Origin: an uncultured Candidatus Saccharibacteria bacterium
GTDB taxonomy: Bacteria; Patescibacteriota; Saccharimonadia; Saccharimonadales; CAZLTB01
Direction of reading: 5' to 3'
Length of the DNA: 64,000 nucleotides
NCBI GenBank assembly: GCA_964562505.1
Contig: CAZLTB010000002.1
Span: 1,200 to 65,199, forward strand
Both the position numbers and the translations under genes were made by a program. Positions within the stretch are counted from its first letter, which is position 1; each line of letters begins with the position of its first letter. The notes below the pieces were generated by a model that was given only the letters and a program-made list of their open reading frames with translations, searched no databases and was not told the DNA's origin. This document shows positions 1 through 64,000 of the stretch, in pieces.

Positions 1-231
1 GGTTCCGCTACAAGTATTTGCTAAAGTCCCATTATTATTATTAGTGTATTCACTTACTGCACCTAATAATCCTGCTACGTCATTTTTCCGTTGTGTATTG
101 CGTGAATTACGCTGAAGTGCTGGCACAGCTAGGAATACTATCAAAAGAATTAATCCAGCTATAGCTAAGACTATCAAGACTTCAATTATAGTGAAGCCCT
201 CAGTTCGTTTACGAAGATTTTTGAAACTCAT
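1..231 (-). CDS. Type IV pilin-like protein, N-terminal part (3' end runs off the window)
   Basis: Minus-strand ORF open to position 1, with ATG at 229-231 preceded by an AAGGGGGG SD. It translates as MSFKNLRKRTEG/FTIIEVLIVLAIAGLILLIVFLAVPALQRN. This is a prepilin class III signal: short basic leader, Gly-1/Phe+1, Glu+5 and a hydrophobic helix. It is absent from the ORF track because there is no stop inside the window. Confidence 0.8.
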   Translation of the reverse strand, partial: MSFKNLRKRTEGFTIIEVLIVLAIAGLILLIVFLAVPALQRNSRNTQRKNDVAGLLGAVSEYTNNNNGTLANTCSGT

Positions 232-288
232 TTGGCGAATGCCCCCCTTGGTGAGTGTTTTAAATGCTTATGTTTCAGATAATAAAGA

Positions 289-309
289 GCTTATGCTTAA
301 AATGCAAGC
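289..309 (-). terminator. Possible hairpin between pilC and the pilin gene (weak terminator or processing site)
   Basis: Imperfect inverted repeat GCTTATGC-TTAAAA-TGCAAGC (7 bp with one bulge). It lies directly after the pilC stop and is flanked by A/T runs on both strands. Confidence 0.3.
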
Positions 310-314
310 GTTTT

Positions 315-1532
315 TTATTTAATAATGGTCTTGCCGGCAAGACCATAAATCGGTAACAGCACTGCGGCAACGATAATAAAGGCAAATATTCCTAGAATAA
401 CCATAAGTACAGGTTCGATGATAGTAGAGATGGTCTTGATCTCGTTATCAACTTCTTTCTCATAGTAATCAGCTGTTTTTGCCAGCATTTTCTCTATAGC
501 TCCGGATTGTTCACCAATTTTGAGCATATCTGGAACCAGATCTAGGAAATTGGGGTCTCCTTTTAGAGAGTCCGACAGGGATTTACCGCCCTTTACCTTT
601 TCAATGGCTTTGTGCAAGGAATCTTCTATATGAACATTATTGATGGCATTTGAAGTAACTTCCAGCATCTGAAGCAACGGCACGCCGCTAGCAACTAATG
701 TCTGGCCTGTACGGGCAAACCGAGCCATGTACATTTTCATAAATAGTGGTCCTATTGGCCATGCCCGCATTTTAAGACGATCTGTTATTCTTTTACCGCC
801 TAACGTGCTCGCCCAGCGGCTTCCAAAAAAGATAATTAGCACCAGTGCTACTATGAGTGCCCACCAGTATTTGACAGCAAAGCGTGATAAACCTAGTAGT
901 AACCGAGTAATAAGCGGCAAAGTGGCGCCAGGTATACCATCGTAAAGTATTTGAACTTGCGGCAATACTTTTACGATCATAAAGCCAATAACCAAAAACA
1001 TCACTAGCAGAACAATTATTGGATAAACCATGGCGCCGCGTACCTTACTGATAATTTCAGCGTCTTTTTCTTGCTGTGTCGCAAGGCGCTCTAAAGCGGC
1101 GTCTAGCGTACCAGAAACTTCACCAGCAGCAATTAAACTTAAATAAACCTGGTTAAATATAGCAGGATGATGCGATAAGGCAACTGACAATGCCGAGCCA
1201 GCTTCTACATCGTTAATAACCTGGTTAATAGCTACCTTGAATGTTTTGCTCTGGGTTTGAGCTGCTACGCTTCTAAGGCTCTGTATAAGCGGTAAACCAG
1301 CGTTTATAAGAGTCGATAGTTGCCTGGAGAACAAAATCTTGTCTTTGGTATGGATCCGATTAAAAAGTTTGGACAAACCATGTTGGCTTGCGCCCGTTAC
1401 GCTAATTTCAATCGGCGATAATCCTTGAGAACTAATTGCCTTGGCGGCAGCTTGCTCACTATCGGCCTGAACCTGCGCTTTGATCTTTTGACCGCTGGCC
1501 GAATCGCGAGCTACATAATCAAATGTTAGCAT
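315..1532 (-). CDS. pilC: Type IV pilus platform protein PilC (GspF family)
   Basis: 405 aa. Duplicated GspF-type domain (FSRQLSTLINAGLPLIQSL and FARTGQTLVASGVPLLQML), three TM segments, and a position next to pilT/pilB. Confidence 0.92.
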   Translation of the reverse strand: MLTFDYVARDSASGQKIKAQVQADSEQAAAKAISSQGLSPIEISVTGASQHGLSKLFNRIHTKDKILFSRQLSTLINAGLPLIQSLRSVAAQTQSKTFKVAINQVINDVEAGSALSVALSHHPAIFNQVYLSLIAAGEVSGTLDAALERLATQQEKDAEIISKVRGAMVYPIIVLLVMFLVIGFMIVKVLPQVQILYDGIPGATLPLITRLLLGLSRFAVKYWWALIVALVLIIFFGSRWASTLGGKRITDRLKMRAWPIGPLFMKMYMARFARTGQTLVASGVPLLQMLEVTSNAINNVHIEDSLHKAIEKVKGGKSLSDSLKGDPNFLDLVPDMLKIGEQSGAIEKMLAKTADYYEKEVDNEIKTISTIIEPVLMVILGIFAFIIVAAVLLPIYGLAGKTIIK

Positions 1533-1533
1533 T

Positions 1534-2607
1534 TCAGCCTCGCATCAACCTGTCTAATTCATCGAGGTCAACAGCAACATTTCGAGCTTCTTCATAGGTG
1601 ATCGTACCGTTATGGATCAAGTTAACCAGGGTCTTGTCCATCGACTGCATACCATGTTCAGCGCCTGTTTGGATCACAGCTTCTAGCTGATGGCTTTTAC
1701 CTTCTCGGATGATATTACGTACAGCAGGTGTGGCAATTAATACTTCTGCGGCCGCAATCCTGCCTCCACCGATACTTGGCAATAGGCGCTGCGAACAAAT
1801 GGCCATTAAAATATTGGCTAACTGTGCCCGTATTTGAGGTTGCTGATGAGGCGGGAAAACATCAACCATACGATCAATACTTTGAGCGGCGCCATTAGTG
1901 TGCAGAGTTGCAAATACAAGGTGGCCGGTTTCAGCAATAGTAATAGCTGCAGCGATTGTTTCAAGATCACGCATCTCACCAATCAGCACCACATCTGGAT
2001 CTTCGCGCAAACTGCTACGCAAGGCAGCCGAGAACGAATAGGTATCGTAGTGCACTTCCCTTTGAACAATGACTGATTTTTTACTCTTATGCGTAAATTC
2101 TATCGGGTCTTCGATGGTTACTATGTGCGATGCTCGTTCCATATTTATTTTGTTAACCAACGCAGCTAGAGTCGTAGATTTACCAGAACCGGTTGGACCT
2201 GTTATAAGAACAAGACCTCTAGGATAATCAGCAAATTTGTTAACTATTGCCGGAAGCCCTAGTTGTTCTATAGATAACATTTCATTAGGGATAAGCCGCA
2301 TAGCGGCTGCCATGTTTCCGCGTTCATGAAAAGCATTGACGCGGAATCGACCTAGATCCCCAAAAGCGAAGCTAAAGTCAAATTCTTTGTCTTTAAGTAA
2401 AATCTGTTTTTGATCTTCGTCAAGTATAGAAAAAATTAGTGCCTCTACTCCTTCTTCAGTCAAAACTTCTGTTCCAGGTACGGGCGCTAAGGCTCCATCA
2501 ACCCTAAGAATTGGTGCCAAACCTACCTGAATGTGTAAGTCCGAAGCTTTGCGCTTAATAACTTCGTCTAGTAGTACTTCGATTCTTGGTAATGCTGCCA
2601 TGTCCAC
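1534..2607 (-). CDS. pilT: Twitching-motility (retraction) ATPase PilT
   Basis: 357 aa. Walker A GPTGSGKSTT, Asp box, Walker B VVLIGEMRD and His box ETGHLVFATLHTN, with PilT-typical length. The TGA stop lies 1 nt before the pilC ATG. Confidence 0.92.
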   Translation of the reverse strand: MDMAALPRIEVLLDEVIKRKASDLHIQVGLAPILRVDGALAPVPGTEVLTEEGVEALIFSILDEDQKQILLKDKEFDFSFAFGDLGRFRVNAFHERGNMAAAMRLIPNEMLSIEQLGLPAIVNKFADYPRGLVLITGPTGSGKSTTLAALVNKINMERASHIVTIEDPIEFTHKSKKSVIVQREVHYDTYSFSAALRSSLREDPDVVLIGEMRDLETIAAAITIAETGHLVFATLHTNGAAQSIDRMVDVFPPHQQPQIRAQLANILMAICSQRLLPSIGGGRIAAAEVLIATPAVRNIIREGKSHQLEAVIQTGAEHGMQSMDKTLVNLIHNGTITYEEARNVAVDLDELDRLMRG

Positions 2608-2618
2608 CCTCTCCTTAT

Positions 2619-4427
2619 TTAAGCGCTGTCCGCTGTTGCAACCCTATTGACTTCAGCCAGGGTCGTGCGCCCCGCTAAGGCCTTCAAATAACCGTCCTCA
2701 CGCATAGTAATCATGCCCTGTTTTTGGGCCGCGTTCTGGATTTCGGTACTGGTTGAATGTTTGATGATTAGCTCCTGTATCGGTTCGGTGATTTCAAATA
2801 CCTCGTACAGGCCTAGACGGCCTTTATAGCCCCCAGGCGTATCAGCACTGTCTGTGCCTTTATACAAAGTATAAGCATTTTGGTCTCTTAGAGGCAAGTT
2901 TTCATAGCCTAAATCAGTTAACGCAGCTTTGACCTGTTCTGGTTTTTCAGGCAGTAGGTGTGAAAGTGTAGTTTTAACGGACTCTGTTTCCGCTGCGTCG
3001 GATTGATAAGATTGTTTGCTTTCTTCACTGATACGTCTGACTAGACGTTGCCCGATTACAGTATGCACGGTACTGGCAATCAAAAATGGCTCAATACCCA
3101 TATCAAGAAGTCGGGGCAAAATGCCAGCTGCCGAGTTGGTGTGCAGGGTACTGAATACTAAATGGCCGGTTAAGGCTGCTTGTATTGCAAGCATTGCAGT
3201 CTCAGAATCGCGAATCTCACCCACTAAAACTACGTCGGGGTCCTGTCTTAAAATTGATCTTAGGCCTGTTGCAAAAGTAAGGCCTACATCAGGATTAACT
3301 TGGATCTGGTTTACGCCATCTATTTTATATTCAACCGGATCCTCAAGAGTAACTATATTTATGGCATCGTTTTTTATTTCCTGAATCATTGCATACATGG
3401 AAGTAGACTTACCGGATCCAGTTGGGCCGGAGGTTAAAATCATGCCATTAGACCGTGTAAGTCCAGTACGAATTGTGCGAAGTGCTCTACCTGTATAGCC
3501 CATATCTTCCAATTTGAGGCTAGTACCAGTCTTGTCCAGAAGCCGTATAACCACCTGTTCACCCCATACTACGGGTGAGATAGCAATACGCAGGTCTATA
3601 TCTTTGTCATTGGCGCGAACAGTAAACTGACCGTCTTGAGGTACACGATGTTCATCTATTTTAAGATTGGATAAAATTTTTATGCGGGAAACCAGTGCTG
3701 GTTCGGTGCTCTTTGGAAGTTTCATGATTTCACGCAAAACTCCATCTATACGACAGCGAATCTTTAGTTCCTTCTCAAGTGGCTCAATATGGATATCACT
3801 GGCCCTGTTTTTAGCGGCAAAGTCTAAAATTGACGACAGTGCTTTACTAATCGGCGAATCTTGAACAATGGTCTTTATATTTTTTTCTCTGTCATTAGGC
3901 TTTTTGGCTTGCTGCTCAGCCTCAGCTTGTTCTTCCTGGATTTTTTGTGCATCTTCGAGATCCCCGACAATGTTTTGATCAAGCTGAATTCCATACTGCT
4001 TCAACACATTGCGTATGCCCTCTTCACTGGCAGAGTAGACCTTGAGGGGTCGGCTAATTTTGTTAGACAAAAAGTCAACTGCCTGTACATTGTCAGCATC
4101 AAGCATTGCCACCGCTAAGCGATTATGCATTTCGCCTAATGGCACTGTCATGTAACGCTCGGCAATTTCTTTAGGTAATAACTTAAGTATGTCTGGGCTA
4201 ACTTTTGCAGCCGTCAAGTTAACATATGGAATTTTGGTAACGTACGCGACGGTTTTTGTCAGATCTTCATTTGTGATAATGCCATCATGGACTAATAGGC
4301 TTAGGAACGGTTCGCTGTTGTGCTCAGCCTTTTGTTTTAGGCCTTTTAGTTTATTGGACTCAATCAAACCGTCCTTGACAAGCTTATCCTCTACTTGCCT
4401 TTGAGCTGAAGCTGATAGAACGCTCAT
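2619..4427 (-). CDS. pilB: Type IV pilus assembly ATPase PilB (GspE family)
   Basis: 602 aa. N-terminal MshEN/GspE-N-like domain, Walker A GPTGSGKSTS, VVLVGEIRD and LTGHLVFSTLHTN. The usual C-terminal tetracysteine motif is absent (see findings). Confidence 0.92.
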   Translation of the reverse strand: MSVLSASAQRQVEDKLVKDGLIESNKLKGLKQKAEHNSEPFLSLLVHDGIITNEDLTKTVAYVTKIPYVNLTAAKVSPDILKLLPKEIAERYMTVPLGEMHNRLAVAMLDADNVQAVDFLSNKISRPLKVYSASEEGIRNVLKQYGIQLDQNIVGDLEDAQKIQEEQAEAEQQAKKPNDREKNIKTIVQDSPISKALSSILDFAAKNRASDIHIEPLEKELKIRCRIDGVLREIMKLPKSTEPALVSRIKILSNLKIDEHRVPQDGQFTVRANDKDIDLRIAISPVVWGEQVVIRLLDKTGTSLKLEDMGYTGRALRTIRTGLTRSNGMILTSGPTGSGKSTSMYAMIQEIKNDAINIVTLEDPVEYKIDGVNQIQVNPDVGLTFATGLRSILRQDPDVVLVGEIRDSETAMLAIQAALTGHLVFSTLHTNSAAGILPRLLDMGIEPFLIASTVHTVIGQRLVRRISEESKQSYQSDAAETESVKTTLSHLLPEKPEQVKAALTDLGYENLPLRDQNAYTLYKGTDSADTPGGYKGRLGLYEVFEITEPIQELIIKHSTSTEIQNAAQKQGMITMREDGYLKALAGRTTLAEVNRVATADSA

Positions 4428-4442
4428 CTCGTCCTTTTGTTT

Positions 4443-4691
4443 CTATTGTTTAGTATTAAATGGTTTTGGATTTGAATTGTCACCCACTCTAATTATGCTG
4501 GTTGGGTCAAACGACTTGTCATTAAAGTATTTTTGGTCAGGTGTCGGAAAATCAGTGGTAATTCTTTCGACAATTGTAACTTGAGCGCTACGATTTTTGG
4601 GTGTGGTAATTAATAGTTTCGACAAAAATAGCGAAAGTACGCCGCTTATGAAAGCGATGACTATTATCAGGGCTATATCTTTTTGCTTCAT
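4443..4691 (-). CDS. Small single-pass membrane protein of the pilus operon (unknown function)
   Basis: 82 aa with an N-terminal TM helix (IALIIVIAFISGVLSLFLSKLL). It sits tightly between the pilO-like gene (2 nt gap) and pilB (15 nt gap). Confidence 0.55.
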   Translation of the reverse strand: MKQKDIALIIVIAFISGVLSLFLSKLLITTPKNRSAQVTIVERITTDFPTPDQKYFNDKSFDPTSIIRVGDNSNPKPFNTKQ

Positions 4692-4692
4692 A

Positions 4693-5364
4693 CTACTCTA
4701 TCACCTTAGTTGGAAAGTTTAATTGCTTTTCGGGTAGATAGTAGGTCACAGCACTAACATCAAGTTGAAGTTCACTATTCTTACCACTTAGGCTGATCTT
4801 CTGGATATTAAGCGGACGAATCGAGCGCTGCATTATGTCGATCAGGCCAGGTATTGAGTCATACGTGCTAGTAACTGTAAAAGAGAAAGGCATTTCTACG
4901 GGTTGTGGCGTAGCACTTGATTGGGGACTAGCTTGGGCAATTTCGTCATCACTGCCGGTAATATTAGAGATCTTGAAATTGCGATCAGTCAAAATCTTTT
5001 CCAAGCTACTAGCTAAAGCTGGAAAGTCATACTTACTTGGCAACGCATCCAGAATAATCTTGGCGTTATTGCCGTCTCTATCTCCCGTTCCACTGGAACT
5101 ACCACCAATTACATTGTTCGGCTGTGAAACAAATTGTCTATATGAGGTTGCCAGCTGGTCAACGTTCTTTATGTTTTCTCGTAATTGTTTTACAGCTTTT
5201 TCCTGTTCTTTAGTAACCCTTGCTTGATAGGCACGTTGTGATAAGAGAGCCTTGGAAGCAACGAGTGAAAATATGACTATGAATGCAGCAGCCGAAACTG
5301 CGCCCACAATCACTGCTTGCGCTCGATCAATTTGCATTCTTTTGCCTGATAGTTGTACTGCCAT
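4693..5364 (-). CDS. pilO: PilO-like pilus alignment protein
   Basis: 223 aa with one TM helix followed by a coiled coil. Contains the PilO-like segment ILDALPSKYDFPALASSLEKIL and follows pilN. Confidence 0.65.
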   Translation of the reverse strand: MAVQLSGKRMQIDRAQAVIVGAVSAAAFIVIFSLVASKALLSQRAYQARVTKEQEKAVKQLRENIKNVDQLATSYRQFVSQPNNVIGGSSSGTGDRDGNNAKIILDALPSKYDFPALASSLEKILTDRNFKISNITGSDDEIAQASPQSSATPQPVEMPFSFTVTSTYDSIPGLIDIMQRSIRPLNIQKISLSGKNSELQLDVSAVTYYLPEKQLNFPTKVIE

Positions 5365-5369
5365 GACTA

Positions 5370-6050
5370 TTATTGTGCCTTCGTATTAGAGTTAGGTTGA
5401 AACAAATCGGTAGGCTTTTCAGTCTCAGATCGCGTCGTAACTTGCTGGGGAACGATTAGTTTAACTTCGGTTTTACTATTGAATATAGCTGGATCAAATT
5501 TAAGGTTTATGGTATAGCTTGCTCCTTTGTCATCACGTCCAAAATTGGTCAAAACCACATCTGAAAATGCTTTAGCCGTAACAGGAGGGTCTCCAGCTGT
5601 ATAGGTAGTGAACTTCATTGTATCTATAAAGGTGTTGACAGTCTTTATGCTGTCGGCAGCGCCAGTAATGGTCATGCTGGAATCAGTAAAGCTTACATCT
5701 ATCTTAGCAATGCTAATTTGTGAAGGAGTTATTTGGCCTAGATAGTTAAATAGCCGAGTTGCCACAGGCTTTTTATCATGTAAGGCCGGTAAATTAACTA
5801 ATTGATTCTGAACTGTTAAAACTTTGTCCAAATCCTTTGTGTCTTTCAGTTTCTTGGTCATGGTAGAGACGTCTTTGTTAAGATCGCTCAAGTGCTTTTT
5901 CTGGACACCATCTACAACTACGAACAGTAGAACAAGTACGGTGATGGCCACTGCGCTGACAATAAATGAAATCAGCATAATCAGCTGTTTAGTGCGCTTC
6001 GCTCGTATGTATTCAAGCTTTACATCAGGTAAAAGGTTAAACTGTATCAT
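5370..6050 (-). CDS. pilN: PilN-like fimbrial assembly protein
   Basis: 226 aa. N-terminus MIQFNLLPDVK (the PilN INLLP motif), then one TM helix and a periplasm-type domain. Directly downstream of pilM. Confidence 0.8.
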   Translation of the reverse strand: MIQFNLLPDVKLEYIRAKRTKQLIMLISFIVSAVAITVLVLLFVVVDGVQKKHLSDLNKDVSTMTKKLKDTKDLDKVLTVQNQLVNLPALHDKKPVATRLFNYLGQITPSQISIAKIDVSFTDSSMTITGAADSIKTVNTFIDTMKFTTYTAGDPPVTAKAFSDVVLTNFGRDDKGASYTINLKFDPAIFNSKTEVKLIVPQQVTTRSETEKPTDLFQPNSNTKAQ

Positions 6051-6053
6051 TTT

Positions 6054-7094
6054 TTACTCACTTCTCTCCGCTAAGCCTGCTGCAACCCCGAAATGATTGG
6101 ATACAGCTAGTAATTCATTTTGCCGACCCGCTGGAAATGAAACGTTACGCCATGCGTTACCGATTTCAACACTTATGCCGAATTTATTGGCAATATATAC
6201 CGGAAATTCCGGTAAGGCTGAGGCACCGCCAGTAACGATGAGCCGATCTATTTTAGTGCTTGTGTAGCGAGTTTGGAAAAACTTGATCGACTTTTCTATT
6301 TCCGTAATCAGGATGTCAATTGTGCCGATAATTCCCTGATATATTTGACCTTCGAGTTTGTCTTTTGACATGCCAAATTTAAATACAAACTGTTCAGCTT
6401 GTTTCTGATCAATATTCAAATTTTGCATTGCAGCTTTTACTATCGCCTCCGTTCCAGTTGGTATAGACCGAACTAAACGAGGTGCACCACTCATAGTTAC
6501 AACCAGATCGGTACTTTTGCTGCCCATATCAAGGACTATCTGTGGCAAGGTGGCGTCAAAAGAAACAATTGCGCGGGCAAGTGCTAGGCTATCGGGCTCA
6601 AAAGCGATAACATTTAGCCCAATTGCCTCTAGCATATCAAGTCTTCGTTCTATAAATTCATTAGTAACACTTGATATCAAAACCTCAACCTTTGTTTTAT
6701 CAACCGGTGAATCCCCGAGCATCGCCCAATCAAGCTTTGACTCTGATAGCTGTGTTGGAATAAGCGAATCAGCTTGGTAGTGTATAGTTCTGTCGAGTTC
6801 ACTAGGAGAGAGACGTTCAATGTCTACAACAGTTGCAAACACCCGCTGAGAAGGTATACCTACAGCTACGTTACGGCTGGCTATCCCAGCTTCTGAGACT
6901 AAATCCCTTATAACCTGCCCTAATTTTTGCTCATCAGCTTTGGAATCGCTCATAGCGGTCTTTGCATCCACCTCAGTGAAACCATAGTGAGCTAATACCT
7001 TCGTTGGCCCGGTACCGCGCAGCTCTACTAAGCGGACGGCGGTGGTGCCGATGTCCAACCCAAAAAAATCACTTACCCCACTCAGTAAACTCAT
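6054..7094 (-). CDS. pilM: PilM, actin-like ATPase of the type IV pilus
   Basis: 346 aa. Shows GLDIGTTAVRLVEL and LDMGSKSTD phosphate-binding motifs of the FtsA/PilM actin fold, plus operon context. Confidence 0.9.
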   Translation of the reverse strand: MSLLSGVSDFFGLDIGTTAVRLVELRGTGPTKVLAHYGFTEVDAKTAMSDSKADEQKLGQVIRDLVSEAGIASRNVAVGIPSQRVFATVVDIERLSPSELDRTIHYQADSLIPTQLSESKLDWAMLGDSPVDKTKVEVLISSVTNEFIERRLDMLEAIGLNVIAFEPDSLALARAIVSFDATLPQIVLDMGSKSTDLVVTMSGAPRLVRSIPTGTEAIVKAAMQNLNIDQKQAEQFVFKFGMSKDKLEGQIYQGIIGTIDILITEIEKSIKFFQTRYTSTKIDRLIVTGGASALPEFPVYIANKFGISVEIGNAWRNVSFPAGRQNELLAVSNHFGVAAGLAERSE

Positions 7095-7103
7095 ATTAGT
7101 CGG

Positions 7104-7112
7104 ATTATAGCA
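7104..7112 (-). promoter_or_regulatory. Extended -10 element (TGCTATAAT) for the pilM operon
   Basis: The reverse complement of 7104-7112 is TGCTATAAT, with TTGTCA 19 nt upstream. The predicted start site falls only about 3 nt before the pilM ATG, and no SD is present. Confidence 0.4.
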
Positions 7113-7159
7113 TAAGCGTTACGTTTGCTGACAATAATTTCATTAAGCTTTTTCATAGT

Positions 7160-9946
7160 TTATAACACCGGCGGTAGACTAGTGATAGAATCATAGTCTC
7201 CGCTTCCTCCTGAAGGCGGCACAGCCGATTTAGTTAACCATTGCTCAGGAGTGAATATGAATATCTCAGCGGCATTGCTTGAGCTATACTGTTCGCTCGG
7301 ATTGCTGTCCTTAACAGAGCCAATGTTGCGTAACAGTTTTATACTATTAGCAACAAAGCTACCATAAACTCTCAATCGCTGATTACACAAATTGGGTCCT
7401 GAATTTCCAGCTATATGAGAATTATCGGCTTTAGTAAAACCGCCAAGATTATTGGGGTCACTGCATGTATAGATTGTACCCTTTGCTACGTATAGGCCAT
7501 CGAGCTCAGTGACCCCAGGATCAATGTATATATCGCCGGTACTTACAAGAGTAAATGATGGTATCTTACCAACCTGCCATGAGGCTGTTGAATAGGTTAT
7601 ATTACCCGTTATACGGACATTTCCGTGTACATATACAATGGCCGGAGCTGAACCGGCTACATAACTAGCGGCGCCGATTGTAGCGTTTCCGGCAGCTAAA
7701 GCATTAGCAGGCCCGAAATAGTTTGGCGGGCATGGGTTTGCGTTGAAATTGCCCCCATAAACAGAACCAAGCGCTGTAGTACCAGCAAAGGCCAATCCAC
7801 CAGGTGGTGCGGGGCTACTGGATCTGCCTGTGGCACTGGTAAATTCTTCTATCTTACCAAAGGCCATAGCCGCTAACTGTGCGGCGGCGCCCTTGCCGGT
7901 TCTATCATTAAAGCCATAGATACCGCCAAGCCCAATTCCTGCGCCCCAGCCCTTGGTTGTACAGGCACCAGGCTTGAGTGCTATTGTGTCACCGCCATAG
8001 GTACGGAAATAGGGTTTGGTCGCAGAACTTGCCGTTTGGCTGCATGATCCGCTATCAACTCCAGTACCACTAAATCTCCAGGTAATCGTAAAGGTGCCGG
8101 CCGGAGGAGCAGTAAAGTAAGGAGTCCAGTCAGATAAACCGCTTGTTTGATCATAAGGAATATCTGTATTGTTATAGCTCGGGTTTGGCGCGATAGTAAT
8201 ACTCATCTTATAGCCTGGGCGTGAAGGATTGGCTCCTTGTGCCCCTTTGTTACCATAATTAACATTTACTCTGACACGAAATTGCGTGCCTGGTTCTGGT
8301 AGACTTGGATCCATAGTGGCACTGCCGCAAGTAGCTCTGGCACAGACACCAGTAGGTTTGATCACCGAGGCGTCTTGGCCACGGCTACCGTCATACTTGA
8401 CTCCTAGAGCTTTGAGCTGGACATTATTGCTAGAAAAGCCTTTGTACTTACTAAGAGCATTAACAAAATTAAAACTATGGCTCGTGCCTGAGGTTCTTTG
8501 TGTACTTTCAAGGGTGCCGTTTACATATAGCTGCACCGTTAGCTGAGCCCCCGAATTATCCGGGTCAGAAGCTGTACCACTAGCGGTGTCGCAATTAACG
8601 TTCAAGTTAATGTTTGGCGGATTATCAGGTGGCTGTTGGACGTAAACAAAGTCATAGCCGCCATCAGCATTTCGATCTAGGTGACATCCATAGTCAAATA
8701 ATCCTCCGGCTATTTGGCATTCATAAGTGGGCCAACCTCCAGGGTAGTTACAATAACCGGTATAGGGTGGTCCGCCGTAGCCAGAACAGCTTGAATATCC
8801 TGGCCCCCATGGACGGACGAATGGGCCGTCAAAACCTGCGGGCGCCCCGCCTGTACGCAGACAAAAGCCAGTACCTGGGGTTATACCACTCCAGGTAAAG
8901 AAACCGTTCCCATCGGTTACTAGATTAGTATTTGTACAGGTTGCAACTGTCGCCCCTACTACATCGCCTAATCTGTTGCCGCTCCTGTCAACCTTGAAGA
9001 TGTGCCCTTGGATTGTGGCCCGTTGAACATAGACGAAGTCATAGCCTTCATCCCAGTTACGATCTAGGTGACATCCATAGTCAAATAATCCTCCGGCTAT
9101 TTGGCATTCATAGGTTGGAGATGCGCAGTGCCCACTATATGGAGGCCCCACAAAACCTGGGCAGCTTGAATAATTCTCTGACCATGGACGGACGAATGGG
9201 CCGTCAAAACCTGCGGGCGCCCCGCCTGTACGCAGACAAAAGCCATCACCTTGGGTTATCCCCGGCCAGTTAAAGAAACCATTGCCATCCGTTATTAGAT
9301 TAGCGTTTGTACAGGTTGCAACTGTCGCCCCAGCCACGCCTCCTAAGTAGTTGCCACCACCATCGACTTTATAGATGTGCCCTCGGATAGTTGATGTAGG
9401 CCGAGGTACAAAGGTGTAATTAACGCAGACGTCCCACCATCCATCGCCCGATGTTTCTCCACTGCCAGTATATCTACCATCACCGTTATAATCGGCTTGT
9501 GCGTAAAAATGGAGCCTCCAGCAATTAAGACCATCTGACAAATTAGTCATATTAACCGGCTGTGTTTGTGCGGGTGTAGAGACGTCCCTACCACTCAGGC
9601 TGCCCATGCCAAAATCTCTGGGCACTTGTGTATTAAAAGCCCCCGTACCTTGGATGGTTTCAACCCCAGTAAAATGAATTATTATTCCTCCTGCAAAACT
9701 GTAAGGTGCGTTATAGCATATATGTGACTGTGCATAGAGCGTAGTTGGTGCAGTACGGTCAGAACTAGATACATCTGAGGGATTAGGGTACAGGGCATGT
9801 ATTGTTTTACCGCCTGGCTGATTACAGTAATAGTTCCAGTCCGGGTCGGCATAGACGTGACCACCGCTACGCAATACAAAAGCTGCTATAAAAAGACTGA
9901 AAAACATCAGGCTGATCAATAATGGTTTACGTCTAAAGAATTTCAT
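7160..9946 (-). CDS. Large secreted protein with two tandem CarboxypepD_reg-like/Cys-rich modules and a beta-helix-like C-terminal region
   Basis: 928 aa with signal peptide MKFFRRKPLLISLMFFSLFIAAFVLRSGGHVYA. It has two ~125-129 aa repeats (IRGHIYKVDGGG...YDFVYVQ and IQGHIFKVDRSG...YDFVYVQ). The Gly/Asn-rich C-terminal half contains VYVHGNVRITGNITY and GDIYIDPGVTELDGLYV. Confidence 0.85.
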   Translation of the reverse strand: MKFFRRKPLLISLMFFSLFIAAFVLRSGGHVYADPDWNYYCNQPGGKTIHALYPNPSDVSSSDRTAPTTLYAQSHICYNAPYSFAGGIIIHFTGVETIQGTGAFNTQVPRDFGMGSLSGRDVSTPAQTQPVNMTNLSDGLNCWRLHFYAQADYNGDGRYTGSGETSGDGWWDVCVNYTFVPRPTSTIRGHIYKVDGGGNYLGGVAGATVATCTNANLITDGNGFFNWPGITQGDGFCLRTGGAPAGFDGPFVRPWSENYSSCPGFVGPPYSGHCASPTYECQIAGGLFDYGCHLDRNWDEGYDFVYVQRATIQGHIFKVDRSGNRLGDVVGATVATCTNTNLVTDGNGFFTWSGITPGTGFCLRTGGAPAGFDGPFVRPWGPGYSSCSGYGGPPYTGYCNYPGGWPTYECQIAGGLFDYGCHLDRNADGGYDFVYVQQPPDNPPNINLNVNCDTASGTASDPDNSGAQLTVQLYVNGTLESTQRTSGTSHSFNFVNALSKYKGFSSNNVQLKALGVKYDGSRGQDASVIKPTGVCARATCGSATMDPSLPEPGTQFRVRVNVNYGNKGAQGANPSRPGYKMSITIAPNPSYNNTDIPYDQTSGLSDWTPYFTAPPAGTFTITWRFSGTGVDSGSCSQTASSATKPYFRTYGGDTIALKPGACTTKGWGAGIGLGGIYGFNDRTGKGAAAQLAAMAFGKIEEFTSATGRSSSPAPPGGLAFAGTTALGSVYGGNFNANPCPPNYFGPANALAAGNATIGAASYVAGSAPAIVYVHGNVRITGNITYSTASWQVGKIPSFTLVSTGDIYIDPGVTELDGLYVAKGTIYTCSDPNNLGGFTKADNSHIAGNSGPNLCNQRLRVYGSFVANSIKLLRNIGSVKDSNPSEQYSSSNAAEIFIFTPEQWLTKSAVPPSGGSGDYDSITSLPPVL
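8633..9388 (-). repeat. Intragenic in-frame tandem duplication (two ~375-387 bp units)
   Basis: Long near-identical DNA stretches recur 387 bp apart. Examples are gatctaggtgacatccatagtcaaataatcctccggctatttggcattcata at about 8674 and 9061, and ggacggacgaatgggccgtcaaaacctgcgggcgccccgcctgtacgcagacaaaagcc at about 8811 and 9186. Confidence 0.9.
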
Positions 9947-9954
9947 AATTCTAA

Positions 9955-10281
9955 CTAGCCTGTCCTCGCTGGTTTAGGTGGTCCACCTTTTGAGCCTGGA
10001 GGTGGCGTTTCATAAATCTTTACTTTGCCGTCTGGCGGTTTGGAATTGGGTTTTGGATTTGCAGGTACTGGCTGTCTTTTTGCGGGAGAAAGAGGGCCCA
10101 ACTTATTATTGTCGTAGAGCCATTTGCTTCCATAAGCCAATCCTCCAACCAAAACTAAAATTACCACCATTAGCAAAAAACTTCTGCGGCCTTTGCCCAA
10201 GCTGGAATGAATAGCTTGGTCAGAGGCACTCTTTACTGGAGTATTTGATTTAGAGGAGTCAGAGTGTTCTTTTTTCTTCAT
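9955..10281 (-). CDS. Small Pro/Lys-rich single-pass membrane protein
   Basis: ORF with one TM helix (FLLMVVILVLVGGLAYG), ending 8 nt before the 928-aa gene. The ATG at 10281 is preferred over the TTG at 10293. Confidence 0.5.
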   Translation of the reverse strand: MKKKEHSDSSKSNTPVKSASDQAIHSSLGKGRRSFLLMVVILVLVGGLAYGSKWLYDNNKLGPLSPAKRQPVPANPKPNSKPPDGKVKIYETPPPGSKGGPPKPARTG

Positions 10282-10413
10282 TGTATACGGCAACCCGCTT
10301 TTGCTTACATAGTACTAGGTGTCAGTCAGGTATGCAATTACAACTTTAAAAATCAATAAGCCCCGTTACGCTTTCAGTCAGAATTAAATCCTTCTCTGCT
10401 AAAATTACAGGGT

Positions 10414-11490
10414 ATGTCAACACTCTCGATAGGAATAATTGGTCTACCGAACGTCGGAAAGTCCACGCTCTTCAATGCATTGACGAATAATAACATTCTG
10501 GCCGCCAATTACCCTTTTGCAACAATTGAACCCAACACCGGGATTGTGCCAATTCCGGATAACAGACTTAGGAAACTTGCAGAGCTTTATAACGCTCAAA
10601 AAATTGTGCCAGCCGCTGTGACTTTTATTGATATTGCTGGACTGGTAGCTGGAGCCAGCCAAGGTGAAGGCCTGGGTAATCAGTTCTTAGCCAATATTCG
10701 CAGCTGCAAGGCTATATGCCATGTAGTAAGAACTTTTCACGATTCAGATGTGGTTCATGTGGATCAAAATCATGACCCACAAAAAGATATAGATATAATA
10801 AACACAGAGTTGGTCTTGGCCGATTTACAAACTGTCGAGAAACGCTTGCCGACTTTACAAAAAGAAGCAAAAGCGGATTCAAAGCTTTGGCCGGAAGTAA
10901 AAGCTTTGGAGCAAGCCAAAATTCTCCTCGACAGTAATATTCCCCTTTTTGGTCGCTCTGAACTTAAAACTCTTAACTCACAGCTCCAGCTGCTGACGGC
11001 AAAGCCAGTTATATATCTGTTCAATTTAGGTGAGGAAGATTTGCGAAATGTCTCACTGAAGGAAAAGTTAAAAAAGCTGGTGGCTCCTTCTCGGGCTATC
11101 TTTGTAAGCGCAAAACTTGAAGATGAGTTAAAGGATCTTGATGAGATGGATCGTCAAGAATTACTTGCTAGTTATGGTGTTGAAGAATCGGGTCTTATAA
11201 AAGTAATTCACTCAGCCTACGACACACTAGGCCTACAAAGTTTTCTAACAGCTGGCGAGAAAGAAGTTCGAGCTTGGACAATTCCAAAAGGTGTGACTGC
11301 ACCACAAGCTGCTGGTGCAATACATAGCGATTTCGAACACGGCTTTATTGCTGCTCAAGTAGTGGACTATAATGAACTGATCGAGACTGGTTCAGAATCA
11401 GCAGCGCGGGCAGCTGGCAAGATTCGAACAGAAGGCAAAGATTATGTTATGAAGCCAGACGATGTTGTTGAATTCCGGTTCAATGTTTAG
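10414..11490 (+). CDS. ychF: Ribosome-binding ATPase YchF
   Basis: 358 aa with the G1 motif GLPNVGKSTLFNALT, a TGS-like C-terminus and full-length YchF architecture. Confidence 0.95.
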   Translation: MSTLSIGIIGLPNVGKSTLFNALTNNNILAANYPFATIEPNTGIVPIPDNRLRKLAELYNAQKIVPAAVTFIDIAGLVAGASQGEGLGNQFLANIRSCKAICHVVRTFHDSDVVHVDQNHDPQKDIDIINTELVLADLQTVEKRLPTLQKEAKADSKLWPEVKALEQAKILLDSNIPLFGRSELKTLNSQLQLLTAKPVIYLFNLGEEDLRNVSLKEKLKKLVAPSRAIFVSAKLEDELKDLDEMDRQELLASYGVEESGLIKVIHSAYDTLGLQSFLTAGEKEVRAWTIPKGVTAPQAAGAIHSDFEHGFIAAQVVDYNELIETGSESAARAAGKIRTEGKDYVMKPDDVVEFRFNV

Positions 11491-12163
11491 TTGAAAAAGT
11501 TACCTTGCCTTTATCCCAATTGATTGGTGTATTGCGAATAATTTTAAATACCGAATCTATATCAGGTATGGTGTTGTCTTCGTAATAATGGTTTGTGTTG
11601 ACGAAGTTCTCAACCACACTTAAACAATGTATTTCGTCAGCAAACAGATGCATTCTGTCAACTGCCTCAGTACTAGCTACCGGTGTGGCAGCAATTAATT
11701 TCTTTACCTTAACTGGTTTTAGAAACTCTGCGGCAACAGCTAATGAAAAGCCATTATTGAGACCATCAGACACCACTATTATCGTATGGTGCCGTAATAG
11801 TTCGCGTTTAATCTCACCTCCTGTACCGAGCAGACGGTGTAGTTTGCTCAATTTTTCGAGGCGTTGGCCTTCAATGTATGTGAAATATTCGCCGACAAAT
11901 TCTTCGATCTGCCCGGTCGAAAACATATCATTATAAGTCAACATATTGCTCGACGATACGGCTCCAAGAGCATTGGGCTCACCTGGTAAAAAAACATTTT
12001 CCGTCAGCAAAATAGTTATCCCAGCATGAATTTTCATAGCAATTTGCGCCCCTATAATTGCCGCTCCTGGGGTAAGGGCAACGATTGTACAATTCTGGAG
12101 TTGGTATTGTATTAGTTCAGCTGCAAGCTTTCGACCCGCCTCAGCTCGGTTATAGAAATACAT
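11480..12163 (-). CDS. Phosphoribosyltransferase-like protein (COG1926-like)
   Basis: 227 aa. Type I PRTase-like fold with the PRPP-loop-like stretch HTIIVVSDGLNNGFSLAVAA, which is partly degenerate relative to VDDGxxTG. Confidence 0.55.
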   Translation of the reverse strand: MYFYNRAEAGRKLAAELIQYQLQNCTIVALTPGAAIIGAQIAMKIHAGITILLTENVFLPGEPNALGAVSSSNMLTYNDMFSTGQIEEFVGEYFTYIEGQRLEKLSKLHRLLGTGGEIKRELLRHHTIIVVSDGLNNGFSLAVAAEFLKPVKVKKLIAATPVASTEAVDRMHLFADEIHCLSVVENFVNTNHYYEDNTIPDIDSVFKIIRNTPINWDKGKVTFSTKH

Positions 12164-12201
12164 GACTGAAGCTCAGTGTAGCACAAAGGTAGTGTTTACT
12201 T

Positions 12202-12921
12202 TTAAAGTTTTTTAAGCAAATAAAACCGCTCTTGATTGCCTTTCGCCCCAGTAATCTTTGAATCTAGCTTGTCTGCTATTTTGAACAAATTTTTTATCCA
12301 ATGTTCAAAATCTTTAAGAATCTGGCGACGCATATTTTCATTTTTTATAACCCCTTTGTGCTTTAGACTAGGTCCCGTTTCAAACTGCGGCTTTACCATA
12401 GCAACCACTTCTGTATTTGAGTGGATTAATTCAGTAATACTTGGAAGAATTTCCCGAAGACTTATAAATGAGACATCGATAAGCACAATATCCGGACTAT
12501 CTGACAATCTTCCAATTTGCCGGATATCAGTTTGTTCATGTAGTTCAATTCTTGCATCGTCTCGCAAAGTCGGATGAAGCTGGTTACTACCGACGTCAAC
12601 AGCTATAACCTTCTTAGCACCATGCTGTAGTGCATAGTCGGTAAATCCGCCCGTACTACTGCCTATATCAAGTATGATCTTATTTTGAAATACCAGTCCT
12701 AAGGAATCACTAACGCTCGCTAGTTTTAGTGCAGCCCGACTTACGTAGCGCTCATCGGAAATCATTGCAATTTTATCTTTCTCGCTAACCAGGAGGCCGG
12801 GCTTCAGCTCTACTCTCTTATTGACCCTTACACTCCCTAGTTTTATGTAGTTTTCAGCTTGGCTTCTAGTTGACACCAGCCCACGACTTACCATTACCTG
12901 GTCTAGTCGTTGTTTGTTCAT
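12202..12921 (-). CDS. tlyA: TlyA-family rRNA (cytidine-2'-O)-methyltransferase
   Basis: 239 aa with an N-terminal S4 domain (RLDQVMVSRGLVSTRSQAENYI) and an FtsJ-type SAM site (LDIGSSTGGFTDYAL). Confidence 0.85.
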   Translation of the reverse strand: MNKQRLDQVMVSRGLVSTRSQAENYIKLGSVRVNKRVELKPGLLVSEKDKIAMISDERYVSRAALKLASVSDSLGLVFQNKIILDIGSSTGGFTDYALQHGAKKVIAVDVGSNQLHPTLRDDARIELHEQTDIRQIGRLSDSPDIVLIDVSFISLREILPSITELIHSNTEVVAMVKPQFETGPSLKHKGVIKNENMRRQILKDFEHWIKNLFKIADKLDSKITGAKGNQERFYLLKKL

Positions 12922-12925
12922 AGAC

Positions 12926-13489
12926 CTACTTGACTCTTTCGCGATAAGCGCCCGTCACAGTATCTATAGATATAAGATCGCCGCTTTTTACGAAAGCAGG
13001 TACCCGAATGCTAATGCCAGTCTCTAATTTGGCGTCCTTCAGGACAGAGTTTGCAGTATCGCCCTTAACTACATCCTCAGTATAAGTGACTTTAAGGGGG
13101 ACGTTCTTGGGTAGCTCTATATTTATAACTCGGCCGTCGAATAGCTGCGCCTGTACGCTGTCGCCTTCTTTCATATAGCCACTTTTGTCGCCCATATCAC
13201 TTGCTGGAAGTTCAAATTGCTCATAAGTATTTTCATCCATAAAAAAGAAGCTAGTAGCGTCACTATATAGATACTGTACTTTTTTATTGGTAACATCAGC
13301 CGGCTCAATGGATTCATTGCCTTTAAACGTTTTATCCAGCACCTTACCGTCAATTAAACTTTTGATTTTAACGTTCACAATTGAGCCACCACGTCCCATG
13401 ACCTTTTGAGCATATTCAACTACACGGTAAGGTATACCATCAAGTTGAAAAATCTGTCCTTTTTTAAGATCTGTTACACCGAGAGCCAT
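12926..13489 (-). CDS. efp: Elongation factor P
   Basis: 187 aa, colinear with E. coli EF-P over its full length. The loop tip reads VMGRGGS, with Arg at the Lys34-equivalent position. Confidence 0.95.
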   Translation of the reverse strand: MALGVTDLKKGQIFQLDGIPYRVVEYAQKVMGRGGSIVNVKIKSLIDGKVLDKTFKGNESIEPADVTNKKVQYLYSDATSFFFMDENTYEQFELPASDMGDKSGYMKEGDSVQAQLFDGRVINIELPKNVPLKVTYTEDVVKGDTANSVLKDAKLETGISIRVPAFVKSGDLISIDTVTGAYRERVK

Positions 13490-13497
13490 AATCTGCC

Positions 13498-13701
13498 TCA
13501 GTTACTTGCAACAAACGGCAATAGTGCAATGTGACGGGCACGTTTTATAGCTACTGCTAAACGCCTTTGCTCGTGCTCTCTGAGGCCGGTTTTTTTGCGA
13601 CTTTCAATCTGGCCGAATTGGTTGACATAGCGTTGCAGGGTTTTAAAGTCCTTGTAGTCAAAATACGCTACGTCAGTTCTAGGTTTAAAAATCTTCGCCA
13701 T
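13498..13701 (-). CDS. rpsR: 30S ribosomal protein S18
   Basis: 67 aa containing YFDYKDFKTLQRYVNQFGQIESRKKTGL...RRLAVAIKRARHIALLPF. Confidence 0.95.
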   Translation of the reverse strand: MAKIFKPRTDVAYFDYKDFKTLQRYVNQFGQIESRKKTGLREHEQRRLAVAIKRARHIALLPFVASN

Positions 13702-13709
13702 ACTTCTCC

Positions 13710-14192
13710 TTAAAATGGTATGTCATCGAGATTGATTGGCTCATCACCAATGTCCTCAATAACTACGTCTTCTTTACTTGGCTTTTTAGTGGGTTTTGGC
13801 GTGTCTGTTGTTGACGCATCTTCATTACCAGTAGCAGTAGCATTATCACTACCGCCACCGCCCCGGCTATCGAGAAAAGTAACATCATTAGCCAGAACTT
13901 CAACTTTGCTACGCTTGTTTCCGTCTTGTTCCCAACTACGACTTTGCAGGCGACCTTGAACTAGACAACGCCGGCCCTTAGTCAAATATTGTGCAACTCT
14001 CTCGGCCAGAGGTCCCCAGGCTACAATATCAATGTAGTCAGTAGCCTCTTGCCATTCACCGCTAGAATCTTTATAGCTACGGTTTAAAGCCAGGCTAAAG
14101 CTGCAGACATTTTGTCCGTTGGGTGTTTGTCTAAGCTCAGGATCTCGGGTTAAATTACCCATTAAAGTTACTTGATTTAAACTACGTGCCAT
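13710..14192 (-). CDS. ssb: Single-stranded DNA-binding protein
   Basis: 160 aa with an OB fold (LNQVTLMGNLTRDPELRQTPNG), a Gly-rich linker and the acidic tip DDIPF. Confidence 0.95.
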   Translation of the reverse strand: MARSLNQVTLMGNLTRDPELRQTPNGQNVCSFSLALNRSYKDSSGEWQEATDYIDIVAWGPLAERVAQYLTKGRRCLVQGRLQSRSWEQDGNKRSKVEVLANDVTFLDSRGGGGSDNATATGNEDASTTDTPKPTKKPSKEDVVIEDIGDEPINLDDIPF

Positions 14193-14285
14193 GTGGCATT
14201 CCTCCTTATAAGAACTATGTCTTTAAAGTTTATTAAGTACTTATACCCTACTGCTAAGTGAATCCATGAGTCAAGCAATACCATT

Positions 14286-14675
14286 TTAGTCCTCAGTATC
14301 TTCTTCATCATCTTCATCTTCTGCTTGATCGCCTCGATCTGCTGCCTTCTTAGCTTTTTCGTCCTTAGCAGCCTCAGCTTTAGCAATGGCCTTCAGATCA
14401 GGTCGTACTATGAGGTATCTGATGACTTCATCAGTTATATTGAGAGTACTTTCTAATTTCTTAACGTTTTCACCCGGTAGCTCAATCGTATAGAAAACAT
14501 ATACGGCATAGTCCTGGTGTTTTATGGGATAAGCAAGCTTGCGTTTTCCCCAATTATCGGTACCTGTAATTTTGCCACCATTATCGGTAACAATTTTGTT
14601 CACTCGTTCCTCGGCTTTTGATAAATCTACTTCGAGGTCGGGGTGATACAATACGGCAATTTCGTATTGGTTCAA
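14286..14675 (-). CDS. rpsF: 30S ribosomal protein S6 (acidic C-terminal tail)
   Basis: 129 aa with N-terminus MNQYEIAVLYHPDLE, in rpsF-ssb-rpsR synteny. Confidence 0.93.
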   Translation of the reverse strand: MNQYEIAVLYHPDLEVDLSKAEERVNKIVTDNGGKITGTDNWGKRKLAYPIKHQDYAVYVFYTIELPGENVKKLESTLNITDEVIRYLIVRPDLKAIAKAEAAKDEKAKKAADRGDQAEDEDDEEDTED

Positions 14676-14755
14676 TATGAACTCCTTCCTTTGGTCTTAT
14701 GGGCTACTCGCTCTAAAGAATGCAGTAACCTGAAGCTTAAGTTTAAGCTCACGTT

Positions 14756-14784
14756 ATTTTACTTTATTTACCTCTGTTAGTCAA
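14756..14784 (-). promoter_or_regulatory. Candidate sigma-70 promoter for rpsF-ssb-rpsR
   Basis: On the minus strand it reads TTGACT, a 17-nt spacer, then TAAAAT. It lies about 80 nt upstream of the rpsF ATG. Confidence 0.4.
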
Positions 14785-14837
14785 CATGGGTTAACTTCTA
14801 AACATCGTTAAAGCAATCTTTTAGTTTTGATTGCTAT

Positions 14838-16406
14838 CTAGCCGCCTCTTATCTTGGATAAATAGTCAGAGAGTGTCGACACTTGTTGACTGCGGTAGCG
14901 TCGATACAGAAAGAAAAGAACCACAAATACAATCACTGCTAAGCCTAATAGTACTTCTACGATTTTGATAATCGGTGAGGTATGCTTTATCTTCCCCATT
15001 GCCACAAATGTGTTGCCATTACTTAGTTCAAAGGTGTCGATATGTTTTTTAGAATCGTGCGCCGATAAAGTAAGATGTTGCCATTTATTGTTATAGCCAT
15101 AATAATCGAATTTGCTTATGCCCTTTACGGGTAATAGTTTCCATTGCACGCGAAGTGGTTTGGTAAACTGAGAAATCAGACTACCGTCGCCTTTTTTGCA
15201 AATCACCTGATAAGGACCACTGATTGCCTTGTAGCCATCAATATCAGGTGATAGAACTTCATTATTTGTTGCTATATCACACTGAGCATCATCAGATAAT
15301 GCTCCAGCTGGTATAGAAATAGTAATGGAAAGCTTGTCGCTGTGAAGCTCAGAATCCTTGTCTTTAAAAGCATTGCTCGAAAAGCCCGGTGTGGTGACAT
15401 CAGCTGTGGTGTAGTCAGAGTAGTTGTTGCTTGTGTCAATGGCCCGGATTCTATAAAAGTAATGGGTATTAAAAAGCGTGTCGCTATCTGTATATGATGT
15501 TTCATTGAAATTAGCCTGTAAAGAAGTCCAAGCTTGTTGGTCCAAAGAGCGCTCAAGTTCATATCCACTTATACCCGTGTCATCAGTGGAAGCCTCCCAA
15601 CTTAAGGCCACATAAGGTTTGCCGCTATCACTTGTAGCTTGAAAATTAGTAGGTGTTGAGGGTGGTGTTGAATCAGATGAACTAATTGATGCAGACGCAT
15701 TTCCGCTACCTGCTCCGGAGCTTTGCAAAGGGGGATTTGAAGGAGCTCGATTAGATGAAGTCCCGCCTGAATTTGGAGGTGATGGAGTTGGTGTTGGGGG
15801 CGGTGGTGTCGGAGAGGGTTTAGGTTGAGGTGGAGGAGGAGGCGGGCTAGTATTATTTGAGCCATACCAGCCAATACCTTCATAAGTCCATCCATTCTTG
15901 ACAGCCGTGTCTCTTTCACTAGAGCTAATAGTAAATAGATGGCAGCCGGTGCATGGTTTTTCGGCAATTCGGTAAACCGGCACAGAGTCGTAGCGATTAC
16001 TGGGACATGCATAAAAGCCAATCCCTTCATCGGTCCAGCCAGCGCTAATAAGATTTCTGTACTCAGTATAGTTAGTTGTGAAGTGGTGAACATTATCACC
16101 AGGATGATCTATCCTGTATACCGGCAAACCTCCACTGTTCGAGGAACAAGCATAAAAATTTATACCCTCATATGAGTAGCCCGAATATTTAGCTGCGTTA
16201 TCACGTTCCGTGGGGTTAGTAGTATATAAATGATCCGTCGTGGAAGGATGATACAGTCTATATACCGGATGAGTATCGGTTGCCGCACGAGTGATTAGAA
16301 GAAGCACCGCTCCTGCACCGGCAAAAACCAAAACAAATAACAATCGTGTAATGGCTTTAGATTTGAGCGGCGAATTTTTGCGGTTGGCCGATCTTTTTGT
16401 TTTCAT
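14838..16406 (-). CDS. Membrane-anchored surface protein: 3x DUF5648-like repeats, Pro-rich linker, FN3 domain, C-terminal TM anchor
   Basis: 522 aa with an N-terminal signal/TM. It has three copies of PVYR(L/I)..P....H(L/F)(Y/F)T....E.......GW..EGIGFYA. These are followed by PPPPPPQPKPSPTPPPPTPTPSPP, an FN3-like segment (ALSWEASTDDTGISGYELERS...YFYRIRAID) and a C-terminal TM helix. Confidence 0.8.
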   Translation of the reverse strand: MKTKRSANRKNSPLKSKAITRLLFVLVFAGAGAVLLLITRAATDTHPVYRLYHPSTTDHLYTTNPTERDNAAKYSGYSYEGINFYACSSNSGGLPVYRIDHPGDNVHHFTTNYTEYRNLISAGWTDEGIGFYACPSNRYDSVPVYRIAEKPCTGCHLFTISSSERDTAVKNGWTYEGIGWYGSNNTSPPPPPPQPKPSPTPPPPTPTPSPPNSGGTSSNRAPSNPPLQSSGAGSGNASASISSSDSTPPSTPTNFQATSDSGKPYVALSWEASTDDTGISGYELERSLDQQAWTSLQANFNETSYTDSDTLFNTHYFYRIRAIDTSNNYSDYTTADVTTPGFSSNAFKDKDSELHSDKLSITISIPAGALSDDAQCDIATNNEVLSPDIDGYKAISGPYQVICKKGDGSLISQFTKPLRVQWKLLPVKGISKFDYYGYNNKWQHLTLSAHDSKKHIDTFELSNGNTFVAMGKIKHTSPIIKIVEVLLGLAVIVFVVLFFLYRRYRSQQVSTLSDYLSKIRGG

Positions 16407-16418
16407 AGTAATCCGAGT

Positions 16419-18602
16419 TTAAGTTTGTGCAGTTTCGTCGGGCATATCGTCGTAGACATCCTCTTCATCAGCACCTGAGTTACCACCAAAAACTTCATCC
16501 ATTGACCTAATTAACACTTCTCTTGGCCGATTACCATCAGCATTGCCAATAATACCTTGCTCTTCCATAGTCTCAATCAGTCTGGCTGCTCTTCCATAAC
16601 CTATACGCAGGCGTCTTTGTAATAAACTCGTGCTAGCTTTGCCCCCCTCAATAACTACCTGGACAGCATCACGCCACATATCATCATCTGCGCCTTGGCC
16701 ACCATAGTCAGCCACAATACCACCCCTACCGTTAAGTTGGACGGGCTGAGTGATAACCTCGTTGTTATAGTTAGGTGGTCTTTGATCCCTGAGAAATTCT
16801 GTCAATTTGTTTGTTTCGGCCCCGGTAATTAGTGCACCCTGAACGCGTATGGGACGTGGGATATCTGTTGTCTTGAACAGCATATCACCCTTGCCTAGCA
16901 GTTTTTCAGCCCCCAGTTGATCAATGATAATCCGGCTGTTGACCTGGTCTTTGACCGCAAAGGCAATCTGTGCGGGTACATTTGCCTTAATAATACCCGT
17001 AACAATATTTGCATCCGGCCGCTGTGTAGCCAATACCAGGTGTATGCCAGCAGCACGGGCTTTTTGAGCAACGCGAGCAATCAATGCTTCTACGTCACGG
17101 CTAGCTACCATCATAAGATCTGCCAGCTCATCAATTACAATCACTATATGAGGCATGCCTTCTTCTTTTTTAAGCGCATTATAGCCTTGAATGTCTCGTT
17201 GTCTGATCTCAGCAAATGTTTTGAGTCTGCGCTCCATTTCTGCGACCGCCCATTTAAGCGCACTTATGCACTTTTCTGGTTCGGTAACGACAGGCGCCAA
17301 TAGGTGTGGTATATCTTCGTATGGTGCCATTTCCACGTGTTTAGGATCAACCAGGATCAATTTCAAGTCAGACGGAGTGTTGCGATATAAAAAACTGGCA
17401 AGTAAAGTGTTAATCATAACTGATTTACCGGATTTTGTTTGGCCGGCTATCAAAAGATGAGGCATTTCCTCTAGATCAGCCACCACTGGTGAACCGGCAA
17501 TATCTTTACCTACTACAAATGAAAGCATCCCTTTCGCAGCTGGCCATTCTGGACTGCTTAATAAACCTCGGAGTGTTACTGTAGCCGGACGTACGTTTGG
17601 CACTTCAATGCCAACAGCTCGTTTGCCAGGTATAGGAGCTTCCATACGAATACTCGTTGCAGCTAAATCAAGTGCAAGATTATGTTCAAGAGCTGTTAGT
17701 TTAGTTAGTTTTACTCCAGAAGGAGGACGAAGGGTATACTGAGTAACTCTGGGGCCCACATTAGCACCCTCTACATCAACATCAATGCCAAAATTAGAAT
17801 AAGTTTCTTTAATGATTTCGGCATTGCCCTTAACATCACCGGCATCAGCTTTGTCTTGTTTAGAACTTAGCAGATCGAGCGACGGGAACTCCCAGTCAGG
17901 GTCACTGGCCGTAGTTAGTGCTGCCTTGTTAGATTCAGGAACCGGTTTTTGGGGAGAGAGTTTGGCGCGTTCGCGTTCGCTATAATGTTCTACCGGCACG
18001 CCTTCATTAAGCTTAAACTCACTATCTTGAGCTCTTGCTTTAAGTTCCGCTAGATCCGTGTCATCTTCCTCAGAACGTCTAAACATTTCCGCGGCTTTCA
18101 AAAGAACTTTTGGTGAAATGCCAAATGCTAAGAAGAACAATAGGAGTGTAAAGACAAAGAACAGTAGTGCCGCCGGTATTTTGTCAATTGCACTTAGAGT
18201 AACCCCGCCTACCTGTTTACCAATTTCCCCTCCGTGCCCGCCTGCAAAAGCACCGGCGTCAGTAGTGCCCACAAAGGCAACGTGGAACCAGCTAGCTGCT
18301 GTAATCAAAAGAATTATCATACTAACAAATTTAGCTAAAGGAATCTGGCGGTCTTCGCTTACAAATTTGTGGACACCGAAGAAAATAAGCGCCACAGGAG
18401 TTAAGTAAGCAGCCCATCCAAGGCTCCAGTATGCCCCTTGGAATAGACCTTTGGGCAGTGGGCCGCCGGCCCCAAAACCACCCAGTAATATAAAGAGCGC
18501 CAATAGCATCATTAATATAGCACCGGCTAAAGGCCAAAAAGCCGAGCGCTCTGTATATTCAGGCTGAGCTTTTTTTCTTGTTTGCTTTTTCTTTTTTGCC
18601 AT
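16419..18602 (-). CDS. ftsK: DNA translocase FtsK/SpoIIIE
   Basis: 727 aa with N-terminal TM helices, Walker A AGQTKSGKSV, the FtsK motor domain and a gamma-like winged helix (LLQRRLRIGYGRAARLIE). Confidence 0.95.
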   Translation of the reverse strand: MAKKKKQTRKKAQPEYTERSAFWPLAGAILMMLLALFILLGGFGAGGPLPKGLFQGAYWSLGWAAYLTPVALIFFGVHKFVSEDRQIPLAKFVSMIILLITAASWFHVAFVGTTDAGAFAGGHGGEIGKQVGGVTLSAIDKIPAALLFFVFTLLLFFLAFGISPKVLLKAAEMFRRSEEDDTDLAELKARAQDSEFKLNEGVPVEHYSERERAKLSPQKPVPESNKAALTTASDPDWEFPSLDLLSSKQDKADAGDVKGNAEIIKETYSNFGIDVDVEGANVGPRVTQYTLRPPSGVKLTKLTALEHNLALDLAATSIRMEAPIPGKRAVGIEVPNVRPATVTLRGLLSSPEWPAAKGMLSFVVGKDIAGSPVVADLEEMPHLLIAGQTKSGKSVMINTLLASFLYRNTPSDLKLILVDPKHVEMAPYEDIPHLLAPVVTEPEKCISALKWAVAEMERRLKTFAEIRQRDIQGYNALKKEEGMPHIVIVIDELADLMMVASRDVEALIARVAQKARAAGIHLVLATQRPDANIVTGIIKANVPAQIAFAVKDQVNSRIIIDQLGAEKLLGKGDMLFKTTDIPRPIRVQGALITGAETNKLTEFLRDQRPPNYNNEVITQPVQLNGRGGIVADYGGQGADDDMWRDAVQVVIEGGKASTSLLQRRLRIGYGRAARLIETMEEQGIIGNADGNRPREVLIRSMDEVFGGNSGADEEDVYDDMPDETAQT

Positions 18603-18623
18603 AAGCTCTGTTTATTATATCAT

Positions 18624-19247
18624 TTACCCCTGATCTTGGGAAGTTCCAAGCCTGCGCAAAGCTCTTGTTATTGTGCGCCGATCGGCATCATTTATTATCT
18701 GATTGATTTTGGTATTTGCGTCCGGCTCTCTAGTTTTAATGAATTTCCAAAAACCAGATAGACCAATACGTCTAGCAAAAGCATCGAACTCTGGTGTATT
18801 TTTATGATCTAAATCCCAATTTCCTTCGCCTTTTAAAACAGCTTCGCTTTTATCTGTAAAAAAGATTATTCCGTCAAAGCATGTACTAGCAATATGTTTA
18901 CGGAAACTGATGTGTCCTACTAGCTGCCTGTCCGAAAGTAACTCATTTTGTGGAGTAAATATTGGTGAAAGAAATTCACTGCCCATGGTGTTATAAGCAG
19001 CCACTTCGAAGCGCTCAGCCACTTTTACCTCTTCGTCACGATCAAAAGTAGCTATTCTTCCAATAGTCTCGTATGGCCACATACCGCTTGCCCGTACATT
19101 TTCTTCTTCATACATCATCAGGGTACGGCTTGGCGTTAAATCAAACCCTGCAATCTCTGTTAGCTTAGTGGCTTCATCATATAATTCACGGAATGATACC
19201 CCCCAGGTTGCTTTGTTTTCAGGAAGTTCACTAGTGGTCATGAACAT
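18624..19247 (-). CDS. Hypothetical protein
   Basis: 207-aa ORF with normal coding composition, packed tightly after the upstream gene. No family recognised. Confidence 0.5.
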   Translation of the reverse strand: MFMTTSELPENKATWGVSFRELYDEATKLTEIAGFDLTPSRTLMMYEEENVRASGMWPYETIGRIATFDRDEEVKVAERFEVAAYNTMGSEFLSPIFTPQNELLSDRQLVGHISFRKHIASTCFDGIIFFTDKSEAVLKGEGNWDLDHKNTPEFDAFARRIGLSGFWKFIKTREPDANTKINQIINDADRRTITRALRRLGTSQDQG

Positions 19248-19331
19248 ATTATAGCAAAAATTACATCATTTGTCAATTTTTCTGGTAAAGGAAGGTTTCT
19301 TGGAGCCCTCTTAAATTACCGCTTTATTAAC

Positions 19332-19709
19332 TTAATTAGTTGGTGGCGTTTGTTGTTCTGTTGAAGGAGTTATTTCACCAGGGTTTACCGCAGTCGTAGG
19401 ATCATGCTCGGGATCGCTTGGGATAGTGGTGCCGATTTCTCCAGGGGGCTGAATCCCGGGTGGCTTTGGTCCTAAATTATTCGGAGTCGTAGTGGTTACA
19501 GGAGGACGAATTGTAGTGGTTACAGGACGAGTTGTAGTAGTGCTGACATACGGTTCTGTAACGATGTTTTTATCGTCTACTTGACTCTCGCTTGAGGCAG
19601 CTTCAAGAGCTCTTTGAGCCATTAACTCGCCAGCTGTTGGTGCATTAATTTTCAAAGGTCCCAGAGCTTGAGCATCGATAGGAGGTAAACCTTTCCGTTC
19701 GTTTTCCAT
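19332..19709 (-). CDS. Hypothetical Thr/Pro-rich protein
   Basis: 125-aa ORF containing a short internal repeat (TTTRPVTTTIRPPVTTTTP). No TM segment seen. Confidence 0.4.
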   Translation of the reverse strand: MENERKGLPPIDAQALGPLKINAPTAGELMAQRALEAASSESQVDDKNIVTEPYVSTTTTRPVTTTIRPPVTTTTPNNLGPKPPGIQPPGEIGTTIPSDPEHDPTTAVNPGEITPSTEQQTPPTN

Positions 19710-19804
19710 TGTAGCCTTTCGTAATTTAGATATTTTTGAATTTTTTATTATTTAAAACAACTCGGATATTATACTTGATTGTAATGGCTTTGTCAATGAT
19801 GTGT

Positions 19805-21841
19805 TTAGTCTATTCGGGCATCTTGGCCAAGTAATCTAGCGCGCATTTCTTCAAATCGTCGCTGTTGCTCTGCTGCAATTTCATCGGGACTAGGTTCAAT
19901 AACATTAGCCTCGTTTTTACTTGGCTGCTTTGTTTTATCACCACCAGCACTTTTACCCCCAATAACGTTGACCACCGGGATAACTATTGGGCTACGGCCG
20001 GTATATTCAAATAAGAAGTGGGTCACGTGCTCTTTTAGCTCTTGTTTGAAGCGATCAAGGTCAACACGTTTGAAGCGCTGTCCTACAGCACGTTTAAGCT
20101 CAATCCTAAAGTTGTTCATTAGTTCTTCGCTATCACGCATATATATGAAGCCACGGCTGATGATATCCGGGCTAGTTAGCAGGTTGCCGTTCTTTTTATC
20201 TACGGTCAAAACTACCGCCACTAAGCCTTCTTCGGCCAACATTAAGCGGTCTTTGATCACGACATTGCTTACTAAAGCACCGGTTTGATCAACTAAAAGC
20301 ATGCCTACTGGTACCGAACCAACTTTTTCCATCTTATCAGCTGTAAATGTAAATATTTCCCCGTTATTTATGTAGCTCAGATTCTTCCGCGGAAAGCCTC
20401 TGCTAACTGCTTCTTCGTTATGATACTTCTGAGCTCTATAGGCACCATAAATTGGCAACATGAACTTCGGTTTTGTCATGTCAATCATTTCCATGTATTC
20501 GTCAATCGAACAGTGTCCACTAACGTGAAGTGGCCCACAGCCATCAACTTCATGGGTCATATGCCTATAAACATGCACGTTTTTGCGCATTAGGTCATCC
20601 ACCATTTCGCCGATAAGTTTATCGTTACCACTTTCAGGTATAGGAGTACTGGAGAGGATAACGGTGTCCTGCTCCTTGAGTTTGATGTGTTTGTGGTCGC
20701 CTTCAGCCATACGCTGCAATGCGGAATTCGGTTCACCTTGTGAGCCAGTACACACAACCACAATTTCTTCATCCTTCATATTGGGCACATTAGCAATAGG
20801 CACAAAAGTACCTTTAGGAATACGAATCATGCCATGTTTAACTGCGACTTCAAGAGTACTCATCATGCTACGTCCATCCATGGCAATTTTACGTCCATGT
20901 TCTGTCGCAGCATTTACTAGCATTTGGATACGGTTGATATTACTTGAGAAAACAGCTACAAATACACGTCCTGGAGCCCTTGCAAACAGATCGACAAAAG
21001 TTGGTTCAATTGTACTCTCACTGGGTGTGCGGCCAGGTCGCTCGGCGCACATACACTCATTAAGTAGTAATAAAACGCCTTCCTTGCCTAGTTCTTTAAG
21101 CCGATCTGTATCGCTGCGTTCATGATCAAGTGGATTAGGATCTAGACGATAATCGCCAGTGCAAATTATACGCCCGACTGGGGTATCAACAACTACACAG
21201 GTTGAACCTGGTATTGAATGAGTAATACGCACTAGTTCAACAAAGAACGGCCCGACTTTTAGTCGTTCATGTGTTTCTTCATTCATGGTAATCGTTTCCA
21301 GCTGAAAGCCTTCGGGCATTGGTAGGCCGAAATTTTCAAACTGGCGTTCAACCATGCCTATAGTAAATTTAGAGCCGTAAATTGGTGCTGGATACTGTGG
21401 CAAAATGTGTGGCAGACCGCCTATATGATCAAGATGTCCGTGCGTTATAACGTATCCACGCAATTTGTGCTTAATCGACTCAAGATATACAGGATCAGCA
21501 ACACCATAATTAATACCCGGTAAGTCAACTCCTAGATCATTGCCACAATCTATAACGATAGCATCATTCATATACTCGACAACTATCATATTTTTTGAGC
21601 CACCGGCGTCCATGCCGCCGATGCCAATTACTTTAAGTTTGGGGCTATCGTCAATGAAATTAGCCCTTGGTCTGTCCTCTTTAGTAGCTTGGTTAGTGTC
21701 AAAATATTGATTAATCACTCGCTGGGCATCTTCGTGTGTCCGTTTTTGAGCGCGTATTGCCGCCCCTCTGGAGCTAGCACGAACAGTCCCATTTTGCTTG
21801 GAGTTACTGTTCGATTTGTTTGAGTTTGTTTTGTCTGTCAT
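19805..21841 (-). CDS. rnj: Ribonuclease J
   Basis: 678 aa with a metallo-beta-lactamase/beta-CASP core (VITHGHLDHIGGLP). The domain order is RNase J-typical, with Lys/Asn-rich N- and C-terminal extensions. Confidence 0.9.
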   Translation of the reverse strand: MTDKTNSNKSNSNSKQNGTVRASSRGAAIRAQKRTHEDAQRVINQYFDTNQATKEDRPRANFIDDSPKLKVIGIGGMDAGGSKNMIVVEYMNDAIVIDCGNDLGVDLPGINYGVADPVYLESIKHKLRGYVITHGHLDHIGGLPHILPQYPAPIYGSKFTIGMVERQFENFGLPMPEGFQLETITMNEETHERLKVGPFFVELVRITHSIPGSTCVVVDTPVGRIICTGDYRLDPNPLDHERSDTDRLKELGKEGVLLLLNECMCAERPGRTPSESTIEPTFVDLFARAPGRVFVAVFSSNINRIQMLVNAATEHGRKIAMDGRSMMSTLEVAVKHGMIRIPKGTFVPIANVPNMKDEEIVVVCTGSQGEPNSALQRMAEGDHKHIKLKEQDTVILSSTPIPESGNDKLIGEMVDDLMRKNVHVYRHMTHEVDGCGPLHVSGHCSIDEYMEMIDMTKPKFMLPIYGAYRAQKYHNEEAVSRGFPRKNLSYINNGEIFTFTADKMEKVGSVPVGMLLVDQTGALVSNVVIKDRLMLAEEGLVAVVLTVDKKNGNLLTSPDIISRGFIYMRDSEELMNNFRIELKRAVGQRFKRVDLDRFKQELKEHVTHFLFEYTGRSPIVIPVVNVIGGKSAGGDKTKQPSKNEANVIEPSPDEIAAEQQRRFEEMRARLLGQDARID

Positions 21842-21872
21842 AAATTCTTATTATCCTTTCAAATTCAAATAA

Positions 21873-22442
21873 TTAAATGAGCTCTAAAATGGTTGGGATT
21901 TTAGCAAAGTCATCTATTAGCGTTTGTTTCATACCGCTGTTATAAAGCGCTGCTGCGGGGTGAAACAAAGGCAGGTAGACTCGCCCTTTGTGGCGTTTAG
22001 GCTGGCCGTGTACAGAACTAATTTGTAGTTGTGGTAGAAAACAGTTTAGACTGTGGCGACCTAGAGTAATGGTAATTTTCGGGTTAATTACATCTAGTTG
22101 TTTCTCCAAATAAGGCAGGAAAGCTTCTTTTTCATCTGGATATGGATCTCGATTATTAGGTGGTCGATACTTAACAATATTGGTTATGTATACATCTTCG
22201 CGCTTAAGCCCAATCATCTCGAGCATTTCATTTAAAAATCTGCCAGCTGCACCTACAAATGGTTTGCCTTGCAAGTCTTCATTCTTGCCCGGCGCTTCTC
22301 CGATGAAAACCAGTTCAGCGTCAATATTTCCATCACCAAATACTAGATTTGTAGCCTGGTTTGCCAATTCTTTACAAACCCCGTCAGCCACAATCCTGGC
22401 TTGAATTTCATCCAACTCTTTTTGCTTGTCCTTGACTGTCAT
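21873..22442 (-). CDS. Uracil-DNA glycosylase, family-4-like (no Fe-S cysteines)
   Basis: Motif A FIGEAPGKNED, motif GKPFVGAAG and the C-terminal motif PLFHPAAAL. The ATG at 22442 is preferred because it abuts the stop of the upstream small ORF. Confidence 0.8.
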   Translation of the reverse strand: MTVKDKQKELDEIQARIVADGVCKELANQATNLVFGDGNIDAELVFIGEAPGKNEDLQGKPFVGAAGRFLNEMLEMIGLKREDVYITNIVKYRPPNNRDPYPDEKEAFLPYLEKQLDVINPKITITLGRHSLNCFLPQLQISSVHGQPKRHKGRVYLPLFHPAAALYNSGMKQTLIDDFAKIPTILELI

Positions 22443-22443
22443 A

Positions 22444-22632
22444 TTACTTATTAAATTTAAATGCATGGCTTATTAACCGAACTGCGTATATCAAAAACAA
22501 TAAACATGCTAAGTACTCCCAGTAGCTACCGGTGTCGATTGCTCTTGAGCCAACTATGTATGCCAGAAGTAGTACAATAATTCCACTAATTAAAAGCCTG
22601 GGTTGATTTTTCTTGGTCAAAAAACCCTTCAT
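22444..22632 (-). CDS. Small two-TM membrane protein
   Basis: 62 aa with two hydrophobic helices. It begins 3 nt after pnp and ends 1 nt before the UDG gene. Confidence 0.45.
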   Translation of the reverse strand: MKGFLTKKNQPRLLISGIIVLLLAYIVGSRAIDTGSYWEYLACLLFLIYAVRLISHAFKFNK

Positions 22633-22635
22633 AGT

Positions 22636-24762
22636 CTATTTAGACTCCCTCGCAGCCTGTTTCATGCTTAGCTGCAAACGACCTTTTTCATCAATTGCTA
22701 CTAGTTTCACGGTAACTAAATCGCCTTCTTTGACCACATCGCTTGGTTTGTTGACACGCTCTTCTTTCATCTCACTGACATGAACTAAACCATCTTTTCC
22801 AGGCATTATCTGGACAAATGCACCGAAGTCCATAACGCTTACGACTGGCACGTCCTTGTAGATTTTACCAACCTCTGGCTCTGCAGTCAGGTGCTTTATA
22901 TATTGTATAGCGCCATCTATAGATTTTTTATCTGGGCTAGCAATAAATACGGTACCGTCGTCCTTAATATCAATTTCGGCACCTGTTTCAGCGATAATTT
23001 TATTAATCGTTTCGCCGCCTTTTCCGATAACTTCACGGATCTTCTCCGGATTAATTTTGATGGATTCAACACGAGGCGCATAAGGGCTCATTTCCTGGCG
23101 TGGAACTGGTAGAGTATCAATCATATGTTTAAGAATCTCTTTTCGGCCCGTTTTGCCCTGTTCTAGAGCTGCCTTAAGCACATCTATCCCTAACCCATGT
23201 ACTTTCATATCCATTTGAAGAGCTGTTATGCCTTTATCTGTGCCAGCTACCTTGAAATCCATATCACCCGCAAAATCCTCAGCATCAGCAATATCACTTA
23301 ATATATATTGCTTGTTGCCATCTAGCATTAAGCCCATAGCTATGCCACTGACAGGACGAACAAGTGGTACGCCTGCATCCATAAGGGCTAAGCAGCTAGA
23401 ACAAGTAGCGGCCATAGAGGTACTTCCGTTCTGGCTCATAATTTCTGTAACAGAGCGTACGGTGTACGGAAAAGTCGCTACATCTGGTAAAACTGGCTCT
23501 AGTGCCCGTTCAGCCAGATATCCATGACCAATCTCTCGTCTCCCGGGACTACCAAGCCTTCTAACTTCACCAACAGTGTAGCCAGGAGCATTGTAATGAT
23601 GAAGATAGCGTCGCTCACCTTCTTTTTCCATAGTATCAACAAGCTGCACATAGCTAAGGGGCGCTAGGGTTACTACGTTTAAGGCCTGAGTAACACCTCG
23701 AGTAAATAAACTGGATCCGTGGGCCCTGGGGAGTAGTCCAACTTCACTGGAAAGTGGACGAATTTCGGTTAACTTTCGGCCATCTGGACGAATATTATCC
23801 TCAATTATGCCTTTACGTACGTCTTTATGGAGCGCCATCGTAAAGGCCTCGTTGTACTCGCTTTTTGCACCTAAGAATTCTTCTCCGAGTTTTTCCTCAA
23901 AATACAGATGCATTGATTCGCGTAGTTGCTGAACCAAGTCATTTCTCTCTGGATAAGGAGCTCTTAGACCAGAGCCCAGTTTACCTTCCACCCATTTTTC
24001 GACAGCTTCTTGGATATTCTCATCGGGTAACGTTAGTTCATATTTCTGTGGAGTGGCACCGACTTTGCTGACTAATTCTTGTTGAAGTTTTATAGCTGGT
24101 TGGATTGCTTTTTGGGCAAATTCCAGGGCTTCGATAACTTGACTCTCAGTTGCTTCGTTAGCGCCGGCTTCAACCATCATAATGGCATCTTTTGTACCAG
24201 CGACCACTAGGTCAAGTGTCCCTTTATTCAATTCTTCAGCTGTCGCAAACGGCACAAGTTTACCGTCTATCATACCAACCCTGAGTCCCGCTACTGGACC
24301 ATCAAACGGTGCGCCGGACAGTACGAAGGCAGCACTCATAGCGATCATAGCGATCATATCAGGACGAAAGTCAGGATCCATGCTTAAAACCGTAGCCACA
24401 CCTTGGACTTCGTGACGATAGCCTTTTGGCCAGAGGGGTCGAATAGGTCGATCAATCAATCTACCTATTAAAACGGCGTCATCGCTTGGGCGACCTTCAC
24501 GCTTAATAAACCTTGAGCCGCTGATTTTGCCAGCGGCATACATCTTTTCTTCGTAATCAATAGATAGTGGGAAGTAGTCAAAGCCATGTACTGGTTCAGT
24601 GCTTACCATCACGGTTCCCAGTACTACGGTGTCACCGTAGCGGGCAACAACTGACGCACTAGTACGAAAGCCGACTCGGCCGACTTCCAAGCTCAATTTA
24701 CGACCGCAAAAGTCGGTCTCGACAGATATTATTTTCTTTCCAAAGGGATTTATTGTTCCCAT
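22636..24762 (-). CDS. pnp: Polyribonucleotide nucleotidyltransferase (PNPase)
   Basis: 708 aa with two RNase PH domains, a KH domain (KIREVIGKGGETINKI) and an S1 domain (GAFVQIMPGKDGLVHVSE). Confidence 0.97.
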   Translation of the reverse strand: MGTINPFGKKIISVETDFCGRKLSLEVGRVGFRTSASVVARYGDTVVLGTVMVSTEPVHGFDYFPLSIDYEEKMYAAGKISGSRFIKREGRPSDDAVLIGRLIDRPIRPLWPKGYRHEVQGVATVLSMDPDFRPDMIAMIAMSAAFVLSGAPFDGPVAGLRVGMIDGKLVPFATAEELNKGTLDLVVAGTKDAIMMVEAGANEATESQVIEALEFAQKAIQPAIKLQQELVSKVGATPQKYELTLPDENIQEAVEKWVEGKLGSGLRAPYPERNDLVQQLRESMHLYFEEKLGEEFLGAKSEYNEAFTMALHKDVRKGIIEDNIRPDGRKLTEIRPLSSEVGLLPRAHGSSLFTRGVTQALNVVTLAPLSYVQLVDTMEKEGERRYLHHYNAPGYTVGEVRRLGSPGRREIGHGYLAERALEPVLPDVATFPYTVRSVTEIMSQNGSTSMAATCSSCLALMDAGVPLVRPVSGIAMGLMLDGNKQYILSDIADAEDFAGDMDFKVAGTDKGITALQMDMKVHGLGIDVLKAALEQGKTGRKEILKHMIDTLPVPRQEMSPYAPRVESIKINPEKIREVIGKGGETINKIIAETGAEIDIKDDGTVFIASPDKKSIDGAIQYIKHLTAEPEVGKIYKDVPVVSVMDFGAFVQIMPGKDGLVHVSEMKEERVNKPSDVVKEGDLVTVKLVAIDEKGRLQLSMKQAARESK

Positions 24763-24913
24763 TTATTTCCTTTCTGATCGGATACAAGATTCAAGTGTCC
24801 GGCACAAGCGGATACCTGTGTCCTGCCTCCGATGATTTACTAATGTTCTAGAATTTAGATTCTAGATTTTGGATACTTGGTTGAGCATCCAATGTCCAAT
24901 CTCTAAGGCCTAG

Positions 24914-25180
24914 TTATCTTCGAATTCCAAGTTTTTTAACTAAATCAAGATAGGCTTTGCTGTCTTTCTCGGCAATGTATTTCAGTAGCTTCTTACGTTT
25001 GCCAACGGCCTGCAATAAACCGCGGCGAGCCATAAAGTCATGCTTATGAGTTTTTAAATGCTCTGTTAATTCGCGAACGCGCTCTGTCAAAATACCTGCC
25101 TGTACGGCACTGCTACCGGTATCGTCTTTCTTGGTCTGTAAGTCAGCAACTATCTTCTGTTTCTTCTCCGATGAAATCAT
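24914..25180 (-). CDS. rpsO: 30S ribosomal protein S15
   Basis: 88 aa containing TGSSAVQAGILTERVRELTEHLKTHKHDFMARRGLL, in rpsO-pnp synteny. Confidence 0.96.
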   Translation of the reverse strand: MISSEKKQKIVADLQTKKDDTGSSAVQAGILTERVRELTEHLKTHKHDFMARRGLLQAVGKRKKLLKYIAEKDSKAYLDLVKKLGIRR

Positions 25181-25225
25181 GTAGCTCCTAATGTTTTCGT
25201 TAAAGAGATTAATGGCGTTGGGCGA

Positions 25226-25254
25226 ATTCTAGCACACTTTTATCTGTTAAGCAA
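25226..25254 (-). promoter_or_regulatory. Candidate promoter for rpsO (TTGCTT-17-TAGAAT with TG extension)
   Basis: The minus strand reads TTGCTT aacagataaaagtgtgc TAGAAT. It overlaps the 3' end of truB and lies about 45 nt upstream of the rpsO ATG. Confidence 0.35.
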
Positions 25255-25942
25255 GTATCTGAACATTTTTAGTAATCAATTCCTGGCTTATATTTTTCAT
25301 ATCAATGGCTTGAGTAATAAAATAGGTTCCTACCTGTATGCGGCGGAGAGTGGACATATATGCGCCCGTTCCTAGTTTTCTGCCGATATCCTCTACAAGT
25401 GAACGAATATATGTACCGGATGAAACCTCAGCGACAAATTTTATCTCCGGATATTTATAACTTGTCATTTGTAACTTGTATATTGTTATTTGCCTCGGTT
25501 CTAGTTCCACTTTTTTACCCGCTCTGGCAAGCTTGTAAGCTCGTTGCCCATTAACTTTGATCGCCGAATATGCCGGTGGTGTTTGCTCTAACTCGCCGAC
25601 AAACTGCTTTAATGTATCTTCTATTTCCTTGCCGCTGGGTACCCGTTTACTTATAGCTTGTTTTTCTCCCTCTTCATCTCCGGTGGTACTAGTTTCACCC
25701 AAACGCATTGTGACTTTGTAAGTTTTATTCAGTTTTGAAAATTCTGAAGCTTTTTTGGTGTAATTACCTATTAACAAGACAAGAAGTCCTGTGGCTAATG
25801 GGTCCAGCGTGCCAGTGTGTCCAACTTTAGGCTTGGAAATTCCACTCTTTTTGAGAATCCCTCTAACTTTGGCTACAACATCAAATGAAGTCCATTCAGA
25901 GGGTTTATCAACTAACAAAATGCCATTCACTATGAATAGCAT
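25247..25942 (-). CDS. truB: tRNA pseudouridine(55) synthase TruB
   Basis: 231 aa with the catalytic motif GHTGTLDPLATGLL. This is a short form without a clear PUA domain. Confidence 0.93.
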   Translation of the reverse strand: MLFIVNGILLVDKPSEWTSFDVVAKVRGILKKSGISKPKVGHTGTLDPLATGLLVLLIGNYTKKASEFSKLNKTYKVTMRLGETSTTGDEEGEKQAISKRVPSGKEIEDTLKQFVGELEQTPPAYSAIKVNGQRAYKLARAGKKVELEPRQITIYKLQMTSYKYPEIKFVAEVSSGTYIRSLVEDIGRKLGTGAYMSTLRRIQVGTYFITQAIDMKNISQELITKNVQILA

Positions 25943-25952
25943 ACCTTAGTAA

Positions 25953-27869
25953 CTAGCGAGGGATATTAGGGATAGTTCCGTTTGTAGAATTATTTGGAGG
26001 TGGAGGAGGCATCATTGGAGGTGGCACTGGAGGCGGGGGTGGCAAATTATTTATTGGTGGCGCAGGTGGAATGCTAAACGTAGATGCAGGCTGCAAAGGA
26101 TTAGAGTAATTGGTCATGGGTGTTGGTGAAACGTTATTATTGACATTACTAGGTGGAAAAGTTGACGCTCTAAAATTAGGGGTTAGTCCTGTCATCGGTG
26201 GCACGCTCGGGGGTAGATCCACATTACTAGCAAATAGTGGTTCTTGAGGTGTGGACTGAGCAGCCACGGGAGGAATAGATATTGGGCTTGGTCCAGGTTG
26301 GTTCATTGGTTGAATATTTCCGGTGCTTGGATCAATTTGTAGGTCTCCTGGGGGCACTTGAGCAACAGGAGAAGCTGTATCATCAATGACATCATGTCCC
26401 AGATCAAGATTAACTGGTTGGGCGTTAAGTGCCTGAATAGGCTCAAGCGGGGTTTCGGGTGGAGTTTGAGCAACAACTGATTGCACGGCATTACGTGCTT
26501 GTTCGATATCAGGAGGAACAGCGCCTAATTGACTTTCTGTTCCGGGTTGAGATGTCAGCTGATCAGAATGTGGGCTATCTACTGATTCTTCAATTTCAGA
26601 TAGGGTTGGGTCGGTACTGGACGAACTAGGTTCATTAGCCTGCGTCTGTGAGGGCTGAACATCACTAGTAATATCGTCTTCTATCTTTGCCGGTCCTGAA
26701 TCATGGCTAAGAATAGGGGTTGATGATTTGGTTGAGCTCAAGGGATCCGTAGCAGGATCTAAGTCTTCTGGTTGTGTATTTGCTGTCATACGACTATCTA
26801 GCGATGGAAGATCTTCATCTTGTTGATCAACCGGTTCAGTCGGTGAACTCTCATAGTCAGGCATACCAAGATTCTTGTCTGAATCTACGTGTGAGTCGAC
26901 AAGTAAATGCCTATTTTCTGGCTCTACCTGCGGAGTATTATCAGTTTGAGGAGTTTTATCAGGAAGATGAAGATTACCATGTTCATCAATATCAATCTGC
27001 TCTACATCTGGTTCAGGTAACTCTTCGTGGTCAATATGCAGAGCTCCGTCGGCACTATTATCTCCATCATCAGAGTCTGGTGAGTTATCTTTTTTTGGAG
27101 ATTTTTTATCATGTTCCTCTGGTTTTTCGGGTTCCTGGAGCTTAGTTGCAACGAGCTGCTGATTAGCTCCCGCGGACATAAGCTTGGCACTGGCAGCCAT
27201 AGTAGTTGAGGTAGTCTTGGCATTACTGAAACGATCAGTCTCAGCCACAATTCCCGTTAGGAGCGAAGTGGATATTTGACTATCCAATAAGCCGGTTTTT
27301 AGCATGTCGGCTAGAGCCACGACCATTTCACACAAACTACTTGCCTGTTCGTCTGCCCAGTTTATGGATCCTAAGTTACTTGCGTTAGAAGTATTGATCG
27401 AGACTACGGTGGCATCATGCAAAATGCGTCCATGTGCAGTAATAGCCTGGTCGAGATCATCTCGAATTCGAACGCCCAGGCCAATTATAATGTCAACATT
27501 AAAGTCGCCTTGGCTAAATTCCAGATCTTTCTGGCCTATTGAAGTACGATATGGAGTAATAAAGATCTTTACGACTTTGTCTTCGACTTTATAGCGCAGC
27601 TTATCAGCTTTAGATTTGTCCAGAGCAATAATAAAATCTCGTAAACTGTCGGTATTTTTTTCTATGGTCTCGCCGGGTTGCAAGAACTCAATAGTGCTTG
27701 GAACTTTCCCACTAAAAACAGCTGTAGCATGCTTTCCAAGCCGATTAAGAATCAGTGTCAACCCTATGGCTGCGGCTAACTGATCAACGGATGGATCGGT
27801 GCTTACAGTCACGAGTACATTACTGGACTCCTTGAGCTGCTCAGCAATCTTGTTTTTAGGATTTTCCAT
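25953..27869 (-). CDS. DHH-family-like protein with degenerate catalytic motifs and a long Pro/Ser/Gln-rich C-terminal tail
   Basis: The N-terminal ~250 aa is colinear with the NrnA-type DHH domain, with motif IV kept as GIVAETDRF. The DHH triad reads INTS. The remaining ~400 aa are low-complexity and end in poly-Pro. An alternative GTG start is at 27920. Confidence 0.75.
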   Translation of the reverse strand: MENPKNKIAEQLKESSNVLVTVSTDPSVDQLAAAIGLTLILNRLGKHATAVFSGKVPSTIEFLQPGETIEKNTDSLRDFIIALDKSKADKLRYKVEDKVVKIFITPYRTSIGQKDLEFSQGDFNVDIIIGLGVRIRDDLDQAITAHGRILHDATVVSINTSNASNLGSINWADEQASSLCEMVVALADMLKTGLLDSQISTSLLTGIVAETDRFSNAKTTSTTMAASAKLMSAGANQQLVATKLQEPEKPEEHDKKSPKKDNSPDSDDGDNSADGALHIDHEELPEPDVEQIDIDEHGNLHLPDKTPQTDNTPQVEPENRHLLVDSHVDSDKNLGMPDYESSPTEPVDQQDEDLPSLDSRMTANTQPEDLDPATDPLSSTKSSTPILSHDSGPAKIEDDITSDVQPSQTQANEPSSSSTDPTLSEIEESVDSPHSDQLTSQPGTESQLGAVPPDIEQARNAVQSVVAQTPPETPLEPIQALNAQPVNLDLGHDVIDDTASPVAQVPPGDLQIDPSTGNIQPMNQPGPSPISIPPVAAQSTPQEPLFASNVDLPPSVPPMTGLTPNFRASTFPPSNVNNNVSPTPMTNYSNPLQPASTFSIPPAPPINNLPPPPPVPPPMMPPPPPNNSTNGTIPNIPR

Positions 27870-28021
27870 TTTTAGTTTTAGTTTTAGAAATACTTTCTGG
27901 GGTGAGCATAGCACAAGCACTTACACTTGTCCACCACATATATACACTTTCTTTACAAAATGCCTGTCTCTAGAGTATAGTCTAGGGTCGATATACAGCT
28001 AATCAGATGCAAAGAGGTTAA

Positions 28022-28435
28022 ATGCCAATCATCAAATCAGCCAAGAAGCGTGTTCGGGTAGCCCGTAAAGCTACTGTTCGCATTGCAAAGACTAAGCGTA
28101 ACTTGAAAGTTTCTTTGAAAACGTTTCAAGAGGCTCTTAGTACTGGCAAGAAGGCTGGAGAAGCTCAAAGTAAAGCCCAGAGCGCGTTGGACAAAGCTGG
28201 TAAAAAAGGCGTGATGCATAAGAACAAGGTCGCTCGTAAGAAGCGCCAAGTTGCTGCAAAACTTAAAGCTGCCGGTGTAAAACCTGTTGTTGGCACTAAG
28301 AAAGCAGCTGGCAAGAAAGCTACGACTAAACCAGTCGCTAAAAAGCCGACCTCAAAGAAAACTACAGTCAAAAAGCCCTCCACCAAAAAAGCATCTGCTA
28401 AAAAACCTATTTCTAAGAAAAGTACCAAAAAATAA
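28022..28435 (+). CDS. rpsT: 30S ribosomal protein S20 with a Lys/Ala/Pro-rich C-terminal extension
   Basis: N-terminus MPIIKSAKKRVRVARKATVRIAKTKRNLK is canonical S20. At 137 aa it is longer than the usual ~87 aa. Confidence 0.9.
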   Translation: MPIIKSAKKRVRVARKATVRIAKTKRNLKVSLKTFQEALSTGKKAGEAQSKAQSALDKAGKKGVMHKNKVARKKRQVAAKLKAAGVKPVVGTKKAAGKKATTKPVAKKPTSKKTTVKKPSTKKASAKKPISKKSTKK

Positions 28436-28436
28436 C

Positions 28437-29363
28437 TTACTTCTGCCGGCTAATTTGAATAAATAAATTTCTTAAAGAATCGTCCGCGTCGATTGATTCA
28501 CTTTTCATCCTGACATCAAGCTCTAAAACATCAGTTATAAGCTTTTTAAGTTCATTCAAAGTTAATTTATCTGCAATGTTTTGACTTTTGCGCACTACAA
28601 ACGGATTAATATTGGCTTCCCTGGCTATATCTGCGGAGGATTTAGAGCCTGCTGTTTTTATTATTGCCAACACGTGTAGTTGCCAACTTAACATAGCAAT
28701 AATCTGAATCGGCTCGATCTTCAGTGCTCGTTGTTCTTCGTATATTTCAAGAGCACGCTTAGTTTTGCCTGCAAATGCTGCATCTAGGAGTTCAAATACA
28801 GTAGTTTGCGGCGTAGGTTCTGTCAACAGATCAATAGTCTGTCTTGTAATCTTTTTGTCATAATTGATTAACTTGATAATTTCATTAGCCAATAGTTGCT
28901 GATTGGTGCCTACACGTTCTATCAAATATCGAGCATCGTTAGAACTAATTAAGCCATCTTTGTGCTTAGCCTGTTCTATTAGCCATTTAGCAAGACTGTT
29001 TTCATCCAGTTCATTAAACTCTTTGAAGTCAGTCTTATTCTTCAAGAATTTATAATAACTAGAGCGTTTATCCAGTTTGGGCTCAACGATAATAACGTCA
29101 GTAGTTTCAGACATATTGGTTAGTAAAATTTCAGCTTTTTCAACGAATTCTTTGTTATTACCTGGTATTCTTAGAACCACCATTTTTTTAGTGGCTAAAA
29201 ATGGCAGGCTCTCCAGACTTTCACGAATACGGTCAAATTCGTCTTCTTCTCCATCGAGCCTTTCCAACCCCATATCACCATGCTCTTTAATGAACTCATC
29301 GATCCACAGCTTTAGTTCTGTTTTCAGTCCAAAACTATTACTGCCTGTTAGTGTCGTGATCAT
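28437..29363 (-). CDS. holA: DNA polymerase III delta subunit
   Basis: 308 aa with HolA-like length and helical C-terminal domain. It overlaps mutM by 4 nt. Confidence 0.7.
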   Translation of the reverse strand: MITTLTGSNSFGLKTELKLWIDEFIKEHGDMGLERLDGEEDEFDRIRESLESLPFLATKKMVVLRIPGNNKEFVEKAEILLTNMSETTDVIIVEPKLDKRSSYYKFLKNKTDFKEFNELDENSLAKWLIEQAKHKDGLISSNDARYLIERVGTNQQLLANEIIKLINYDKKITRQTIDLLTEPTPQTTVFELLDAAFAGKTKRALEIYEEQRALKIEPIQIIAMLSWQLHVLAIIKTAGSKSSADIAREANINPFVVRKSQNIADKLTLNELKKLITDVLELDVRMKSESIDADDSLRNLFIQISRQK

Positions 29364-30235
29364 GCTTTAAGCCTTTGGCATTTGGGGCATATATGGGTAC
29401 CTCGGTTAGCAACACGGATTTTGATAATTATTGTTCCGCATCGTGGACATGGTTTGCCTTCGCGTCGAAACACATTTGCGAAGCTTAGGTAACTCCCTTT
29501 TTTACCTTCAGCGTTAATATAATTTCTGTCTGACGAGCCACCTTTGTCAATTGAAAGTTGTAAGACTTCACGGAGGAATAGGAAAAGTTCCTTAAATTTA
29601 GCATCAGTGATGCTCTTGACTAGTGTTGCTGGGTGAATTTTAGCTCCCCAAAGACTTTCATCGGCATAAATGTTGCCGATACCTGCCACTGTGCTCTGAT
29701 CAAGTAAAGCTGCTTTAATACCCAAGTTAGGTTTGCGCTTTAGGCGATCTCGAAATTCCTGCCAAGTAAAATCTGCAGCTAATGGTTCTGGCCCGATTTT
29801 TTTAAAGAAGTCTATATTAAATATTTCTGTAGTTGGTATTAATCGCATCCAGCCAAATTTACGTTGATCGTTAAAAAATAATTTGCTCTCGTCATTGAAC
29901 TCCAAAATTACTCGTGTCGATTTATCGGGCAATTTGTGAACTAATGAATCATTGGGATGACCTGCTCCAAAGCGTATGTTCTTGGCCACAAAAACTAACT
30001 GACCAGTCATTTTAAGATGAATTACAAGACTGTACTTGGTGTCTAGCTCAATGAGCAAAACTTTTGCTCGGCGCTTTACTTCAACAATTTTGGCGCCTAT
30101 TAAAAATAGTTTTACGTCCGTCTCAGAGTTTGGAAATGACTTGGGCCAATCATAATTAACTGACTTAATCTGCTTACCTGGCAATAAGGAACTTAAGCCA
30201 ATTCGAATAGTCTCGACTTCAGGTAACTCCGGCAT
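29360..30235 (-). CDS. mutM: Formamidopyrimidine-DNA glycosylase
   Basis: N-terminus MPELPEVETIR, an H2TH domain and a C-terminal C4 zinc finger (CPRCGTIIIKIRVANRGTHICPKCQ). Confidence 0.95.
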   Translation of the reverse strand: MPELPEVETIRIGLSSLLPGKQIKSVNYDWPKSFPNSETDVKLFLIGAKIVEVKRRAKVLLIELDTKYSLVIHLKMTGQLVFVAKNIRFGAGHPNDSLVHKLPDKSTRVILEFNDESKLFFNDQRKFGWMRLIPTTEIFNIDFFKKIGPEPLAADFTWQEFRDRLKRKPNLGIKAALLDQSTVAGIGNIYADESLWGAKIHPATLVKSITDAKFKELFLFLREVLQLSIDKGGSSDRNYINAEGKKGSYLSFANVFRREGKPCPRCGTIIIKIRVANRGTHICPKCQRLKA

Positions 30236-30274
30236 AGTTATTTAATTGTAGCAGTCATCATATACAATGAAGCC

Positions 30275-30517
30275 ATGTCTGACAGTTTAGGTGACCTATT
30301 AAGCCAATCTAGATTTACTGAACCCCCGGAAATCAAGACTATTAAATCATTCGTAAAAGATCGATTTAATTCCGTACCCTCTGTTACAATTCACCAATCA
30401 CAAATTATTATTGGCGTTTCTAACGCTGCTTTGGCTGGCACACTTAGAGTGCATTTGCATGAGTTGCAAGAACTATGTCAGACAAAAAAGCGTTTAGTCA
30501 TTCGAATTGGGAACTAA
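30275..30517 (+). CDS. Small DUF721/DciA-like protein (tentative)
   Basis: 80 aa. The pattern IKSFVKDRF...SVTIHQSQIIIGVSNAALAGTLRVHLHELQELC...RLVIRIG resembles the DUF721 core by eye. Confidence 0.4.
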   Translation: MSDSLGDLLSQSRFTEPPEIKTIKSFVKDRFNSVPSVTIHQSQIIIGVSNAALAGTLRVHLHELQELCQTKKRLVIRIGN

Positions 30518-30700
30518 TTCAGGCATTAAAGCTAAGTTACCTATACACAAAGGTACGAACTTTTCTTCGGGATGACCTGCTTCTATAGCTTCATCTTGAA
30601 TTCTATCCCTTTCACCAGGGCTACATACTAATAGCATTGGTGCTGTGCCTTCAGCATCTTTTACATCGTAAAAGTGTGGGTTTTCTGCGGGCATCGACAT
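30494..30700 (-). CDS. Hypothetical small acidic protein
   Basis: The ATG at 30700 has an AAGGA SD 8 nt upstream. The longer track ORF (to 30778) adds an AT-rich, low-complexity N-terminus. Confidence 0.4.
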   Translation of the reverse strand: MSMPAENPHFYDVKDAEGTAPMLLVCSPGERDRIQDEAIEAGHPEEKFVPLCIGNLALMPELVPNSND

Positions 30701-30818
30701 TTTTGTTTTCCTTTCTTTTTTGTTATTTATTTTAGTTAACCATATCTTCAGTAAAACGCTAACGCTAAGCTCTGTCAACCCTTTTGGTAAATTTTCCTAT
30801 CTGTAAATGTGATATATA

Positions 30819-31394
30819 TCACATTTGAGATAAGATAGGCTCGAGTTCGACCTTAAGTTGTTTTAAGCTTTGGTAAGTCACTGCCTTCCAACCTTCTGTT
30901 TTAGCCACTTGGCAATAGCTTTCTTTATCATCAACAAGCAGAGCTTCGTGAGGACCAATTCTTAAACGTTCACGTGCAAGCATAAATATTCTAGGATCTG
31001 GCTTGATCATACCAACTTCAAAAGAGAATATCATTTCATCGAACAATGCCTGTTCATTATCAGTTAAGAAGCTATCTCTAATCCAGTTGGTGGCAACATT
31101 ACTCATTATGGCAAGCAAGTAACCCCGGCTTTTGAGCTCACTAATATATTCAAGCAAAGGAATATTCTTACTTACTTCGCTGCTCAATAAATCTTCGGCT
31201 TCGGTAAAGGTACGGCCAGTTATGGCCTTTATACGCGTTGAACACTCTCGTTGGCTAATTGATCCTCTATCATACTCGCGGTGTGCATTTCGGACAGCTT
31301 CCAGATCAACGTCTTCAGGCAGGCTTAATAGAAACTCTCTCCACATATCGGTGGTTAAAACACCAAAATTATCAAAAACAATGGCCTTGATCAT
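30819..31394 (-). CDS. HAD-superfamily hydrolase (subfamily IA-like)
   Basis: 191 aa with motif I AIVFDNFGVLT, motif II MSN and motif IV LVDDK. Confidence 0.75.
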   Translation of the reverse strand: MIKAIVFDNFGVLTTDMWREFLLSLPEDVDLEAVRNAHREYDRGSISQRECSTRIKAITGRTFTEAEDLLSSEVSKNIPLLEYISELKSRGYLLAIMSNVATNWIRDSFLTDNEQALFDEMIFSFEVGMIKPDPRIFMLARERLRIGPHEALLVDDKESYCQVAKTEGWKAVTYQSLKQLKVELEPILSQM

Positions 31395-31424
31395 ATCTAT
31401 AGTTTAGCTTAAAGCTTTAGATGA

Positions 31425-31994
31425 TTAGTATAGGTTTACGCCACTAACAAAGGCACTGTAGTCAGTAATCTGGGCTTGGAATAATTGCCGTACTGTAAAA
31501 GCACTGCCGGCAAATGTACCTAAGTTTGCAAAACATGTTACCGACCATGTATTAAGTGGGTGGTGATCGGCATCGCTAAGATCATACAGAAACGTATTAC
31601 CAAATGGACATACGCCTTTAGAGTCTGTAATAACTACTTTGCGGTCTCTAGTAAAGCCAGCACGATCTAAACCGTGCAAAAAATAATCATAAGCGTCTTG
31701 CGTATTTGGATATGTCTTGCTACGTTCGGTTATCCATTCATATCCATCCAATATTTCAATCAGGCGCGTGCTAGACGAAACACTTACCCGAACAGCTCGT
31801 CTTTGATCTTCTCCGACCAGATGGCCTTGCATAGTCCATTGAACTTGGCTACCATTTCTATCTATATAGTCCAATAGGTTGATTTTTTCTTTACGGACAG
31901 CCTTATTATTGGAAGATGGTGTGCGAAATATCAGAATAATTCCAAGAATTCCGACTACCAAAACGCCTAAACCAATTAAGATATAACGCCTCAT
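31425..31994 (-). CDS. Hypothetical membrane-anchored protein
   Basis: 189 aa with an N-terminal TM helix (YILIGLGVLVVGILGIILIF). No family recognised. Confidence 0.5.
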   Translation of the reverse strand: MRRYILIGLGVLVVGILGIILIFRTPSSNNKAVRKEKINLLDYIDRNGSQVQWTMQGHLVGEDQRRAVRVSVSSSTRLIEILDGYEWITERSKTYPNTQDAYDYFLHGLDRAGFTRDRKVVITDSKGVCPFGNTFLYDLSDADHHPLNTWSVTCFANLGTFAGSAFTVRQLFQAQITDYSAFVSGVNLY

Positions 31995-32025
31995 TAAGCA
32001 TTATTATGGCAGATATTTGTGTTAT

Positions 32026-32448
32026 TTACAATGTATTTGTATTCGTAGCAAAAGCATTTCTAATAGCTCGGCGAAAACTGGGGGCAACCTTTTTTAGTGC
32101 CTCTTTTTCTGTTGCCCATTCGTATTCCACGTGTTCATCACTAATCTTAGGATTTCCGTCAAAATCCGCACTAACTTTGTAAAAAACAAGTACCAGACTT
32201 TTGTCACCATCTATGTCCTTGTTTAGCCTGTAGGCGTCTACGATTTCCTCCATAACAATAGCCTTGATATTGGGTAATTCTTCCTTGAGTTCACGCAGTA
32301 AAGCCTGTTCTATTGATTCCTCATCGTCTATTCTGCCGCCCGGTACTTCCCACATATCAGGACGCTCTTTATTAACGTTAGTATGTAAGATCAATACTTT
32401 ATCATCCTTGATAATCACAGCCTTTATACCTACATAGAATGTCTTCAT
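32026..32448 (-). CDS. NUDIX hydrolase
   Basis: 140 aa with Nudix box GGRIDDEESIEQALLRELKEELP. The start overlaps the polA stop by 1 nt. Confidence 0.85.
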   Translation of the reverse strand: MKTFYVGIKAVIIKDDKVLILHTNVNKERPDMWEVPGGRIDDEESIEQALLRELKEELPNIKAIVMEEIVDAYRLNKDIDGDKSLVLVFYKVSADFDGNPKISDEHVEYEWATEKEALKKVAPSFRRAIRNAFATNTNTL

Positions 32449-35114
32449 TATAGCTCACCCCAGTTTTTGCCTACTGAGGTATCAACCGTTAGTTTCACGG
32501 GCAATTTGTAGGCATTCTCCATGGTGTCTTTGAGTAAATCGGCTATTTCCTCTGCTTTAGATTCTAGCGTTTCAACAATAAGAGAGTCATGTATTTGCAA
32601 TAGAATTTTTGGTTTGTCGTTCTTATATTTTTCATCTAGTCTCTCCTGAACCTTCACCATGGCTAACTTCATTATGTCGGCTGCGCTGCCCTGGAAAGGC
32701 ATGTTGACCGCTGCTCGCATGGCCGCTTCTCGAACAGCAAAGTTGGATGAATGTATATCTGGAGTCGGGCGGCGGCGGCCTAAAATACTCTCTGTGTATC
32801 CATCCTTTCTAGCTTTTTCTTTAATAGACTCTATGTATTTGAGCAGTTTGGGACGAATCTTGAAATAATGGTCAATAAAGTGTTTTGCTGCCTCGTGGGT
32901 CATGCCAGTTGCAACTGATAATCCATGAGCGCTCAAACCATACATTACCCCGAAATTCACTACTTTAGCATCGCGTCTCATATTTTTTGTCACGTCTTCT
33001 GGTTCACGATTATATATCTCTGCGGCCGTGGCTGTATGTACATCAACGTCACGGTTAAACATATCAATAAGTTCCTTATCGCCAGAAAGATAAGCCGCCA
33101 AACGTAATTCAAATTGTGAGTAGTCTGCGCTGACTAGTTTTTTGCCTCGTCCGGCTACAAAAGCGGTACGAATTTGTTTGCCAAGATCTGTGCGTACTGG
33201 GATATTTTGCAAATTAGGATCATTTGAGCTGAGCCGCCCTGTTTGGGCAACCGTCATAGCAAATGTTGTATGTAAACGAGAATGTTGGTCTACTTGCTTA
33301 GGTAAAGCGTCTATATAGGTATTTTTAAGTTTGGTTACCTCTCGCCACTGCGAAATAAGATCAACTATTGGATGGGCAGAGCGCAGTTTATCAAGCTCAG
33401 AAGCTGCGGTTGAGTAACCAGTTTTCCCACGTTTAATGCCCGCTGAACTAAGCTGCAGTTTTTTGAACAGAATATCAGCTAGCTGGTGAGGCGAACCAAT
33501 ATTAAATTCTTGGTCGGCATGTCCATAAATTTGTTGTTCCAGATCAGAAATAATATCAGTAACTTGGTCGTCTATACGTTCCAGGTATGTCGTGTCCAAT
33601 TGAATTCCTTCGTATTCCATTTCTGCAAGGACAGGTATGACCGGAAATTCAACTTCATGGGCAAGTTTAGTCAGTTTTGATAACTTCTGCAGCTCTTTAT
33701 TCTGCTGCTCATATAGTTGCCAAATAACATTTGTAACCTCGGATGCCCTTTCGGCTAATTCCGTTGTTTCAAGTTCGTGTAGCGAACCACCTTCATAACT
33801 TAAATCTTCGCGGGCAAGTTCGCTCAAGCTTTGCTCTCTGCGCAAAGAATTAAGTAGGAATGCACCGATTAATACATCATGGGCAACTTTTGGCATTGGT
33901 AGATCCAAATCCAATAGAACTTCAAGACTAGATTTACTGTCATAGCCTATAACGGAGCTGAGAACTGAGAGCTGAGAACTGAGAGTCTCTTTGGAGACTT
34001 TGGTTAGGTCAATAGTAAAAGTTTCACTTCGCGAAGGGCTTAAGATTAGTAATCGTGGGTCTCTGCCATGTTTACCTGCTGCGCGGGTATGTATGACTAT
34101 GTTTCCTGATTTATTTAGCTTCAGCTTTTTTAGTGCTTCATTCGTGTTAATAATTGTGTTCTTTCCAACCGAAGCTGAGAGCCCAGAGCCTGGGACTGAA
34201 GATTTTGCATCATCTACTGGTACTTGCATTATTTCGGGTAGTTGTCTTGCTAATGTGCGGAACTCAAGTTTCTGCAAAGTTTCTTGGACCCGGATTGGGT
34301 CGCATTTGCTACCATCAACTTCTTTCAAATTGAGCTTTATGGGTGCGTCTGTCCATATACTGGCTAATTTTTTGCTCAAGTAGGCTGAGTCTTTGCCGGC
34401 CTCCAGTTTCAAGCGAACACTGTCTTTGATCAATGCCAGATTGTCATAGACACCATCAAGAGTATTGTGTGCTTTTAGTAGTTCAATGGCGCCTTTTTCG
34501 CCAATACCTGGGACACCTGGAATATTGTCAGAGCTATCGCCTTTTAGGGCTTTAAGATCCAGGAACTGAGTAGGAGCAATACCGTACTTGGCCTCAAAAC
34601 TTTTCGGACTGAAAAGTTCTATGTTAGAGAAGCCTTTTTTCATAGCAAAAACATGAATGTACGGATCAATCAGCTGAAGCATATCGAGATCTGATGTAAT
34701 CAGCATAGTCTCAATATCCTTCTTGGTAGCCTGGACTGCCAGTGTTCCCATAATATCGTCGGCTTCATAGTCATCCAATTCATAAAGTGGCCAACCAAAA
34801 GCTTCGAGCAAATCATGAAGTATTGGTACCTGATCATAAAAGTCTGGTGGTGCTGGTTTGCGACCGGCCTTATAGGCTGGATACAGTTTTAGACGCTTAC
34901 GAATATTGGTTTTAGGTTTATCCCAAGCCACACATACATAATCGGGCTTGAGCATCTTAATGACTTCGAGCGCCATAGTAGCAAAGCCAAAGACGCCTCC
35001 AGTTGGCGTGCCGTCTTTCGTAGCAAGATTCGGCATTGCATAATAACCGCGGTAAAACACGCTCTTGCCGTCAATAATAGCCAACTTTTTACGTTTAGTA
35101 GCTTTGGTTTCCAT
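32448..35114 (-). CDS. polA: DNA polymerase I
   Basis: 888 aa with a 5'-nuclease domain, a central exo-like domain lacking the DxE motif, and a family A polymerase domain (DYSQFELRLAAYLSGD, QIHDSLIVE). Confidence 0.96.
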   Translation of the reverse strand: METKATKRKKLAIIDGKSVFYRGYYAMPNLATKDGTPTGGVFGFATMALEVIKMLKPDYVCVAWDKPKTNIRKRLKLYPAYKAGRKPAPPDFYDQVPILHDLLEAFGWPLYELDDYEADDIMGTLAVQATKKDIETMLITSDLDMLQLIDPYIHVFAMKKGFSNIELFSPKSFEAKYGIAPTQFLDLKALKGDSSDNIPGVPGIGEKGAIELLKAHNTLDGVYDNLALIKDSVRLKLEAGKDSAYLSKKLASIWTDAPIKLNLKEVDGSKCDPIRVQETLQKLEFRTLARQLPEIMQVPVDDAKSSVPGSGLSASVGKNTIINTNEALKKLKLNKSGNIVIHTRAAGKHGRDPRLLILSPSRSETFTIDLTKVSKETLSSQLSVLSSVIGYDSKSSLEVLLDLDLPMPKVAHDVLIGAFLLNSLRREQSLSELAREDLSYEGGSLHELETTELAERASEVTNVIWQLYEQQNKELQKLSKLTKLAHEVEFPVIPVLAEMEYEGIQLDTTYLERIDDQVTDIISDLEQQIYGHADQEFNIGSPHQLADILFKKLQLSSAGIKRGKTGYSTAASELDKLRSAHPIVDLISQWREVTKLKNTYIDALPKQVDQHSRLHTTFAMTVAQTGRLSSNDPNLQNIPVRTDLGKQIRTAFVAGRGKKLVSADYSQFELRLAAYLSGDKELIDMFNRDVDVHTATAAEIYNREPEDVTKNMRRDAKVVNFGVMYGLSAHGLSVATGMTHEAAKHFIDHYFKIRPKLLKYIESIKEKARKDGYTESILGRRRPTPDIHSSNFAVREAAMRAAVNMPFQGSAADIMKLAMVKVQERLDEKYKNDKPKILLQIHDSLIVETLESKAEEIADLLKDTMENAYKLPVKLTVDTSVGKNWGEL

Positions 35115-35171
35115 ATCTTAAAGTATACCGATTAGATTACAGTAGTAAAAAACTAATGCTTATTCTATATA

Positions 35172-37982
35172 ATGCTAGATAACATGACTGGAGAAGACAA
35201 AAGCCTTCCTTTTTATCGTCTTGGAACTGAACGAGTAATAGAACAGTTACAGACCAATAAAGATGGTCTGGTGGCAAATGAAGCCAGTAAACGTGTTGAA
35301 CATTACGGTTTTAATAAGCTTGAGCAACTGCATAAAGAATCTTTGCTGCACAAATATCTGCGTCAATACAAAGATCTTATGATAATTTTACTGCTGGCCA
35401 GTAGCTTGATTTCATTTGTATTTTTGGGCGACAAAACAACTGGTATTGCACTGTTGGCTATAGTTCTATTTAACACAATTATAGGTTTCTCCCAGGAATA
35501 TAAAGCCGAACGTCTGATGGAAAGCCTTGAGTTACTGGTTGTACAAGAGGCAAAAGTAATTCGGGACAGCAAATTAGAGCAGCTTCCTTCAATTGAATTA
35601 GTTCCTGGCGACATAGTCTATATAGAAGAGGGTGATTCTATCCCGGCAGACTTACGTCTTATAGATGAGTCAGAATTATCAACAAATGATTTTGCTTTAA
35701 CGGGAGAAAGTGATCCTTCGCGCAAATTTACCCATGCTATCAGCGATAACGTGGAGCTAGCCAATCGACATAATCTAGTTTTCATGGGTACAACTGTTGC
35801 AACCGGTCATGCCCACGGAGTTGTAGTTGCCACAGGTATGCAAACTGAGCTTGGTCGAATTGCTGGACTAAGCGCAGATACAACCACTGATATTAGTCCT
35901 TTGCAGAGAGAGATGAACCACATTGCCGCACGTGTAACTCAGGGAACGATAATTTTGTGTGTAATTCTTTTGCCTACTGCTATGCATTTTGGTCTGCCGT
36001 TTAAAAATGCTCTACTATTTGCCATAGGCATAGCGAGTTCGATCATTCCGCAAGGTCTGCCAGCAGAAATTAATACTGCCCTTGCCCAAGCCGCCAATAA
36101 ATTAGCCAAGGCCAGAGCACTTGTTAAAAAGCTATCTTCAGTTGAAACTTTGGGGGCCACAACTATTATTTGCACTGATAAAACCGGTACCCTAACTAAA
36201 AATGAAATGACAGTAGAGCAAATATTAATTGGTCGAAACATTTATAACGTAAGCGGTACAGGTTATGAGGCCAATGGAAAGATACAACAATCCGCTAAAT
36301 CAGTTAATGGTGAAGAGCTTAAGGAGTTAGATTTATTCCTTGCTACTGGAATTTTTGCTAGCAATGCTGAGATCAATCCACCGGATGGGGAGCACGTAAC
36401 ATGGTACTGTTTAGGTGATCCCACTGAAGGAGCCTTAATAACATTGGCGCGCAAAGGCAATATTGAGCCTAATGAGCTCAATTCGTCTAGCCCAGAGTTA
36501 CGTGAGTTTGCATTTGATTCGGCTCGCAAACGTATGAGTTCAATCCGGCGCTATGGACCAAATAACCAGCTTTATGTATTTGTTAAAGGTGCTCCGGAAA
36601 GTATATTAGAACGCTCGAACGATGTGTGGGACCATGGACATGTTCGACAATTGAAGAAAGCTGACCGAGATTTTTTCCTGAGTCAAAATACTAAGTGGGC
36701 TGAAACTGCTATGCGCAACTTAGCTTACGCGTACAAAGTTCTCCCCGCTAATACTGACATCAAAAAACTTACAATGGATGAGGTTGAATCAAATCTTACC
36801 TTCTTGGGTATGGTAAGCATGATTGACCCTTTGCGTGATGAAGTGGCTTCTGCTATGAGGTCGGCACATAATGCACACATTAAAATCTCAATTATAACTG
36901 GGGATTTTGCACCGACAGCTAAAGCCATTGCCGTAAAAGCTGGTTTAGCTATTAAATCTGATGAAATAGTTGTTGTAAGTGGAGAAGAACTTAGACACAT
37001 TGATAACCCACGCATATTGCAGCTAGTGATGCGTGGCGGTGTAGTTTTTAGTCGTGTAAGTCCAGAAGATAAACTACGTATAGTAGAGCTCGTCAAAGAC
37101 AGTGGGCATGTTGTAGCTGTAACGGGAGATGGTATAAATGATGCTCCGGCACTTAAGCGCGCCGATATAGGCGTAGCCATGGGGCGGACCGGCACAGATG
37201 TAGCAAAACAATCGGCTGAGATAGTATTGCTTGATGATAGTTTCAGCACTTTAGTACGAGCTATTCAGCAAGGTCGAGTCATTTTTCAGAATATTAAGAA
37301 AGGCACCCTTAGTTGCTTCACCAGTAACGCGGCTGAGCTAATCGTAAATCTTACGAGTCTAGCAGCTTTTGTGATTTTCAAAGTACCATTAGCTTTGACT
37401 GTTATGGAAATTCTGGCTATTGACCTAATCGCTGAGCTTTTCCCAATAGCGGCACTTGGTTGGGATCAAGCTGACCATGAACTTATGAATGAACGACCGA
37501 GAAATCCTCACAACCACATACTTAACTCTCGCTCAATTACAGATTTGCTTTGGTGTGGTGTATTAATAGGTGGGCTTGCGTTCATGAATTTTGTTCTTTT
37601 CTTCTGGCGCAATGGTTTGAGTGCCAGAGGTGCATCAATGAACACTTCTTTTTATATGCAGGCCACAGCTCTAACTTACTTAACCATTGTGCTCTGCCAA
37701 ATGCTCAATATTTTACAGCGCCGTAGCCAAAATGGTTTGTTCACCCGTTACCAATTTCATAACAAGCAACTATGGATCGCCATGCTGTTTTCACTATTTT
37801 GTGTTGGCAACATTATTTATAATCCGGCTGTGGCACCCTATTTCGGTGCCGGTCCACTTAAAATATCAGACTGGATATTTGCCCTTGGAGCCGCCGCGAT
37901 ATTTGTAGCCGTACGCGAAATACAGCGTTATTTCTATAAGCTAAGAGCTTCTACCCAAGAGATACAAAGCCAATCCATTTAG
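35172..37982 (+). CDS. Cation-transporting P-type ATPase (type II, Ca2+/Mg2+-like)
   Basis: 936 aa with the phosphorylation site ICTDKTGTLT, TGES, VTGDGINDAPALKRADIGVAM and about ten TM helices. Confidence 0.92.
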   Translation: MLDNMTGEDKSLPFYRLGTERVIEQLQTNKDGLVANEASKRVEHYGFNKLEQLHKESLLHKYLRQYKDLMIILLLASSLISFVFLGDKTTGIALLAIVLFNTIIGFSQEYKAERLMESLELLVVQEAKVIRDSKLEQLPSIELVPGDIVYIEEGDSIPADLRLIDESELSTNDFALTGESDPSRKFTHAISDNVELANRHNLVFMGTTVATGHAHGVVVATGMQTELGRIAGLSADTTTDISPLQREMNHIAARVTQGTIILCVILLPTAMHFGLPFKNALLFAIGIASSIIPQGLPAEINTALAQAANKLAKARALVKKLSSVETLGATTIICTDKTGTLTKNEMTVEQILIGRNIYNVSGTGYEANGKIQQSAKSVNGEELKELDLFLATGIFASNAEINPPDGEHVTWYCLGDPTEGALITLARKGNIEPNELNSSSPELREFAFDSARKRMSSIRRYGPNNQLYVFVKGAPESILERSNDVWDHGHVRQLKKADRDFFLSQNTKWAETAMRNLAYAYKVLPANTDIKKLTMDEVESNLTFLGMVSMIDPLRDEVASAMRSAHNAHIKISIITGDFAPTAKAIAVKAGLAIKSDEIVVVSGEELRHIDNPRILQLVMRGGVVFSRVSPEDKLRIVELVKDSGHVVAVTGDGINDAPALKRADIGVAMGRTGTDVAKQSAEIVLLDDSFSTLVRAIQQGRVIFQNIKKGTLSCFTSNAAELIVNLTSLAAFVIFKVPLALTVMEILAIDLIAELFPIAALGWDQADHELMNERPRNPHNHILNSRSITDLLWCGVLIGGLAFMNFVLFFWRNGLSARGASMNTSFYMQATALTYLTIVLCQMLNILQRRSQNGLFTRYQFHNKQLWIAMLFSLFCVGNIIYNPAVAPYFGAGPLKISDWIFALGAAAIFVAVREIQRYFYKLRASTQEIQSQSI

Positions 37983-39050
37983 AAACTCTACACCCTCTTT
38001 GGTCCATAAATCATGGGATTGGGTAAGCGATTTACTGGCTAGTTGTATATGTTTCTCAGCCTTTGTCTTTGCATAATCAAGTGCGCCGCTTTTTATTAAA
38101 ATATCTTTGCATCGCTCGAATTCCATTTGAGTAAGTTGCTTATTGCCTAACATCTGGACCAGGAAATTTTTGTCTGCATTGTTGGCACGCTTCAAAGCAT
38201 AAACTGTCAGTAAAGTGCGTTTACCTTCCCTGATATCGTCAAGAGGGCTTTTGCCGCTTTCGAACTCACTGCCAAAAACCCCTAAAATATCATCCGTGAT
38301 TTGGAAGGCTCGTCCCGCATTCATAGCATAATCAGTTATTGCATCAGTTCGATCACAATCAGCCCCAGCCAGAACCATGCCAACGTGAAGTGGATTGAGA
38401 AATGTGTAGGTAGCGGTCTTCCATTCCATAACTTTGTCTACATCCGCCTCGTTCACATTTGCTGACATTTCGTTTGCCACGTCTGTAGTTTGACCATGTG
38501 CCGTAACCAACATAGTGCGATTTAGAATACTGATAACTTTAAGACTTAAATCTTCATCAACCGCCAAATTTGCTAGTACCATGTGGGCAGCATGCATACC
38601 AGATAGACCGGCTGTAAGTGCAATGGCTAAACCGAAGTGCTCTGGGTCGTCAGCCAACTGTTTCTTCCGATGGTAATCAGCGAGCATAGCATGTGCTGAA
38701 GGTCCGCCACGGCGGGTAAGGCTTCTGTCTTGAATATCATCAACTATTAATATATAGGCGTGAACCATTTCAATAGCCCGGGCAGCCTGAATTATCATGT
38801 GTTGATCCGTGCCGCCACACATTTCATAGCCAATCATTGTTAGAGCTCCACGAATACGTTTGCCGCCGCGAGTTAGAATACTTAGATAAGCATCAGTAGC
38901 GAGTCTTGCTTGATTGCCATAAACTTGCAGCGTAGTGCGTTCAATTGCTCGAGAATATTTTTCAATATCATCATCAATAAGTTTTTTATAGGTCTTGATC
39001 TTCTTTTTGAACAATTCAACATTATTCTGGCTAACTTGTGCTTTATTCAT
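37941..39050 (-). CDS. Polyprenyl diphosphate synthase (trans-isoprenyl, GGPP/longer-chain type)
   Basis: 369 aa with the first Asp-rich motif ILIVDDIQDRSLTRRG and the second FQITDDILG. Confidence 0.88.
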   Translation of the reverse strand: MNKAQVSQNNVELFKKKIKTYKKLIDDDIEKYSRAIERTTLQVYGNQARLATDAYLSILTRGGKRIRGALTMIGYEMCGGTDQHMIIQAARAIEMVHAYILIVDDIQDRSLTRRGGPSAHAMLADYHRKKQLADDPEHFGLAIALTAGLSGMHAAHMVLANLAVDEDLSLKVISILNRTMLVTAHGQTTDVANEMSANVNEADVDKVMEWKTATYTFLNPLHVGMVLAGADCDRTDAITDYAMNAGRAFQITDDILGVFGSEFESGKSPLDDIREGKRTLLTVYALKRANNADKNFLVQMLGNKQLTQMEFERCKDILIKSGALDYAKTKAEKHIQLASKSLTQSHDLWTKEGVEFLNGLALYLLGRSS

Positions 39051-39053
39051 AGC

Positions 39054-39665
39054 CTAATTACCTATTTTCAGGACAAGTTGTCTAGCATTTTGCAAAAATT
39101 CTTCAATTTTATCGCCATTATTTATAAGAATATGTGTAGCTTTGTTTTTTACATATGAAATATTCATTTGAACCTCACTAGGGATATTTTCTTGTGGTTT
39201 CCACTGCAAAGCTTCCTGGCGTTTGAATTCATCAAGAGATATAGGTTCTTCTCCTTCACGTAAATGTTTAAGATGGCGCTCGTGACGAACGGAGTCATCT
39301 GCTTCAACCCAAATAAGTTCCCCTTTGTGATTTAGAATCCAATCTACTTCAACCGGTGCGCGGACACTAAAAAGAACAAGTCCTTTGTAGTAGTTTCCAC
39401 CAGTTTCCTGCGATTTATTGAATTCTTTTAGAGCCTCTTGAAGTATTACGTCTGGTCCATATGTTTCTCTAAGCCAATTAGATGTTTCGGTCATGTTTTT
39501 AACTGATATGGGATCTTTTTTATCCTTGTGGCGTAGCCTAGCGTTCCTACGTGTAAAATCACCAAATGAGAAGCCATAATAACCTGACTCTATAAATAAT
39601 TCGGCCAGCGTGTCTTTACCACTTCTTGGTAGTCCACCAATCCCAACAATTTTGACCCCTGCCAT
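39054..39665 (-). CDS. P-loop nucleotide/nucleoside kinase-like protein
   Basis: 203 aa with Walker A GIGGLPRSGKDTLA. Resembles dNMP/dephospho-CoA kinase-like small kinases. Confidence 0.55.
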   Translation of the reverse strand: MAGVKIVGIGGLPRSGKDTLAELFIESGYYGFSFGDFTRRNARLRHKDKKDPISVKNMTETSNWLRETYGPDVILQEALKEFNKSQETGGNYYKGLVLFSVRAPVEVDWILNHKGELIWVEADDSVRHERHLKHLREGEEPISLDEFKRQEALQWKPQENIPSEVQMNISYVKNKATHILINNGDKIEEFLQNARQLVLKIGN

Positions 39666-39668
39666 AAT

Positions 39669-40805
39669 CTATTTGATGTAGTCGTGAAGTTTTTTGCTAT
39701 CTTTGTGCTTGCGAAGTTTAGCTAGAGCTTTGGCTTCTATTTGGCGAATACGTTCGCGAGTAACGCTGAATTCCTGGCCAACTTCTTCAAGTGTATGGCT
39801 TTTACCATCCTCAAGTCCGAATCGCAGTTTGAGTATTTTTTGTTCTCGCTCCGTGAGACTCGAAAGCATGTCTTTAACGTGTTCTTTCAAAAGCTGAGTA
39901 GTTGCTGATTCTTCAGGTGAAATTGTGTCTTCATCCTCAATAAAATCAGCCAGTACTGAATCTTCTTCATCGTCACGCACGGAGGCATCAAGGCTCGAAA
40001 TATCTTGCTTGATTTTCATTATGTGTTCGACTTTCTCAACATCTATTTCCATGGCCTGGGCAATTTCTTCATTGCTAGGTTCACGATTTAATTCTTGGGT
40101 TAGTCGACGTTGTGTTCTGAGTAACTTATTTATGGTTTCAACCATGTGAACCGGTATACGAATCGTTCGAGCCTGGTCGGCAATAGCACGTGTAATTGCC
40201 TGTCGGATCCACCACGTAGCATACGTCGAAAACTTGAAACCTTTATCTGGATCAAACTTTTCAACAGCACGAAGAAGTCCCGTATTTCCTTCTTGAATAA
40301 GATCAAGCAGATCCAAACCACGACCAACGTATCGTTTAGCAATACTTACAACCAGACGCATATTGGCTTCGGCCATTTTATCTTTAGCGTCTTTATCACC
40401 GGCCACAACTCTCTGAGCCAATGCAAGCTCTTCTTCGGCATTAAGTAGTGGGATTTTACCGATCTCGCGCAAATATAGTCTGACTGAATCATCAGCAATA
40501 TCATCAAGATATACTTGTTCACCCAGATTTATTTCTTCTTCAGGATCTTCCGCTTCCCATTCACCAGAGAATTCACCTGACGGTTCAGTGACTCCTACGA
40601 CCGCAATGTTAGCATCGGCGAGTTCAGTATAGAGCTGGTCTAAAATATCGACATTTTCAGGTGTATCAGGAATGGCTTTAAAGATATCGCGCTGATCAAT
40701 CTTCTTATCCTTTTTAGCTTTTTCAACCAGATCCTTCTTGGCTTGCTCCAGTGCTGGGTCAACTGTTTGTTCATCATCTGCATTTTGAATATCATCATCT
40801 GCCAT
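39669..40805 (-). CDS. rpoD: RNA polymerase primary sigma factor
   Basis: 378 aa with region 2 ([32 protein letters not shown]) and region 4 ([20 protein letters not shown]). In dnaG-rpoD synteny. Confidence 0.96.
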
Positions 40806-40822
40806 TATTCTAAAACGCTCCT

Positions 40823-42565
40823 TTAGTGCTCTTTAAGTAATAAATCGAGTTCTCTGGCTTGTTCTAATAAGTTCTTGAGATCCGGCTCTTCAGCTTGCCT
40901 CATAGCATCAGCTAACTCATGTTTTTTCGCTTTTACATACTGTTCTATCAACCGTGTCTGCAATCGAGCGGCTTCATTACGAAGCTCCAAAAGCTCGAGA
41001 CCCTGATAGAGTTCCTCATACTGTAGACTCAACATTTTAACATAATCACTTATTCTTAGCAATTTATCTGACTCAGTTGGATCCTCGTTAAATTGAGGAT
41101 TGGCTTTTAGAAACTTCATCAAGATTTGAGCATTTTTATCTAATAAAATGTCTTCATTTAAGCCTTCGAGATAATAGCGGAGAGCTGGCTGCATCAGTGT
41201 CAAAGCCATTAATTGATTTTCCGCTTTAGTCCTTTCTATATTACTTTTGTCTAATTCCGGAGGTCTTACGTTACGCTTTATGGCCCTTGTTTCGGTAGGA
41301 ATTTTACTAAGCTTTTGCTCCAGAGCTGTCTTGTTAACCCCCATTATTTCAGCAATTTGTCCAATGTAGTGGTCCTGCTCAACATTATCTGGTAGTTTGG
41401 CGACTAGTTTTAGAACTATGTCACTGAATTCGCGCTTGCCTACTGCGCTACTTAAATCTAGTTGTGATTGATAATGATTAATCAGCCAGTCCATGGCGTA
41501 CTTTTTGGATTCAATAACTTTTTTCCAACTGTCTGGGTTCTTTTTTATTAGTTCGTCAGGATCTTTACCTTCAGGAAGAGATATTATACTCAAAGTTACG
41601 CCTACTTTACTGGCCAGAGGTATAGCTCGTTCGGTGGCTGCGAGACCAGCTTTGTCTTGATCAAAGGCCATTCTTATATCAGTAGTGAAACGACCTAGAG
41701 CCTTCAAATGCATTTCTGTCATAGCCGTGCCGGCTGTAGCTACGGTTTGTCCAACGTCAGCTTGATGGCTGGCTATGACATCAAGGTTACCTTCTACCAT
41801 AACTGCATAATTGTTCTGTCGAATAGCTTCTTTTGCAAGATGTAGACCATACACATGACGGCTCTTGTCATATAAAAGTGTTTGGGGAGTATTAATATAC
41901 TTTGGGGCGTCAGGTTGATCATCCAATAGCCGGGCAGTGAAGCCAACCACTTGTCCTTGCTGATCCATCAAAGGTATCATTAGCCTTCCTCGAAACATAT
42001 CATTTGCATTCTGATAACGCCTGGTAATAAGTCCAGATTTTTGCAGTTCCTGGTCGCTAAAGCCTTGTTTTTTCATAAATTTTACAAGGGCGGTACCAGT
42101 ATTTGGCGAATATCCCAGTTGAAACTTCAAAGCCACGCTTTTACTAAAGCCACGCCGCTTCAGAACATATTCAAGTGCTTTTTTACTTTTAGAAAATTGC
42201 ACCTGGTAAAATTTCACTGCCAGTTCATTGGCTTTGTAGAGTCTTTCTTTGACTTTACCTGTTTCAGCACTTTTACCTGTTTGATATTGCGAGAGATCAA
42301 TACCAGCTTTGCGAGCCAGTAGCTCAAGAGCTCCCTTGAAATCTAGCCCCTCCATCTCCATGACAAAACTGAACACATTGCCACCCTTTCCGCTAGAAAA
42401 GTCATGCCAGATCTGTTTTTCCGGGCTAACCATAAAGCTCGGTGTCTTCTCGCTAGTAAATGGGCTCAACCCTTTGTAGTTACGACCAGCACGTTTTAGC
42501 TGAACGTATTCACTTATTACGTCCTCAATACTAAGGCGTTGCTTAATATCCTCCACGGCATCCAT
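40823..42565 (-). CDS. dnaG: DNA primase DnaG (zinc-ribbon ligands substituted)
   Basis: 580 aa with a TOPRIM domain ([23 protein letters not shown]). The N-terminal segment [30 protein letters not shown] is colinear with CPFHxEKTPSFxV..EKQ.yHCFGCG.gGn. Confidence 0.93.
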
Positions 42566-42660
42566 GCTTATAGCTTATAGCTAAGAACTGAAAGCTGAAA
42601 GCATTAGCGATAATCAGAAAGAATGAATATCACACATTTGAATTCTAAATTGTAACTTGT

Positions 42661-43707
42661 ATGCTTATGGTTATGGATTCGAAGTCAACGCAGGCTAATA
42701 AGTATATTCCTCCTAGCGTGCAACAGGCTATGAACCAACATATGCAGCACATGCCTGCTAACTTACAAAAGTATCAAAGCGGCAACACTTATATTCCGGC
42801 TGGAGCCCAAAAAGCAATGACTGACTATATGAAAAAGAGCATGCCTGCTCACATGCAAGAATACATTGGTTCTTACATGAAAAATCAGGTCACGTCAGGG
42901 TTAAATTCTATTAATCCAGGCACTCCGCGAGCAGTTCAGTCTGGGCCTCGCGGTGTTGATTTGATGCGCCGCGATCACTCGGCTTTCAATGAACAATTTA
43001 ATGTCACTGTCGATTCCTCGCCAACTGCTGGCTCCCCAAAAAGCCTTTCATTTTCACCTCAATATTCTTCATCAGAAGGCACTCCATCGACATCAACGTC
43101 TGAAAACCAGTCTCAGCCACAGAATAACCCTTATGACTTTTTAGATGATAAACCACCGATTAAAAAAGGTCTTTTTTCTTCTGGAGGTGGTGGTAAACAA
43201 AAGAGTCTAATTGTAATCGTTGGAACTCTTTTATTAATCACAGTCATAGCTGTCATGCTTTTTTCCGTTTTTGGCGGAACGCCCAGTAACAAAACTGAGC
43301 TATTAGGTCTAGCGCAGGAGCAAAATGAACTTATTCGTATTTCAGACATAGGAACAATGAAGGCCCGTGGCGCAGATGCTAAAAATTTGGCAGTAATATC
43401 AAAACTTACATTCACCAGTGATCAACAGCCGCTTTTGGCTGCACTCAAGACCCAAAAGGTAAAAGTTACCACTAAACAACTTGATGCCGGCAAAGATAGT
43501 AAAACTGATGATCTACTCACTCAGGCAGAGCAAGCTAATCGATTTGACGAAGTATTTATACAAACCTTGCAAAGTAAACTCACCGCTTACCAAAGAGATC
43601 TGAAAAAGGCCCATGATAGTCAAGCAACGGGCAAGAAATTGAAGCTTACCCTATCTGACCAATACAGAAATGCTTCTCTAATAATTAACGTCAAACCTGA
43701 GCTTTAG
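42661..43707 (+). CDS. Hypothetical single-pass membrane protein with a duplicated Met/His/Gln-rich N-terminal motif
   Basis: 348 aa with one central TM helix (LIVIVGTLLLITVIAVMLFSVFGG). The repeats are YIPPSVQQAMNQHMQHMPANLQKY and YIPAGAQKAMTDYMKKSMPAHMQEY. Confidence 0.6.
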   Translation: MLMVMDSKSTQANKYIPPSVQQAMNQHMQHMPANLQKYQSGNTYIPAGAQKAMTDYMKKSMPAHMQEYIGSYMKNQVTSGLNSINPGTPRAVQSGPRGVDLMRRDHSAFNEQFNVTVDSSPTAGSPKSLSFSPQYSSSEGTPSTSTSENQSQPQNNPYDFLDDKPPIKKGLFSSGGGGKQKSLIVIVGTLLLITVIAVMLFSVFGGTPSNKTELLGLAQEQNELIRISDIGTMKARGADAKNLAVISKLTFTSDQQPLLAALKTQKVKVTTKQLDAGKDSKTDDLLTQAEQANRFDEVFIQTLQSKLTAYQRDLKKAHDSQATGKKLKLTLSDQYRNASLIINVKPEL

Positions 43708-43714
43708 ATAATAA

Positions 43715-44059
43715 CTAGTCAATTATTGGCGTGTCTTTATCAATGCCAGCTACTAAGTCGTAGCTGTGGTGGATAAGGGCTTGGATCTCTTCCCACGGTA
43801 ATTGGCCCGTGAGAATGATTGTGTTCCAGTGTTTTTTGTTCAAATGATAGCCCTCATGTACTGTTTCATATTTACCGCGCAGGACTTTTGATAACTCTGG
43901 GTCACATTTAAGACTAATGCGTACGGGTTCTTTGTCTTCACTTATCAAGGCAAACATTTTGTCTTTAACTTTATAAACAGCTACGTCCTCACCAAATGGA
44001 TAGTCCAACTTGGCATTAGGCATACTAAGAATATATTCCTCAACTGTTTTATGATCCAT
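43715..44059 (-). CDS. MmcQ/YjbR-family protein
   Basis: 114 aa containing YPFGEDVAVYKVKDKMFALIS...ISLKCDPE....YHLNKKHWNTI, typical of the YjbR fold. Confidence 0.8.
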   Translation of the reverse strand: MDHKTVEEYILSMPNAKLDYPFGEDVAVYKVKDKMFALISEDKEPVRISLKCDPELSKVLRGKYETVHEGYHLNKKHWNTIILTGQLPWEEIQALIHHSYDLVAGIDKDTPIID

Positions 44060-44080
44060 AAACCAGATTGTAGCAAATTA

Positions 44081-44503
44081 TTACTTCTCAGCGGGAGCAG
44101 AAATTTCTATCACCGCTCTGGAACCACGAAATCCTTGCATTAATGTAATGAAATTTTCGGGTGGCATCTCTTCATAATCTTCTGCTGTATCGTCTTCAAG
44201 TATTCCATCTTTATTTATACTGATAGATACCGAATTTTCATGCAGTTGTTCATCCGGTCTGCCAAGTTGAACTTCGTGTGTAACATAATAATTGTCGTAA
44301 CCGAATCCTATTTGAAGTTCTTCGCTGCTACGAAGTCCTTCGAACGAGCTTACTTTCTCAAAAGACATATGATCCCATTCCGTATCTAGAGGTAAGCCAG
44401 CACGTTGTTTGGCGTCTTCTGCCAGAGCATCAAAAGCATTGAGTAGCTCTTTCCCAAGCTTTTCGCGGTTGTTTTCTAGATTGTGAGGTTCTTTTTCGGC
44501 CAT
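44081..44503 (-). CDS. Hypothetical acidic protein
   Basis: 140-aa ORF with a near-consensus promoter immediately upstream. No family recognised. Confidence 0.55.
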   Translation of the reverse strand: MAEKEPHNLENNREKLGKELLNAFDALAEDAKQRAGLPLDTEWDHMSFEKVSSFEGLRSSEELQIGFGYDNYYVTHEVQLGRPDEQLHENSVSISINKDGILEDDTAEDYEEMPPENFITLMQGFRGSRAVIEISAPAEK

Positions 44504-44527
44504 GTTTATTTTTATATAACCAATAGT

Positions 44528-44556
44528 ATTCTAACAAAATATTGCTATTTTGTCAA
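44528..44556 (-). promoter_or_regulatory. Near-consensus sigma-70 promoter (TTGACA-17-TAGAAT)
   Basis: The minus strand reads TTGACA aaatagcaatattttgt TAGAAT. The -10 ends 25 nt upstream of the ATG at 44503. Confidence 0.5.
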
Positions 44557-44633
44557 TTATATATATTTCGATATAAAGAATTCGGTTCTAAATTCCTGGA
44601 CCCTGGCCAAAACCTATATAAGGTATATCGACT

Positions 44634-44963
44634 TTAGAGATAGCCTGGCGCCGGTGGTTTACTTAAATCTACTTCGTGCATACCGAATTGAGCAGCTTCT
44701 TCCGGCAAATATACATCTCCTTTTAGATCTTCAGGAATATACACAGTTTCTTGTGAATCAGTGACACCCACCTCCCCAACAAAATGTTCTTTAGGAACCT
44801 GGTTCTCCGTCACAACGTATTCCTCGTCAATAACAAGAACTGCTTCGCCACCGACTGTTATTTCTGCCAGATACTTAGCCGTATGCCTACTGTTTGCCCA
44901 ACTTTGCTGTTCTGGAACAGCAGGAAACATGCCTCCTCCGAGACCTTCTACGTTAATAGCCAT
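44634..44963 (-). CDS. Hypothetical acidic protein
   Basis: 109-aa ORF. No family recognised. Confidence 0.45.
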   Translation of the reverse strand: MAINVEGLGGGMFPAVPEQQSWANSRHTAKYLAEITVGGEAVLVIDEEYVVTENQVPKEHFVGEVGVTDSQETVYIPEDLKGDVYLPEEAAQFGMHEVDLSKPPAPGYL

Positions 44964-45033
44964 ATTTTTCCCCTTTTCACACTTCTTGTGTTAAATTTTT
45001 ATATTCTAGGTTTAGTCCTGTTCTGGTGAAATG

Positions 45034-45600
45034 TCAAGACTTAGAAGGTTTCTTGAAGTAGTCTAGATAAAACTGGAGCTCAGCTATCGAAGCTTGAATA
45101 TCATCAAAAGCACGGTGGACTTCTTGCTTCTCAAACTTCACGCCGTATTTACCTTGCATTACAACTTTCCAGGCGCTTACATCAAGCATGCGATAATGTA
45201 GCTTTAAGTCTAGATTTGGCATCCAGCGTTTAATAAATTGTCGATCGTTATGAATAGAGTTACCTGCAAGCACTACGGGCTCATCGCCAAAATGTTTTTC
45301 TAATAATGTTAATAAGTCATTTTCTACTTCATCCCCAGTTTTGCCGTCTTCCAATTTAGCAATAAATTGATCTCTGTTACCTGGAAAATCGCGCCACCAA
45401 ATATTAGCCTGCATTAGACTAACTACTGAGTCTTTTTTGTGTTTTAAAAAGGCTTCGTAGCTTTCTAGTGTTTTAAAGTCAAAATCGGTAATCTCAGCGG
45501 CTACTTCCAGAATTACATCTTTTGTGGGATCAAGTCCGGTCATTTCTAAATCCACCCAAAGCAATTTTGTGGGGACAATGTCTTTATTAATCATTGCCAA
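45034..45600 (-). CDS. orn: Oligoribonuclease
   Basis: 188 aa with DEDDh exonuclease motifs (LLWVDLEMTGLDP, LAGNSIHNDRQFI, HRAFDDI). Confidence 0.92.
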   Translation of the reverse strand: MAMINKDIVPTKLLWVDLEMTGLDPTKDVILEVAAEITDFDFKTLESYEAFLKHKKDSVVSLMQANIWWRDFPGNRDQFIAKLEDGKTGDEVENDLLTLLEKHFGDEPVVLAGNSIHNDRQFIKRWMPNLDLKLHYRMLDVSAWKVVMQGKYGVKFEKQEVHRAFDDIQASIAELQFYLDYFKKPSKS

Positions 45601-45641
45601 ACATTATATAGCTTCACGCCTTGTTCGCTATACTTATTGTC

Positions 45642-46367
45642 ATGTCTAAAAAAATTATTGCTCTAATCGGTCTAGTTATCTTAGTAGCTGGAGTGGCTTG
45701 GTGGACCTTAAATCACAATCATAAAACCTCTCAAACAAATAGCTCCAGCACTTCTCAAAAATCCCAGCAAGCAGCTCCTAGCTTTGACAAGCATAAATAT
45801 TCTATAGATGACCCAGCTAGTATTTGGGTAGTAGTGAATAAACCGCGTCCGCTTAATCCTATTACCTACGCACCTACTGATCTTGTAGCGGTTGGCAATG
45901 GACAGTTTATGCGAGCCGAAGCTGCACAGGCTCTAACCCACTTATTTTCTGACGCAAAAACTAAAGGCTATAACCTGGTAGCTGAAAGTGGTTATCGTTC
46001 ATATGCCACTCAAACCACTGTATATAACAGCGAGGTTAAAGGTTTTGGGCAAGCTAAGGCTGATACTGAAAGTGCCAGACCTGGTCACAGCGAACACCAA
46101 ACTGGTTGGGGAGTAGATATAGGCAGTCCGGGCTGTTTTGAAAACTGTTTCGGAAAAACCAAGGCCTCTAAATGGCTGCTTGATAATGCTTATAAATATG
46201 GTTTCTTGCTACGCTATCCAGAAAGTAAAACAGACGTTACGGGCTATCGTAATGAGCCTTGGCATTTTAGGTATATTGGCATGGATTTATCAGAAGAAAT
46301 GCATCGAACAAATACACTAACACTAGAAGAGTTCTTTAACGTGGTCCCAGCTTCCCAGCCATATTAG
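45642..46367 (+). CDS. D-alanyl-D-alanine carboxypeptidase, VanY/M15B family, membrane-anchored
   Basis: Contains SGYRSY and the Zn ligands SEHQTGWGVDI and EPWHFRY, with an N-terminal TM helix. An alternative TTG start is at 45621. Confidence 0.85.
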   Translation: MSKKIIALIGLVILVAGVAWWTLNHNHKTSQTNSSSTSQKSQQAAPSFDKHKYSIDDPASIWVVVNKPRPLNPITYAPTDLVAVGNGQFMRAEAAQALTHLFSDAKTKGYNLVAESGYRSYATQTTVYNSEVKGFGQAKADTESARPGHSEHQTGWGVDIGSPGCFENCFGKTKASKWLLDNAYKYGFLLRYPESKTDVTGYRNEPWHFRYIGMDLSEEMHRTNTLTLEEFFNVVPASQPY

Positions 46368-47767
46368 AACTCACTAGATTTTATAACTTTAACTGGCGTA
46401 AATTTGTTCATAATTGTGTTGACGCGATCAGTTTGGGCCTGAACAGTTGTAGTATTTTGCTGGCTAGCAAACAATGCATCAGTTGCCTGGTCGAGAGGAT
46501 AAAGTAAGAAGTCGTGGCGAGCAAGTAGATCAGCCTGGGTTTGACTTTTCTTTTGAGCTGCCGTCCACTCATAGTGCATATAGACTGGCAGAAGTTTGGG
46601 TTCTTTAACTTGCTGAGACGCTACGTCAATATCCATAACAGCGATGCCGCCAATTAGGTTTTCTACAGGAATTTGCGAGTTTAATAAATTGCCCAGACTG
46701 TACCATACGAAAGTTTGATGCTTCTTATCACTACTCGTTAACGACTTTGTGGGCTGTAGTACGTGAGGTCCCACGCCAATAATTACATTTACGCCTTGAT
46801 CAGTTAAAGTTTGGGCGATTTTATCCTGATCAGGAGCAATATCATTTGAATCTTCTTTGCCCCAATTCATACCGATGATGATAAATTGAGCATTTTTGTG
46901 AGCTTCAGCGATCTGTTTTTGTGCCAGAGCATCACTATAAATATTGACACCATATGGAGAAACAGAAGCATTATTAGAGGAGGTCGTGTAAGACAAAAAG
47001 GCAAATTTAAGTCGTTTAACACTAAAGTAACGGATTTTATTTTGTTCATCAGCCGATCGGTTAGCGCCAGCAAAAGCTAACATGTTTGGTTGTTTATCCC
47101 AGTATGCAACTGAAGCATCAATAGCCGCCTGTCCTTTGTCATTCATATGAAAAGTTCCCATATTAACAATGTTGCAGCCTAGATCACCAAGTCCCTTGGC
47201 AAAGGCTAGAGGTGCATTAAAATTCGGGTACCCAGTGATACCTAATGACGTCGGGCCCGTTGGAACTGATTCTGTACATAGTCTAGCGTCTGGTTTGTCA
47301 AAGAAAGGTTTAACTTTGGCATACATGGGCAAATAGTCGTAACTACCGTCAGATTTTTTTGCGGCAGCATTAATTGAATCGAAGGTTAGGTTATCGCCGC
47401 TGGCAATAAGACGTACGGTACCAGTCGGTTGGTCTGACTGTTGAGTAGACGTTGGTTGGTTGTTGTTTGAACCAGTATTTTTGTGTTTTTTATAGTACCA
47501 AAAGCTCGCAGAGGTAGCACCTCCTAATATTGCGAGAAGCAAGATAAAAATAATGGATTTTTTGGCAATGTTTCTTTGCTTTTTAGGTTTTGGGGTTTCT
47601 GGTTCAAGCGGAATTACTTCCTCAGATTCATGCTCAGGCTCTTCAGGCTCAGTATATGGAATAGTAATTCTTTCAGGCGATGGGCTAATAGGCTTAACTC
47701 TTGGTGACGTGTACTCAGAGTCAACATTACTGCTTTTTTTAAGGCGACGGCGTATTTCTTCGTCCAT
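46364..47767 (-). CDS. CapA/PgsA-like metallophosphatase-fold protein, membrane-anchored
   Basis: N-terminal TM helix followed by a CapA-like domain (RLIASGDNL..., NMGTFHM, IIGVGPHVLQP). The ATG at 47767 has an AGGAAA SD and avoids overlapping msrB. Confidence 0.65.
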   Translation of the reverse strand: MDEEIRRRLKKSSNVDSEYTSPRVKPISPSPERITIPYTEPEEPEHESEEVIPLEPETPKPKKQRNIAKKSIIFILLLAILGGATSASFWYYKKHKNTGSNNNQPTSTQQSDQPTGTVRLIASGDNLTFDSINAAAKKSDGSYDYLPMYAKVKPFFDKPDARLCTESVPTGPTSLGITGYPNFNAPLAFAKGLGDLGCNIVNMGTFHMNDKGQAAIDASVAYWDKQPNMLAFAGANRSADEQNKIRYFSVKRLKFAFLSYTTSSNNASVSPYGVNIYSDALAQKQIAEAHKNAQFIIIGMNWGKEDSNDIAPDQDKIAQTLTDQGVNVIIGVGPHVLQPTKSLTSSDKKHQTFVWYSLGNLLNSQIPVENLIGGIAVMDIDVASQQVKEPKLLPVYMHYEWTAAQKKSQTQADLLARHDFLLYPLDQATDALFASQQNTTTVQAQTDRVNTIMNKFTPVKVIKSSEF

Positions 47768-47775
47768 ATTATTTC

Positions 47776-48180
47776 CTAGGCACTCTTCTTTGCTTTTGGC
47801 TGAAAATCCAAAGAACATGAATTTATACAAAAACGTTGGCCGGTAGGTTTGTCGGGTGCATCGTTAAAAACATGTCCTAGATGACCGCCACAATTGGCAC
47901 ATTCTACTTCGGTACGATCCATTCCGTGACTATTGTCTTCCTTGAGGTTAACTGCGGTGCTGCTAATTACATCATAGAAACTTGGCCAACCAGAACCAGA
48001 GTCAAATTTAGTGCCAGAATCAAATAACTCTGCCCCACAAGCCGCGCAAGTATATTTACCAGTACCTTTGTTATGTAGCAGTTTGCCCGTGAACGGCGCT
48101 TCAGTACTTTTAGAACGTAGTACCTCATACTGTTTGGGCGTCAGTCGTTTCTTCCATTCTTCATCAGTTAGCTTTAACAT
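47776..48180 (-). CDS. msrB: Peptide-methionine (R)-S-oxide reductase MsrB
   Basis: Contains CAACGAELF...GWPSF...[12 protein letters not shown]...RFCINS. The ATG at 48180 ([15 protein letters not shown]) fits the family N-terminus. Confidence 0.93.
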
Positions 48181-48199
48181 GCTCTTATTCTGAGTCCAT

Positions 48200-48607
48200 T
48201 TATGCTTCTTTTGACTTATCAATCTTGTCTAGTTTCAGGGATTTCACTATCAAATAAACTACCGCAGCAACGATGAGAAAACTCATAACATCGCTGATAA
48301 CCCGGCCATATCCTAATTTGTTGGTACATACTGCACCGATTTGCTTTAAGCACACATAGCGGCTACCTAACTCACCGCCTCCCGCTCCAACAAGTCCGAC
48401 AACGGGGTTAAAAATATTGTTCACCAAGGAGTCGACTACACTTTTAGCGGCCACACCTAAAACAAGCCCTACCGCTAGGCCAATTACTCCTTGTTCACGT
48501 ACAAAGTTCAAAAATCCTTGTAGCCATCCAGGGGCCTTAACCACTGGTACACTGACAACTACTTCTTTGCGCCTTATTAAGCGGTTTTCTGTTTCATCCT
48601 TAGCCAT
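48200..48607 (-). CDS. mscL: Large-conductance mechanosensitive channel
   Basis: 135 aa containing [37 protein letters not shown], with two TM helices. Confidence 0.9.
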
Positions 48608-49834
48608 TTAGGTCTGCCTCCCATGCTTTGCTTCTAGTATACGACGAATCCCTAGCTCTAAAGCGGCGTCTTTAAGTGATATCTTCTCTTTAAGGCTTAA
48701 GTCATAGGCCTTTTGAGTAGCATTTACCAAGTATTTTTCAAGTTCATGGTTAATTTTCTCTTCACTCCAGTGCTTACCTACTTTGTTCTGCTGCCACTCC
48801 AGGTAGCTTACGATTACACCGCCTGCATTTGCAAGGATATCCGGGATGATCAACACTCCCTTTTGGATTAAATATTCATGAGCTTTTTCGGTAATTGGCC
48901 CGTTGGCGAGCTCTAGAATTATTTTTGTTTTGACCTCATGCATATTCTTTTCTGTAACAGCTTCTCCTGCTGCTGCCAGCACTAATATATCGACTTCAAG
49001 ACCCACCAACTGGTCGTTAGTAATTATGCCAGCTTCTGATGTCCGGTAATCTTTAAGCGACCCGATATTTTTCTTGAATGAATCTATTTCCTTGGCATCT
49101 AGACCACCCATTTTATATGGACCACCGCTCGAATCTGTGGCAGCAATAAGTCGCCAGGAAGTTTGTTCAGCCTCAGCTATTAAAGCGAAAGAGGAGCCGA
49201 CATTACCAAAGCCCTGAACCCCCATGGTTATAATTTCCTCAGATCTGCCAGCTTGTTTTAGAATCTGATCGAGAACTATGACACCGCCGCGGCCTGTGGC
49301 AGTTTCGCGACCAAGACTGCCGCCACGCTTAAGTGATTTACCCGTAAAGCTAGCGTGAGTAGTATCATCAACCTGTTTTTCGTATTCATCGACCATCCAG
49401 TCAATGACCGTAGAGTTAGTATTCATATCCGGGGCCGGGATGTCTTTATCAGGACCAATGTGTGGTGTCAGATTCGCTGCGTATTTACGTGATAGTTCCT
49501 CAAGTTCTTTGACAGATAGATCTTTGGCATTAACTGTTGCTCCTCCTTTAGCCCCACCTAATGGAAGGTCAATAGCAGCTGTTTTTAGAGTCATGAGTAA
49601 GGCCAGAGCACGTACTTCATCTAAGCTAACATCGGGATGAAAGCGTATGCCACCTTTATATGGGCCAAGTTCATTATTATGCTGTACACGATAGGCCTGG
49701 TGTTTCGCTCCACTACTCAATTCAATTTCAAAAACATGCTCTTCGTTTGCTTTGAGTAAATATTCTATGTCACTGTTAGCTAACCCGAGCCGTTTGCCCA
49801 CGCGTTGAACTAATTGTTGTGTACTATCCAGCAT
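48608..49834 (-). CDS. gdh: Glutamate dehydrogenase (Glu/Leu/Phe/Val dehydrogenase family)
   Basis: 408 aa with the catalytic region KGGIRFHPDVSLDEVRALALLMTLKTAAIDLPLGGAKGG and Rossmann motif GFGNVG. Confidence 0.9.
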   Translation of the reverse strand: MLDSTQQLVQRVGKRLGLANSDIEYLLKANEEHVFEIELSSGAKHQAYRVQHNNELGPYKGGIRFHPDVSLDEVRALALLMTLKTAAIDLPLGGAKGGATVNAKDLSVKELEELSRKYAANLTPHIGPDKDIPAPDMNTNSTVIDWMVDEYEKQVDDTTHASFTGKSLKRGGSLGRETATGRGGVIVLDQILKQAGRSEEIITMGVQGFGNVGSSFALIAEAEQTSWRLIAATDSSGGPYKMGGLDAKEIDSFKKNIGSLKDYRTSEAGIITNDQLVGLEVDILVLAAAGEAVTEKNMHEVKTKIILELANGPITEKAHEYLIQKGVLIIPDILANAGGVIVSYLEWQQNKVGKHWSEEKINHELEKYLVNATQKAYDLSLKEKISLKDAALELGIRRILEAKHGRQT

Positions 49835-49856
49835 CTATAACTCCGCTAAGTGTATA

Positions 49857-50345
49857 TTATTGTACTCCTTGGTATTTCAAGCTCAGGTAGTGATCTCTCT
49901 GTTCTTTTGATAAATGTTCTATGGAGTAACGCAGAGTAGTTCTTGGCATAGTAGATGCGTGTTGGTCCAGAAAATTGAGCAGTATTATTTGATCGACCCT
50001 TTTACCTATCTCGCGGAGCATCCAGCCAACTGCCTTTTGAATTAAATCTTGTTTGTCATTTAGAAGGATTCCTATAACCATTAATGCTTCGTCAGGCTTA
50101 CCCCGTTTTATATAGTGAAAGGTAGCTAGCATAGCAATTCGTCGTTCCCACAGTAACCGCGAATTAGCTAGTTTAGTTAAGACTTGCGTTTTACTAGGCT
50201 TGTCTTCGAGCCAAGGACCAATAATAAATTCCGCACTGCTATCCACTAAATCCCAGTTATTAATGAACTGCGTATTATTTAGATAAATTTTGTAGACCTG
50301 TTCTTTAGTGTGCTGATCGCCTTTTTGATACTTTAGAACCAACAT
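49857..50345 (-). CDS. DNA alkylation repair protein (AlkD-like HEAT repeat); the homologous reading frame continues upstream to 50591
   Basis: The C-terminal motif QKAVGWMLREIGK is typical of the family. The coordinates give the first-ATG ORF. A further 82 in-frame codons upstream, up to the argS stop, encode the conserved family N-terminus (see findings). Confidence 0.7.
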   Translation of the reverse strand: MLVLKYQKGDQHTKEQVYKIYLNNTQFINNWDLVDSSAEFIIGPWLEDKPSKTQVLTKLANSRLLWERRIAMLATFHYIKRGKPDEALMVIGILLNDKQDLIQKAVGWMLREIGKRVDQIILLNFLDQHASTMPRTTLRYSIEHLSKEQRDHYLSLKYQGVQ

Positions 50346-50591
50346 AAATATGGCAGTTAATCGTTCCTCGTGCCACTTACTGCGTAAAAGCTTGTGTATC
50401 TCATCTAAACTTAAACGGTCGTAGTATTTTTTAGAAATAACGCGCTGTTTAGGTACGCTAACCCCTAAAAACTTGTCACCTTCGGCATATTCTCCGGGGC
50501 CAGATTTAAAAAATCGTGGGTAAAAAGCAGCTTTTTCAGGGTCAGCAGCAACACTTAATTCATTTTTTAATTGCTTGGTAGAACTCAGGAG

Positions 50592-52250
50592 CTACATCCT
50601 TTCCGGGGCTGATATATTGAGTAGATTTAAGCCTCTTTTGAGCGTATTAGCATATTCTTTAATTAATTGGAGGCGAATATTTTGTCTTGGATCATCTATC
50701 ACACGATTATGCTCATAGAACCGATTAAAAATCTGAGCTAGCTCATATAAATACGTAGTAATGTTACTGGGTAAAAGTTCGTTCACTGCACTGTCCACCA
50801 CTTCACCAAATTCACCGATTTTGCGCAGCAGACTTCGTTCATCTGGCCCGAGTCCTTCCTGATTTACCGAAGAAGATTCCTTGACCTTACTCAAAATGCT
50901 GCAGGCTCTGGCATGGGCATATTGTAAATATGGCCCAGAATTACCCAGGATATTTACTGATTCAGCTGGATCATAAATGATATTGCCGCCTATTCGCTGC
51001 TTCAAAAATGCGTATTTTACGGCGGCCAGTACAGTTTTTTCATCTTGATTACTAGTCACTTTTTTATTAGCCTTGGCTGCAGCGTCAAGTACATCAACAG
51101 CTTTTAGAATGTTACCTTTACGGCTACTCATTTTTTCGCCGCCAGCGAGTTTCACTATTCCATGTGTCAAATGAGTAGTTCGTTTAGCTAACTCGGGCTT
51201 AAATTGTTCAATACTTTTAAGAACAACTCTCATGTATTCCACGATGTCATTACCAGTAATAACAATCGACTGGTCAAAATGATAGTCGTTCCACTTCTTC
51301 ATAATCAGTCCGACATCCTTGGCCTCGTAAGTTGGTAGGCCTTCGGAGTTAATAAATACTCTGGTATGCAACCCGTATGGTTCACCTTTAAAAACTATGG
51401 CCCTATCACTTTCCTGATAAACATCTGGTACGTGTTCTTTAACGGTTGCCAAACCGACAGGTGCTGTTTCACTTTCTGGGTAATATTTTTCGAACTTACT
51501 ACCAAGTTGCCTATAGAACTCGTCAAAGTAGTCATAGCTCCATTGCCTGGTGGTCCAATAAATTTGCGCAAGCGGTGAGTCGTGATCATTATCATCATGG
51601 AGTTGATATACTCGTTTGTTCAATGCTGTGATTTCAGTTTTAGCAGATTCACTAGTTTCATATGCTTTATTACCTTCTACGTAACGTTCGCTTAGCCAAT
51701 CAGCACGCTCATTTTCAGAGATTTTGGTCAATTTTTCTGGATTTTCGCCTTTTAAAAACTGAATAATTGCCCACATATTTTTTGCCACGTGCATGCCCAC
51801 GTCACCGCCGAAATTCACTCTATGGACCTTGGCGCCGGCCGCTTCAAACAAATTAGCAATGGCATCACCTACTACACTGGTATAAAGATGTCCGGCATGC
51901 AGAACTTTAAACGGGTTCGGGTCAGAATATTCTGCAACTACAGTCTTACCTTCAAGTCCCTGACTGGGTTCAGACTTTGCTAGCTCCCACAGAGCATTGT
52001 CACTTAATTGAAAGTTCAAAAACCCCGGTTTTGCTACTTCTGAATTTATTATGTACTTAGATGCTATTTTTGCCTTAATCGCTTCGGCTATCTCATTCGG
52101 ATCTTTGTTCAATTGCCTTGCTAACTGCAGAGAAACGTTAGTTGCTAAGTCACCAAATTGTTCATCCGGCCGGGTCAGCTCAACCTCAATATCTATATTG
52201 AACAAATCCTTAACTACATTGGCAATATTGGACTTGATTTCCTGTCTCAT
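50592..52250 (-). CDS. argS: Arginine--tRNA ligase
   Basis: 552 aa with a HIGH-type motif (LHAGHLYTSVVGD), MSSRKG, a DALR anticodon-binding domain and the family-typical C-terminal Met. Confidence 0.96.
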   Translation of the reverse strand: MRQEIKSNIANVVKDLFNIDIEVELTRPDEQFGDLATNVSLQLARQLNKDPNEIAEAIKAKIASKYIINSEVAKPGFLNFQLSDNALWELAKSEPSQGLEGKTVVAEYSDPNPFKVLHAGHLYTSVVGDAIANLFEAAGAKVHRVNFGGDVGMHVAKNMWAIIQFLKGENPEKLTKISENERADWLSERYVEGNKAYETSESAKTEITALNKRVYQLHDDNDHDSPLAQIYWTTRQWSYDYFDEFYRQLGSKFEKYYPESETAPVGLATVKEHVPDVYQESDRAIVFKGEPYGLHTRVFINSEGLPTYEAKDVGLIMKKWNDYHFDQSIVITGNDIVEYMRVVLKSIEQFKPELAKRTTHLTHGIVKLAGGEKMSSRKGNILKAVDVLDAAAKANKKVTSNQDEKTVLAAVKYAFLKQRIGGNIIYDPAESVNILGNSGPYLQYAHARACSILSKVKESSSVNQEGLGPDERSLLRKIGEFGEVVDSAVNELLPSNITTYLYELAQIFNRFYEHNRVIDDPRQNIRLQLIKEYANTLKRGLNLLNISAPERM

Positions 52251-52268
52251 TGATTTAACTATAACAGA

Positions 52269-52961
52269 TCAGTGCTTGTCGTTATTAAGTGCTACAATAA
52301 GCTGCCAAATAACCACGTACATACCTCCAACTAAAAGAAAGAATATAGCAGTAGTAACAAACGTCTGTAAGTGGACAATTGGGTAAATCAAACGATCAGA
52401 AACATCAAATAAAAGTCCTGCTGGATTTACTATCACATCCCAGGTATTCCATCTTAAGTTTCTACCCAAATAAATGGCAAAACTGCATAAAAGTATAACC
52501 ACAGCTATCAGAGCATGAGCCCGAAATCGCTCCAGGCGTTTGAGCAGTTCACGATGGACTATATATATGCTTACAAAACCGCTGATAAGACCGTTAAATA
52601 TAATCGAGAAGAACAATGCAGCGTCATAAAGTAGATTCACTTCTCCGGTATTTCGCAGATGGACAAGATCACTAATCAGATAGAAACTGTTCGGCAAAAA
52701 TATTAGCCAAAGCGCTGTCAGTAGAATATTTTCGGCACTGAGCCAAGGGGTTGTTGACAATCTTCGCATTACCCACCAAGCCAGACCTATGGGTATCCAT
52801 GCCAATGCCAGGTTCCAGAATAGAAACCAATATCTCAGGGTATGGCTGTCCGCTACACGAAAAGCATATAGTAATAAACTTAGACTATTAGCAACAATTA
52901 AGGCGTAAACAACCCGTTGGAAGCTATTTGCTCCGGCCCCCACAGCCTTTTCCCTGCTCAT
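52269..52961 (-). CDS. DUF1361-family integral membrane protein
   Basis: Polytopic membrane protein containing the LWLIFLPNSFYLISDLVHL motif. The ATG at 52961 is preferred over the longer track ORF. Confidence 0.6.
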   Translation of the reverse strand: MSREKAVGAGANSFQRVVYALIVANSLSLLLYAFRVADSHTLRYWFLFWNLALAWIPIGLAWWVMRRLSTTPWLSAENILLTALWLIFLPNSFYLISDLVHLRNTGEVNLLYDAALFFSIIFNGLISGFVSIYIVHRELLKRLERFRAHALIAVVILLCSFAIYLGRNLRWNTWDVIVNPAGLLFDVSDRLIYPIVHLQTFVTTAIFFLLVGGMYVVIWQLIVALNNDKH

Positions 52962-52996
52962 TATCTGTTTATTATAACAGTTGTATACTGTTAGCA

Positions 52997-54154
52997 ATGC
53001 TTAGGCGCACTGTCAAAAAAGCAATCAAACACTTAAGGGCCAACAACTATATACCTCTTAACCGTATTGAACTGGCTCGTAGTAAAACTCTGAATAACAT
53101 AGACCATATACGGTCTCAAAATAAGAAACTGGGCATAATTCCAGTACTTAAAGCCAATGCCTATGGTCATGGTCTTTCACAAATGGCTGAGATATTGAAT
53201 AAAGCAGAGTGTTCGTTTGTCGCGATTGATGGTTATTTTGAAGCAGCCAGCATTCGTGATATCACTAAACATCACATCTTAGTAATGGGTTATATTCGTC
53301 CGGAAAACGTTCGTTTGCTTGATACTAAGAGATGTTCATTTGTAATACAGGATAAAGAAGGGCTCGAAGCATTTGCACGTCTGGGAAAACCAGTAAAGGT
53401 TCATCTTGAACTTAACACTGGAATGAATCGGATGGGGCTACAGCCCGAAGAACTAGACGATTACTTAAATACGCTCAAACAATTCCCTGCACTCAAACTT
53501 GAAGGGGTTATGTCGCATCTGGCAGATGCCGATAATGAGATCGATAACAGCTATTCGCTGGAACAAACTAAACTGTTTGATGATTTGGTCAAAAAGATAT
53601 TGGGCAAGGGATTTAAACCCAGTTTTATTCATTTAGCTCAAACCGCGGGTAGTACTAAGACGAAAAGTCGCTTTGCAAACGCTATTCGTTTGGGAATTGG
53701 CTTATATGGACTTAATCCGTTGAATGCAAATGACCATGCTCACTCAAAGCTAGCAGCTTTGCAACCGATTTTGGAAATGAAAAGTACAGTTATTAAAGTT
53801 ATAGAACTTAAAAAGGGTGATCGAGTTAGCTATAACGGTATTTTTACGGCACCAAAGACCATGAAAATTGGTGTATTACCACTCGGTTATTATGAAGGTA
53901 TTCCTAGGGTCTTGAGTAACTCAGGCACGGTCTTATATAGAGATAAGCAATTGCCGATCGTAGGCCGAGTTTGCATGAATCATACAATGATTGATATAGA
54001 CGATGCGGATATAAAAGTCGGGTCTGAGGTTACAATAATTTCAAGTGATCCAGATCAGCCAAATGCTGTTAATAATATATGTGCATCTCATAACCTATTT
54101 AACTATAGCTTTGTAACCGGGCTTGCAAGTACAACCAGACGAATAATTGTTTAG
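52997..54154 (+). CDS. alr: Alanine racemase
   Basis: PLP-lysine motif PVLKANAYGHG and C-terminal motif GRVCMNHTMID. The ATG at 52997 is preferred because the upstream 23 codons overlap the divergent gene. Confidence 0.9.
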   Translation: MLRRTVKKAIKHLRANNYIPLNRIELARSKTLNNIDHIRSQNKKLGIIPVLKANAYGHGLSQMAEILNKAECSFVAIDGYFEAASIRDITKHHILVMGYIRPENVRLLDTKRCSFVIQDKEGLEAFARLGKPVKVHLELNTGMNRMGLQPEELDDYLNTLKQFPALKLEGVMSHLADADNEIDNSYSLEQTKLFDDLVKKILGKGFKPSFIHLAQTAGSTKTKSRFANAIRLGIGLYGLNPLNANDHAHSKLAALQPILEMKSTVIKVIELKKGDRVSYNGIFTAPKTMKIGVLPLGYYEGIPRVLSNSGTVLYRDKQLPIVGRVCMNHTMIDIDDADIKVGSEVTIISSDPDQPNAVNNICASHNLFNYSFVTGLASTTRRIIV

Positions 54155-54192
54155 GCATCCGCATCTAGATGGTACGTTATAATATGAGGTAA

Positions 54193-54843
54193 ATGAGACC
54201 TCTTAATTCGTTTTTGGATTGGTGCCGGAATTTGGTCAGACGTGTGATGCATAGAATTGCCCTTTTACTGAACTCAATAACCGGTGGTCATTTGTCACCA
54301 AATACTATAACCATTACTGGCCTATTAGCACATATACCGATAGCGTGGCTAATTGCTACGAGGCACAATTATTGGGCAGCTGGATTACTAGTAATATTCG
54401 GGCTTTTTGATACTTTGGACGGTGAGATGGCTCGTTTACAAGGTCGATCCAGTACCACTGGTATGTTGCTCGATTCTATAACCGACAGAGCTAAGGAAAT
54501 ATTACTTTACAGTGGTATAGCCTATGCCATTATTGCCAGTACCGGCCGGCCGTATTTAGCAGTTTGGGCAGTTGCTGCTTGTGGTTGTTCTTTATTAATA
54601 AGCTATGTAAATGCTTGGGGTGAAGTTGTCTTTGCAAAGAAGCACATTAATCATGACGTCAACAAAACCTTCAGAGGCGGCTTACTAGCTTTTGAAATCA
54701 GGATGTTTCTCGTTGTTATCGGTCTGCTAACTGATCGCCTGGCTCTTCTAGTAATAGTAATCACGATCGGGGCTATTTATACCAGCCTAATACGCTTGTC
54801 TAGAATTATCGAAAATCTAAACCAAGCTGATGTTCAAAGTTGA
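54193..54843 (+). CDS. CDP-alcohol phosphatidyltransferase (inositol-phosphate-transferase-like flavour)
   Basis: 216 aa and polytopic. The full signature D-TL-DG-EM-AR-x8-G-x3-D-x3-D is present as FDTLDGEMARLQGRSSTTGMLLDSITDR. Confidence 0.85.
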   Translation: MRPLNSFLDWCRNLVRRVMHRIALLLNSITGGHLSPNTITITGLLAHIPIAWLIATRHNYWAAGLLVIFGLFDTLDGEMARLQGRSSTTGMLLDSITDRAKEILLYSGIAYAIIASTGRPYLAVWAVAACGCSLLISYVNAWGEVVFAKKHINHDVNKTFRGGLLAFEIRMFLVVIGLLTDRLALLVIVITIGAIYTSLIRLSRIIENLNQADVQS

Positions 54844-55483
54844 TTTACACACACACTCTATCGCTTCACCAGACGGAGGTATTTCTGCAAATCAATATAA
54901 AAAGGCTATCAAATCGGGCTTGGTAGACTGCGTGGCTATTACAGACCACAATCGCATAGATTTTGCGACGCGTATTAAGCAGGAATTAGGCGAACATATT
55001 ATCATTGGCGAAGAAATTATGACTTCGGCTGGAGAAATAATCGGTTTATTCCTTGAAAGCCCGATTCAACCCGGACTTTCTCCACTTGAAACTGTCAGGC
55101 AAATTAAGGATCAACGGGGCATAGTTTATATACCGCATCCATTCGAAACTATTCGTAAAGGACTTCATCCTCAAACTTTGGAAGAACTGGCTGATTATGT
55201 TGATATTATAGAAATTTGTAATGGCCGGGCCTTTTTCCAAAACCGTAGCGAGCAAGCAGTGGTCTGGGTACGGCTTAATCATAAGCTTGGTGCGGCAAGC
55301 AGTGATGCCCATGGACTGCACGGCTTAGGTAAAACTTTTACGAGAATGGATAGTTTACCAAAACGAGATAATGTATTAGAACTTTTACAAAATGCTAAAC
55401 CTATGACAGGCCGTCCCGGTTTACTAAGCCTTCTTTATCCTAAGTATAACCGTCTGCGCAAAATAGTCTGGAACCAATCATGA
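54830..55483 (+). CDS. PHP-domain metal-dependent phosphoesterase
   Basis: 217 aa containing MFKVDLHTHSIASPDG, AITDHN, IPHPF and SDAHG. It overlaps the previous ORF by 14 nt. Confidence 0.85.
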   Translation: MFKVDLHTHSIASPDGGISANQYKKAIKSGLVDCVAITDHNRIDFATRIKQELGEHIIIGEEIMTSAGEIIGLFLESPIQPGLSPLETVRQIKDQRGIVYIPHPFETIRKGLHPQTLEELADYVDIIEICNGRAFFQNRSEQAVVWVRLNHKLGAASSDAHGLHGLGKTFTRMDSLPKRDNVLELLQNAKPMTGRPGLLSLLYPKYNRLRKIVWNQS

Positions 55484-56004
55484 ATTTATTAGCTACGGCT
55501 TTTTGGGTCTTTTTACCAGCAGGCATTGCTAATATGGTGCCGACATTTGCGGCCAAAATACCTGTCATCAAGAATTGGAACACGCCAATTGATCTTTGGG
55601 GTAAGTATAAGGGCGGGCGGATCCTAGGTGATAATAAAACTTGGCGTGGAATAGTTTTTGGAACTTTGGTAGGTGGCTTGGTTGGACTTATTCAATACAA
55701 ATTGATCTTACCAAGTCAAACTTCATCTTTTTATATTTTTGTAGCCACTGCCTCAATGGGTTTTGGTGCTTTATTCGGTGATGTAGTGGAGAGTTTTGTA
55801 AAAAGACGTCTTGGCGTTAAGCCGGGCAAAAGTTGGTTCCCTTTTGATCAACTTGATTATATTTTCGGAGGTCTGATATTTATTTATCCATTTATCCATT
55901 TATCTCTAAAGCTAATGGTCGCTATCGTCATTGTGTATTGGGGGCTTCATTTGATTGTTAATTATATGGGCTACATGTTAGGGATTAATGAGGGTCACAT
56001 ATAG
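55480..56004 (+). CDS. CDP-archaeol synthase (CarS/DUF46)-like cytidylyltransferase
   Basis: 174 aa and polytopic. LPAGIANMVP, GRILGDNKTWRG and GDVVESFVKRRLGVKPG..FPFDQLDY match the archaeal CarS pattern by eye. It has an ATGA overlap with the PHP gene. Confidence 0.7.
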   Translation: MNLLATAFWVFLPAGIANMVPTFAAKIPVIKNWNTPIDLWGKYKGGRILGDNKTWRGIVFGTLVGGLVGLIQYKLILPSQTSSFYIFVATASMGFGALFGDVVESFVKRRLGVKPGKSWFPFDQLDYIFGGLIFIYPFIHLSLKLMVAIVIVYWGLHLIVNYMGYMLGINEGHI

Positions 56005-56006
56005 TT

Positions 56007-56738
56007 CTAACTAGCTTTTATGTAATACTCGTTGGCCCAAGCCTCAGCTAAAAATTGCTTATCAAAAAGCTCAAACAGGGCCTCTGTCTGAGATTCCATA
56101 GATGAAAGAGCTTTTAGTTTAAGTTTTTGTATATCGGTTGATAATTCAAAACAAATATCGCATTCTTGTGATTCGTAAAGAATCGGCTTATCAATGTTAT
56201 AGAAAATATTTATCTTTTCATCTATAGGTTTTAAATATTTTTCGTAATTGTGTTTTGTCCCAACGACATGAAAGACAGTAATGTCTCTGGCTGATTCTTT
56301 GACCACACGCTTCACCCAATCTGATACAGCAGAGTGGTCGGGATTACCCGTCCAACCATCAGGGCCAAATGTCAATATGGTATCTGGCTGGTATTGCTCA
56401 ATGAATGCTTGCAGTTTATTGACAGCTTCATCTGTATTAACTTGATCACAGTGTGTATCAGAATATCCTAGCCAATGGTGGTTATTAATACTCAGAATTT
56501 TGCAGGCACGTTTGAGCTCATTTGCCCGAATATCACCTAAGCGAGTCGCTGGCCAACGACTTTCATCCTGAATCCCAGCCTCGCCTTTAGTAGCAGTAAT
56601 ACAAACTACTTCCTGTCCATTTTGTACAGCTGTACTAAGTATGCCTGCAGCCAGAAAACTTTCGTCGTCAGGATGCGCCCAGACAGACATAATTATGCCT
56701 AGTTGTTTTATATCATCAGGTGTTTTAATTTGCCCCAT
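56007..56738 (-). CDS. PIG-L/LmbE-family N-acetylglucosaminyl deacetylase
   Basis: 243 aa with the zinc motif VWAHPDDESF and a later HPDH-like motif GNPDHSAV. Confidence 0.85.
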   Translation of the reverse strand: MGQIKTPDDIKQLGIIMSVWAHPDDESFLAAGILSTAVQNGQEVVCITATKGEAGIQDESRWPATRLGDIRANELKRACKILSINNHHWLGYSDTHCDQVNTDEAVNKLQAFIEQYQPDTILTFGPDGWTGNPDHSAVSDWVKRVVKESARDITVFHVVGTKHNYEKYLKPIDEKINIFYNIDKPILYESQECDICFELSTDIQKLKLKALSSMESQTEALFELFDKQFLAEAWANEYYIKAS

Positions 56739-57306
56739 CTGTTCGTTCCGCTTTACGGCCTAAGAGAGCTAAGAGCTTAGTCTGAATGCTTGCGTCTGAA
56801 GATACATCAATTGCTGGTGCAAAATCTCCATTGACCGATAATTTTTCTTTGCGAGGAAGCATAAAGTCATATAAGCTTCCTGCCAGCTCCTCATTGATAA
56901 TCAAATTACATTGAGTACTTTGAGCCACATCCCAGCCATGTATGCACATATCATTACCAATTTCATTAATATACTGACGAGCTGGCACGTCACCTTGGGA
57001 TAAATGGACAATCTGGTCTAAACCACTGCTCCTAACAGCTTTGCGTGCATTACTAGCAGCAGCTTGCCAAGCTTTTTGCAAATCTTCACCAAGAACATCT
57101 CCGTCATATTTGCTGCCAACTTCATTAACCGTTTTGCCAGCCAACATATCTGGAACCCAAAGTAGTTCATAAACCATGTGGTTAACCAGTGCTTTTAAAT
57201 CCCATTCTGTGCAAGGTGTAGCATTTCCAAGTTGGTCATCATGGACATGATGAATACAGCCTGAAGCCTGGTCGAGCGCCTGTGTAAATAGATCTTTTGG
57301 GTCCAC
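56725..57306 (-). CDS. DinB/MDMPI-N-like protein (TIGR03086-like, actinobacterial type)
   Basis: 193 aa with a GTG start and a GGAGG SD. Contains PCTEWDLKALVNHMVYELLWV, resembling the mycothiol-dependent maleylpyruvate isomerase N-terminal domain family. It overlaps the LmbE gene by 14 nt. Confidence 0.6.
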   Translation of the reverse strand: MDPKDLFTQALDQASGCIHHVHDDQLGNATPCTEWDLKALVNHMVYELLWVPDMLAGKTVNEVGSKYDGDVLGEDLQKAWQAAASNARKAVRSSGLDQIVHLSQGDVPARQYINEIGNDMCIHGWDVAQSTQCNLIINEELAGSLYDFMLPRKEKLSVNGDFAPAIDVSSDASIQTKLLALLGRKAERTDGAN

Positions 57307-57351
57307 CTTTAGGCCTCCGTTTAATTACTTTTATAATAACTCTTTTACAGC

Positions 57352-58383
57352 CTAACTATCGAGGGATTTTTTAAGTTTTTCTACTAAATCAACTGGTGTT
57401 GGGTTTACGCCATTAAGCAACGCTAAATAAATACTAGCAAAATCGCCTAACACTACACTCCAGATAAGTTGTTGCAAAATGGTCTCACCGGCTGGTTTAA
57501 CTACTATCGGTGTTGGTCTTTTACCAGATAATAGGCGTTCGGTCACTTCAAAGCGTTTTTGTACTCTCGGATGTTCTAAATTACTACGTATCTCAACAAT
57601 TGCAAAAGGCTTGTCGGTAGGATGACTTGACCAACCAATGAACTCATTATGATTAAATTCTGGATATTGGTTGCACCAGGCAAGATTTTTAGAATTCTCA
57701 TTTATACAGATCTTCCACTTGTTGGCAGCCGGAAAAAGCAAAGGACCGCTATAGATTATGGCAGTTCGGCCCATCAATTCTTGGGCAATTTGTTTGGCTT
57801 GATTTTTTCCAGCTGGAACTGTGGGCTTCCAGTTATCTATCTCCTTTTCAAGCCAGCCACTGACCTCGCTAAGTTCCGCTATACTTTTTTCATCAATGGT
57901 CCCTAGGGGCTGTAAAATATGAACTAAGGCGCTTAAAAAATACATGGATGACATTCTGGGCTGAATACCAGAGGGAATTTCAAAAACTGGATATGACTTT
58001 TCCTTGGCTTTATCTAGAAGTTTACCGCCAGCAGCTATAACGACAATCTGAGCTCCTTTCGCCTCAGCGTCATCTAAGGCAGACAATGTTTCTTCGGTAT
58101 TGCCCGAATAACTAGAAGAAATGACAATCGTATTGCTGTTAACATAATCGGGCAAGTTGTAACCACGTACGATCTCAAATGGTACATTTAACTTTGGCCA
58201 TGAACTTAAAAAAACGCCGGGCAGTGCTGATCCGCCCATGCCACTGAGCACAATATTCCGAACCTCAGTTTTAGCTTTAAAGGTAGTGTCGTATTTGTGA
58301 GACAGTTGTTGCCACTGTTTTTCAGCGATTCCTAAAGCATCCTGAGCATCACGTTCGTGAATGTATTTCAAATCATCCAGCAT
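57352..58383 (-). CDS. Bifunctional phosphoglucose/phosphomannose isomerase (SIS domain, archaeal/actinobacterial type)
   Basis: 343 aa with SIS motifs (VLSGMGGSALPG, ISSSYSGNTEET) and the C-terminal domain of the PGI/PMI family. Confidence 0.75.
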   Translation of the reverse strand: MLDDLKYIHERDAQDALGIAEKQWQQLSHKYDTTFKAKTEVRNIVLSGMGGSALPGVFLSSWPKLNVPFEIVRGYNLPDYVNSNTIVISSSYSGNTEETLSALDDAEAKGAQIVVIAAGGKLLDKAKEKSYPVFEIPSGIQPRMSSMYFLSALVHILQPLGTIDEKSIAELSEVSGWLEKEIDNWKPTVPAGKNQAKQIAQELMGRTAIIYSGPLLFPAANKWKICINENSKNLAWCNQYPEFNHNEFIGWSSHPTDKPFAIVEIRSNLEHPRVQKRFEVTERLLSGKRPTPIVVKPAGETILQQLIWSVVLGDFASIYLALLNGVNPTPVDLVEKLKKSLDS

Positions 58384-58469
58384 TTTGGTCTCCCGGTTTA
58401 ACTGATATATAGTATATGGTATAGTGCTTATGATTCTATAAAAAACATGTCCCTAGGGGGTGGAACCGT

Positions 58470-58973
58470 ATGTTCGGTCAAAACGATAACAGCCAAGATC
58501 AAAACCAAGCTTTCAACCCTGCGTTACCTAATGCTCCGATCGCTAGTGCACCTGTGCCTGATACATCATCAGTAACATCATTTGGTAGTACTCCTCCAAC
58601 TCCTCCGCCTACAACCGCATCTGTAAACCCAAATGAATTTAATGCAACTCCTAGCCTACCGGCCGAACCACCAGTAAGTCAGCCATCAGTACCTCAAGCC
58701 GGTCCAGTAGATAACAATTTAATTGGCATTAAGCAACAAGCCTTGCAGCAACTTTCGCCGTTGGTTGGACGTCTTGAACAAACACCCGAAGAGAAATTCC
58801 GGACAACAATGATGATGATTCAAGCCTCGGATGATCAAAGTCTTATAAAAACCGCGTATGAAAGTGCCGGGCAAATCGTGGACGAAAAAGCTCGGGCACA
58901 AGCATTACTAGATATAGTCAACGAAATCAACTATTTCACTCAACAGAGCCAAAACCAAAATAAAGGGAACTAA
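58470..58973 (+). CDS. Hypothetical protein with a Pro/Ser-rich N-terminal half and a helical C-terminal half
   Basis: 167-aa ORF. No TM segment and no family recognised. Confidence 0.45.
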   Translation: MFGQNDNSQDQNQAFNPALPNAPIASAPVPDTSSVTSFGSTPPTPPPTTASVNPNEFNATPSLPAEPPVSQPSVPQAGPVDNNLIGIKQQALQQLSPLVGRLEQTPEEKFRTTMMMIQASDDQSLIKTAYESAGQIVDEKARAQALLDIVNEINYFTQQSQNQNKGN

Positions 58974-59344
58974 ACCGTCGGTTGAAGATTATATAACGGT
59001 TGTCTTGCTTGCTGTGCTGCGTCAGCCTGCACGGGCATAATGATACGCTCCGGCTGCTGCTCGATAAGTCTTGCTATAGAATTCTCTAGAGAACCGCGTA
59101 ATGTTCTAAGTTCCTGATCCAGCTGTACGATTCGTGATTCAAGAGCCACCGCTCGGCGGTGCATTTGAACACGCTGGAATTCACTTTGCCTTAGAAGTTG
59201 CTGGTTTTGCTGTAGATTACTAAGCAGCGCTCTCATTAGGTCATTCTGAGCCTGTAAATCCTGTCTAGATGCAACACGTTGAAGCATTTGGTTTTTGACA
59301 TTTTCCATGACGTTCTGCACGTCTTGTTTCGTAAGGTTTGTCAT
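58970..59344 (-). CDS. Gln-rich coiled-coil protein (paralog A)
   Basis: 124 aa with a GGAGG SD 6 nt upstream. The N-terminus LTKQDVQNVMENVKNQMLQRVASRQDLQ is colinear with the neighbouring gene. Confidence 0.6.
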   Translation of the reverse strand: MTNLTKQDVQNVMENVKNQMLQRVASRQDLQAQNDLMRALLSNLQQNQQLLRQSEFQRVQMHRRAVALESRIVQLDQELRTLRGSLENSIARLIEQQPERIIMPVQADAAQQARQPLYNLQPTV

Positions 59345-59432
59345 ACCATGCCTCCAACTATTAACTCAAATAGTTTATGTTAGATTTTAGGCGCCCGCTG
59401 AATTTGTCTGATAAATTTCTAATGCTGATCGT

Positions 59433-59741
59433 TCAACCTTGGAGCAAGTTCATAGCTCTGGTTTGTTGATCAAGTATTCTAAGGAGAATCTGTTGCATAG
59501 CAGCAATCTGTCGTTCCATGTTAGTGACTTTCAGTGTCATCTGATATTGTCTTGCCTGGTATTGGCGCATTGCCTGCTGGTTTTCACCATGCATATCACG
59601 TATATCTTGCAGAATGATGTTGCGAAGTTGTGTAACAGATACCTGCACATCGTTTCGCGTTATCACATTGCTTAAAATAGACTGTCTGGCACGCTCAAAT
59701 GCAGTTTGCACGTCTTGCTGGGTTGCTGCGGCCATAACCAC
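59433..59741 (-). CDS. Gln-rich coiled-coil protein (paralog B)
   Basis: 102 aa with an AGGAGG SD. The N-terminus ATQQDVQTAFERARQSILSNVITRNDVQ is colinear with paralog A. Confidence 0.6.
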   Translation of the reverse strand: MVMAAATQQDVQTAFERARQSILSNVITRNDVQVSVTQLRNIILQDIRDMHGENQQAMRQYQARQYQMTLKVTNMERQIAAMQQILLRILDQQTRAMNLLQG

Positions 59742-60043
59742 CTCCTAAGGTTACTAAAGCGGCTATGTTTGTTTGATCGGTTGAGTTTTTGTTAAACCGA
59801 CCTCTTGGTCCTCCTCCCTCGCAAAGTTCCGCTGCACTCACCCGATTCGTTCATAACGATTGAGATTGGGTATTCGGTTATTCGGTTTCGCTATTAGCTC
59901 GCTGTACTCCAAGCGACCATATTGCAGAATACAGTTCTTCGCTCACAACCAAAACTTTGTGTACACTTTATTAAACAACGGATCAAAATAACGGTCAGTG
60001 ATTATAGTCACAAACTGTTTAAGGTATGGTTTTGTAGCTAATA

Positions 60044-60577
60044 TTATTTGTTCGTTTTGTATCTAGTAACTTGGCTATGTGCCAGGGCAGTTATTAGCGA
60101 TACTACGACAAAGACCGCGGCCATATCGCCAGGGCCTGTGTTTGGAATTTTCGTGTTTTGAGTGGTTTGGCTAGTAGAGGATGAAGATGGTGGAGTTGAG
60201 CCACTGCTTGATGAAGTGCTACTGGAGCCGCTAGTTGTTGACTGAGAAGAAGTGCTTGGAGAGCTTTGGCTGCTCGAACTGCCACTTGAGCTACCTGCAC
60301 CTGAGGAGCTAGTGGAAGGCGTAGTCGACGTCTGATTACTGGGTTGGCTTGTTGTAGCTACAGGGGTATTTTTATGTGTGACTTTTCGGTATATCCAACG
60401 TCCACCGAAGAATAATCCAACCGCTAAAAGTACAGTTGCTAAAAGAGTCCCGAGCGCTAATAGCCAGGCAACCCCAGCACGTTCGCGCCGTTCTGCTTGA
60501 TAATATTCCTGAATTTCAGCCGGTACTTGTGGCTCAGACTCTTCTGGTTGTTTTTTACGGCGCTTGAATAGTGCCAT
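60044..60577 (-). CDS. Ser-rich surface protein with an LPXTG-type (IPNTG) sortase sorting signal
   Basis: The ATG at 60577 has a GGAG SD. It has an N-terminal TM/signal anchor and a ~90-aa Ser/Thr-rich region. The C-terminus is IPNTG, a hydrophobic helix (MAAVFVVVSLITALA) and a basic tail (RYKTNK). Confidence 0.7.
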   Translation of the reverse strand: MALFKRRKKQPEESEPQVPAEIQEYYQAERRERAGVAWLLALGTLLATVLLAVGLFFGGRWIYRKVTHKNTPVATTSQPSNQTSTTPSTSSSGAGSSSGSSSSQSSPSTSSQSTTSGSSSTSSSSGSTPPSSSSTSQTTQNTKIPNTGPGDMAAVFVVVSLITALAHSQVTRYKTNK

Positions 60578-60700
60578 GTTTACTTCTCCCAAATAATATT
60601 AATATCATAGTACAAACTAGCCAATTTTGCAATATCTTTATTGGATAGGGAAAAATTTGTGAGATTTAGCCTGTTTTATGGATATGTAGAACTACGCGCC

Positions 60701-62365
60701 CTACATTCCCATGCCCATACCACCCATGTCAGGAGCAGCTGGTTCTTTCTTCTCCGGTACATCAACTACTAGGGCGCCCATGGTCATGGCCGTACCAGCG
60801 ACTGACACAGCGTTTTGAATGGCTTCTTTGGTAACGCGCGTGGGATCAACAATGCCAGCAGCTTTAAGATCAACTGGCTTATCACCGGGATTGTTTACGT
60901 TGACCCCGAAACCTGCTTTAGATTTACGGACTTGTGGTAACCATTCGTCTGGGTTTAGGCCGGCGTTTTCAAGCAAGATCCTGAATGGCTGCTCTAAGGC
61001 ACTTTTAAGTAATGCCTGGCCAGCAAGTATTGACTCCACGTGCTCTTCGCTCCGAGCAGATGTCCCAGCTGAAATTTTTCCAGTCAGGTTTATTAGAGTT
61101 ACTCCTCCTCCAGCGACAATACCTTCGTCAAGTGCTGCCTTGACAGCATGTACTGCGTCATCGACGCGGAACTTTTTTTCCTCTATCTCAGTCTCAGTTG
61201 CGCCACCTACTTTAATTACAGCCACTTTGCCCTGCAATGCTGCACGGCGTTTTTCTAAGTTTTCTTTATCATACTCGCTGGTTGCTGAAGCTATCTGTGC
61301 ATCAATTTGTTTAATCCGAGCATTGACTTCAGTTGTTGAGCCACCACCTTCGATTATGGTTGTTTCATCTTTATTAACAATTACCTTGCGCGCAGTTCCC
61401 ACTACGTCAAGATCAACGTTTTCAAAGGTCATGCCACGATCTTCAGTAATGACATCGCCGCCTGTTAGGATTGCAATGTCATTGAGTACATCTTTGCGTC
61501 GGTCCCCAAATGCGGGAGCCTTAATAGCTATGGTATTAAATACGCCCTTTAGTCGGTTCAGTATCAACGTTCCGAGTGCTTCACCTTCTACGTCTTCAGC
61601 AATCAGGACTAAGTCTTTTTTGCCAGCTTGAGCCAGTTTTTCAAGTAGTGGCAGAAACTCCTGGACAGAAGTAATTTTCTTATCAGTAATAACTATTGAT
61701 GGCTTGTCGTAAACCGCTTCCATACGGGCAGGGTCAGTTACCATATAAGGACTGACAAAACCCCGGTCAAACGTGAATCCTTCGACAACTTCACTTTCAA
61801 GCGCCAAGCCTTGGCCTTCTTCCACAGTCACTACACCGTCTTTACCCACTTTATCAATAACATCAGCTATTAAATCCCCAATCTCTTGGTCACCAGCAGA
61901 AATGGTAGCTACTTCGGCTACACGCTTTTTATTACTCTTGATATCTTCACTAAAGCTTCCGAGACTTGCTAACACATCGTGAGCAGCAGCCTCTAAACCT
62001 TTTCTTAAAAGCATTGGATTATGTCCCGCCGCAATCAATTTATTGGCTTCGTTCAAAATATGATAAGTCAGTACTGTGACAGTAGTAGTACCATCACCTG
62101 CGACGTCATTCATTTTATTTGCTGCTTGTTTGATAAGTTCAGCACCGACCTTGTAGCCGAGTGTCTCGTCATCAACATCAGCTAGCTCTATTCCCTTGGC
62201 AACGGTCACACCGTCGTGGGTAACTGTTGGGTTGCCATAGCTTTTGCTGATAACTGCATTTCGGCCCTTAGGCCCCATGGTAGTTTTTACTGCTTCGTAT
62301 AAAATTTGAGCTCCGCCAAGCACGCGTCGGCGAGCTTCATCATCATAAAAAACTTTATTTGCCAT
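60701..62365 (-). CDS. groL: Chaperonin GroEL
   Basis: Full-length Cpn60 with the GDGTTT motif and a C-terminal GGMGMGM. The ATG at 62365 has an AGGAGG SD; the track start at 62368 is TTG. Confidence 0.97.
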
Positions 62366-62376
62366 CAAAAAACCTC

Positions 62377-62646
62377 CTACTTAACGGTCGCTAAGATATC
62401 TTCTTCTTTGACCAAAATATGTTCATCATTGCCCACTTTAATCTCAGTAGTGCTATAGCTCTTATAGACAATACGGTCACCCACTTTGACTTGCTTGACA
62501 TCCTTGCCAACTGCTAAAACTTTAGCTACTTTCGGTTTCTCCTGAGCCTTGTCGGGCAGATACAAGCCACTGGCAGTTTTGGTTTCAGCTTCTTCCTGCT
62601 CAGCTACTACATAGTCGGCGAGGGGTTGAATATTCACGCCCATCAT
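62377..62646 (-). CDS. groS: Co-chaperonin GroES
   Basis: 89 aa containing IQPLADYVVAEQEE...ASGLYLPD, with an AAGGAGG SD. Confidence 0.95.
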   Translation of the reverse strand: MMGVNIQPLADYVVAEQEEAETKTASGLYLPDKAQEKPKVAKVLAVGKDVKQVKVGDRIVYKSYSTTEIKVGNDEHILVKEEDILATVK

Positions 62647-62687
62647 TAAACCTCCTTTAATTCATCCAATCTGCTGGATTTTCCATA

Positions 62688-62714
62688 TTAGCACTTTAAG
62701 CATTAGAGTGCTAA
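62688..62714. promoter_or_regulatory. CIRCE operator (HrcA binding site)
   Basis: TTAGCACTT-TAAGCATTA-GAGTGCTAA compared with the consensus TTAGCACTC-N9-GAGTGCTAA. It lies between the promoter and the groES start. Confidence 0.9.
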
Positions 62715-62726
62715 TTAACAGTCTTA

Positions 62727-62755
62727 ATATTATCGAAATCCTAAAATCCGGTCAA
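62727..62755 (-). promoter_or_regulatory. groESL promoter (TTGACC-17-TAATAT)
   Basis: The minus strand reads TTGACC ggattttaggatttcga TAATAT. CIRCE begins 12 nt downstream of the -10. Confidence 0.6.
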
Positions 62756-62771
62756 GGCCTACAAGTTTTAC

Positions 62772-63884
62772 TTAATTTGCGTTTTCGGTCCGTGGGCCTC
62801 GATGACGTCGAAATGACTCGTAAAGTCGTCCGCTTAATATATATTCTTTAAGCTGTTCTTCGGTATCTGATATCTGTTGAAACGCCTTGCTATTATCGTC
62901 TCTGCCCTCTATAAAGGCTTCCATATAAGGATCGAAGACATATTCTTTAAAATAGTCCCATTGGACAGGTAATTTGAAACCACTTAGTAATCCAATACCA
63001 TTGTGCTGTTCAGGCAGAGCCATAGAACCATACATAACCCTTAGATCATGCACTGCTTTATGAAGTACTATTGACGGCTTTGCTTCGTCAGTTAAAAAAG
63101 TTGCGGATTCCCAATCTATGAAAAATATGTCTCCAGTGATATCTACTGCAATGTTTTTAAACTGAGGGTCACCATGAAAAATATTCTTACGGTGAATGTT
63201 TGCCAACTTTTCAGCAATAAACTTTATGTTTTGGCGCTGCCCAGCATATTCTTCATTTTCTATGTCTGTAGCAACATTCACCCAGTTGGAGTTATCAAGT
63301 GCTTCGACACCCTTTTCTAATTCTGTGATAGAGTAGCCTGTTCCATCACTCCCGTACATAAAGCCCACTGGCTTAAAGCATCGCATGCCTTCCTTGGTAC
63401 TAACTATCTGTGCATTCAACCAGTCGTAACACGCTTTTATAGGTTTGGTAGTGCAAGGTTTTATTGCAACCGGCAGAGCGGCTTGTGTGTCTTTATCATT
63501 GTAAAGTAGTCCAAAGAACACTTGATGGGCTGAAGTTTCGGCCACACTGGTACGGACAACACTAAACTTAGTCAGACCAGCCCCCATCAGTTCAGAGTAT
63601 TCGGGTGAAAGCCATAGACGATTATTATTCCTTTCAACCCGTTCTTGAATACTTACAGCCATTTGTACATTTATCGGTTTTGATTCGTTAATAATAGCGT
63701 GCTCATGTCGGTCTATATCAATCACCTGCGCACCATTAAGTGCATAGCCTTCTTCAATTGCCTGGCGAAAAGCATAGACTTGGTTTTTGTGGCCTGGTTC
63801 TAGTTCATTTGAGCCTAGTACTTCCCACTCTTCAAGTACAGAAGTTTGGGCAGGCAAAGCTCTTTTTTCACTCTCGGCTTGCAT
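62772..63884 (-). CDS. Protein-kinase-like fold protein (Kdo/WaaP/RIO-like atypical kinase)
   Basis: 370 aa with VAIK-type Lys (LPVAIKP), catalytic loop FHGDPQFKNIAV and metal-binding FFIDWES. It has a ~130-aa N-terminal extension of unknown type. Confidence 0.65.
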   Translation of the reverse strand: MQAESEKRALPAQTSVLEEWEVLGSNELEPGHKNQVYAFRQAIEEGYALNGAQVIDIDRHEHAIINESKPINVQMAVSIQERVERNNNRLWLSPEYSELMGAGLTKFSVVRTSVAETSAHQVFFGLLYNDKDTQAALPVAIKPCTTKPIKACYDWLNAQIVSTKEGMRCFKPVGFMYGSDGTGYSITELEKGVEALDNSNWVNVATDIENEEYAGQRQNIKFIAEKLANIHRKNIFHGDPQFKNIAVDITGDIFFIDWESATFLTDEAKPSIVLHKAVHDLRVMYGSMALPEQHNGIGLLSGFKLPVQWDYFKEYVFDPYMEAFIEGRDDNSKAFQQISDTEEQLKEYILSGRLYESFRRHRGPRTENAN

Positions 63885-64000
63885 TCCACCACCCCGCTTG
63901 TGCTGCTTTTATTAATTCTTTGTATGATTTTTGGGAATTTAGTGATTTTAGTTGGTCTTCTAGTGATATTGCGAAGTAATTGACGGCTTCATGTACGGAA
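63868..64000 (-). CDS. 3' end of an unidentified CDS entering from beyond the window
   Basis: The minus-strand frame is open from the window edge (...SVHEAVNYFAISLEDQLKSLNSQKSYKELIKAAQAGWWNASRE*). Its TGA stop overlaps the kinase-like start by 17 nt. Confidence 0.3.
   Translation of the reverse strand, partial: SVHEAVNYFAISLEDQLKSLNSQKSYKELIKAAQAGWWNASRE

Follow-up and report, generated by a model that had tools for sequence, protein, structure and literature searches.

An intact alkD-like gene with CTG at the usual start position of a conserved argS-alkD junction in an uncultured Saccharibacteria genome

The argS-alkD locus described here is carried by the genome of an uncultured Saccharibacteria bacterium, and both genes lie on the minus strand. 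Coordinates refer to the window, which is the whole stretch of 64,000 nt that was analysed. From 5' to 3' along the minus strand, the locus comprises the following features.

52269-52997, minus strand: DUF1361 membrane-protein gene, 5' of argS (Pfam PF07099, E = 3.4e-37)
50592-52250, minus strand: argS, arginyl-tRNA synthetase, 552 aa plus TAG (Pfam Arg_tRNA_synt_N, tRNA-synt_1d and DALR_1)
50597-50604, minus strand: Shine-Dalgarno (SD)-like GGAAAGGA, within the final argS codons GAA AGG ATG
50592-50594, minus strand: argS stop codon TAG, in frame with alkD
50346-50591, minus strand: 82 conserved N-terminal codons without ATG, GTG or TTG, absent from the public 162-aa call
50586-50588, minus strand: CTG, proposed near-cognate start of alkD, +3 nt from the argS stop
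49857-50588, minus strand: full-length AlkD-like (PF08713) CDS, 243 codons from CTG plus TAA
50343-50345, minus strand: internal ATG (Met83), the start in the automatic annotation (P0006, 162 aa)
49834-48608, minus strand: glutamate dehydrogenase gene (gdh; Pfam ELFV_dehydrog), 3' of alkD and co-directional
48607-48200, minus strand: mscL (NCBIfam MscL), co-directional

The genes DUF1361-argS-alkD-gdh-mscL form one operon, in which alkD is found directly 3' of argS. The gdh start is 22 nt past the alkD stop, the mscL start comes directly after the gdh stop, and no terminator-like site was found between argS and alkD. Promoter matches were weak only (9/12, about 400 nt upstream, inside argS), with none convincing between the two genes. 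The DUF1361 gene is also a neighbour in two related loci (L083 and L086).

The argS product ends in ...SAPERM followed by TAG, the same PERM-TAG ending as in its orthologs, and the DALR_1 match reaches the last position of the profile (1-117 of 117), so the TAG is the natural end of argS. Beginning with the next codon (from 50591), the same frame continues for 244 codons without a stop, to the TAA at 49859-49857. Reading of the minus strand confirmed the original prediction that argS and alkD share a frame with one TAG between them. It had also been claimed that the N-terminal 82 codons contain no canonical start, and the ORF listing agrees: the alkD frame has no ATG, GTG or TTG upstream of the ATG at 50345 (codon 83). 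Among the 66 long open frames of the window, the start-less lead is 82 codons in the alkD frame and at most 23 in all others; given the codon usage of the window, the probability of 82 sense codons without ATG, GTG or TTG is about 0.017. Eight codons separate the TAG from the Pfam match (CTC CTG AGT TCT ACC AAG CAA TTA). CTG is the only one of them whose sole mismatch to AUG is at the first position, and no ATH codon is present among the eight. The CTG at 50588-50586 and the SD-like GGAAAGGA at 50604-50597, with 8 nt between them, were found as predicted.

Several other explanations of the start-less frame were considered and rejected. For a start in another frame combined with a frameshift, the other two frames proved to be without a start around the junction and one of them runs into TGA after five codons; the junction RNA is unstructured, with no stable structure 3' of the TAG (z = +1.39) and none that would suggest frameshifting. 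Reassignment of TAG was rejected since the codon terminates 24 of the 66 long frames in the window, and is therefore an ordinary stop here, the alkD frame alone being anomalous. A nearby suppressor tRNA was dismissed, as the window contains no tRNA genes of any kind.

The 244-aa translation matches PF08713 (DNA_alkylation) over profile positions 2-213 of 213 (residues 9-227, E = 4.5e-61) with a score of 206.7 bits (cut-off 21). The 162-aa ORF covers profile positions 75-213 only and scores 145.8 bits, so that the N-terminal codons add 61 bits. Alignment with Bacillus cereus AlkD (phmmer) extends over residues 8-227 (E = 2e-9). An AlphaFold model of the window protein (pLDDT 93.4, pTM 0.88) shows the complete AlkD fold, an all-helical solenoid of HEAT-like repeats with 15 helices, and Foldseek returned TM-scores of 0.75-0.80 to B. 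cereus AlkD structures over ~240 columns. These results bear out both the AlkD/PF08713 assignment and the view that the conserved N-terminus belongs to the protein. In the model, the N-terminal 82-codon segment comprises helices 4-15, 18-27, 46-56 and 62-69 and the first part of helix 74-90, and Met83 is placed inside the last of these. Homologs are 236-245 aa long, and in the alignment their initial Met falls opposite the two Leu codons that open the window frame. In the phmmer alignment, NNWDLVD of the window protein is opposite WWDSVD of AlkD and GWMLRE is opposite GWVLRE, so that the WD..D and GW motifs are both retained. Residues W113, D117 and W190 are invariant across 27 homologs, and are presumably the equivalents of the catalytic Trp-Asp-Trp cleft residues of AlkD (W109, D113 and W187). 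Judged by sequence comparison and modelling, the gene is a complete, structurally intact gene predicted to function in DNA-alkylation repair of the AlkD type (HEAT-like repeats). While the window protein shares PF08713 and the fold with B. cereus AlkD, an alkylpurine DNA glycosylase (PDB 3BVS, 3JX7, 5CL3), the two are only ~20% identical and, unlike B. cereus AlkD, it is a member of the RFFK.GPGEYAEGD subgroup, which CPR bacteria commonly have; its glycosylase activity is putative.

At columns with 95% or higher conservation in a set of 115 homologs, the N-terminal 82 codons show no deviations (0/22). The rest of the protein deviates at one of 50 highly conserved columns. Taken together, these counts are typical of functional homologs (mean 0.97). 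Ten deviations in an alignment of 27 sequences had hinted at relaxed constraint, but the hint was gone with 115 homologs. The sequence is also reproduced in a separate Logan assembly of SRR9179562 (L081, 2,020 bp), which is 100% identical, including at the junction, and an assembler artefact is therefore unlikely.

Searches of a protein database of 5.8 billion sequences, GTDB genomes and JGI metagenomes returned no relatives above 70% amino acid identity besides the sequence itself. The closest relatives, at or below this level, carry ATG. Since none is closer than 70%, the CTG may be either recent or long maintained, and shortly after the loss of a start the ORF would be just as intact. Between argS and alkD, the nearest relatives (L082, L085 and L086) carry a DUF1801 gene, and the argS-DUF1801 junction of L086 (TAG ttc ATG) resembles that of the window (TAG ctc CTG). 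Because of this likeness, a deletion of the DUF1801 gene that also removed the ATG was weighed, but it is not favoured, as alkD directly behind argS is an arrangement that occurs widely in both the ArgRS and the AlkD tree, and the junction of the window agrees with these direct ones, including Ser at the second codon.

Start codons were compared across 32 distinct direct argS-alkD junctions of Saccharibacteria/CPR, consisting of the window and 31 others. At the 31 other junctions, the distance between argS stop and alkD start is -4 to +6 nt and the start codon is ATG (22), GTG (8) or TTG (1), and the spacers of these relatives occur in all three phases. The window CTG, at +3, fills the same slot, and the codon after it specifies Ser, in keeping with the MS... 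beginning of many orthologs. CTG is seen at only one of the 32 junctions, so there is no sign of a lineage-wide relaxed start-codon choice. A broader set of ~160 alkD loci gave a similar picture, with a canonical start located 17-54 codons upstream of the conserved F27 in all except the window (identical to L081), L027 and contig-end cases; the window is one of only two loci with a non-canonical start. No full-length homolog starts at the equivalent of Met83. Two short homologs (P0067 and P0083), examined as further non-canonical starts, were rejected because they are under-called genes with TTG starts. The comparison of ortholog starts and spacing that was proposed with the original prediction found the upstream homologous segment to be present in the orthologs.

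The duplex of GGAAAGGA with the anti-SD sequence, 8 nt upstream of the CTG, has a calculated energy of -9.2 kcal/mol, compared with a median of -3.6 kcal/mol for window genes and a random 5th percentile of -6.7. The ATG at 50345 has no SD (+0.3 kcal/mol). Among the 32 junctions, that of the window is tied for the second-strongest SD, the averages being -3.9 for ATG and -5.7 for GTG junctions. At the end of argS it is AGG, the rarest Arg codon here (8.2%), that creates the SD; the conserved ArgRS C-terminus (P-E-R-M) largely dictates the SD-like run, which is present in relatives with ATG too. Weak start codons are known to pair with strong SDs, and a CTG accompanied by a strong SD fits this pattern (PMC5622118).

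As CTG takes the place of the ATG, GTG or TTG seen in all 31 related genes, the alkD gene is probably either a rare weak-start gene or a very recent case of start loss. The reading preferred here, with a probability of roughly 0.55, is that the CTG in the start slot belongs to an alkD gene coupled to argS, and that weak CUG initiation still makes protein. In experiments, termination-reinitiation is efficient at distances of about -8 to +10 nt (PMC10666635), and alkD of Saccharibacteria, normally joined tightly to argS, would most likely be translated by ribosomes coming straight from termination on argS, with the SD-like purine run in the last argS codons helping the restart. A single first-position substitution would have placed CTG in the slot where relatives hold ATG, GTG or TTG, and the initiator tRNA would still start at this CUG, 3 nt past the UAG and 8 nt past GGAAAGGA. 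The outcome would be a 243-aa protein at a reduced level, plausibly enough for a repair glycosylase. Of the four explanations offered originally, CTG initiation coupled to termination at argS is the best supported, its slot at +3 falling within the range of -4 to +6; that CUG is actually used, and that alkD is still under selection, is what we infer. Speaking against a CUG start, this codon is a very poor one in E. coli, where initiation from it is ~1-2% (0.02-3%) of that from AUG (bioRxiv 10.1101/063800), and switches from AUG to CUG between close genomes are extremely rare (2/61,358; PMC5622118). It is rather unlikely that CUG is a selected, functional restart codon that keeps expression deliberately low and coupled to argS; start discrimination would then be relaxed because the ribosomes have just terminated 3 nt upstream and a strong SD is in place.

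The locus may instead hold an incipient pseudogene, in which a recent mutation of ATG, GTG or TTG to CTG effectively silences alkD and the ORF is too young to have decayed. This is possible but doubtful. The CTG is the sole non-canonical start among the 32 junctions, with two such cases in ~160 alkD loci, CUG has at most ~3% of AUG efficiency in E. coli, and among relatives alkD can be dispensed with or varies in its position, being frameshifted in L042 and separated from argS by other genes in L082, L085, L086 and L001. The window gene, however, has no frameshift or stop, its conserved columns are all kept in the N-terminal part and all but one of 50 in the C-terminal part, and a strong SD stands at the right spacing with the coupling geometry preserved. 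Since a CUG should in general allow some translation, alkD is unlikely to be fully silent. A sequencing or consensus error, or a minor variant, behind which the true codon at 50588-50586 is ATG (or GTG/TTG), is very improbable. The source is a metagenome-assembled genome, one base decides the matter and both assemblies may derive from the same reads, but two different assemblers gave 100% identity over 2,020 bp, substitution errors seldom survive consensus, and no other gene in the window is broken or start-less.

The original prediction also raised low-level readthrough of the TAG, giving an ArgRS-AlkD fusion as the source of AlkD, an idea that draws on the common frame and the single stop between the genes. 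It was not borne out, and its likelihood is slight in the extreme: as the spacers of relatives range from -4 to +6 nt and use all three phases, the shared frame is not conserved, the TAG is a normal stop, the window has neither a suppressor nor any other tRNA, and the RNA downstream of the TAG lacks stable structure. A tRNA-synthetase domain occurs in none of the best 120 AlkD homologs listed, the longest of which (380 aa) is a DUF1801-AlkD call. Scarcely credible, too, is a genuinely truncated protein of 162 aa starting at ATG 50345, as annotated. This ATG is the first canonical start and is the one chosen by automatic pipelines (P0006), but it has no SD and no full-length homolog starts at the equivalent position. 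It also falls in mid-helix, and because Met83 is inside helix 74-90 of the model, truncation would be predicted to cost the solenoid four helices and half of a fifth. The 82 upstream codons retain every highly conserved residue (22/22 conserved N-terminal columns) in addition to their contribution to the Pfam score, and the suggestion of a true truncation is not upheld.

Coupled initiation at CTG can be compared with known systems. Gene pairs coupled by termination-reinitiation in bacteria and archaea (Huber et al. 2019, 2023; PMC6728339, PMC10666635) are co-directional with stop and start within -8 to +10 nt, as are argS and alkD, whose junction is conserved in 32 lineages. In the window, by contrast, a CUG would serve as restart codon in place of AUG, GUG or UUG, the argS and alkD products are not subunits of one complex, and coupling is suggested by geometry. 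The rare bacterial starts CUG, AUU, AUC and AUA (Hecht et al., Belinky et al.) are four near-cognates with ~1-2% of AUG activity in E. coli; the CUG of the window differs from the documented examples in its uncultured CPR host and its stop-proximal restart position, and is a candidate start by sequence. In calicivirus termination-reinitiation, the restart also takes place a few nt from the stop, and initiator Met-tRNA still reads restart codons that are near-cognate (PMC5972666). That eukaryotic viral system needs a specific upstream tethering element, and the analogy extends only to relaxed start selection.

The public 162-aa protein call is wrong, being too short; the real coding region has 243 codons, and its start triplet, CTG, is one that gene finders do not consider. 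Whether or not CUG is used, the case concerns one base, one gene and an already known phenomenon. The 32 argS-alkD junctions are a clean natural series in which SD strength climbs from ATG to GTG to CTG, and could serve to examine in what way weak starts are offset by termination-reinitiation and SD strength. Were CUG a selected restart codon, the junction would offer a natural case, in a bacterium, of termination-reinitiation making near-cognate initiation possible. Actual use of CUG would add one bacterial start to the few documented ones other than AUG, GUG and UUG; if it is not used, alkD would show gene loss in a reduced CPR genome at its very first step.

The alkD frame is the argS frame: it opens at nt 50591, the codon right after the argS stop, and runs for 244 codons to a TAA (nt 49859-49857). 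The junction comprises:

52250..50592, minus strand: argS, 552 aa, C-terminus ...SAPERM followed by TAG
50604-50597, minus strand: SD-like GGAAAGGA, 8 nt upstream of the CTG
50594-50592, minus strand: TAG, the argS stop, in frame with alkD
50588-50586, minus strand: CTG, candidate alkD start, +3 nt from the argS stop
50345, minus strand: ATG, first canonical start in the alkD frame (ORF listing for ATG, GTG and TTG), giving a 162-aa ORF

The positions originally given for the CTG, TAG and GGAAAGGA were exact when rechecked on the sequence, and the ORF listing confirmed that no ATG, GTG or TTG occurs in frame before 50345. The DALR_1 Pfam match of ArgRS extends to the final profile position, so ...SAPERM is its natural C-terminus. 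A scan of the whole window for stop-to-stop frames spanning 80 codons or more gave 66 that do not overlap, and in 65 of these the first canonical start comes 0–23 codons after the upstream stop; alkD is the sole exception, with 82 codons (P ~0.017 for such a run at the codon usage of the window, where ATG, GTG and TTG together make up 4.85%). The public NCBI protein (P0006) is the 162-aa call. Gene packing is tight, many neighbours abutting or overlapping (gdh and mscL are 0 nt apart, and several pairs have short overlaps), and about half of the window genes have little or no SD.

Translated in full (244 aa), the frame aligns with PF08713 (DNA_alkylation) over profile positions 2–213 (E = 4.5e-61, 206.7 bits), and the 162-aa ORF covers only positions 75–213 (145.8 bits). 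The match from position 2 bears out the original assignment of the upstream segment to the N-terminus of the AlkD family. The window comes from an uncultured member of the Saccharibacteria (CPR/Patescibacteria), and the closest homologs (59–70% identity, 236–245 aa) are likewise from Saccharibacteria MAGs. Bacillus cereus AlkD aligns to residues 8–227 (E = 2e-9) and shares the WD..D and GW motifs (W113, D117 and W190 of the window protein). An AlphaFold2 model (input alignment with 27 homologs; pLDDT 93.4, pTM 0.88) superposes on AlkD crystal structures over ~240 columns with TM-scores of 0.75–0.80, and places helices at residues 4–15, 18–27, 46–56 and 62–69 of the first 82. Sequence, predicted fold and catalytic motifs all place the protein in the AlkD/PF08713 family.

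GTDB genomes and JGI metagenomes show argS directly 5' of alkD in many Saccharibacteria, and 32 distinct direct junctions, the window included, were compared. In the 31 others alkD starts −4 to +6 nt from the argS stop, with ATG in 22, GTG in 8 and TTG in 1.

Spacing of the alkD start from the argS stop in the 31 other junctions
−4 nt: 3 junctions
−1 nt: 11 junctions (TAATG type)
0 nt: 3 junctions
+1 nt: 2 junctions
+2 nt: 7 junctions
+3 nt: 2 junctions
+6 nt: 3 junctions

This comparison of ortholog starts and spacing, proposed with the original prediction, places the CTG in the shared start slot. It stands at +3 and is followed by AGT (Ser), a Met-Ser opening being common among orthologs, and the initiator Met of 26 aligned homologs falls on or beside the two Leu codons that open the window frame. 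Since it is placed and followed as in relatives, the CTG is, on sequence comparison, the positional homolog of their starts, and one substitution in its first base separates it from ATG, GTG or TTG. The annotation is to be corrected: the alkD coding region corresponds to 243 aa rather than 162 aa.

Across ~160 alkD-like loci a canonical start lies 17–54 codons upstream of the conserved F27, the exceptions being the window gene (also present as L081), contig-end cases and L027; orthologs starting at the equivalent of Met 50345, as considered in the original prediction, were not seen. In L027 (nt 3950-4075; MAG Patescibacteria H43-bin115_1), 44 open codons precede F27 without ATG, GTG or TTG, an in-frame ATT lies ~22 nt downstream of TGCTACAAT, which resembles a −10 box, and the next gene upstream runs divergently; this alkD may be ATT-initiated or a short-leader gene. 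L042 (nt 4000-4200) has alkD directly 3' of argS with a GTG at +6, and its frame changes near nt 4170, reflecting either a pseudogene with a frameshift or an error of assembly. P0067 and P0083, database proteins of 220 and 228 aa, are called too short, their conserved N-terminus running upstream to a TTG (L083:2440-2510, L001:3990-4010, L084:660-720) that overlaps the stop of the upstream gene in L083 and L001 (cTGTTGA) and sits just before a TAG in L084; weak starts thus recur at coupled junctions in the family.

The terminal argS codons GAA AGG ATG make up GGAAAGGA, AGG being the rarest Arg codon of the window (8.2%). Paired with a standard anti-SD at the spacing usual for a start at the CTG, this run is predicted to reach −9.2 kcal/mol, compared with a window-gene median of −3.6, a random-position 5th percentile of −6.7 and +0.3 kcal/mol at ATG 50345. 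Mean SD energies among the 32 junctions are −3.9 for ATG and −5.7 for GTG starts, and the window ties for second-strongest. Weaker start codons are reported to go with stronger SDs (PMC5622118); the window agrees in direction, as one data point whose purine run is partly set by the conserved ArgRS C-terminus. Junction RNA structure did not exceed that of shuffles (z = +1.39), and no terminator or convincing promoter was found between argS and alkD. The final AUG-UAG of argS (nt 50592-50597, minus strand), just 3' of the SD-like run, is a 'start-stop' that could compete for reinitiating ribosomes. Almost all related junctions have this AUG-stop ending; ArgRS of L021 (nt 3860-3871) ends in ...PEKI (ATA-TAA), the C-terminal Met being otherwise universal (31 junctions). 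The operon order DUF1361-argS-alkD-gdh-mscL is common to relatives. Upstream, the called TTG starts of the DUF1361 gene (52997, minus) and alanine racemase (52928, plus) overlap head-to-head by 70 nt (nt 52928-52997), with Pfam matches only from residues 61 and 56 onward; the true starts are probably internal ATGs, leaving a divergent promoter region.

In experiments, termination-reinitiation is efficient at stop-start distances of about −8 to +10 nt (PMC10666635; reviewed in PMC12548453). As the junction distances lie within this range, alkD would normally be translated by coupling to argS, an arrangement that fits in both geometry and conservation. In the window lineage a point mutation would have turned the restart codon into CUG, which in E. 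coli belongs to a set of four near-cognates with ~1–2% (0.02–3%) of the initiation seen at AUG (bioRxiv 10.1101/063800). A strong SD, together with a ribosome terminating 3 nt upstream, should allow some initiation; the only precedent found for relaxed start-codon discrimination during reinitiation is calicivirus termination-reinitiation (PMC5972666). AUG to CUG switches between close genomes have been recorded, though very rarely (2/61,358; PMC5622118). Coupling, point mutation and weak CUG initiation make the most economical reading, and we put CUG-initiated expression of a still-useful AlkD protein at a probability of about 0.55.

An incipient pseudogene, effectively silenced by very recent start loss, is a less likely account. 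Against it, at columns at least 95% conserved among 115 homologs the window deviates at 0/22 positions in residues 1–82 and 1/50 in the remainder, where the homologs themselves average 0.97 deviations, so that neither the N-terminal segment nor alkD as a whole shows decay. Both a maintained weak start and a very recent start loss would fit these data, since the searched collections, including GTDB and JGI, contained no sequence above 70% amino acid identity to the window AlkD apart from the gene itself. Consensus error, a readthrough fusion and a truncated protein together take the remaining weight. An error is countered by the Logan assembly of run SRR9179562 (L081, 2,020 bp), which matches the window at 100% identity, junction included. 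Against readthrough, TAG ends 24 of the 66 window frames (TAA 33; TGA, the rarest, 9) and is thus an ordinary stop, and the shared frame is incidental, since the argS/alkD frame relation differs from relative to relative; no tRNA genes were found in the window. A 162-aa protein would begin at Met83, within modelled helix 74–90, and so mid-helix and without about one-third of the solenoid.

The junction could also have arisen by deletion of an insert that took the ATG with it. In the three closest relatives (L082, L085 and L086; AlkD 67–70% identical) argS and alkD are separated by a DUF1801 gene (L082:2583-3032, L085:2083-2532, L086:2072-2500). In L082 and L085 this gene shares 32 nt with the beginning of alkD; L082 has an extra 102-aa ORF between argS and alkD, and the 380-aa database protein P0013 is annotated as a fusion of DUF1801 and AlkD. 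However, direct junctions are scattered throughout the ArgRS and AlkD trees and the window junction resembles them, and for these reasons we favour retention of the ancestral junction followed by point substitution. Identities to the window are 67% for AlkD and 45–47% for ArgRS in L085/L086, and 70% and 68% in L082; such discordance points to two lineages of ArgRS within Saccharibacteria, or else to gene transfer of one of the pair.

CUG starts have been described before, as have start-loss mutations, and the window alkD is a further instance, not a new kind. Its main value lies in the annotation fix and in a natural series of junctions for studying how start codon, SD and coupling compensate for one another.

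Follow-up and report, generated by a model that had tools for sequence, protein, structure and literature searches.

We propose, at a probability of roughly 50%, that one operon of three overlapping genes in a Saccharibacteria genome installs a phospholipid head group on a lipid made by others, with a CarS-family enzyme acting first, a CDP-alcohol phosphatidyltransferase (CAPT) second and a PHP-family phosphoesterase third. Lipid synthesis is absent from Patescibacteria, and how they process lipids is a recognised gap (PMC11665869); with this cassette, parasitic cells incapable of producing lipids could probably reassemble phospholipids out of scavenged material. The families and folds of the proteins, the conserved coupling of their genes, the gene fusions and the neighbourhoods were observed directly; which lipid and which alcohol serve as substrates, and what the PHP protein does, is what we infer. 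The cassette lies in a window of 64 kb, the whole stretch of DNA that was analysed, and has the following features.

52928-54154, plus strand: alr, on the same strand upstream of ORF1
54178-54183, plus strand: possible -10 box TATAAT ahead of ORF1 (element 54178-54192), from sequence inspection, weak evidence
54186-54189, plus strand: possible Shine-Dalgarno sequence GAGG ahead of ORF1, from sequence inspection, weak evidence
54193-54843, plus strand: ORF1, 216 aa, class-I CAPT, AIP/PIP-synthase-like
54830-54843, plus strand: overlap of the ORF1 stop and ORF2 start, 14 nt, translational coupling
54830-55483, plus strand: ORF2, 217 aa, soluble PHP-family metal-dependent phosphoesterase
55480-55483, plus strand: overlap of the ORF2 stop and ORF3 start, 4 nt (ATGA), translational coupling
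55480-56004, plus strand: ORF3, 174 aa, predicted CarS-family integral-membrane CTP:lipid-phosphate cytidylyltransferase

Re-deriving the coordinates returned exactly the three coupled plus-strand ORFs of an earlier, sequence-only reading of this DNA, together with both overlaps and every motif quoted there (LLDSITDR, LPAGIANMVP, GRILGDNKTWRG, GDVVESFVKRRLG and FPFDQLDY). The remainder of the window is, as stated there, mostly on the minus strand, the plus-strand island at this point consisting of alr and the three ORFs only. In a promoter scan, no complete -35/-10 site came up ahead of ORF1, nor any notable promoter or terminator inside the cassette, and transcription of alr may read through into the operon. 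As the GC content is uniform over the cassette (~0.41), a recent horizontal island was ruled out.

ORF3 matches the CarS-like family PF01864 with 116.3 bits (cutoff 22, E 2e-33) over residues 2-171 of 174. Its AF2 model (pLDDT 92.8) has one significant fold match in the PDB, the A. pernix CarS (ApCarS) structure 5GUF (E 6.4e-6, TM 0.66/0.72, 31% identity in the structural alignment); the fold match to TmCdsA has an E of 0.55. Sequence comparison likewise gives E 6e-16 for ApCarS versus 6.5e-4 for TmCdsA. The CdsA family PF01148 is matched only locally (residues 49-114, 37.9 bits), the CdsA model NF008635 yields 22 bits where its cutoff asks for 385, and the length of 174 aa is not that of a CdsA, which has ~270-290 aa and nine TM helices. 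What we take to be the PGHGG...DR.D part of the PROSITE CdsA signature is missing. At the level of motifs, GDxKT, GDxxxSFxKRRxG and DQxD are common to ORF3 and ApCarS and invariant in 18 relatives; W.PFDQ.D was considered as a CPR-only signature and dropped because the archaeal locus L089 carries it as well. By sequence and by model ORF3 is a genuine CarS-family protein and not a CdsA, as the sequence-only reading had it, and its sequence predicts that it makes a CDP-activated lipid. On the NCBIfam CarS equivalog (NF003114) it falls just short of the cutoff (145.4 versus 148 bits), a near miss that argues against assuming an identical substrate, and its CPR relatives reach 134-138 bits. CarS sequences from CPR and from archaea, 35-41% identical, are intermixed in a neighbour-joining tree, which has few taxon anchors and was built without support values. 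NCBI and JGI already label these CarS genes “CDP-archaeol synthase”, at least 555 matching stretches occur in GTDB species genomes, and the literature searched contained no paper discussing CarS in CPR.

ORF1 matches PF01066 with 61.9 bits in a Pfam profile search. The CAPT signature D1xxD2GxxAR...GxxxD3xxxD4, which the earlier reading had described as complete, is indeed so (DTLDGEMAR...GMLLDSITD), and its four Asp and two Gly are found in 123 of 123 homologues, the Ala in 122 and the Arg in 115. The best NCBIfam models are archaetidylinositol-P synthase (AIPS, 77.5 bits) and PIP synthase (PIPS, 75.8 bits); both scores lie far under the equivalog cutoffs (180 bits for AIPS and 170 for PIPS; models NF040950 and NF045883) and are still the highest among all CAPT models, the PgsA model giving 17 bits only. 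Solved structures related to ORF1 are limited to PIPS, AF2299 and DIPPS, with PgsA structures unmatched. ORF1 is closest to this inositol-phosphate-using clade (AIPS/PIPS/DIPPS/AF2299), outside PgsA/PssA, which is where it had been placed by eye. The arginines that clamp the acceptor phosphate in PIPS (R94, R155 and R195 of MtPgsA1; PMC4634129, PMC6506517) have equivalents in R99 (119/123 homologues), R170 (123/123) and R201 (123/123), so the product should bear a terminal phosphate needing removal. Also conserved among the homologues is an Arg following D4, described as typical of inositol-phosphate users (PMC6506517). Where PIPS has K135, R137 and R152, the ORF1 pocket has N, W and F and its species-level relatives mostly K, K and F; ORF1 also carries a lineage-specific insertion, H..NK.FRGG. 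The pocket subtype (K..K versus N..W) was tried as a predictor of PHP or PIG-L presence and did not correlate with either (KK with PHP 39, KK without PHP 4, N-type with PHP 23; PIG-L evenly split).

ORF2 had been called a PHP phosphoesterase, and its fold and metal ligands bear this out, the Pfam gathering scores being narrowly missed (23.8 versus 26.4 bits for PHP, PF02811; 17.6 versus 21.3 bits for PHP_C, PF13263). Its homologue in locus L086 exceeds both gathering scores, and the CehA/McbA domain model matches ORF2 itself at 46 bits. Foldseek assigns the AF2 model (pLDDT 87.3) a probability of 1.0 to 3E38, 7UG9, 2ANU and 2YB1, and the nearest folds (E 4e-9 to 3e-5) are TM0559, BVU_3505, RNase AM and Cv1693. 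The metal-ligand motifs H7/H9, D39-H40, E61/E62, H103 and D159/H161 are unvarying in 53 homologues, no TM segment was found, and conservation is higher in ORF2 than in ORF1 or ORF3 (64-79% identity among the best 120 matches). It gave no Pfam or NCBIfam match to PgpA (including BT_1525), PgpB/PAP2, PgpC/HAD or PTPMT1; if ORF2 is a head-group phosphatase, it would thus be a non-orthologous replacement. Since phosphatidylglycerophosphate (PGP) phosphatases come from several unrelated families (PgpA, PgpB and PgpC, PMC11629553; PTPMT1, PMC3576122), a PHP enzyme could plausibly have taken their place. The C-terminal helix (...LLYPKY.RLRK) is conserved, basic and hydrophobic; in a hydrophobic-moment scan it did not stand out as a clean amphipathic membrane anchor. 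The literature searched contained nothing on PHP lipid phosphatases, and PHP enzymes are not known to have lipid substrates. We regard ORF2 as a candidate phosphatase for a phospho-head-group lipid.

Three-gene synteny, a point raised in the sequence-only reading, holds across Saccharibacteria: the order CAPT>PHP>CarS is kept in 66 of 81 non-redundant related loci from different species, and the genes are linked in other CPR phyla. Among these 66 loci, the PHP-CarS junction overlaps or has a gap of at most 10 nt in 64, with the same 4-nt overlap in 34, and the CAPT-PHP junction does so in 59, which shows that the coupling did not arise by chance in this window; four Saccharibacteria loci have CAPT>CarS without PHP in the cassette. 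The wider order argS-DUF1361-cassette-PGI-GroEL is also stable, and because synteny of this region is generally conserved in Saccharibacteria, gene order within the phylum is weak evidence alone. Across at least three CPR lineages, PHP is linked to CarS and CAPT through four architectures, mostly with overlapping stop and start codons.

Saccharibacteria: CAPT>PHP>CarS
Roizmanbacteria: CAPT (minus strand) beside PHP>CarS, overlapping
Levyibacteriota: CAPT (minus strand) beside PHP>DAGK>CarS
Locus L086: PHP (minus strand) beside CAPT>CarS

Natural CAPT-CarS fusion proteins were found as well (P0407, P0432 and P0479, the last a called gene on a bacterial contig). A DAGK_cat/YegS lipid kinase is inserted between PHP and CarS in L070 and L073, adjoins the cassette together with a PgsA-like CAPT in L061 and L081, and is fused to a PgsA-like CAPT in L080. 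A kinase that yields a lipid phosphate is the upstream step that the pathway requires, so these neighbours support it. For CAPTs of the Microgenomates type, the archaeal AIPS model gives 145-159 bits (cutoff 180), PIPS 88-112 and PgsA 32-40. The four architectures, the fusions, the kinases and these CAPT scores support a single pathway independently of local synteny. In L064 and L078 an orphan protein of 310-340 aa is coupled to CarS; it was considered as a diverged DAGK or PHP and rejected for lack of similarity (BLASTP, hhalign, Pfam, NCBIfam, PDB).

The pathway that we propose would start with ORF3 converting CTP and a lipid phosphate, most likely phosphatidic acid from host-derived diacylglycerol or lysolipid, to CDP-lipid and pyrophosphate. 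ORF1 would then move the phosphatidyl group onto a phosphorylated polyol, most likely myo-inositol-1-phosphate, with release of CMP, and soluble ORF2 would strip the terminal phosphate to leave the mature lipid (phosphatidylinositol, PI). The CarS-like enzyme would be the general CDP-lipid supplier in these bacteria, the role of CdsA elsewhere, and in some relatives might also serve the second, PgsA-like transferase. That the CarS product goes to the CAPT is very probable, and this part of the pathway of the earlier reading is supported by the CAPT-CarS fusions, the neighbouring lipid kinases and the archaeal-type AIPS partners in Microgenomates, the rest of that pathway, namely substrate, acceptor and PHP role, standing as inference. 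A diacyl rather than isoprenoid lipid is the likelier substrate, for inositol phosphate as acceptor we see an even chance, and for PHP as the head-group phosphatase a chance at or slightly below even. Archaeal CarS enzymes characterised so far strongly favour DGGGP over phosphatidate, and AfCarS fails to complement E. coli cdsA (PMC9385802); a CarS acting on phosphatidate would require a change of specificity. The cassette needs a supplied lipid phosphate and acceptor, and so is not the self-contained module it had been taken for. The remark that the PI phosphatase is poorly assigned no longer covers Bacteroidetes, where BT_1525 of the PgpA family is now known (PMC9246714), and still applies to the PIP/AIP phosphatase elsewhere (PMC9385802, PMC9246714).

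The PHP step can be read in other ways. The proteins closest to ORF2 in fold have nucleotides or RNA 5' ends as substrates (RNase AM, the Cv1693 pAp phosphatase, TrpH-like proteins) or are of unknown function (TM0559, BVU_3505), so that ORF2 could act on a soluble substrate, be it pyrophosphate, whose removal pulls the CarS reaction, pAp/CMP, or RNA 5' ends that it trims, and sit in the operon for co-expression only. Its lack of a TM segment, a conservation such as housekeeping enzymes often show and its absence from some cassettes fit this reading, which we consider unlikely all the same: the linkage to CarS and CAPT outlasts four gene arrangements, and the retained CAPT arginines make a phosphatase logically required, with no hydrolase other than PHP conserved in the cluster. 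PHP might instead act at the start, like a phospholipase C, releasing diacylglycerol from scavenged host phospholipid for a kinase to convert to phosphatidate, onto which CarS and CAPT add the cell's own head group, so that head groups are exchanged. The Levyibacteriota order PHP>DAGK>CarS mirrors this reaction order, and the superfamily includes phosphodiesterases (RNase AM, the PolX/PolC PHP exonucleases); with no glycerophospholipid-cleaving PHP enzyme known, no adjacent lipid kinase in most Saccharibacteria cassettes and the terminal phosphate of the CAPT product still lacking a phosphatase, we give it a very slim chance.

The acceptor and the lipid can be read differently, too. Were glycerol-3-phosphate the acceptor, the product of ORF1 would be phosphatidylglycerophosphate, which PHP, as a PGP phosphatase, would turn into phosphatidylglycerol. 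Glycerol-3-phosphate is universally available, and no MIPS as a source of inositol phosphate was seen in the 64-kb window; JGI labels many ORF1 homologues PGP synthase; ORF1 lies well under the AIPS/PIPS cutoffs with an altered pocket; and unrelated families are known to replace PGP phosphatases. We nonetheless find this fairly improbable, given AIPS/PIPS scores of 76-83 bits versus 17 for PgsA, the missing match to PgsA structures, the Arg kept after D4 and the separate PgsA-like CAPT adjoining the cassette in three genomes (L061, L080, L081), beside which a PGP-making ORF1 would be redundant. The CarS-like enzyme might also keep its archaeal specificity and activate an isoprenoid lipid phosphate (archaetidic-acid-like or prenylglyceryl phosphate) for archaeal-style inositol lipids. 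Every characterised CarS favours DGGGP (PMC9385802), the CAPT partners of other, related CPR groups come close to being AIPS equivalogs, CarS sequences interleave with those of archaea, and the window has a gene for a short-chain (FPP/GGPP-type) trans-prenyl synthase at 37941-39050 (PF00348, 184 bits, under every equivalog cutoff). This gene, to which the sequence-only reading had drawn attention, is real; a link between it and the cassette finds no support in its neighbourhood, since it lies 16 kb away among unrelated genes (primase, sigma-70, P-type ATPase), and it is needed anyway for undecaprenyl phosphate. Neither G1P dehydrogenase nor GGGP/DGGGP synthases were found in the 59 scanned ORFs of the window (every non-shadow ORF of 110 aa or more) or within the fetched 12-kb flanks, the associated kinases are of the DAGK_cat/YegS type, and the known hosts of Saccharibacteria are Actinobacteria with diacyl lipids (PMC6031116, PMC10939385). 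CPR inositol lipids on isoprenoid or mixed backbones, scavenged or made via the GGPP-type synthase, are therefore a long shot; if real, they would give a major bacterial radiation a naturally hybrid membrane and make PHP the long-missing archaetidylinositol-phosphate phosphatase.

CarS and CdsA have been said to “uphold the lipid divide” (PMC9385802). An entire bacterial radiation seems to have a member of the CarS family as its resident CDP-lipid synthase, an enzyme that probably works on bacterial diacyl lipids and is paired with a relative of the archaeal-type AIP synthase; the cassette would offer a concrete case in which to study the crossing of that divide by substrate specificity, and gene exchange between archaea and CPR. 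Together with the lipid kinases and PgsA-like transferases it offers a testable core of lipid salvage and remodelling in Patescibacteria. In Actinobacteria and Archaea no phosphatase has been assigned to the last step of PI synthesis, and a PHP protein whose gene is firmly tied to that of the synthase is a definite candidate.

Compared with known systems, ORF3 shares its Pfam family, size (174 versus ~180 aa), multi-helix membrane fold and presumably the chemistry of CTP and a lipid phosphate with archaeal CarS (A. fulgidus AF1740; A. pernix 5GUF). It differs in residing in a bacterium where the ether-lipid core pathway is not visible, in being coupled to CAPT and PHP whereas the archaeal genes of L089 and L091 stand alone, and in its likely substrate, diacyl phosphatidate, which archaeal CarS rejects. 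Archaeal AIPS and actinobacterial PIPS (MtPgsA1, RsPIPS 5D92, MkPIPS 6WM5) are the top profile and structure matches of ORF1 and share its signature and clamping arginines, implying a two-step route via a phosphorylated intermediate; ORF1 departs from them in scoring below the cutoffs, in R152 (F) and K135/R137 (N/W) and in its insertion, and in those systems the phosphatase is not encoded beside the synthase. The TrpH/YciV-type PHP proteins (RNase AM 7UG9/9ETK, Cv1693 2YB1, TM0559 2ANU) have the HxH, DH, E, H and DxH metal motifs of ORF2, but their known substrates are nucleotides or RNA, whereas ORF2 is shorter (217 aa), ends in a basic and hydrophobic helix and belongs to a membrane-lipid operon.

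At the level of pathways, the IPCT/DIPPS system of hyperthermophiles (4MND, di-myo-inositol phosphate; matched by ORF1 with E 9e-5) also fuses or couples a cytidylyltransferase to an inositol-phosphate-using CAPT, with separate dephosphorylation, and so parallels the CAPT-CarS fusions. Its cytidylyltransferase is, however, soluble, of the nucleotidyltransferase fold and active on inositol phosphate, and its product is a soluble osmolyte, whereas the cytidylyltransferase of the cassette is integral to the membrane and of the lipid type. The E. coli route to phosphatidylglycerol (CdsA-PgsA-PgpA/B/C) follows the same sequence of cytidylyltransferase, CDP-alcohol transferase to a phosphorylated alcohol and phosphatase; the cassette uses the CarS subfamily in place of CdsA, an AIPS/PIPS-type enzyme in place of PgsA and a candidate PHP phosphatase in place of PgpA, PAP2 or HAD enzymes, with its genes overlapping as one operon. 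B. thetaiotaomicron BT_1522-BT_1526 (Heaver et al. 2022, PMC9246714) is likewise a bacterial cluster with a PIP synthase and a dedicated PIP phosphatase, but there the phosphatase is of the PgpA family, MIPS lies in the cluster and CDP-DAG comes from an ordinary CdsA (PMC9246714), whereas the Saccharibacteria cassette has a candidate PHP phosphatase, no MIPS nearby and the CarS-type activating enzyme inside. PI synthesis was already predicted in a 2018 genome paper; the type of pathway is known, and the variant proposed here pairs CarS activation, an AIPS/PIPS-like CAPT and a PHP candidate in a bacterium.

Three plus-strand genes make up the cassette, which lies downstream of alr on the same strand in a window that is otherwise mostly minus-strand:

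54193-54843, plus strand, ORF1, class-I CDP-alcohol phosphatidyltransferase (CAPT), 216 aa
54830-55483, plus strand, ORF2, PHP-family phosphoesterase, 217 aa
55480-56004, plus strand, ORF3, CarS-family protein, 174 aa

ORF1 and ORF2 overlap by 14 nt, ORF2 and ORF3 by a 4-nt ATGA; re-reading the sequence confirmed the positions, both overlaps and all motifs quoted in the sequence-only reading, which had described a coupled lipid head-group cassette. TATAAT (54178-54183) and GAGG (54186-54189) lie upstream of ORF1, and a promoter and terminator scan found nothing of note inside the cassette. In this genome, alr (52928-54154, plus strand) may be co-transcribed with it; the position of alr between DUF1361 and the cassette was seen solely here and in one related locus (L021), and in most relatives DUF1361 and the CAPT gene are direct divergent neighbours. 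Base composition is uniform (GC ~0.41), so that nothing points to a recent horizontal island, a reading we rejected. For each of the three proteins, the sources of its homologues give Candidatus Saccharibacteria or Saccharimonadales as the organism. Elsewhere the window carries housekeeping genes usual for Saccharibacteria (those of the type IV pilus, FtsK, RNase J, PNPase, Pol I, primase/sigma-70, GroEL and ArgRS). Genes for cdsA, plsC, G1P dehydrogenase and GGGP/DGGGP synthase are absent from the 64-kb window.

ORF3 is a genuine CarS-family protein, and its homologues are already labelled "CDP-archaeol synthase" by NCBI and JGI. It matches PF01864 over its full length (116 bits, E 2e-33) and narrowly misses the cutoff of the NCBIfam CarS equivalog (145.4 vs 148), whereas CdsA profiles cover residues 49-114 alone (37.9 bits) or reach 22 against a cutoff of 385. 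Compared with solved structures, ORF3 is closer to A. pernix CarS (5GUF, E 6e-16), with which it has the GDxKT, GDxxxSFxKRRxG and DQxD blocks in common, than to Thermotoga CdsA (6.5e-4). Its AF2 model (pLDDT 92.8) has 5GUF as sole significant PDB match (E 6.4e-6, TM 0.66/0.72), while TmCdsA reaches E 0.55. Profiles, structure-sequence matches and predicted fold thus bear out the initial call of CarS rather than CdsA. The family is large: it forms 1,767 clusters at 50% identity (E 1e-3 or better), and GTDB species genomes contain at least 555 stretches that match. Gene context marks related loci L089 (GatD/GatE, CDC48, TruD) and L091 (deoxyhypusine synthase) as archaeal and L090 (LytR, T4SS coupling protein) as a bacterium of the CPR, the radiation that includes Saccharibacteria. 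The CarS of archaeal L089 is 36% identical to ORF3 and groups among CPR sequences in a rough NJ tree; this places the CPR proteins within the CarS radiation and not in a distant side family.

ORF1 carries the full DxxDGxxAR...GxxxDxxxD signature and belongs, as judged by sequence, to the inositol-phosphate-using CAPT clade. Its top NCBIfam models are archaetidylinositol-phosphate synthase (AIPS, 77.5 bits) and phosphatidylinositol-phosphate synthase (PIPS, 75.8), then Bacteroides PIPS and DIPPS, although these models, like those of PgsA and PssA, all score under their cutoffs. The sole significant solved relatives are PIPS (6WM5, 5D92, 6H53), AF2299 and DIPPS, so that profiles and structures agree with the earlier assignment of ORF1 to inositol-phosphate synthases instead of PgsA or PssA.

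ORF2 is a soluble PHP metallo-phosphoesterase. Its Pfam scores are barely sub-threshold (23.8 vs 26.4 and 17.6 vs 21.3), and its AF2 model (pLDDT 87) matches the PHP structures BVU_3505, RNase AM, TM0559 and Cv1693 with probability 1.0. The ligand motifs HxH, DH, EE, H and DxH are invariant across 53 homologues. ORF2 contains no TM segment, ends in a conserved basic/hydrophobic helix and shows the highest conservation within the trio (64-79% identity among the best 120 matches).

The three-gene order is widely kept in relatives: CAPT, PHP and CarS follow one another in 66 of 81 non-redundant loci. In these, the PHP-CarS junction overlaps or has a gap of at most 10 nt in 64 cases (4-nt overlap in 34), and the CAPT-PHP junction is as tight in 59. 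In four loci PHP is missing and CAPT overlaps CarS directly. The complete trio adjoins argS and bacterial PGI on two diverged Saccharibacteria contigs. Two contigs labelled Candidatus Limnocylindrales/Limnocylindria (Chloroflexota; L050, L082) show full Saccharibacteria synteny (argS-DUF1361-cassette-PGI) and probably belong to Saccharibacteria but were mis-binned.

Because the chromosomal region is itself generally syntenic within Saccharibacteria, we sought evidence independent of local synteny. Natural CAPT-CarS fusions (PF01066 then PF01864; P0407, P0432, P0479) span 330-353 aa; one of them, P0479, is among the genes called on a bacterial contig (L085, 793-1854), downstream of rnpA-yidD. 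With ~150-175 aa their CAPT domains are short, and they could have degenerated in part; P0479 has N instead of R directly after the fourth signature Asp, and the acceptor may differ among fused transferases. PHP is linked to CarS or CAPT in three architectures beyond the Saccharibacteria type:

Roizmanbacteria: CAPT on the minus strand, beside PHP then CarS, the latter two overlapping
Levyibacteriota: CAPT on the minus strand, beside PHP, lipid kinase and CarS
L086: PHP on the minus strand, beside CAPT, CarS and NTP-transferase

Lipid kinases of the DAGK_cat/YegS type recur as well. One sits between PHP and CarS in L070 and L073; L061 and L081 have one next to a second, PgsA-like CAPT, the pair being divergent from the cassette; and in L080 kinase and PgsA-like CAPT are fused in a 563-aa ORF (PF01066 plus DAGK_cat; 2961-4652, minus strand) divergent from CAPT, PHP and CarS. 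Such kinases yield just the lipid phosphate needed by a CarS/CdsA-type enzyme. Microgenomates-type CAPTs beside PHP/CarS score 145-159 bits with AIPS, against 88-112 with PIPS and 32-40 with PgsA; these high archaeal scores mark this transferase, too, as archaeal-type, which suggests a joint transfer of CarS and AIPS. The coupling of CarS to a PgsA/Cls-like CAPT in other CPR lineages (L090) fits CarS as a general CDP-lipid supplier. In L086 and L087, of a CPR-like lineage, CAPT and CarS are followed by an NTP-transferase (sugar- or inositol-phosphate nucleotidylyltransferase fold) and GDE_C; the NTP-transferase adjoins CarS there and, convergently, in archaeal L091, and could hint that head-group synthesis has a branch through a CDP-alcohol or sugar nucleotide. 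An orphan protein of ~310-340 aa (L078 5064-5996, L064 4192-5211, both plus strand; 51% identical) overlaps the CarS start in a WS6 genome and an unclassified bacterium, in the slot taken by PHP or lipid kinase elsewhere. Pfam, NCBIfam and PDB gave no match to it; kinase-like motifs (VVKEGRW, PDTRPRYP...NIIV, FIDTRWF) were noted by eye.

We conclude that ORF1 most likely uses a CDP-lipid made by ORF3, at a probability of roughly 0.85. The activated lipid would probably be host-derived diacyl phosphatidate, given the absence of lipid synthesis in Patescibacteria (PMC11665869), the Actinobacteria known as hosts of Saccharibacteria, the DAG-kinase-type kinases and the lack of ether-lipid core genes in the window and examined flanks. 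True isoprenoid substrates are the less likely alternative, against which the same lack of ether-lipid genes speaks; archaeal CarS does not accept phosphatidate or substitute for CdsA in E. coli (PMC9385802), so a diacyl substrate would require a different specificity of ORF3. For inositol phosphate as the acceptor of ORF1 we see about even chances, the competitor being a PG route, and ORF1 scores 17 with the PgsA model (27 with PssA). In PIPS, R155 and R195 bind the acceptor's phosphate, R94, next after D4, is typical of inositol-phosphate users, and K135, R137 and R152 line the pocket (PMC4634129, PMC6506517). Saccharibacteria homologues keep the equivalents of R94 in 119 of 123 and of R155 and R195 in all 123; F takes the place of R152, and K135/R137 are N and W in the window, whereas 43 of 71 species-level loci have K at both positions.

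Conservation of the phosphate-binding arginines implies that the ORF1 product should bear a terminal phosphate. Its removal as the last step is tentatively assigned to PHP, at odds close to balanced, since no other hydrolase is tied to the cassette and the logic of the pathway calls for a phosphatase. Alternatively, PHP could act on a soluble substrate (PPi, pAp or RNA); its nearest characterised relatives are nucleotide- or RNA-acting, not lipid-acting. Less probably, it would be phospholipase-C-like and act upstream of a lipid kinase.

Other features accompany the cassette in the window:

56007-57306, minus strand, PIG-L-family deacetylase and TIGR03086/MDMPI-type DinB-like protein
59871-59955, minus strand, c-di-GMP-II riboswitch
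59433-59741, minus strand, coiled-coil-like ORF, 102 aa
58970-59344, minus strand, coiled-coil-like ORF, 124 aa
37941-39050, minus strand, short-chain trans-prenyl diphosphate synthase
7160-9946, minus strand, large ORF, no Pfam match, 928 aa
25953-27920, minus strand, large ORF, no Pfam match, 655 aa
42661-43707, plus strand, large ORF, no Pfam match, 348 aa
62772-63884, minus strand, large ORF, no Pfam match, 370 aa

The PIG-L and MDMPI genes converge on ORF3, with stop codons 2 nt apart. The best models for PIG-L are BshB2, Mca and MshB. Of the 81 related loci, 40 have PIG-L, which is immediately adjacent in 29, and 10 have MDMPI. PIG-L enzymes remove acetyl groups from GlcNAc-inositol or GlcNAc-PI, which makes a connection with inositol lipids, or with the mycothiol chemistry of the host, conceivable; across the related loci, PIG-L presence did not correlate with CAPT subtype. 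The riboswitch (RF01786, 59.9 bits, over the gathering score) and the two small paralogous ORFs after it, neither with a family match, possibly form a c-di-GMP-controlled unit in a reduced epibiont genome. The two best NCBIfam models for the prenyl synthase, both below cutoff, are the polyprenyl transferase that is a family-2 encapsulin cargo (191 bits) and GGPP synthase (162 bits); it may supply an undecaprenyl primer or have another role. The 928-aa ORF comes directly after the pilM/N/O-like genes of the type IV pilus (4693-7094); it possibly encodes a surface protein or one associated with the pilus.

The logic of the cassette is that of the classical schemes CdsA, PgsA, Pgp or CdsA, PIPS, PIP phosphatase. 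Starr et al. 2018 (PMC6031116) predicted, from annotation alone and with no mention of CarS or PHP, that phosphatidate scavenged by a Saccharibacterium is converted to CDP-DAG, then to PGP, cardiolipin or PI, and from there to PIMs. BT_1525, a PgpA-family enzyme, is the sole PIP phosphatase identified in bacteria (PMC9246714), and PIP accumulates in the delta-BT_1525 mutant. The PIP/AIP phosphatase of Actinobacteria and Archaea is described as unidentified (PMC4634129, PMC9385802). Our literature search found no more recent identification for these groups, no work meaningfully joining CarS with CPR bacteria and no PHP enzyme tied to PGP or PIP. We therefore see in the cassette an already known pathway that here uses non-orthologous, archaeal-type and PHP components and is conserved across a bacterial radiation.
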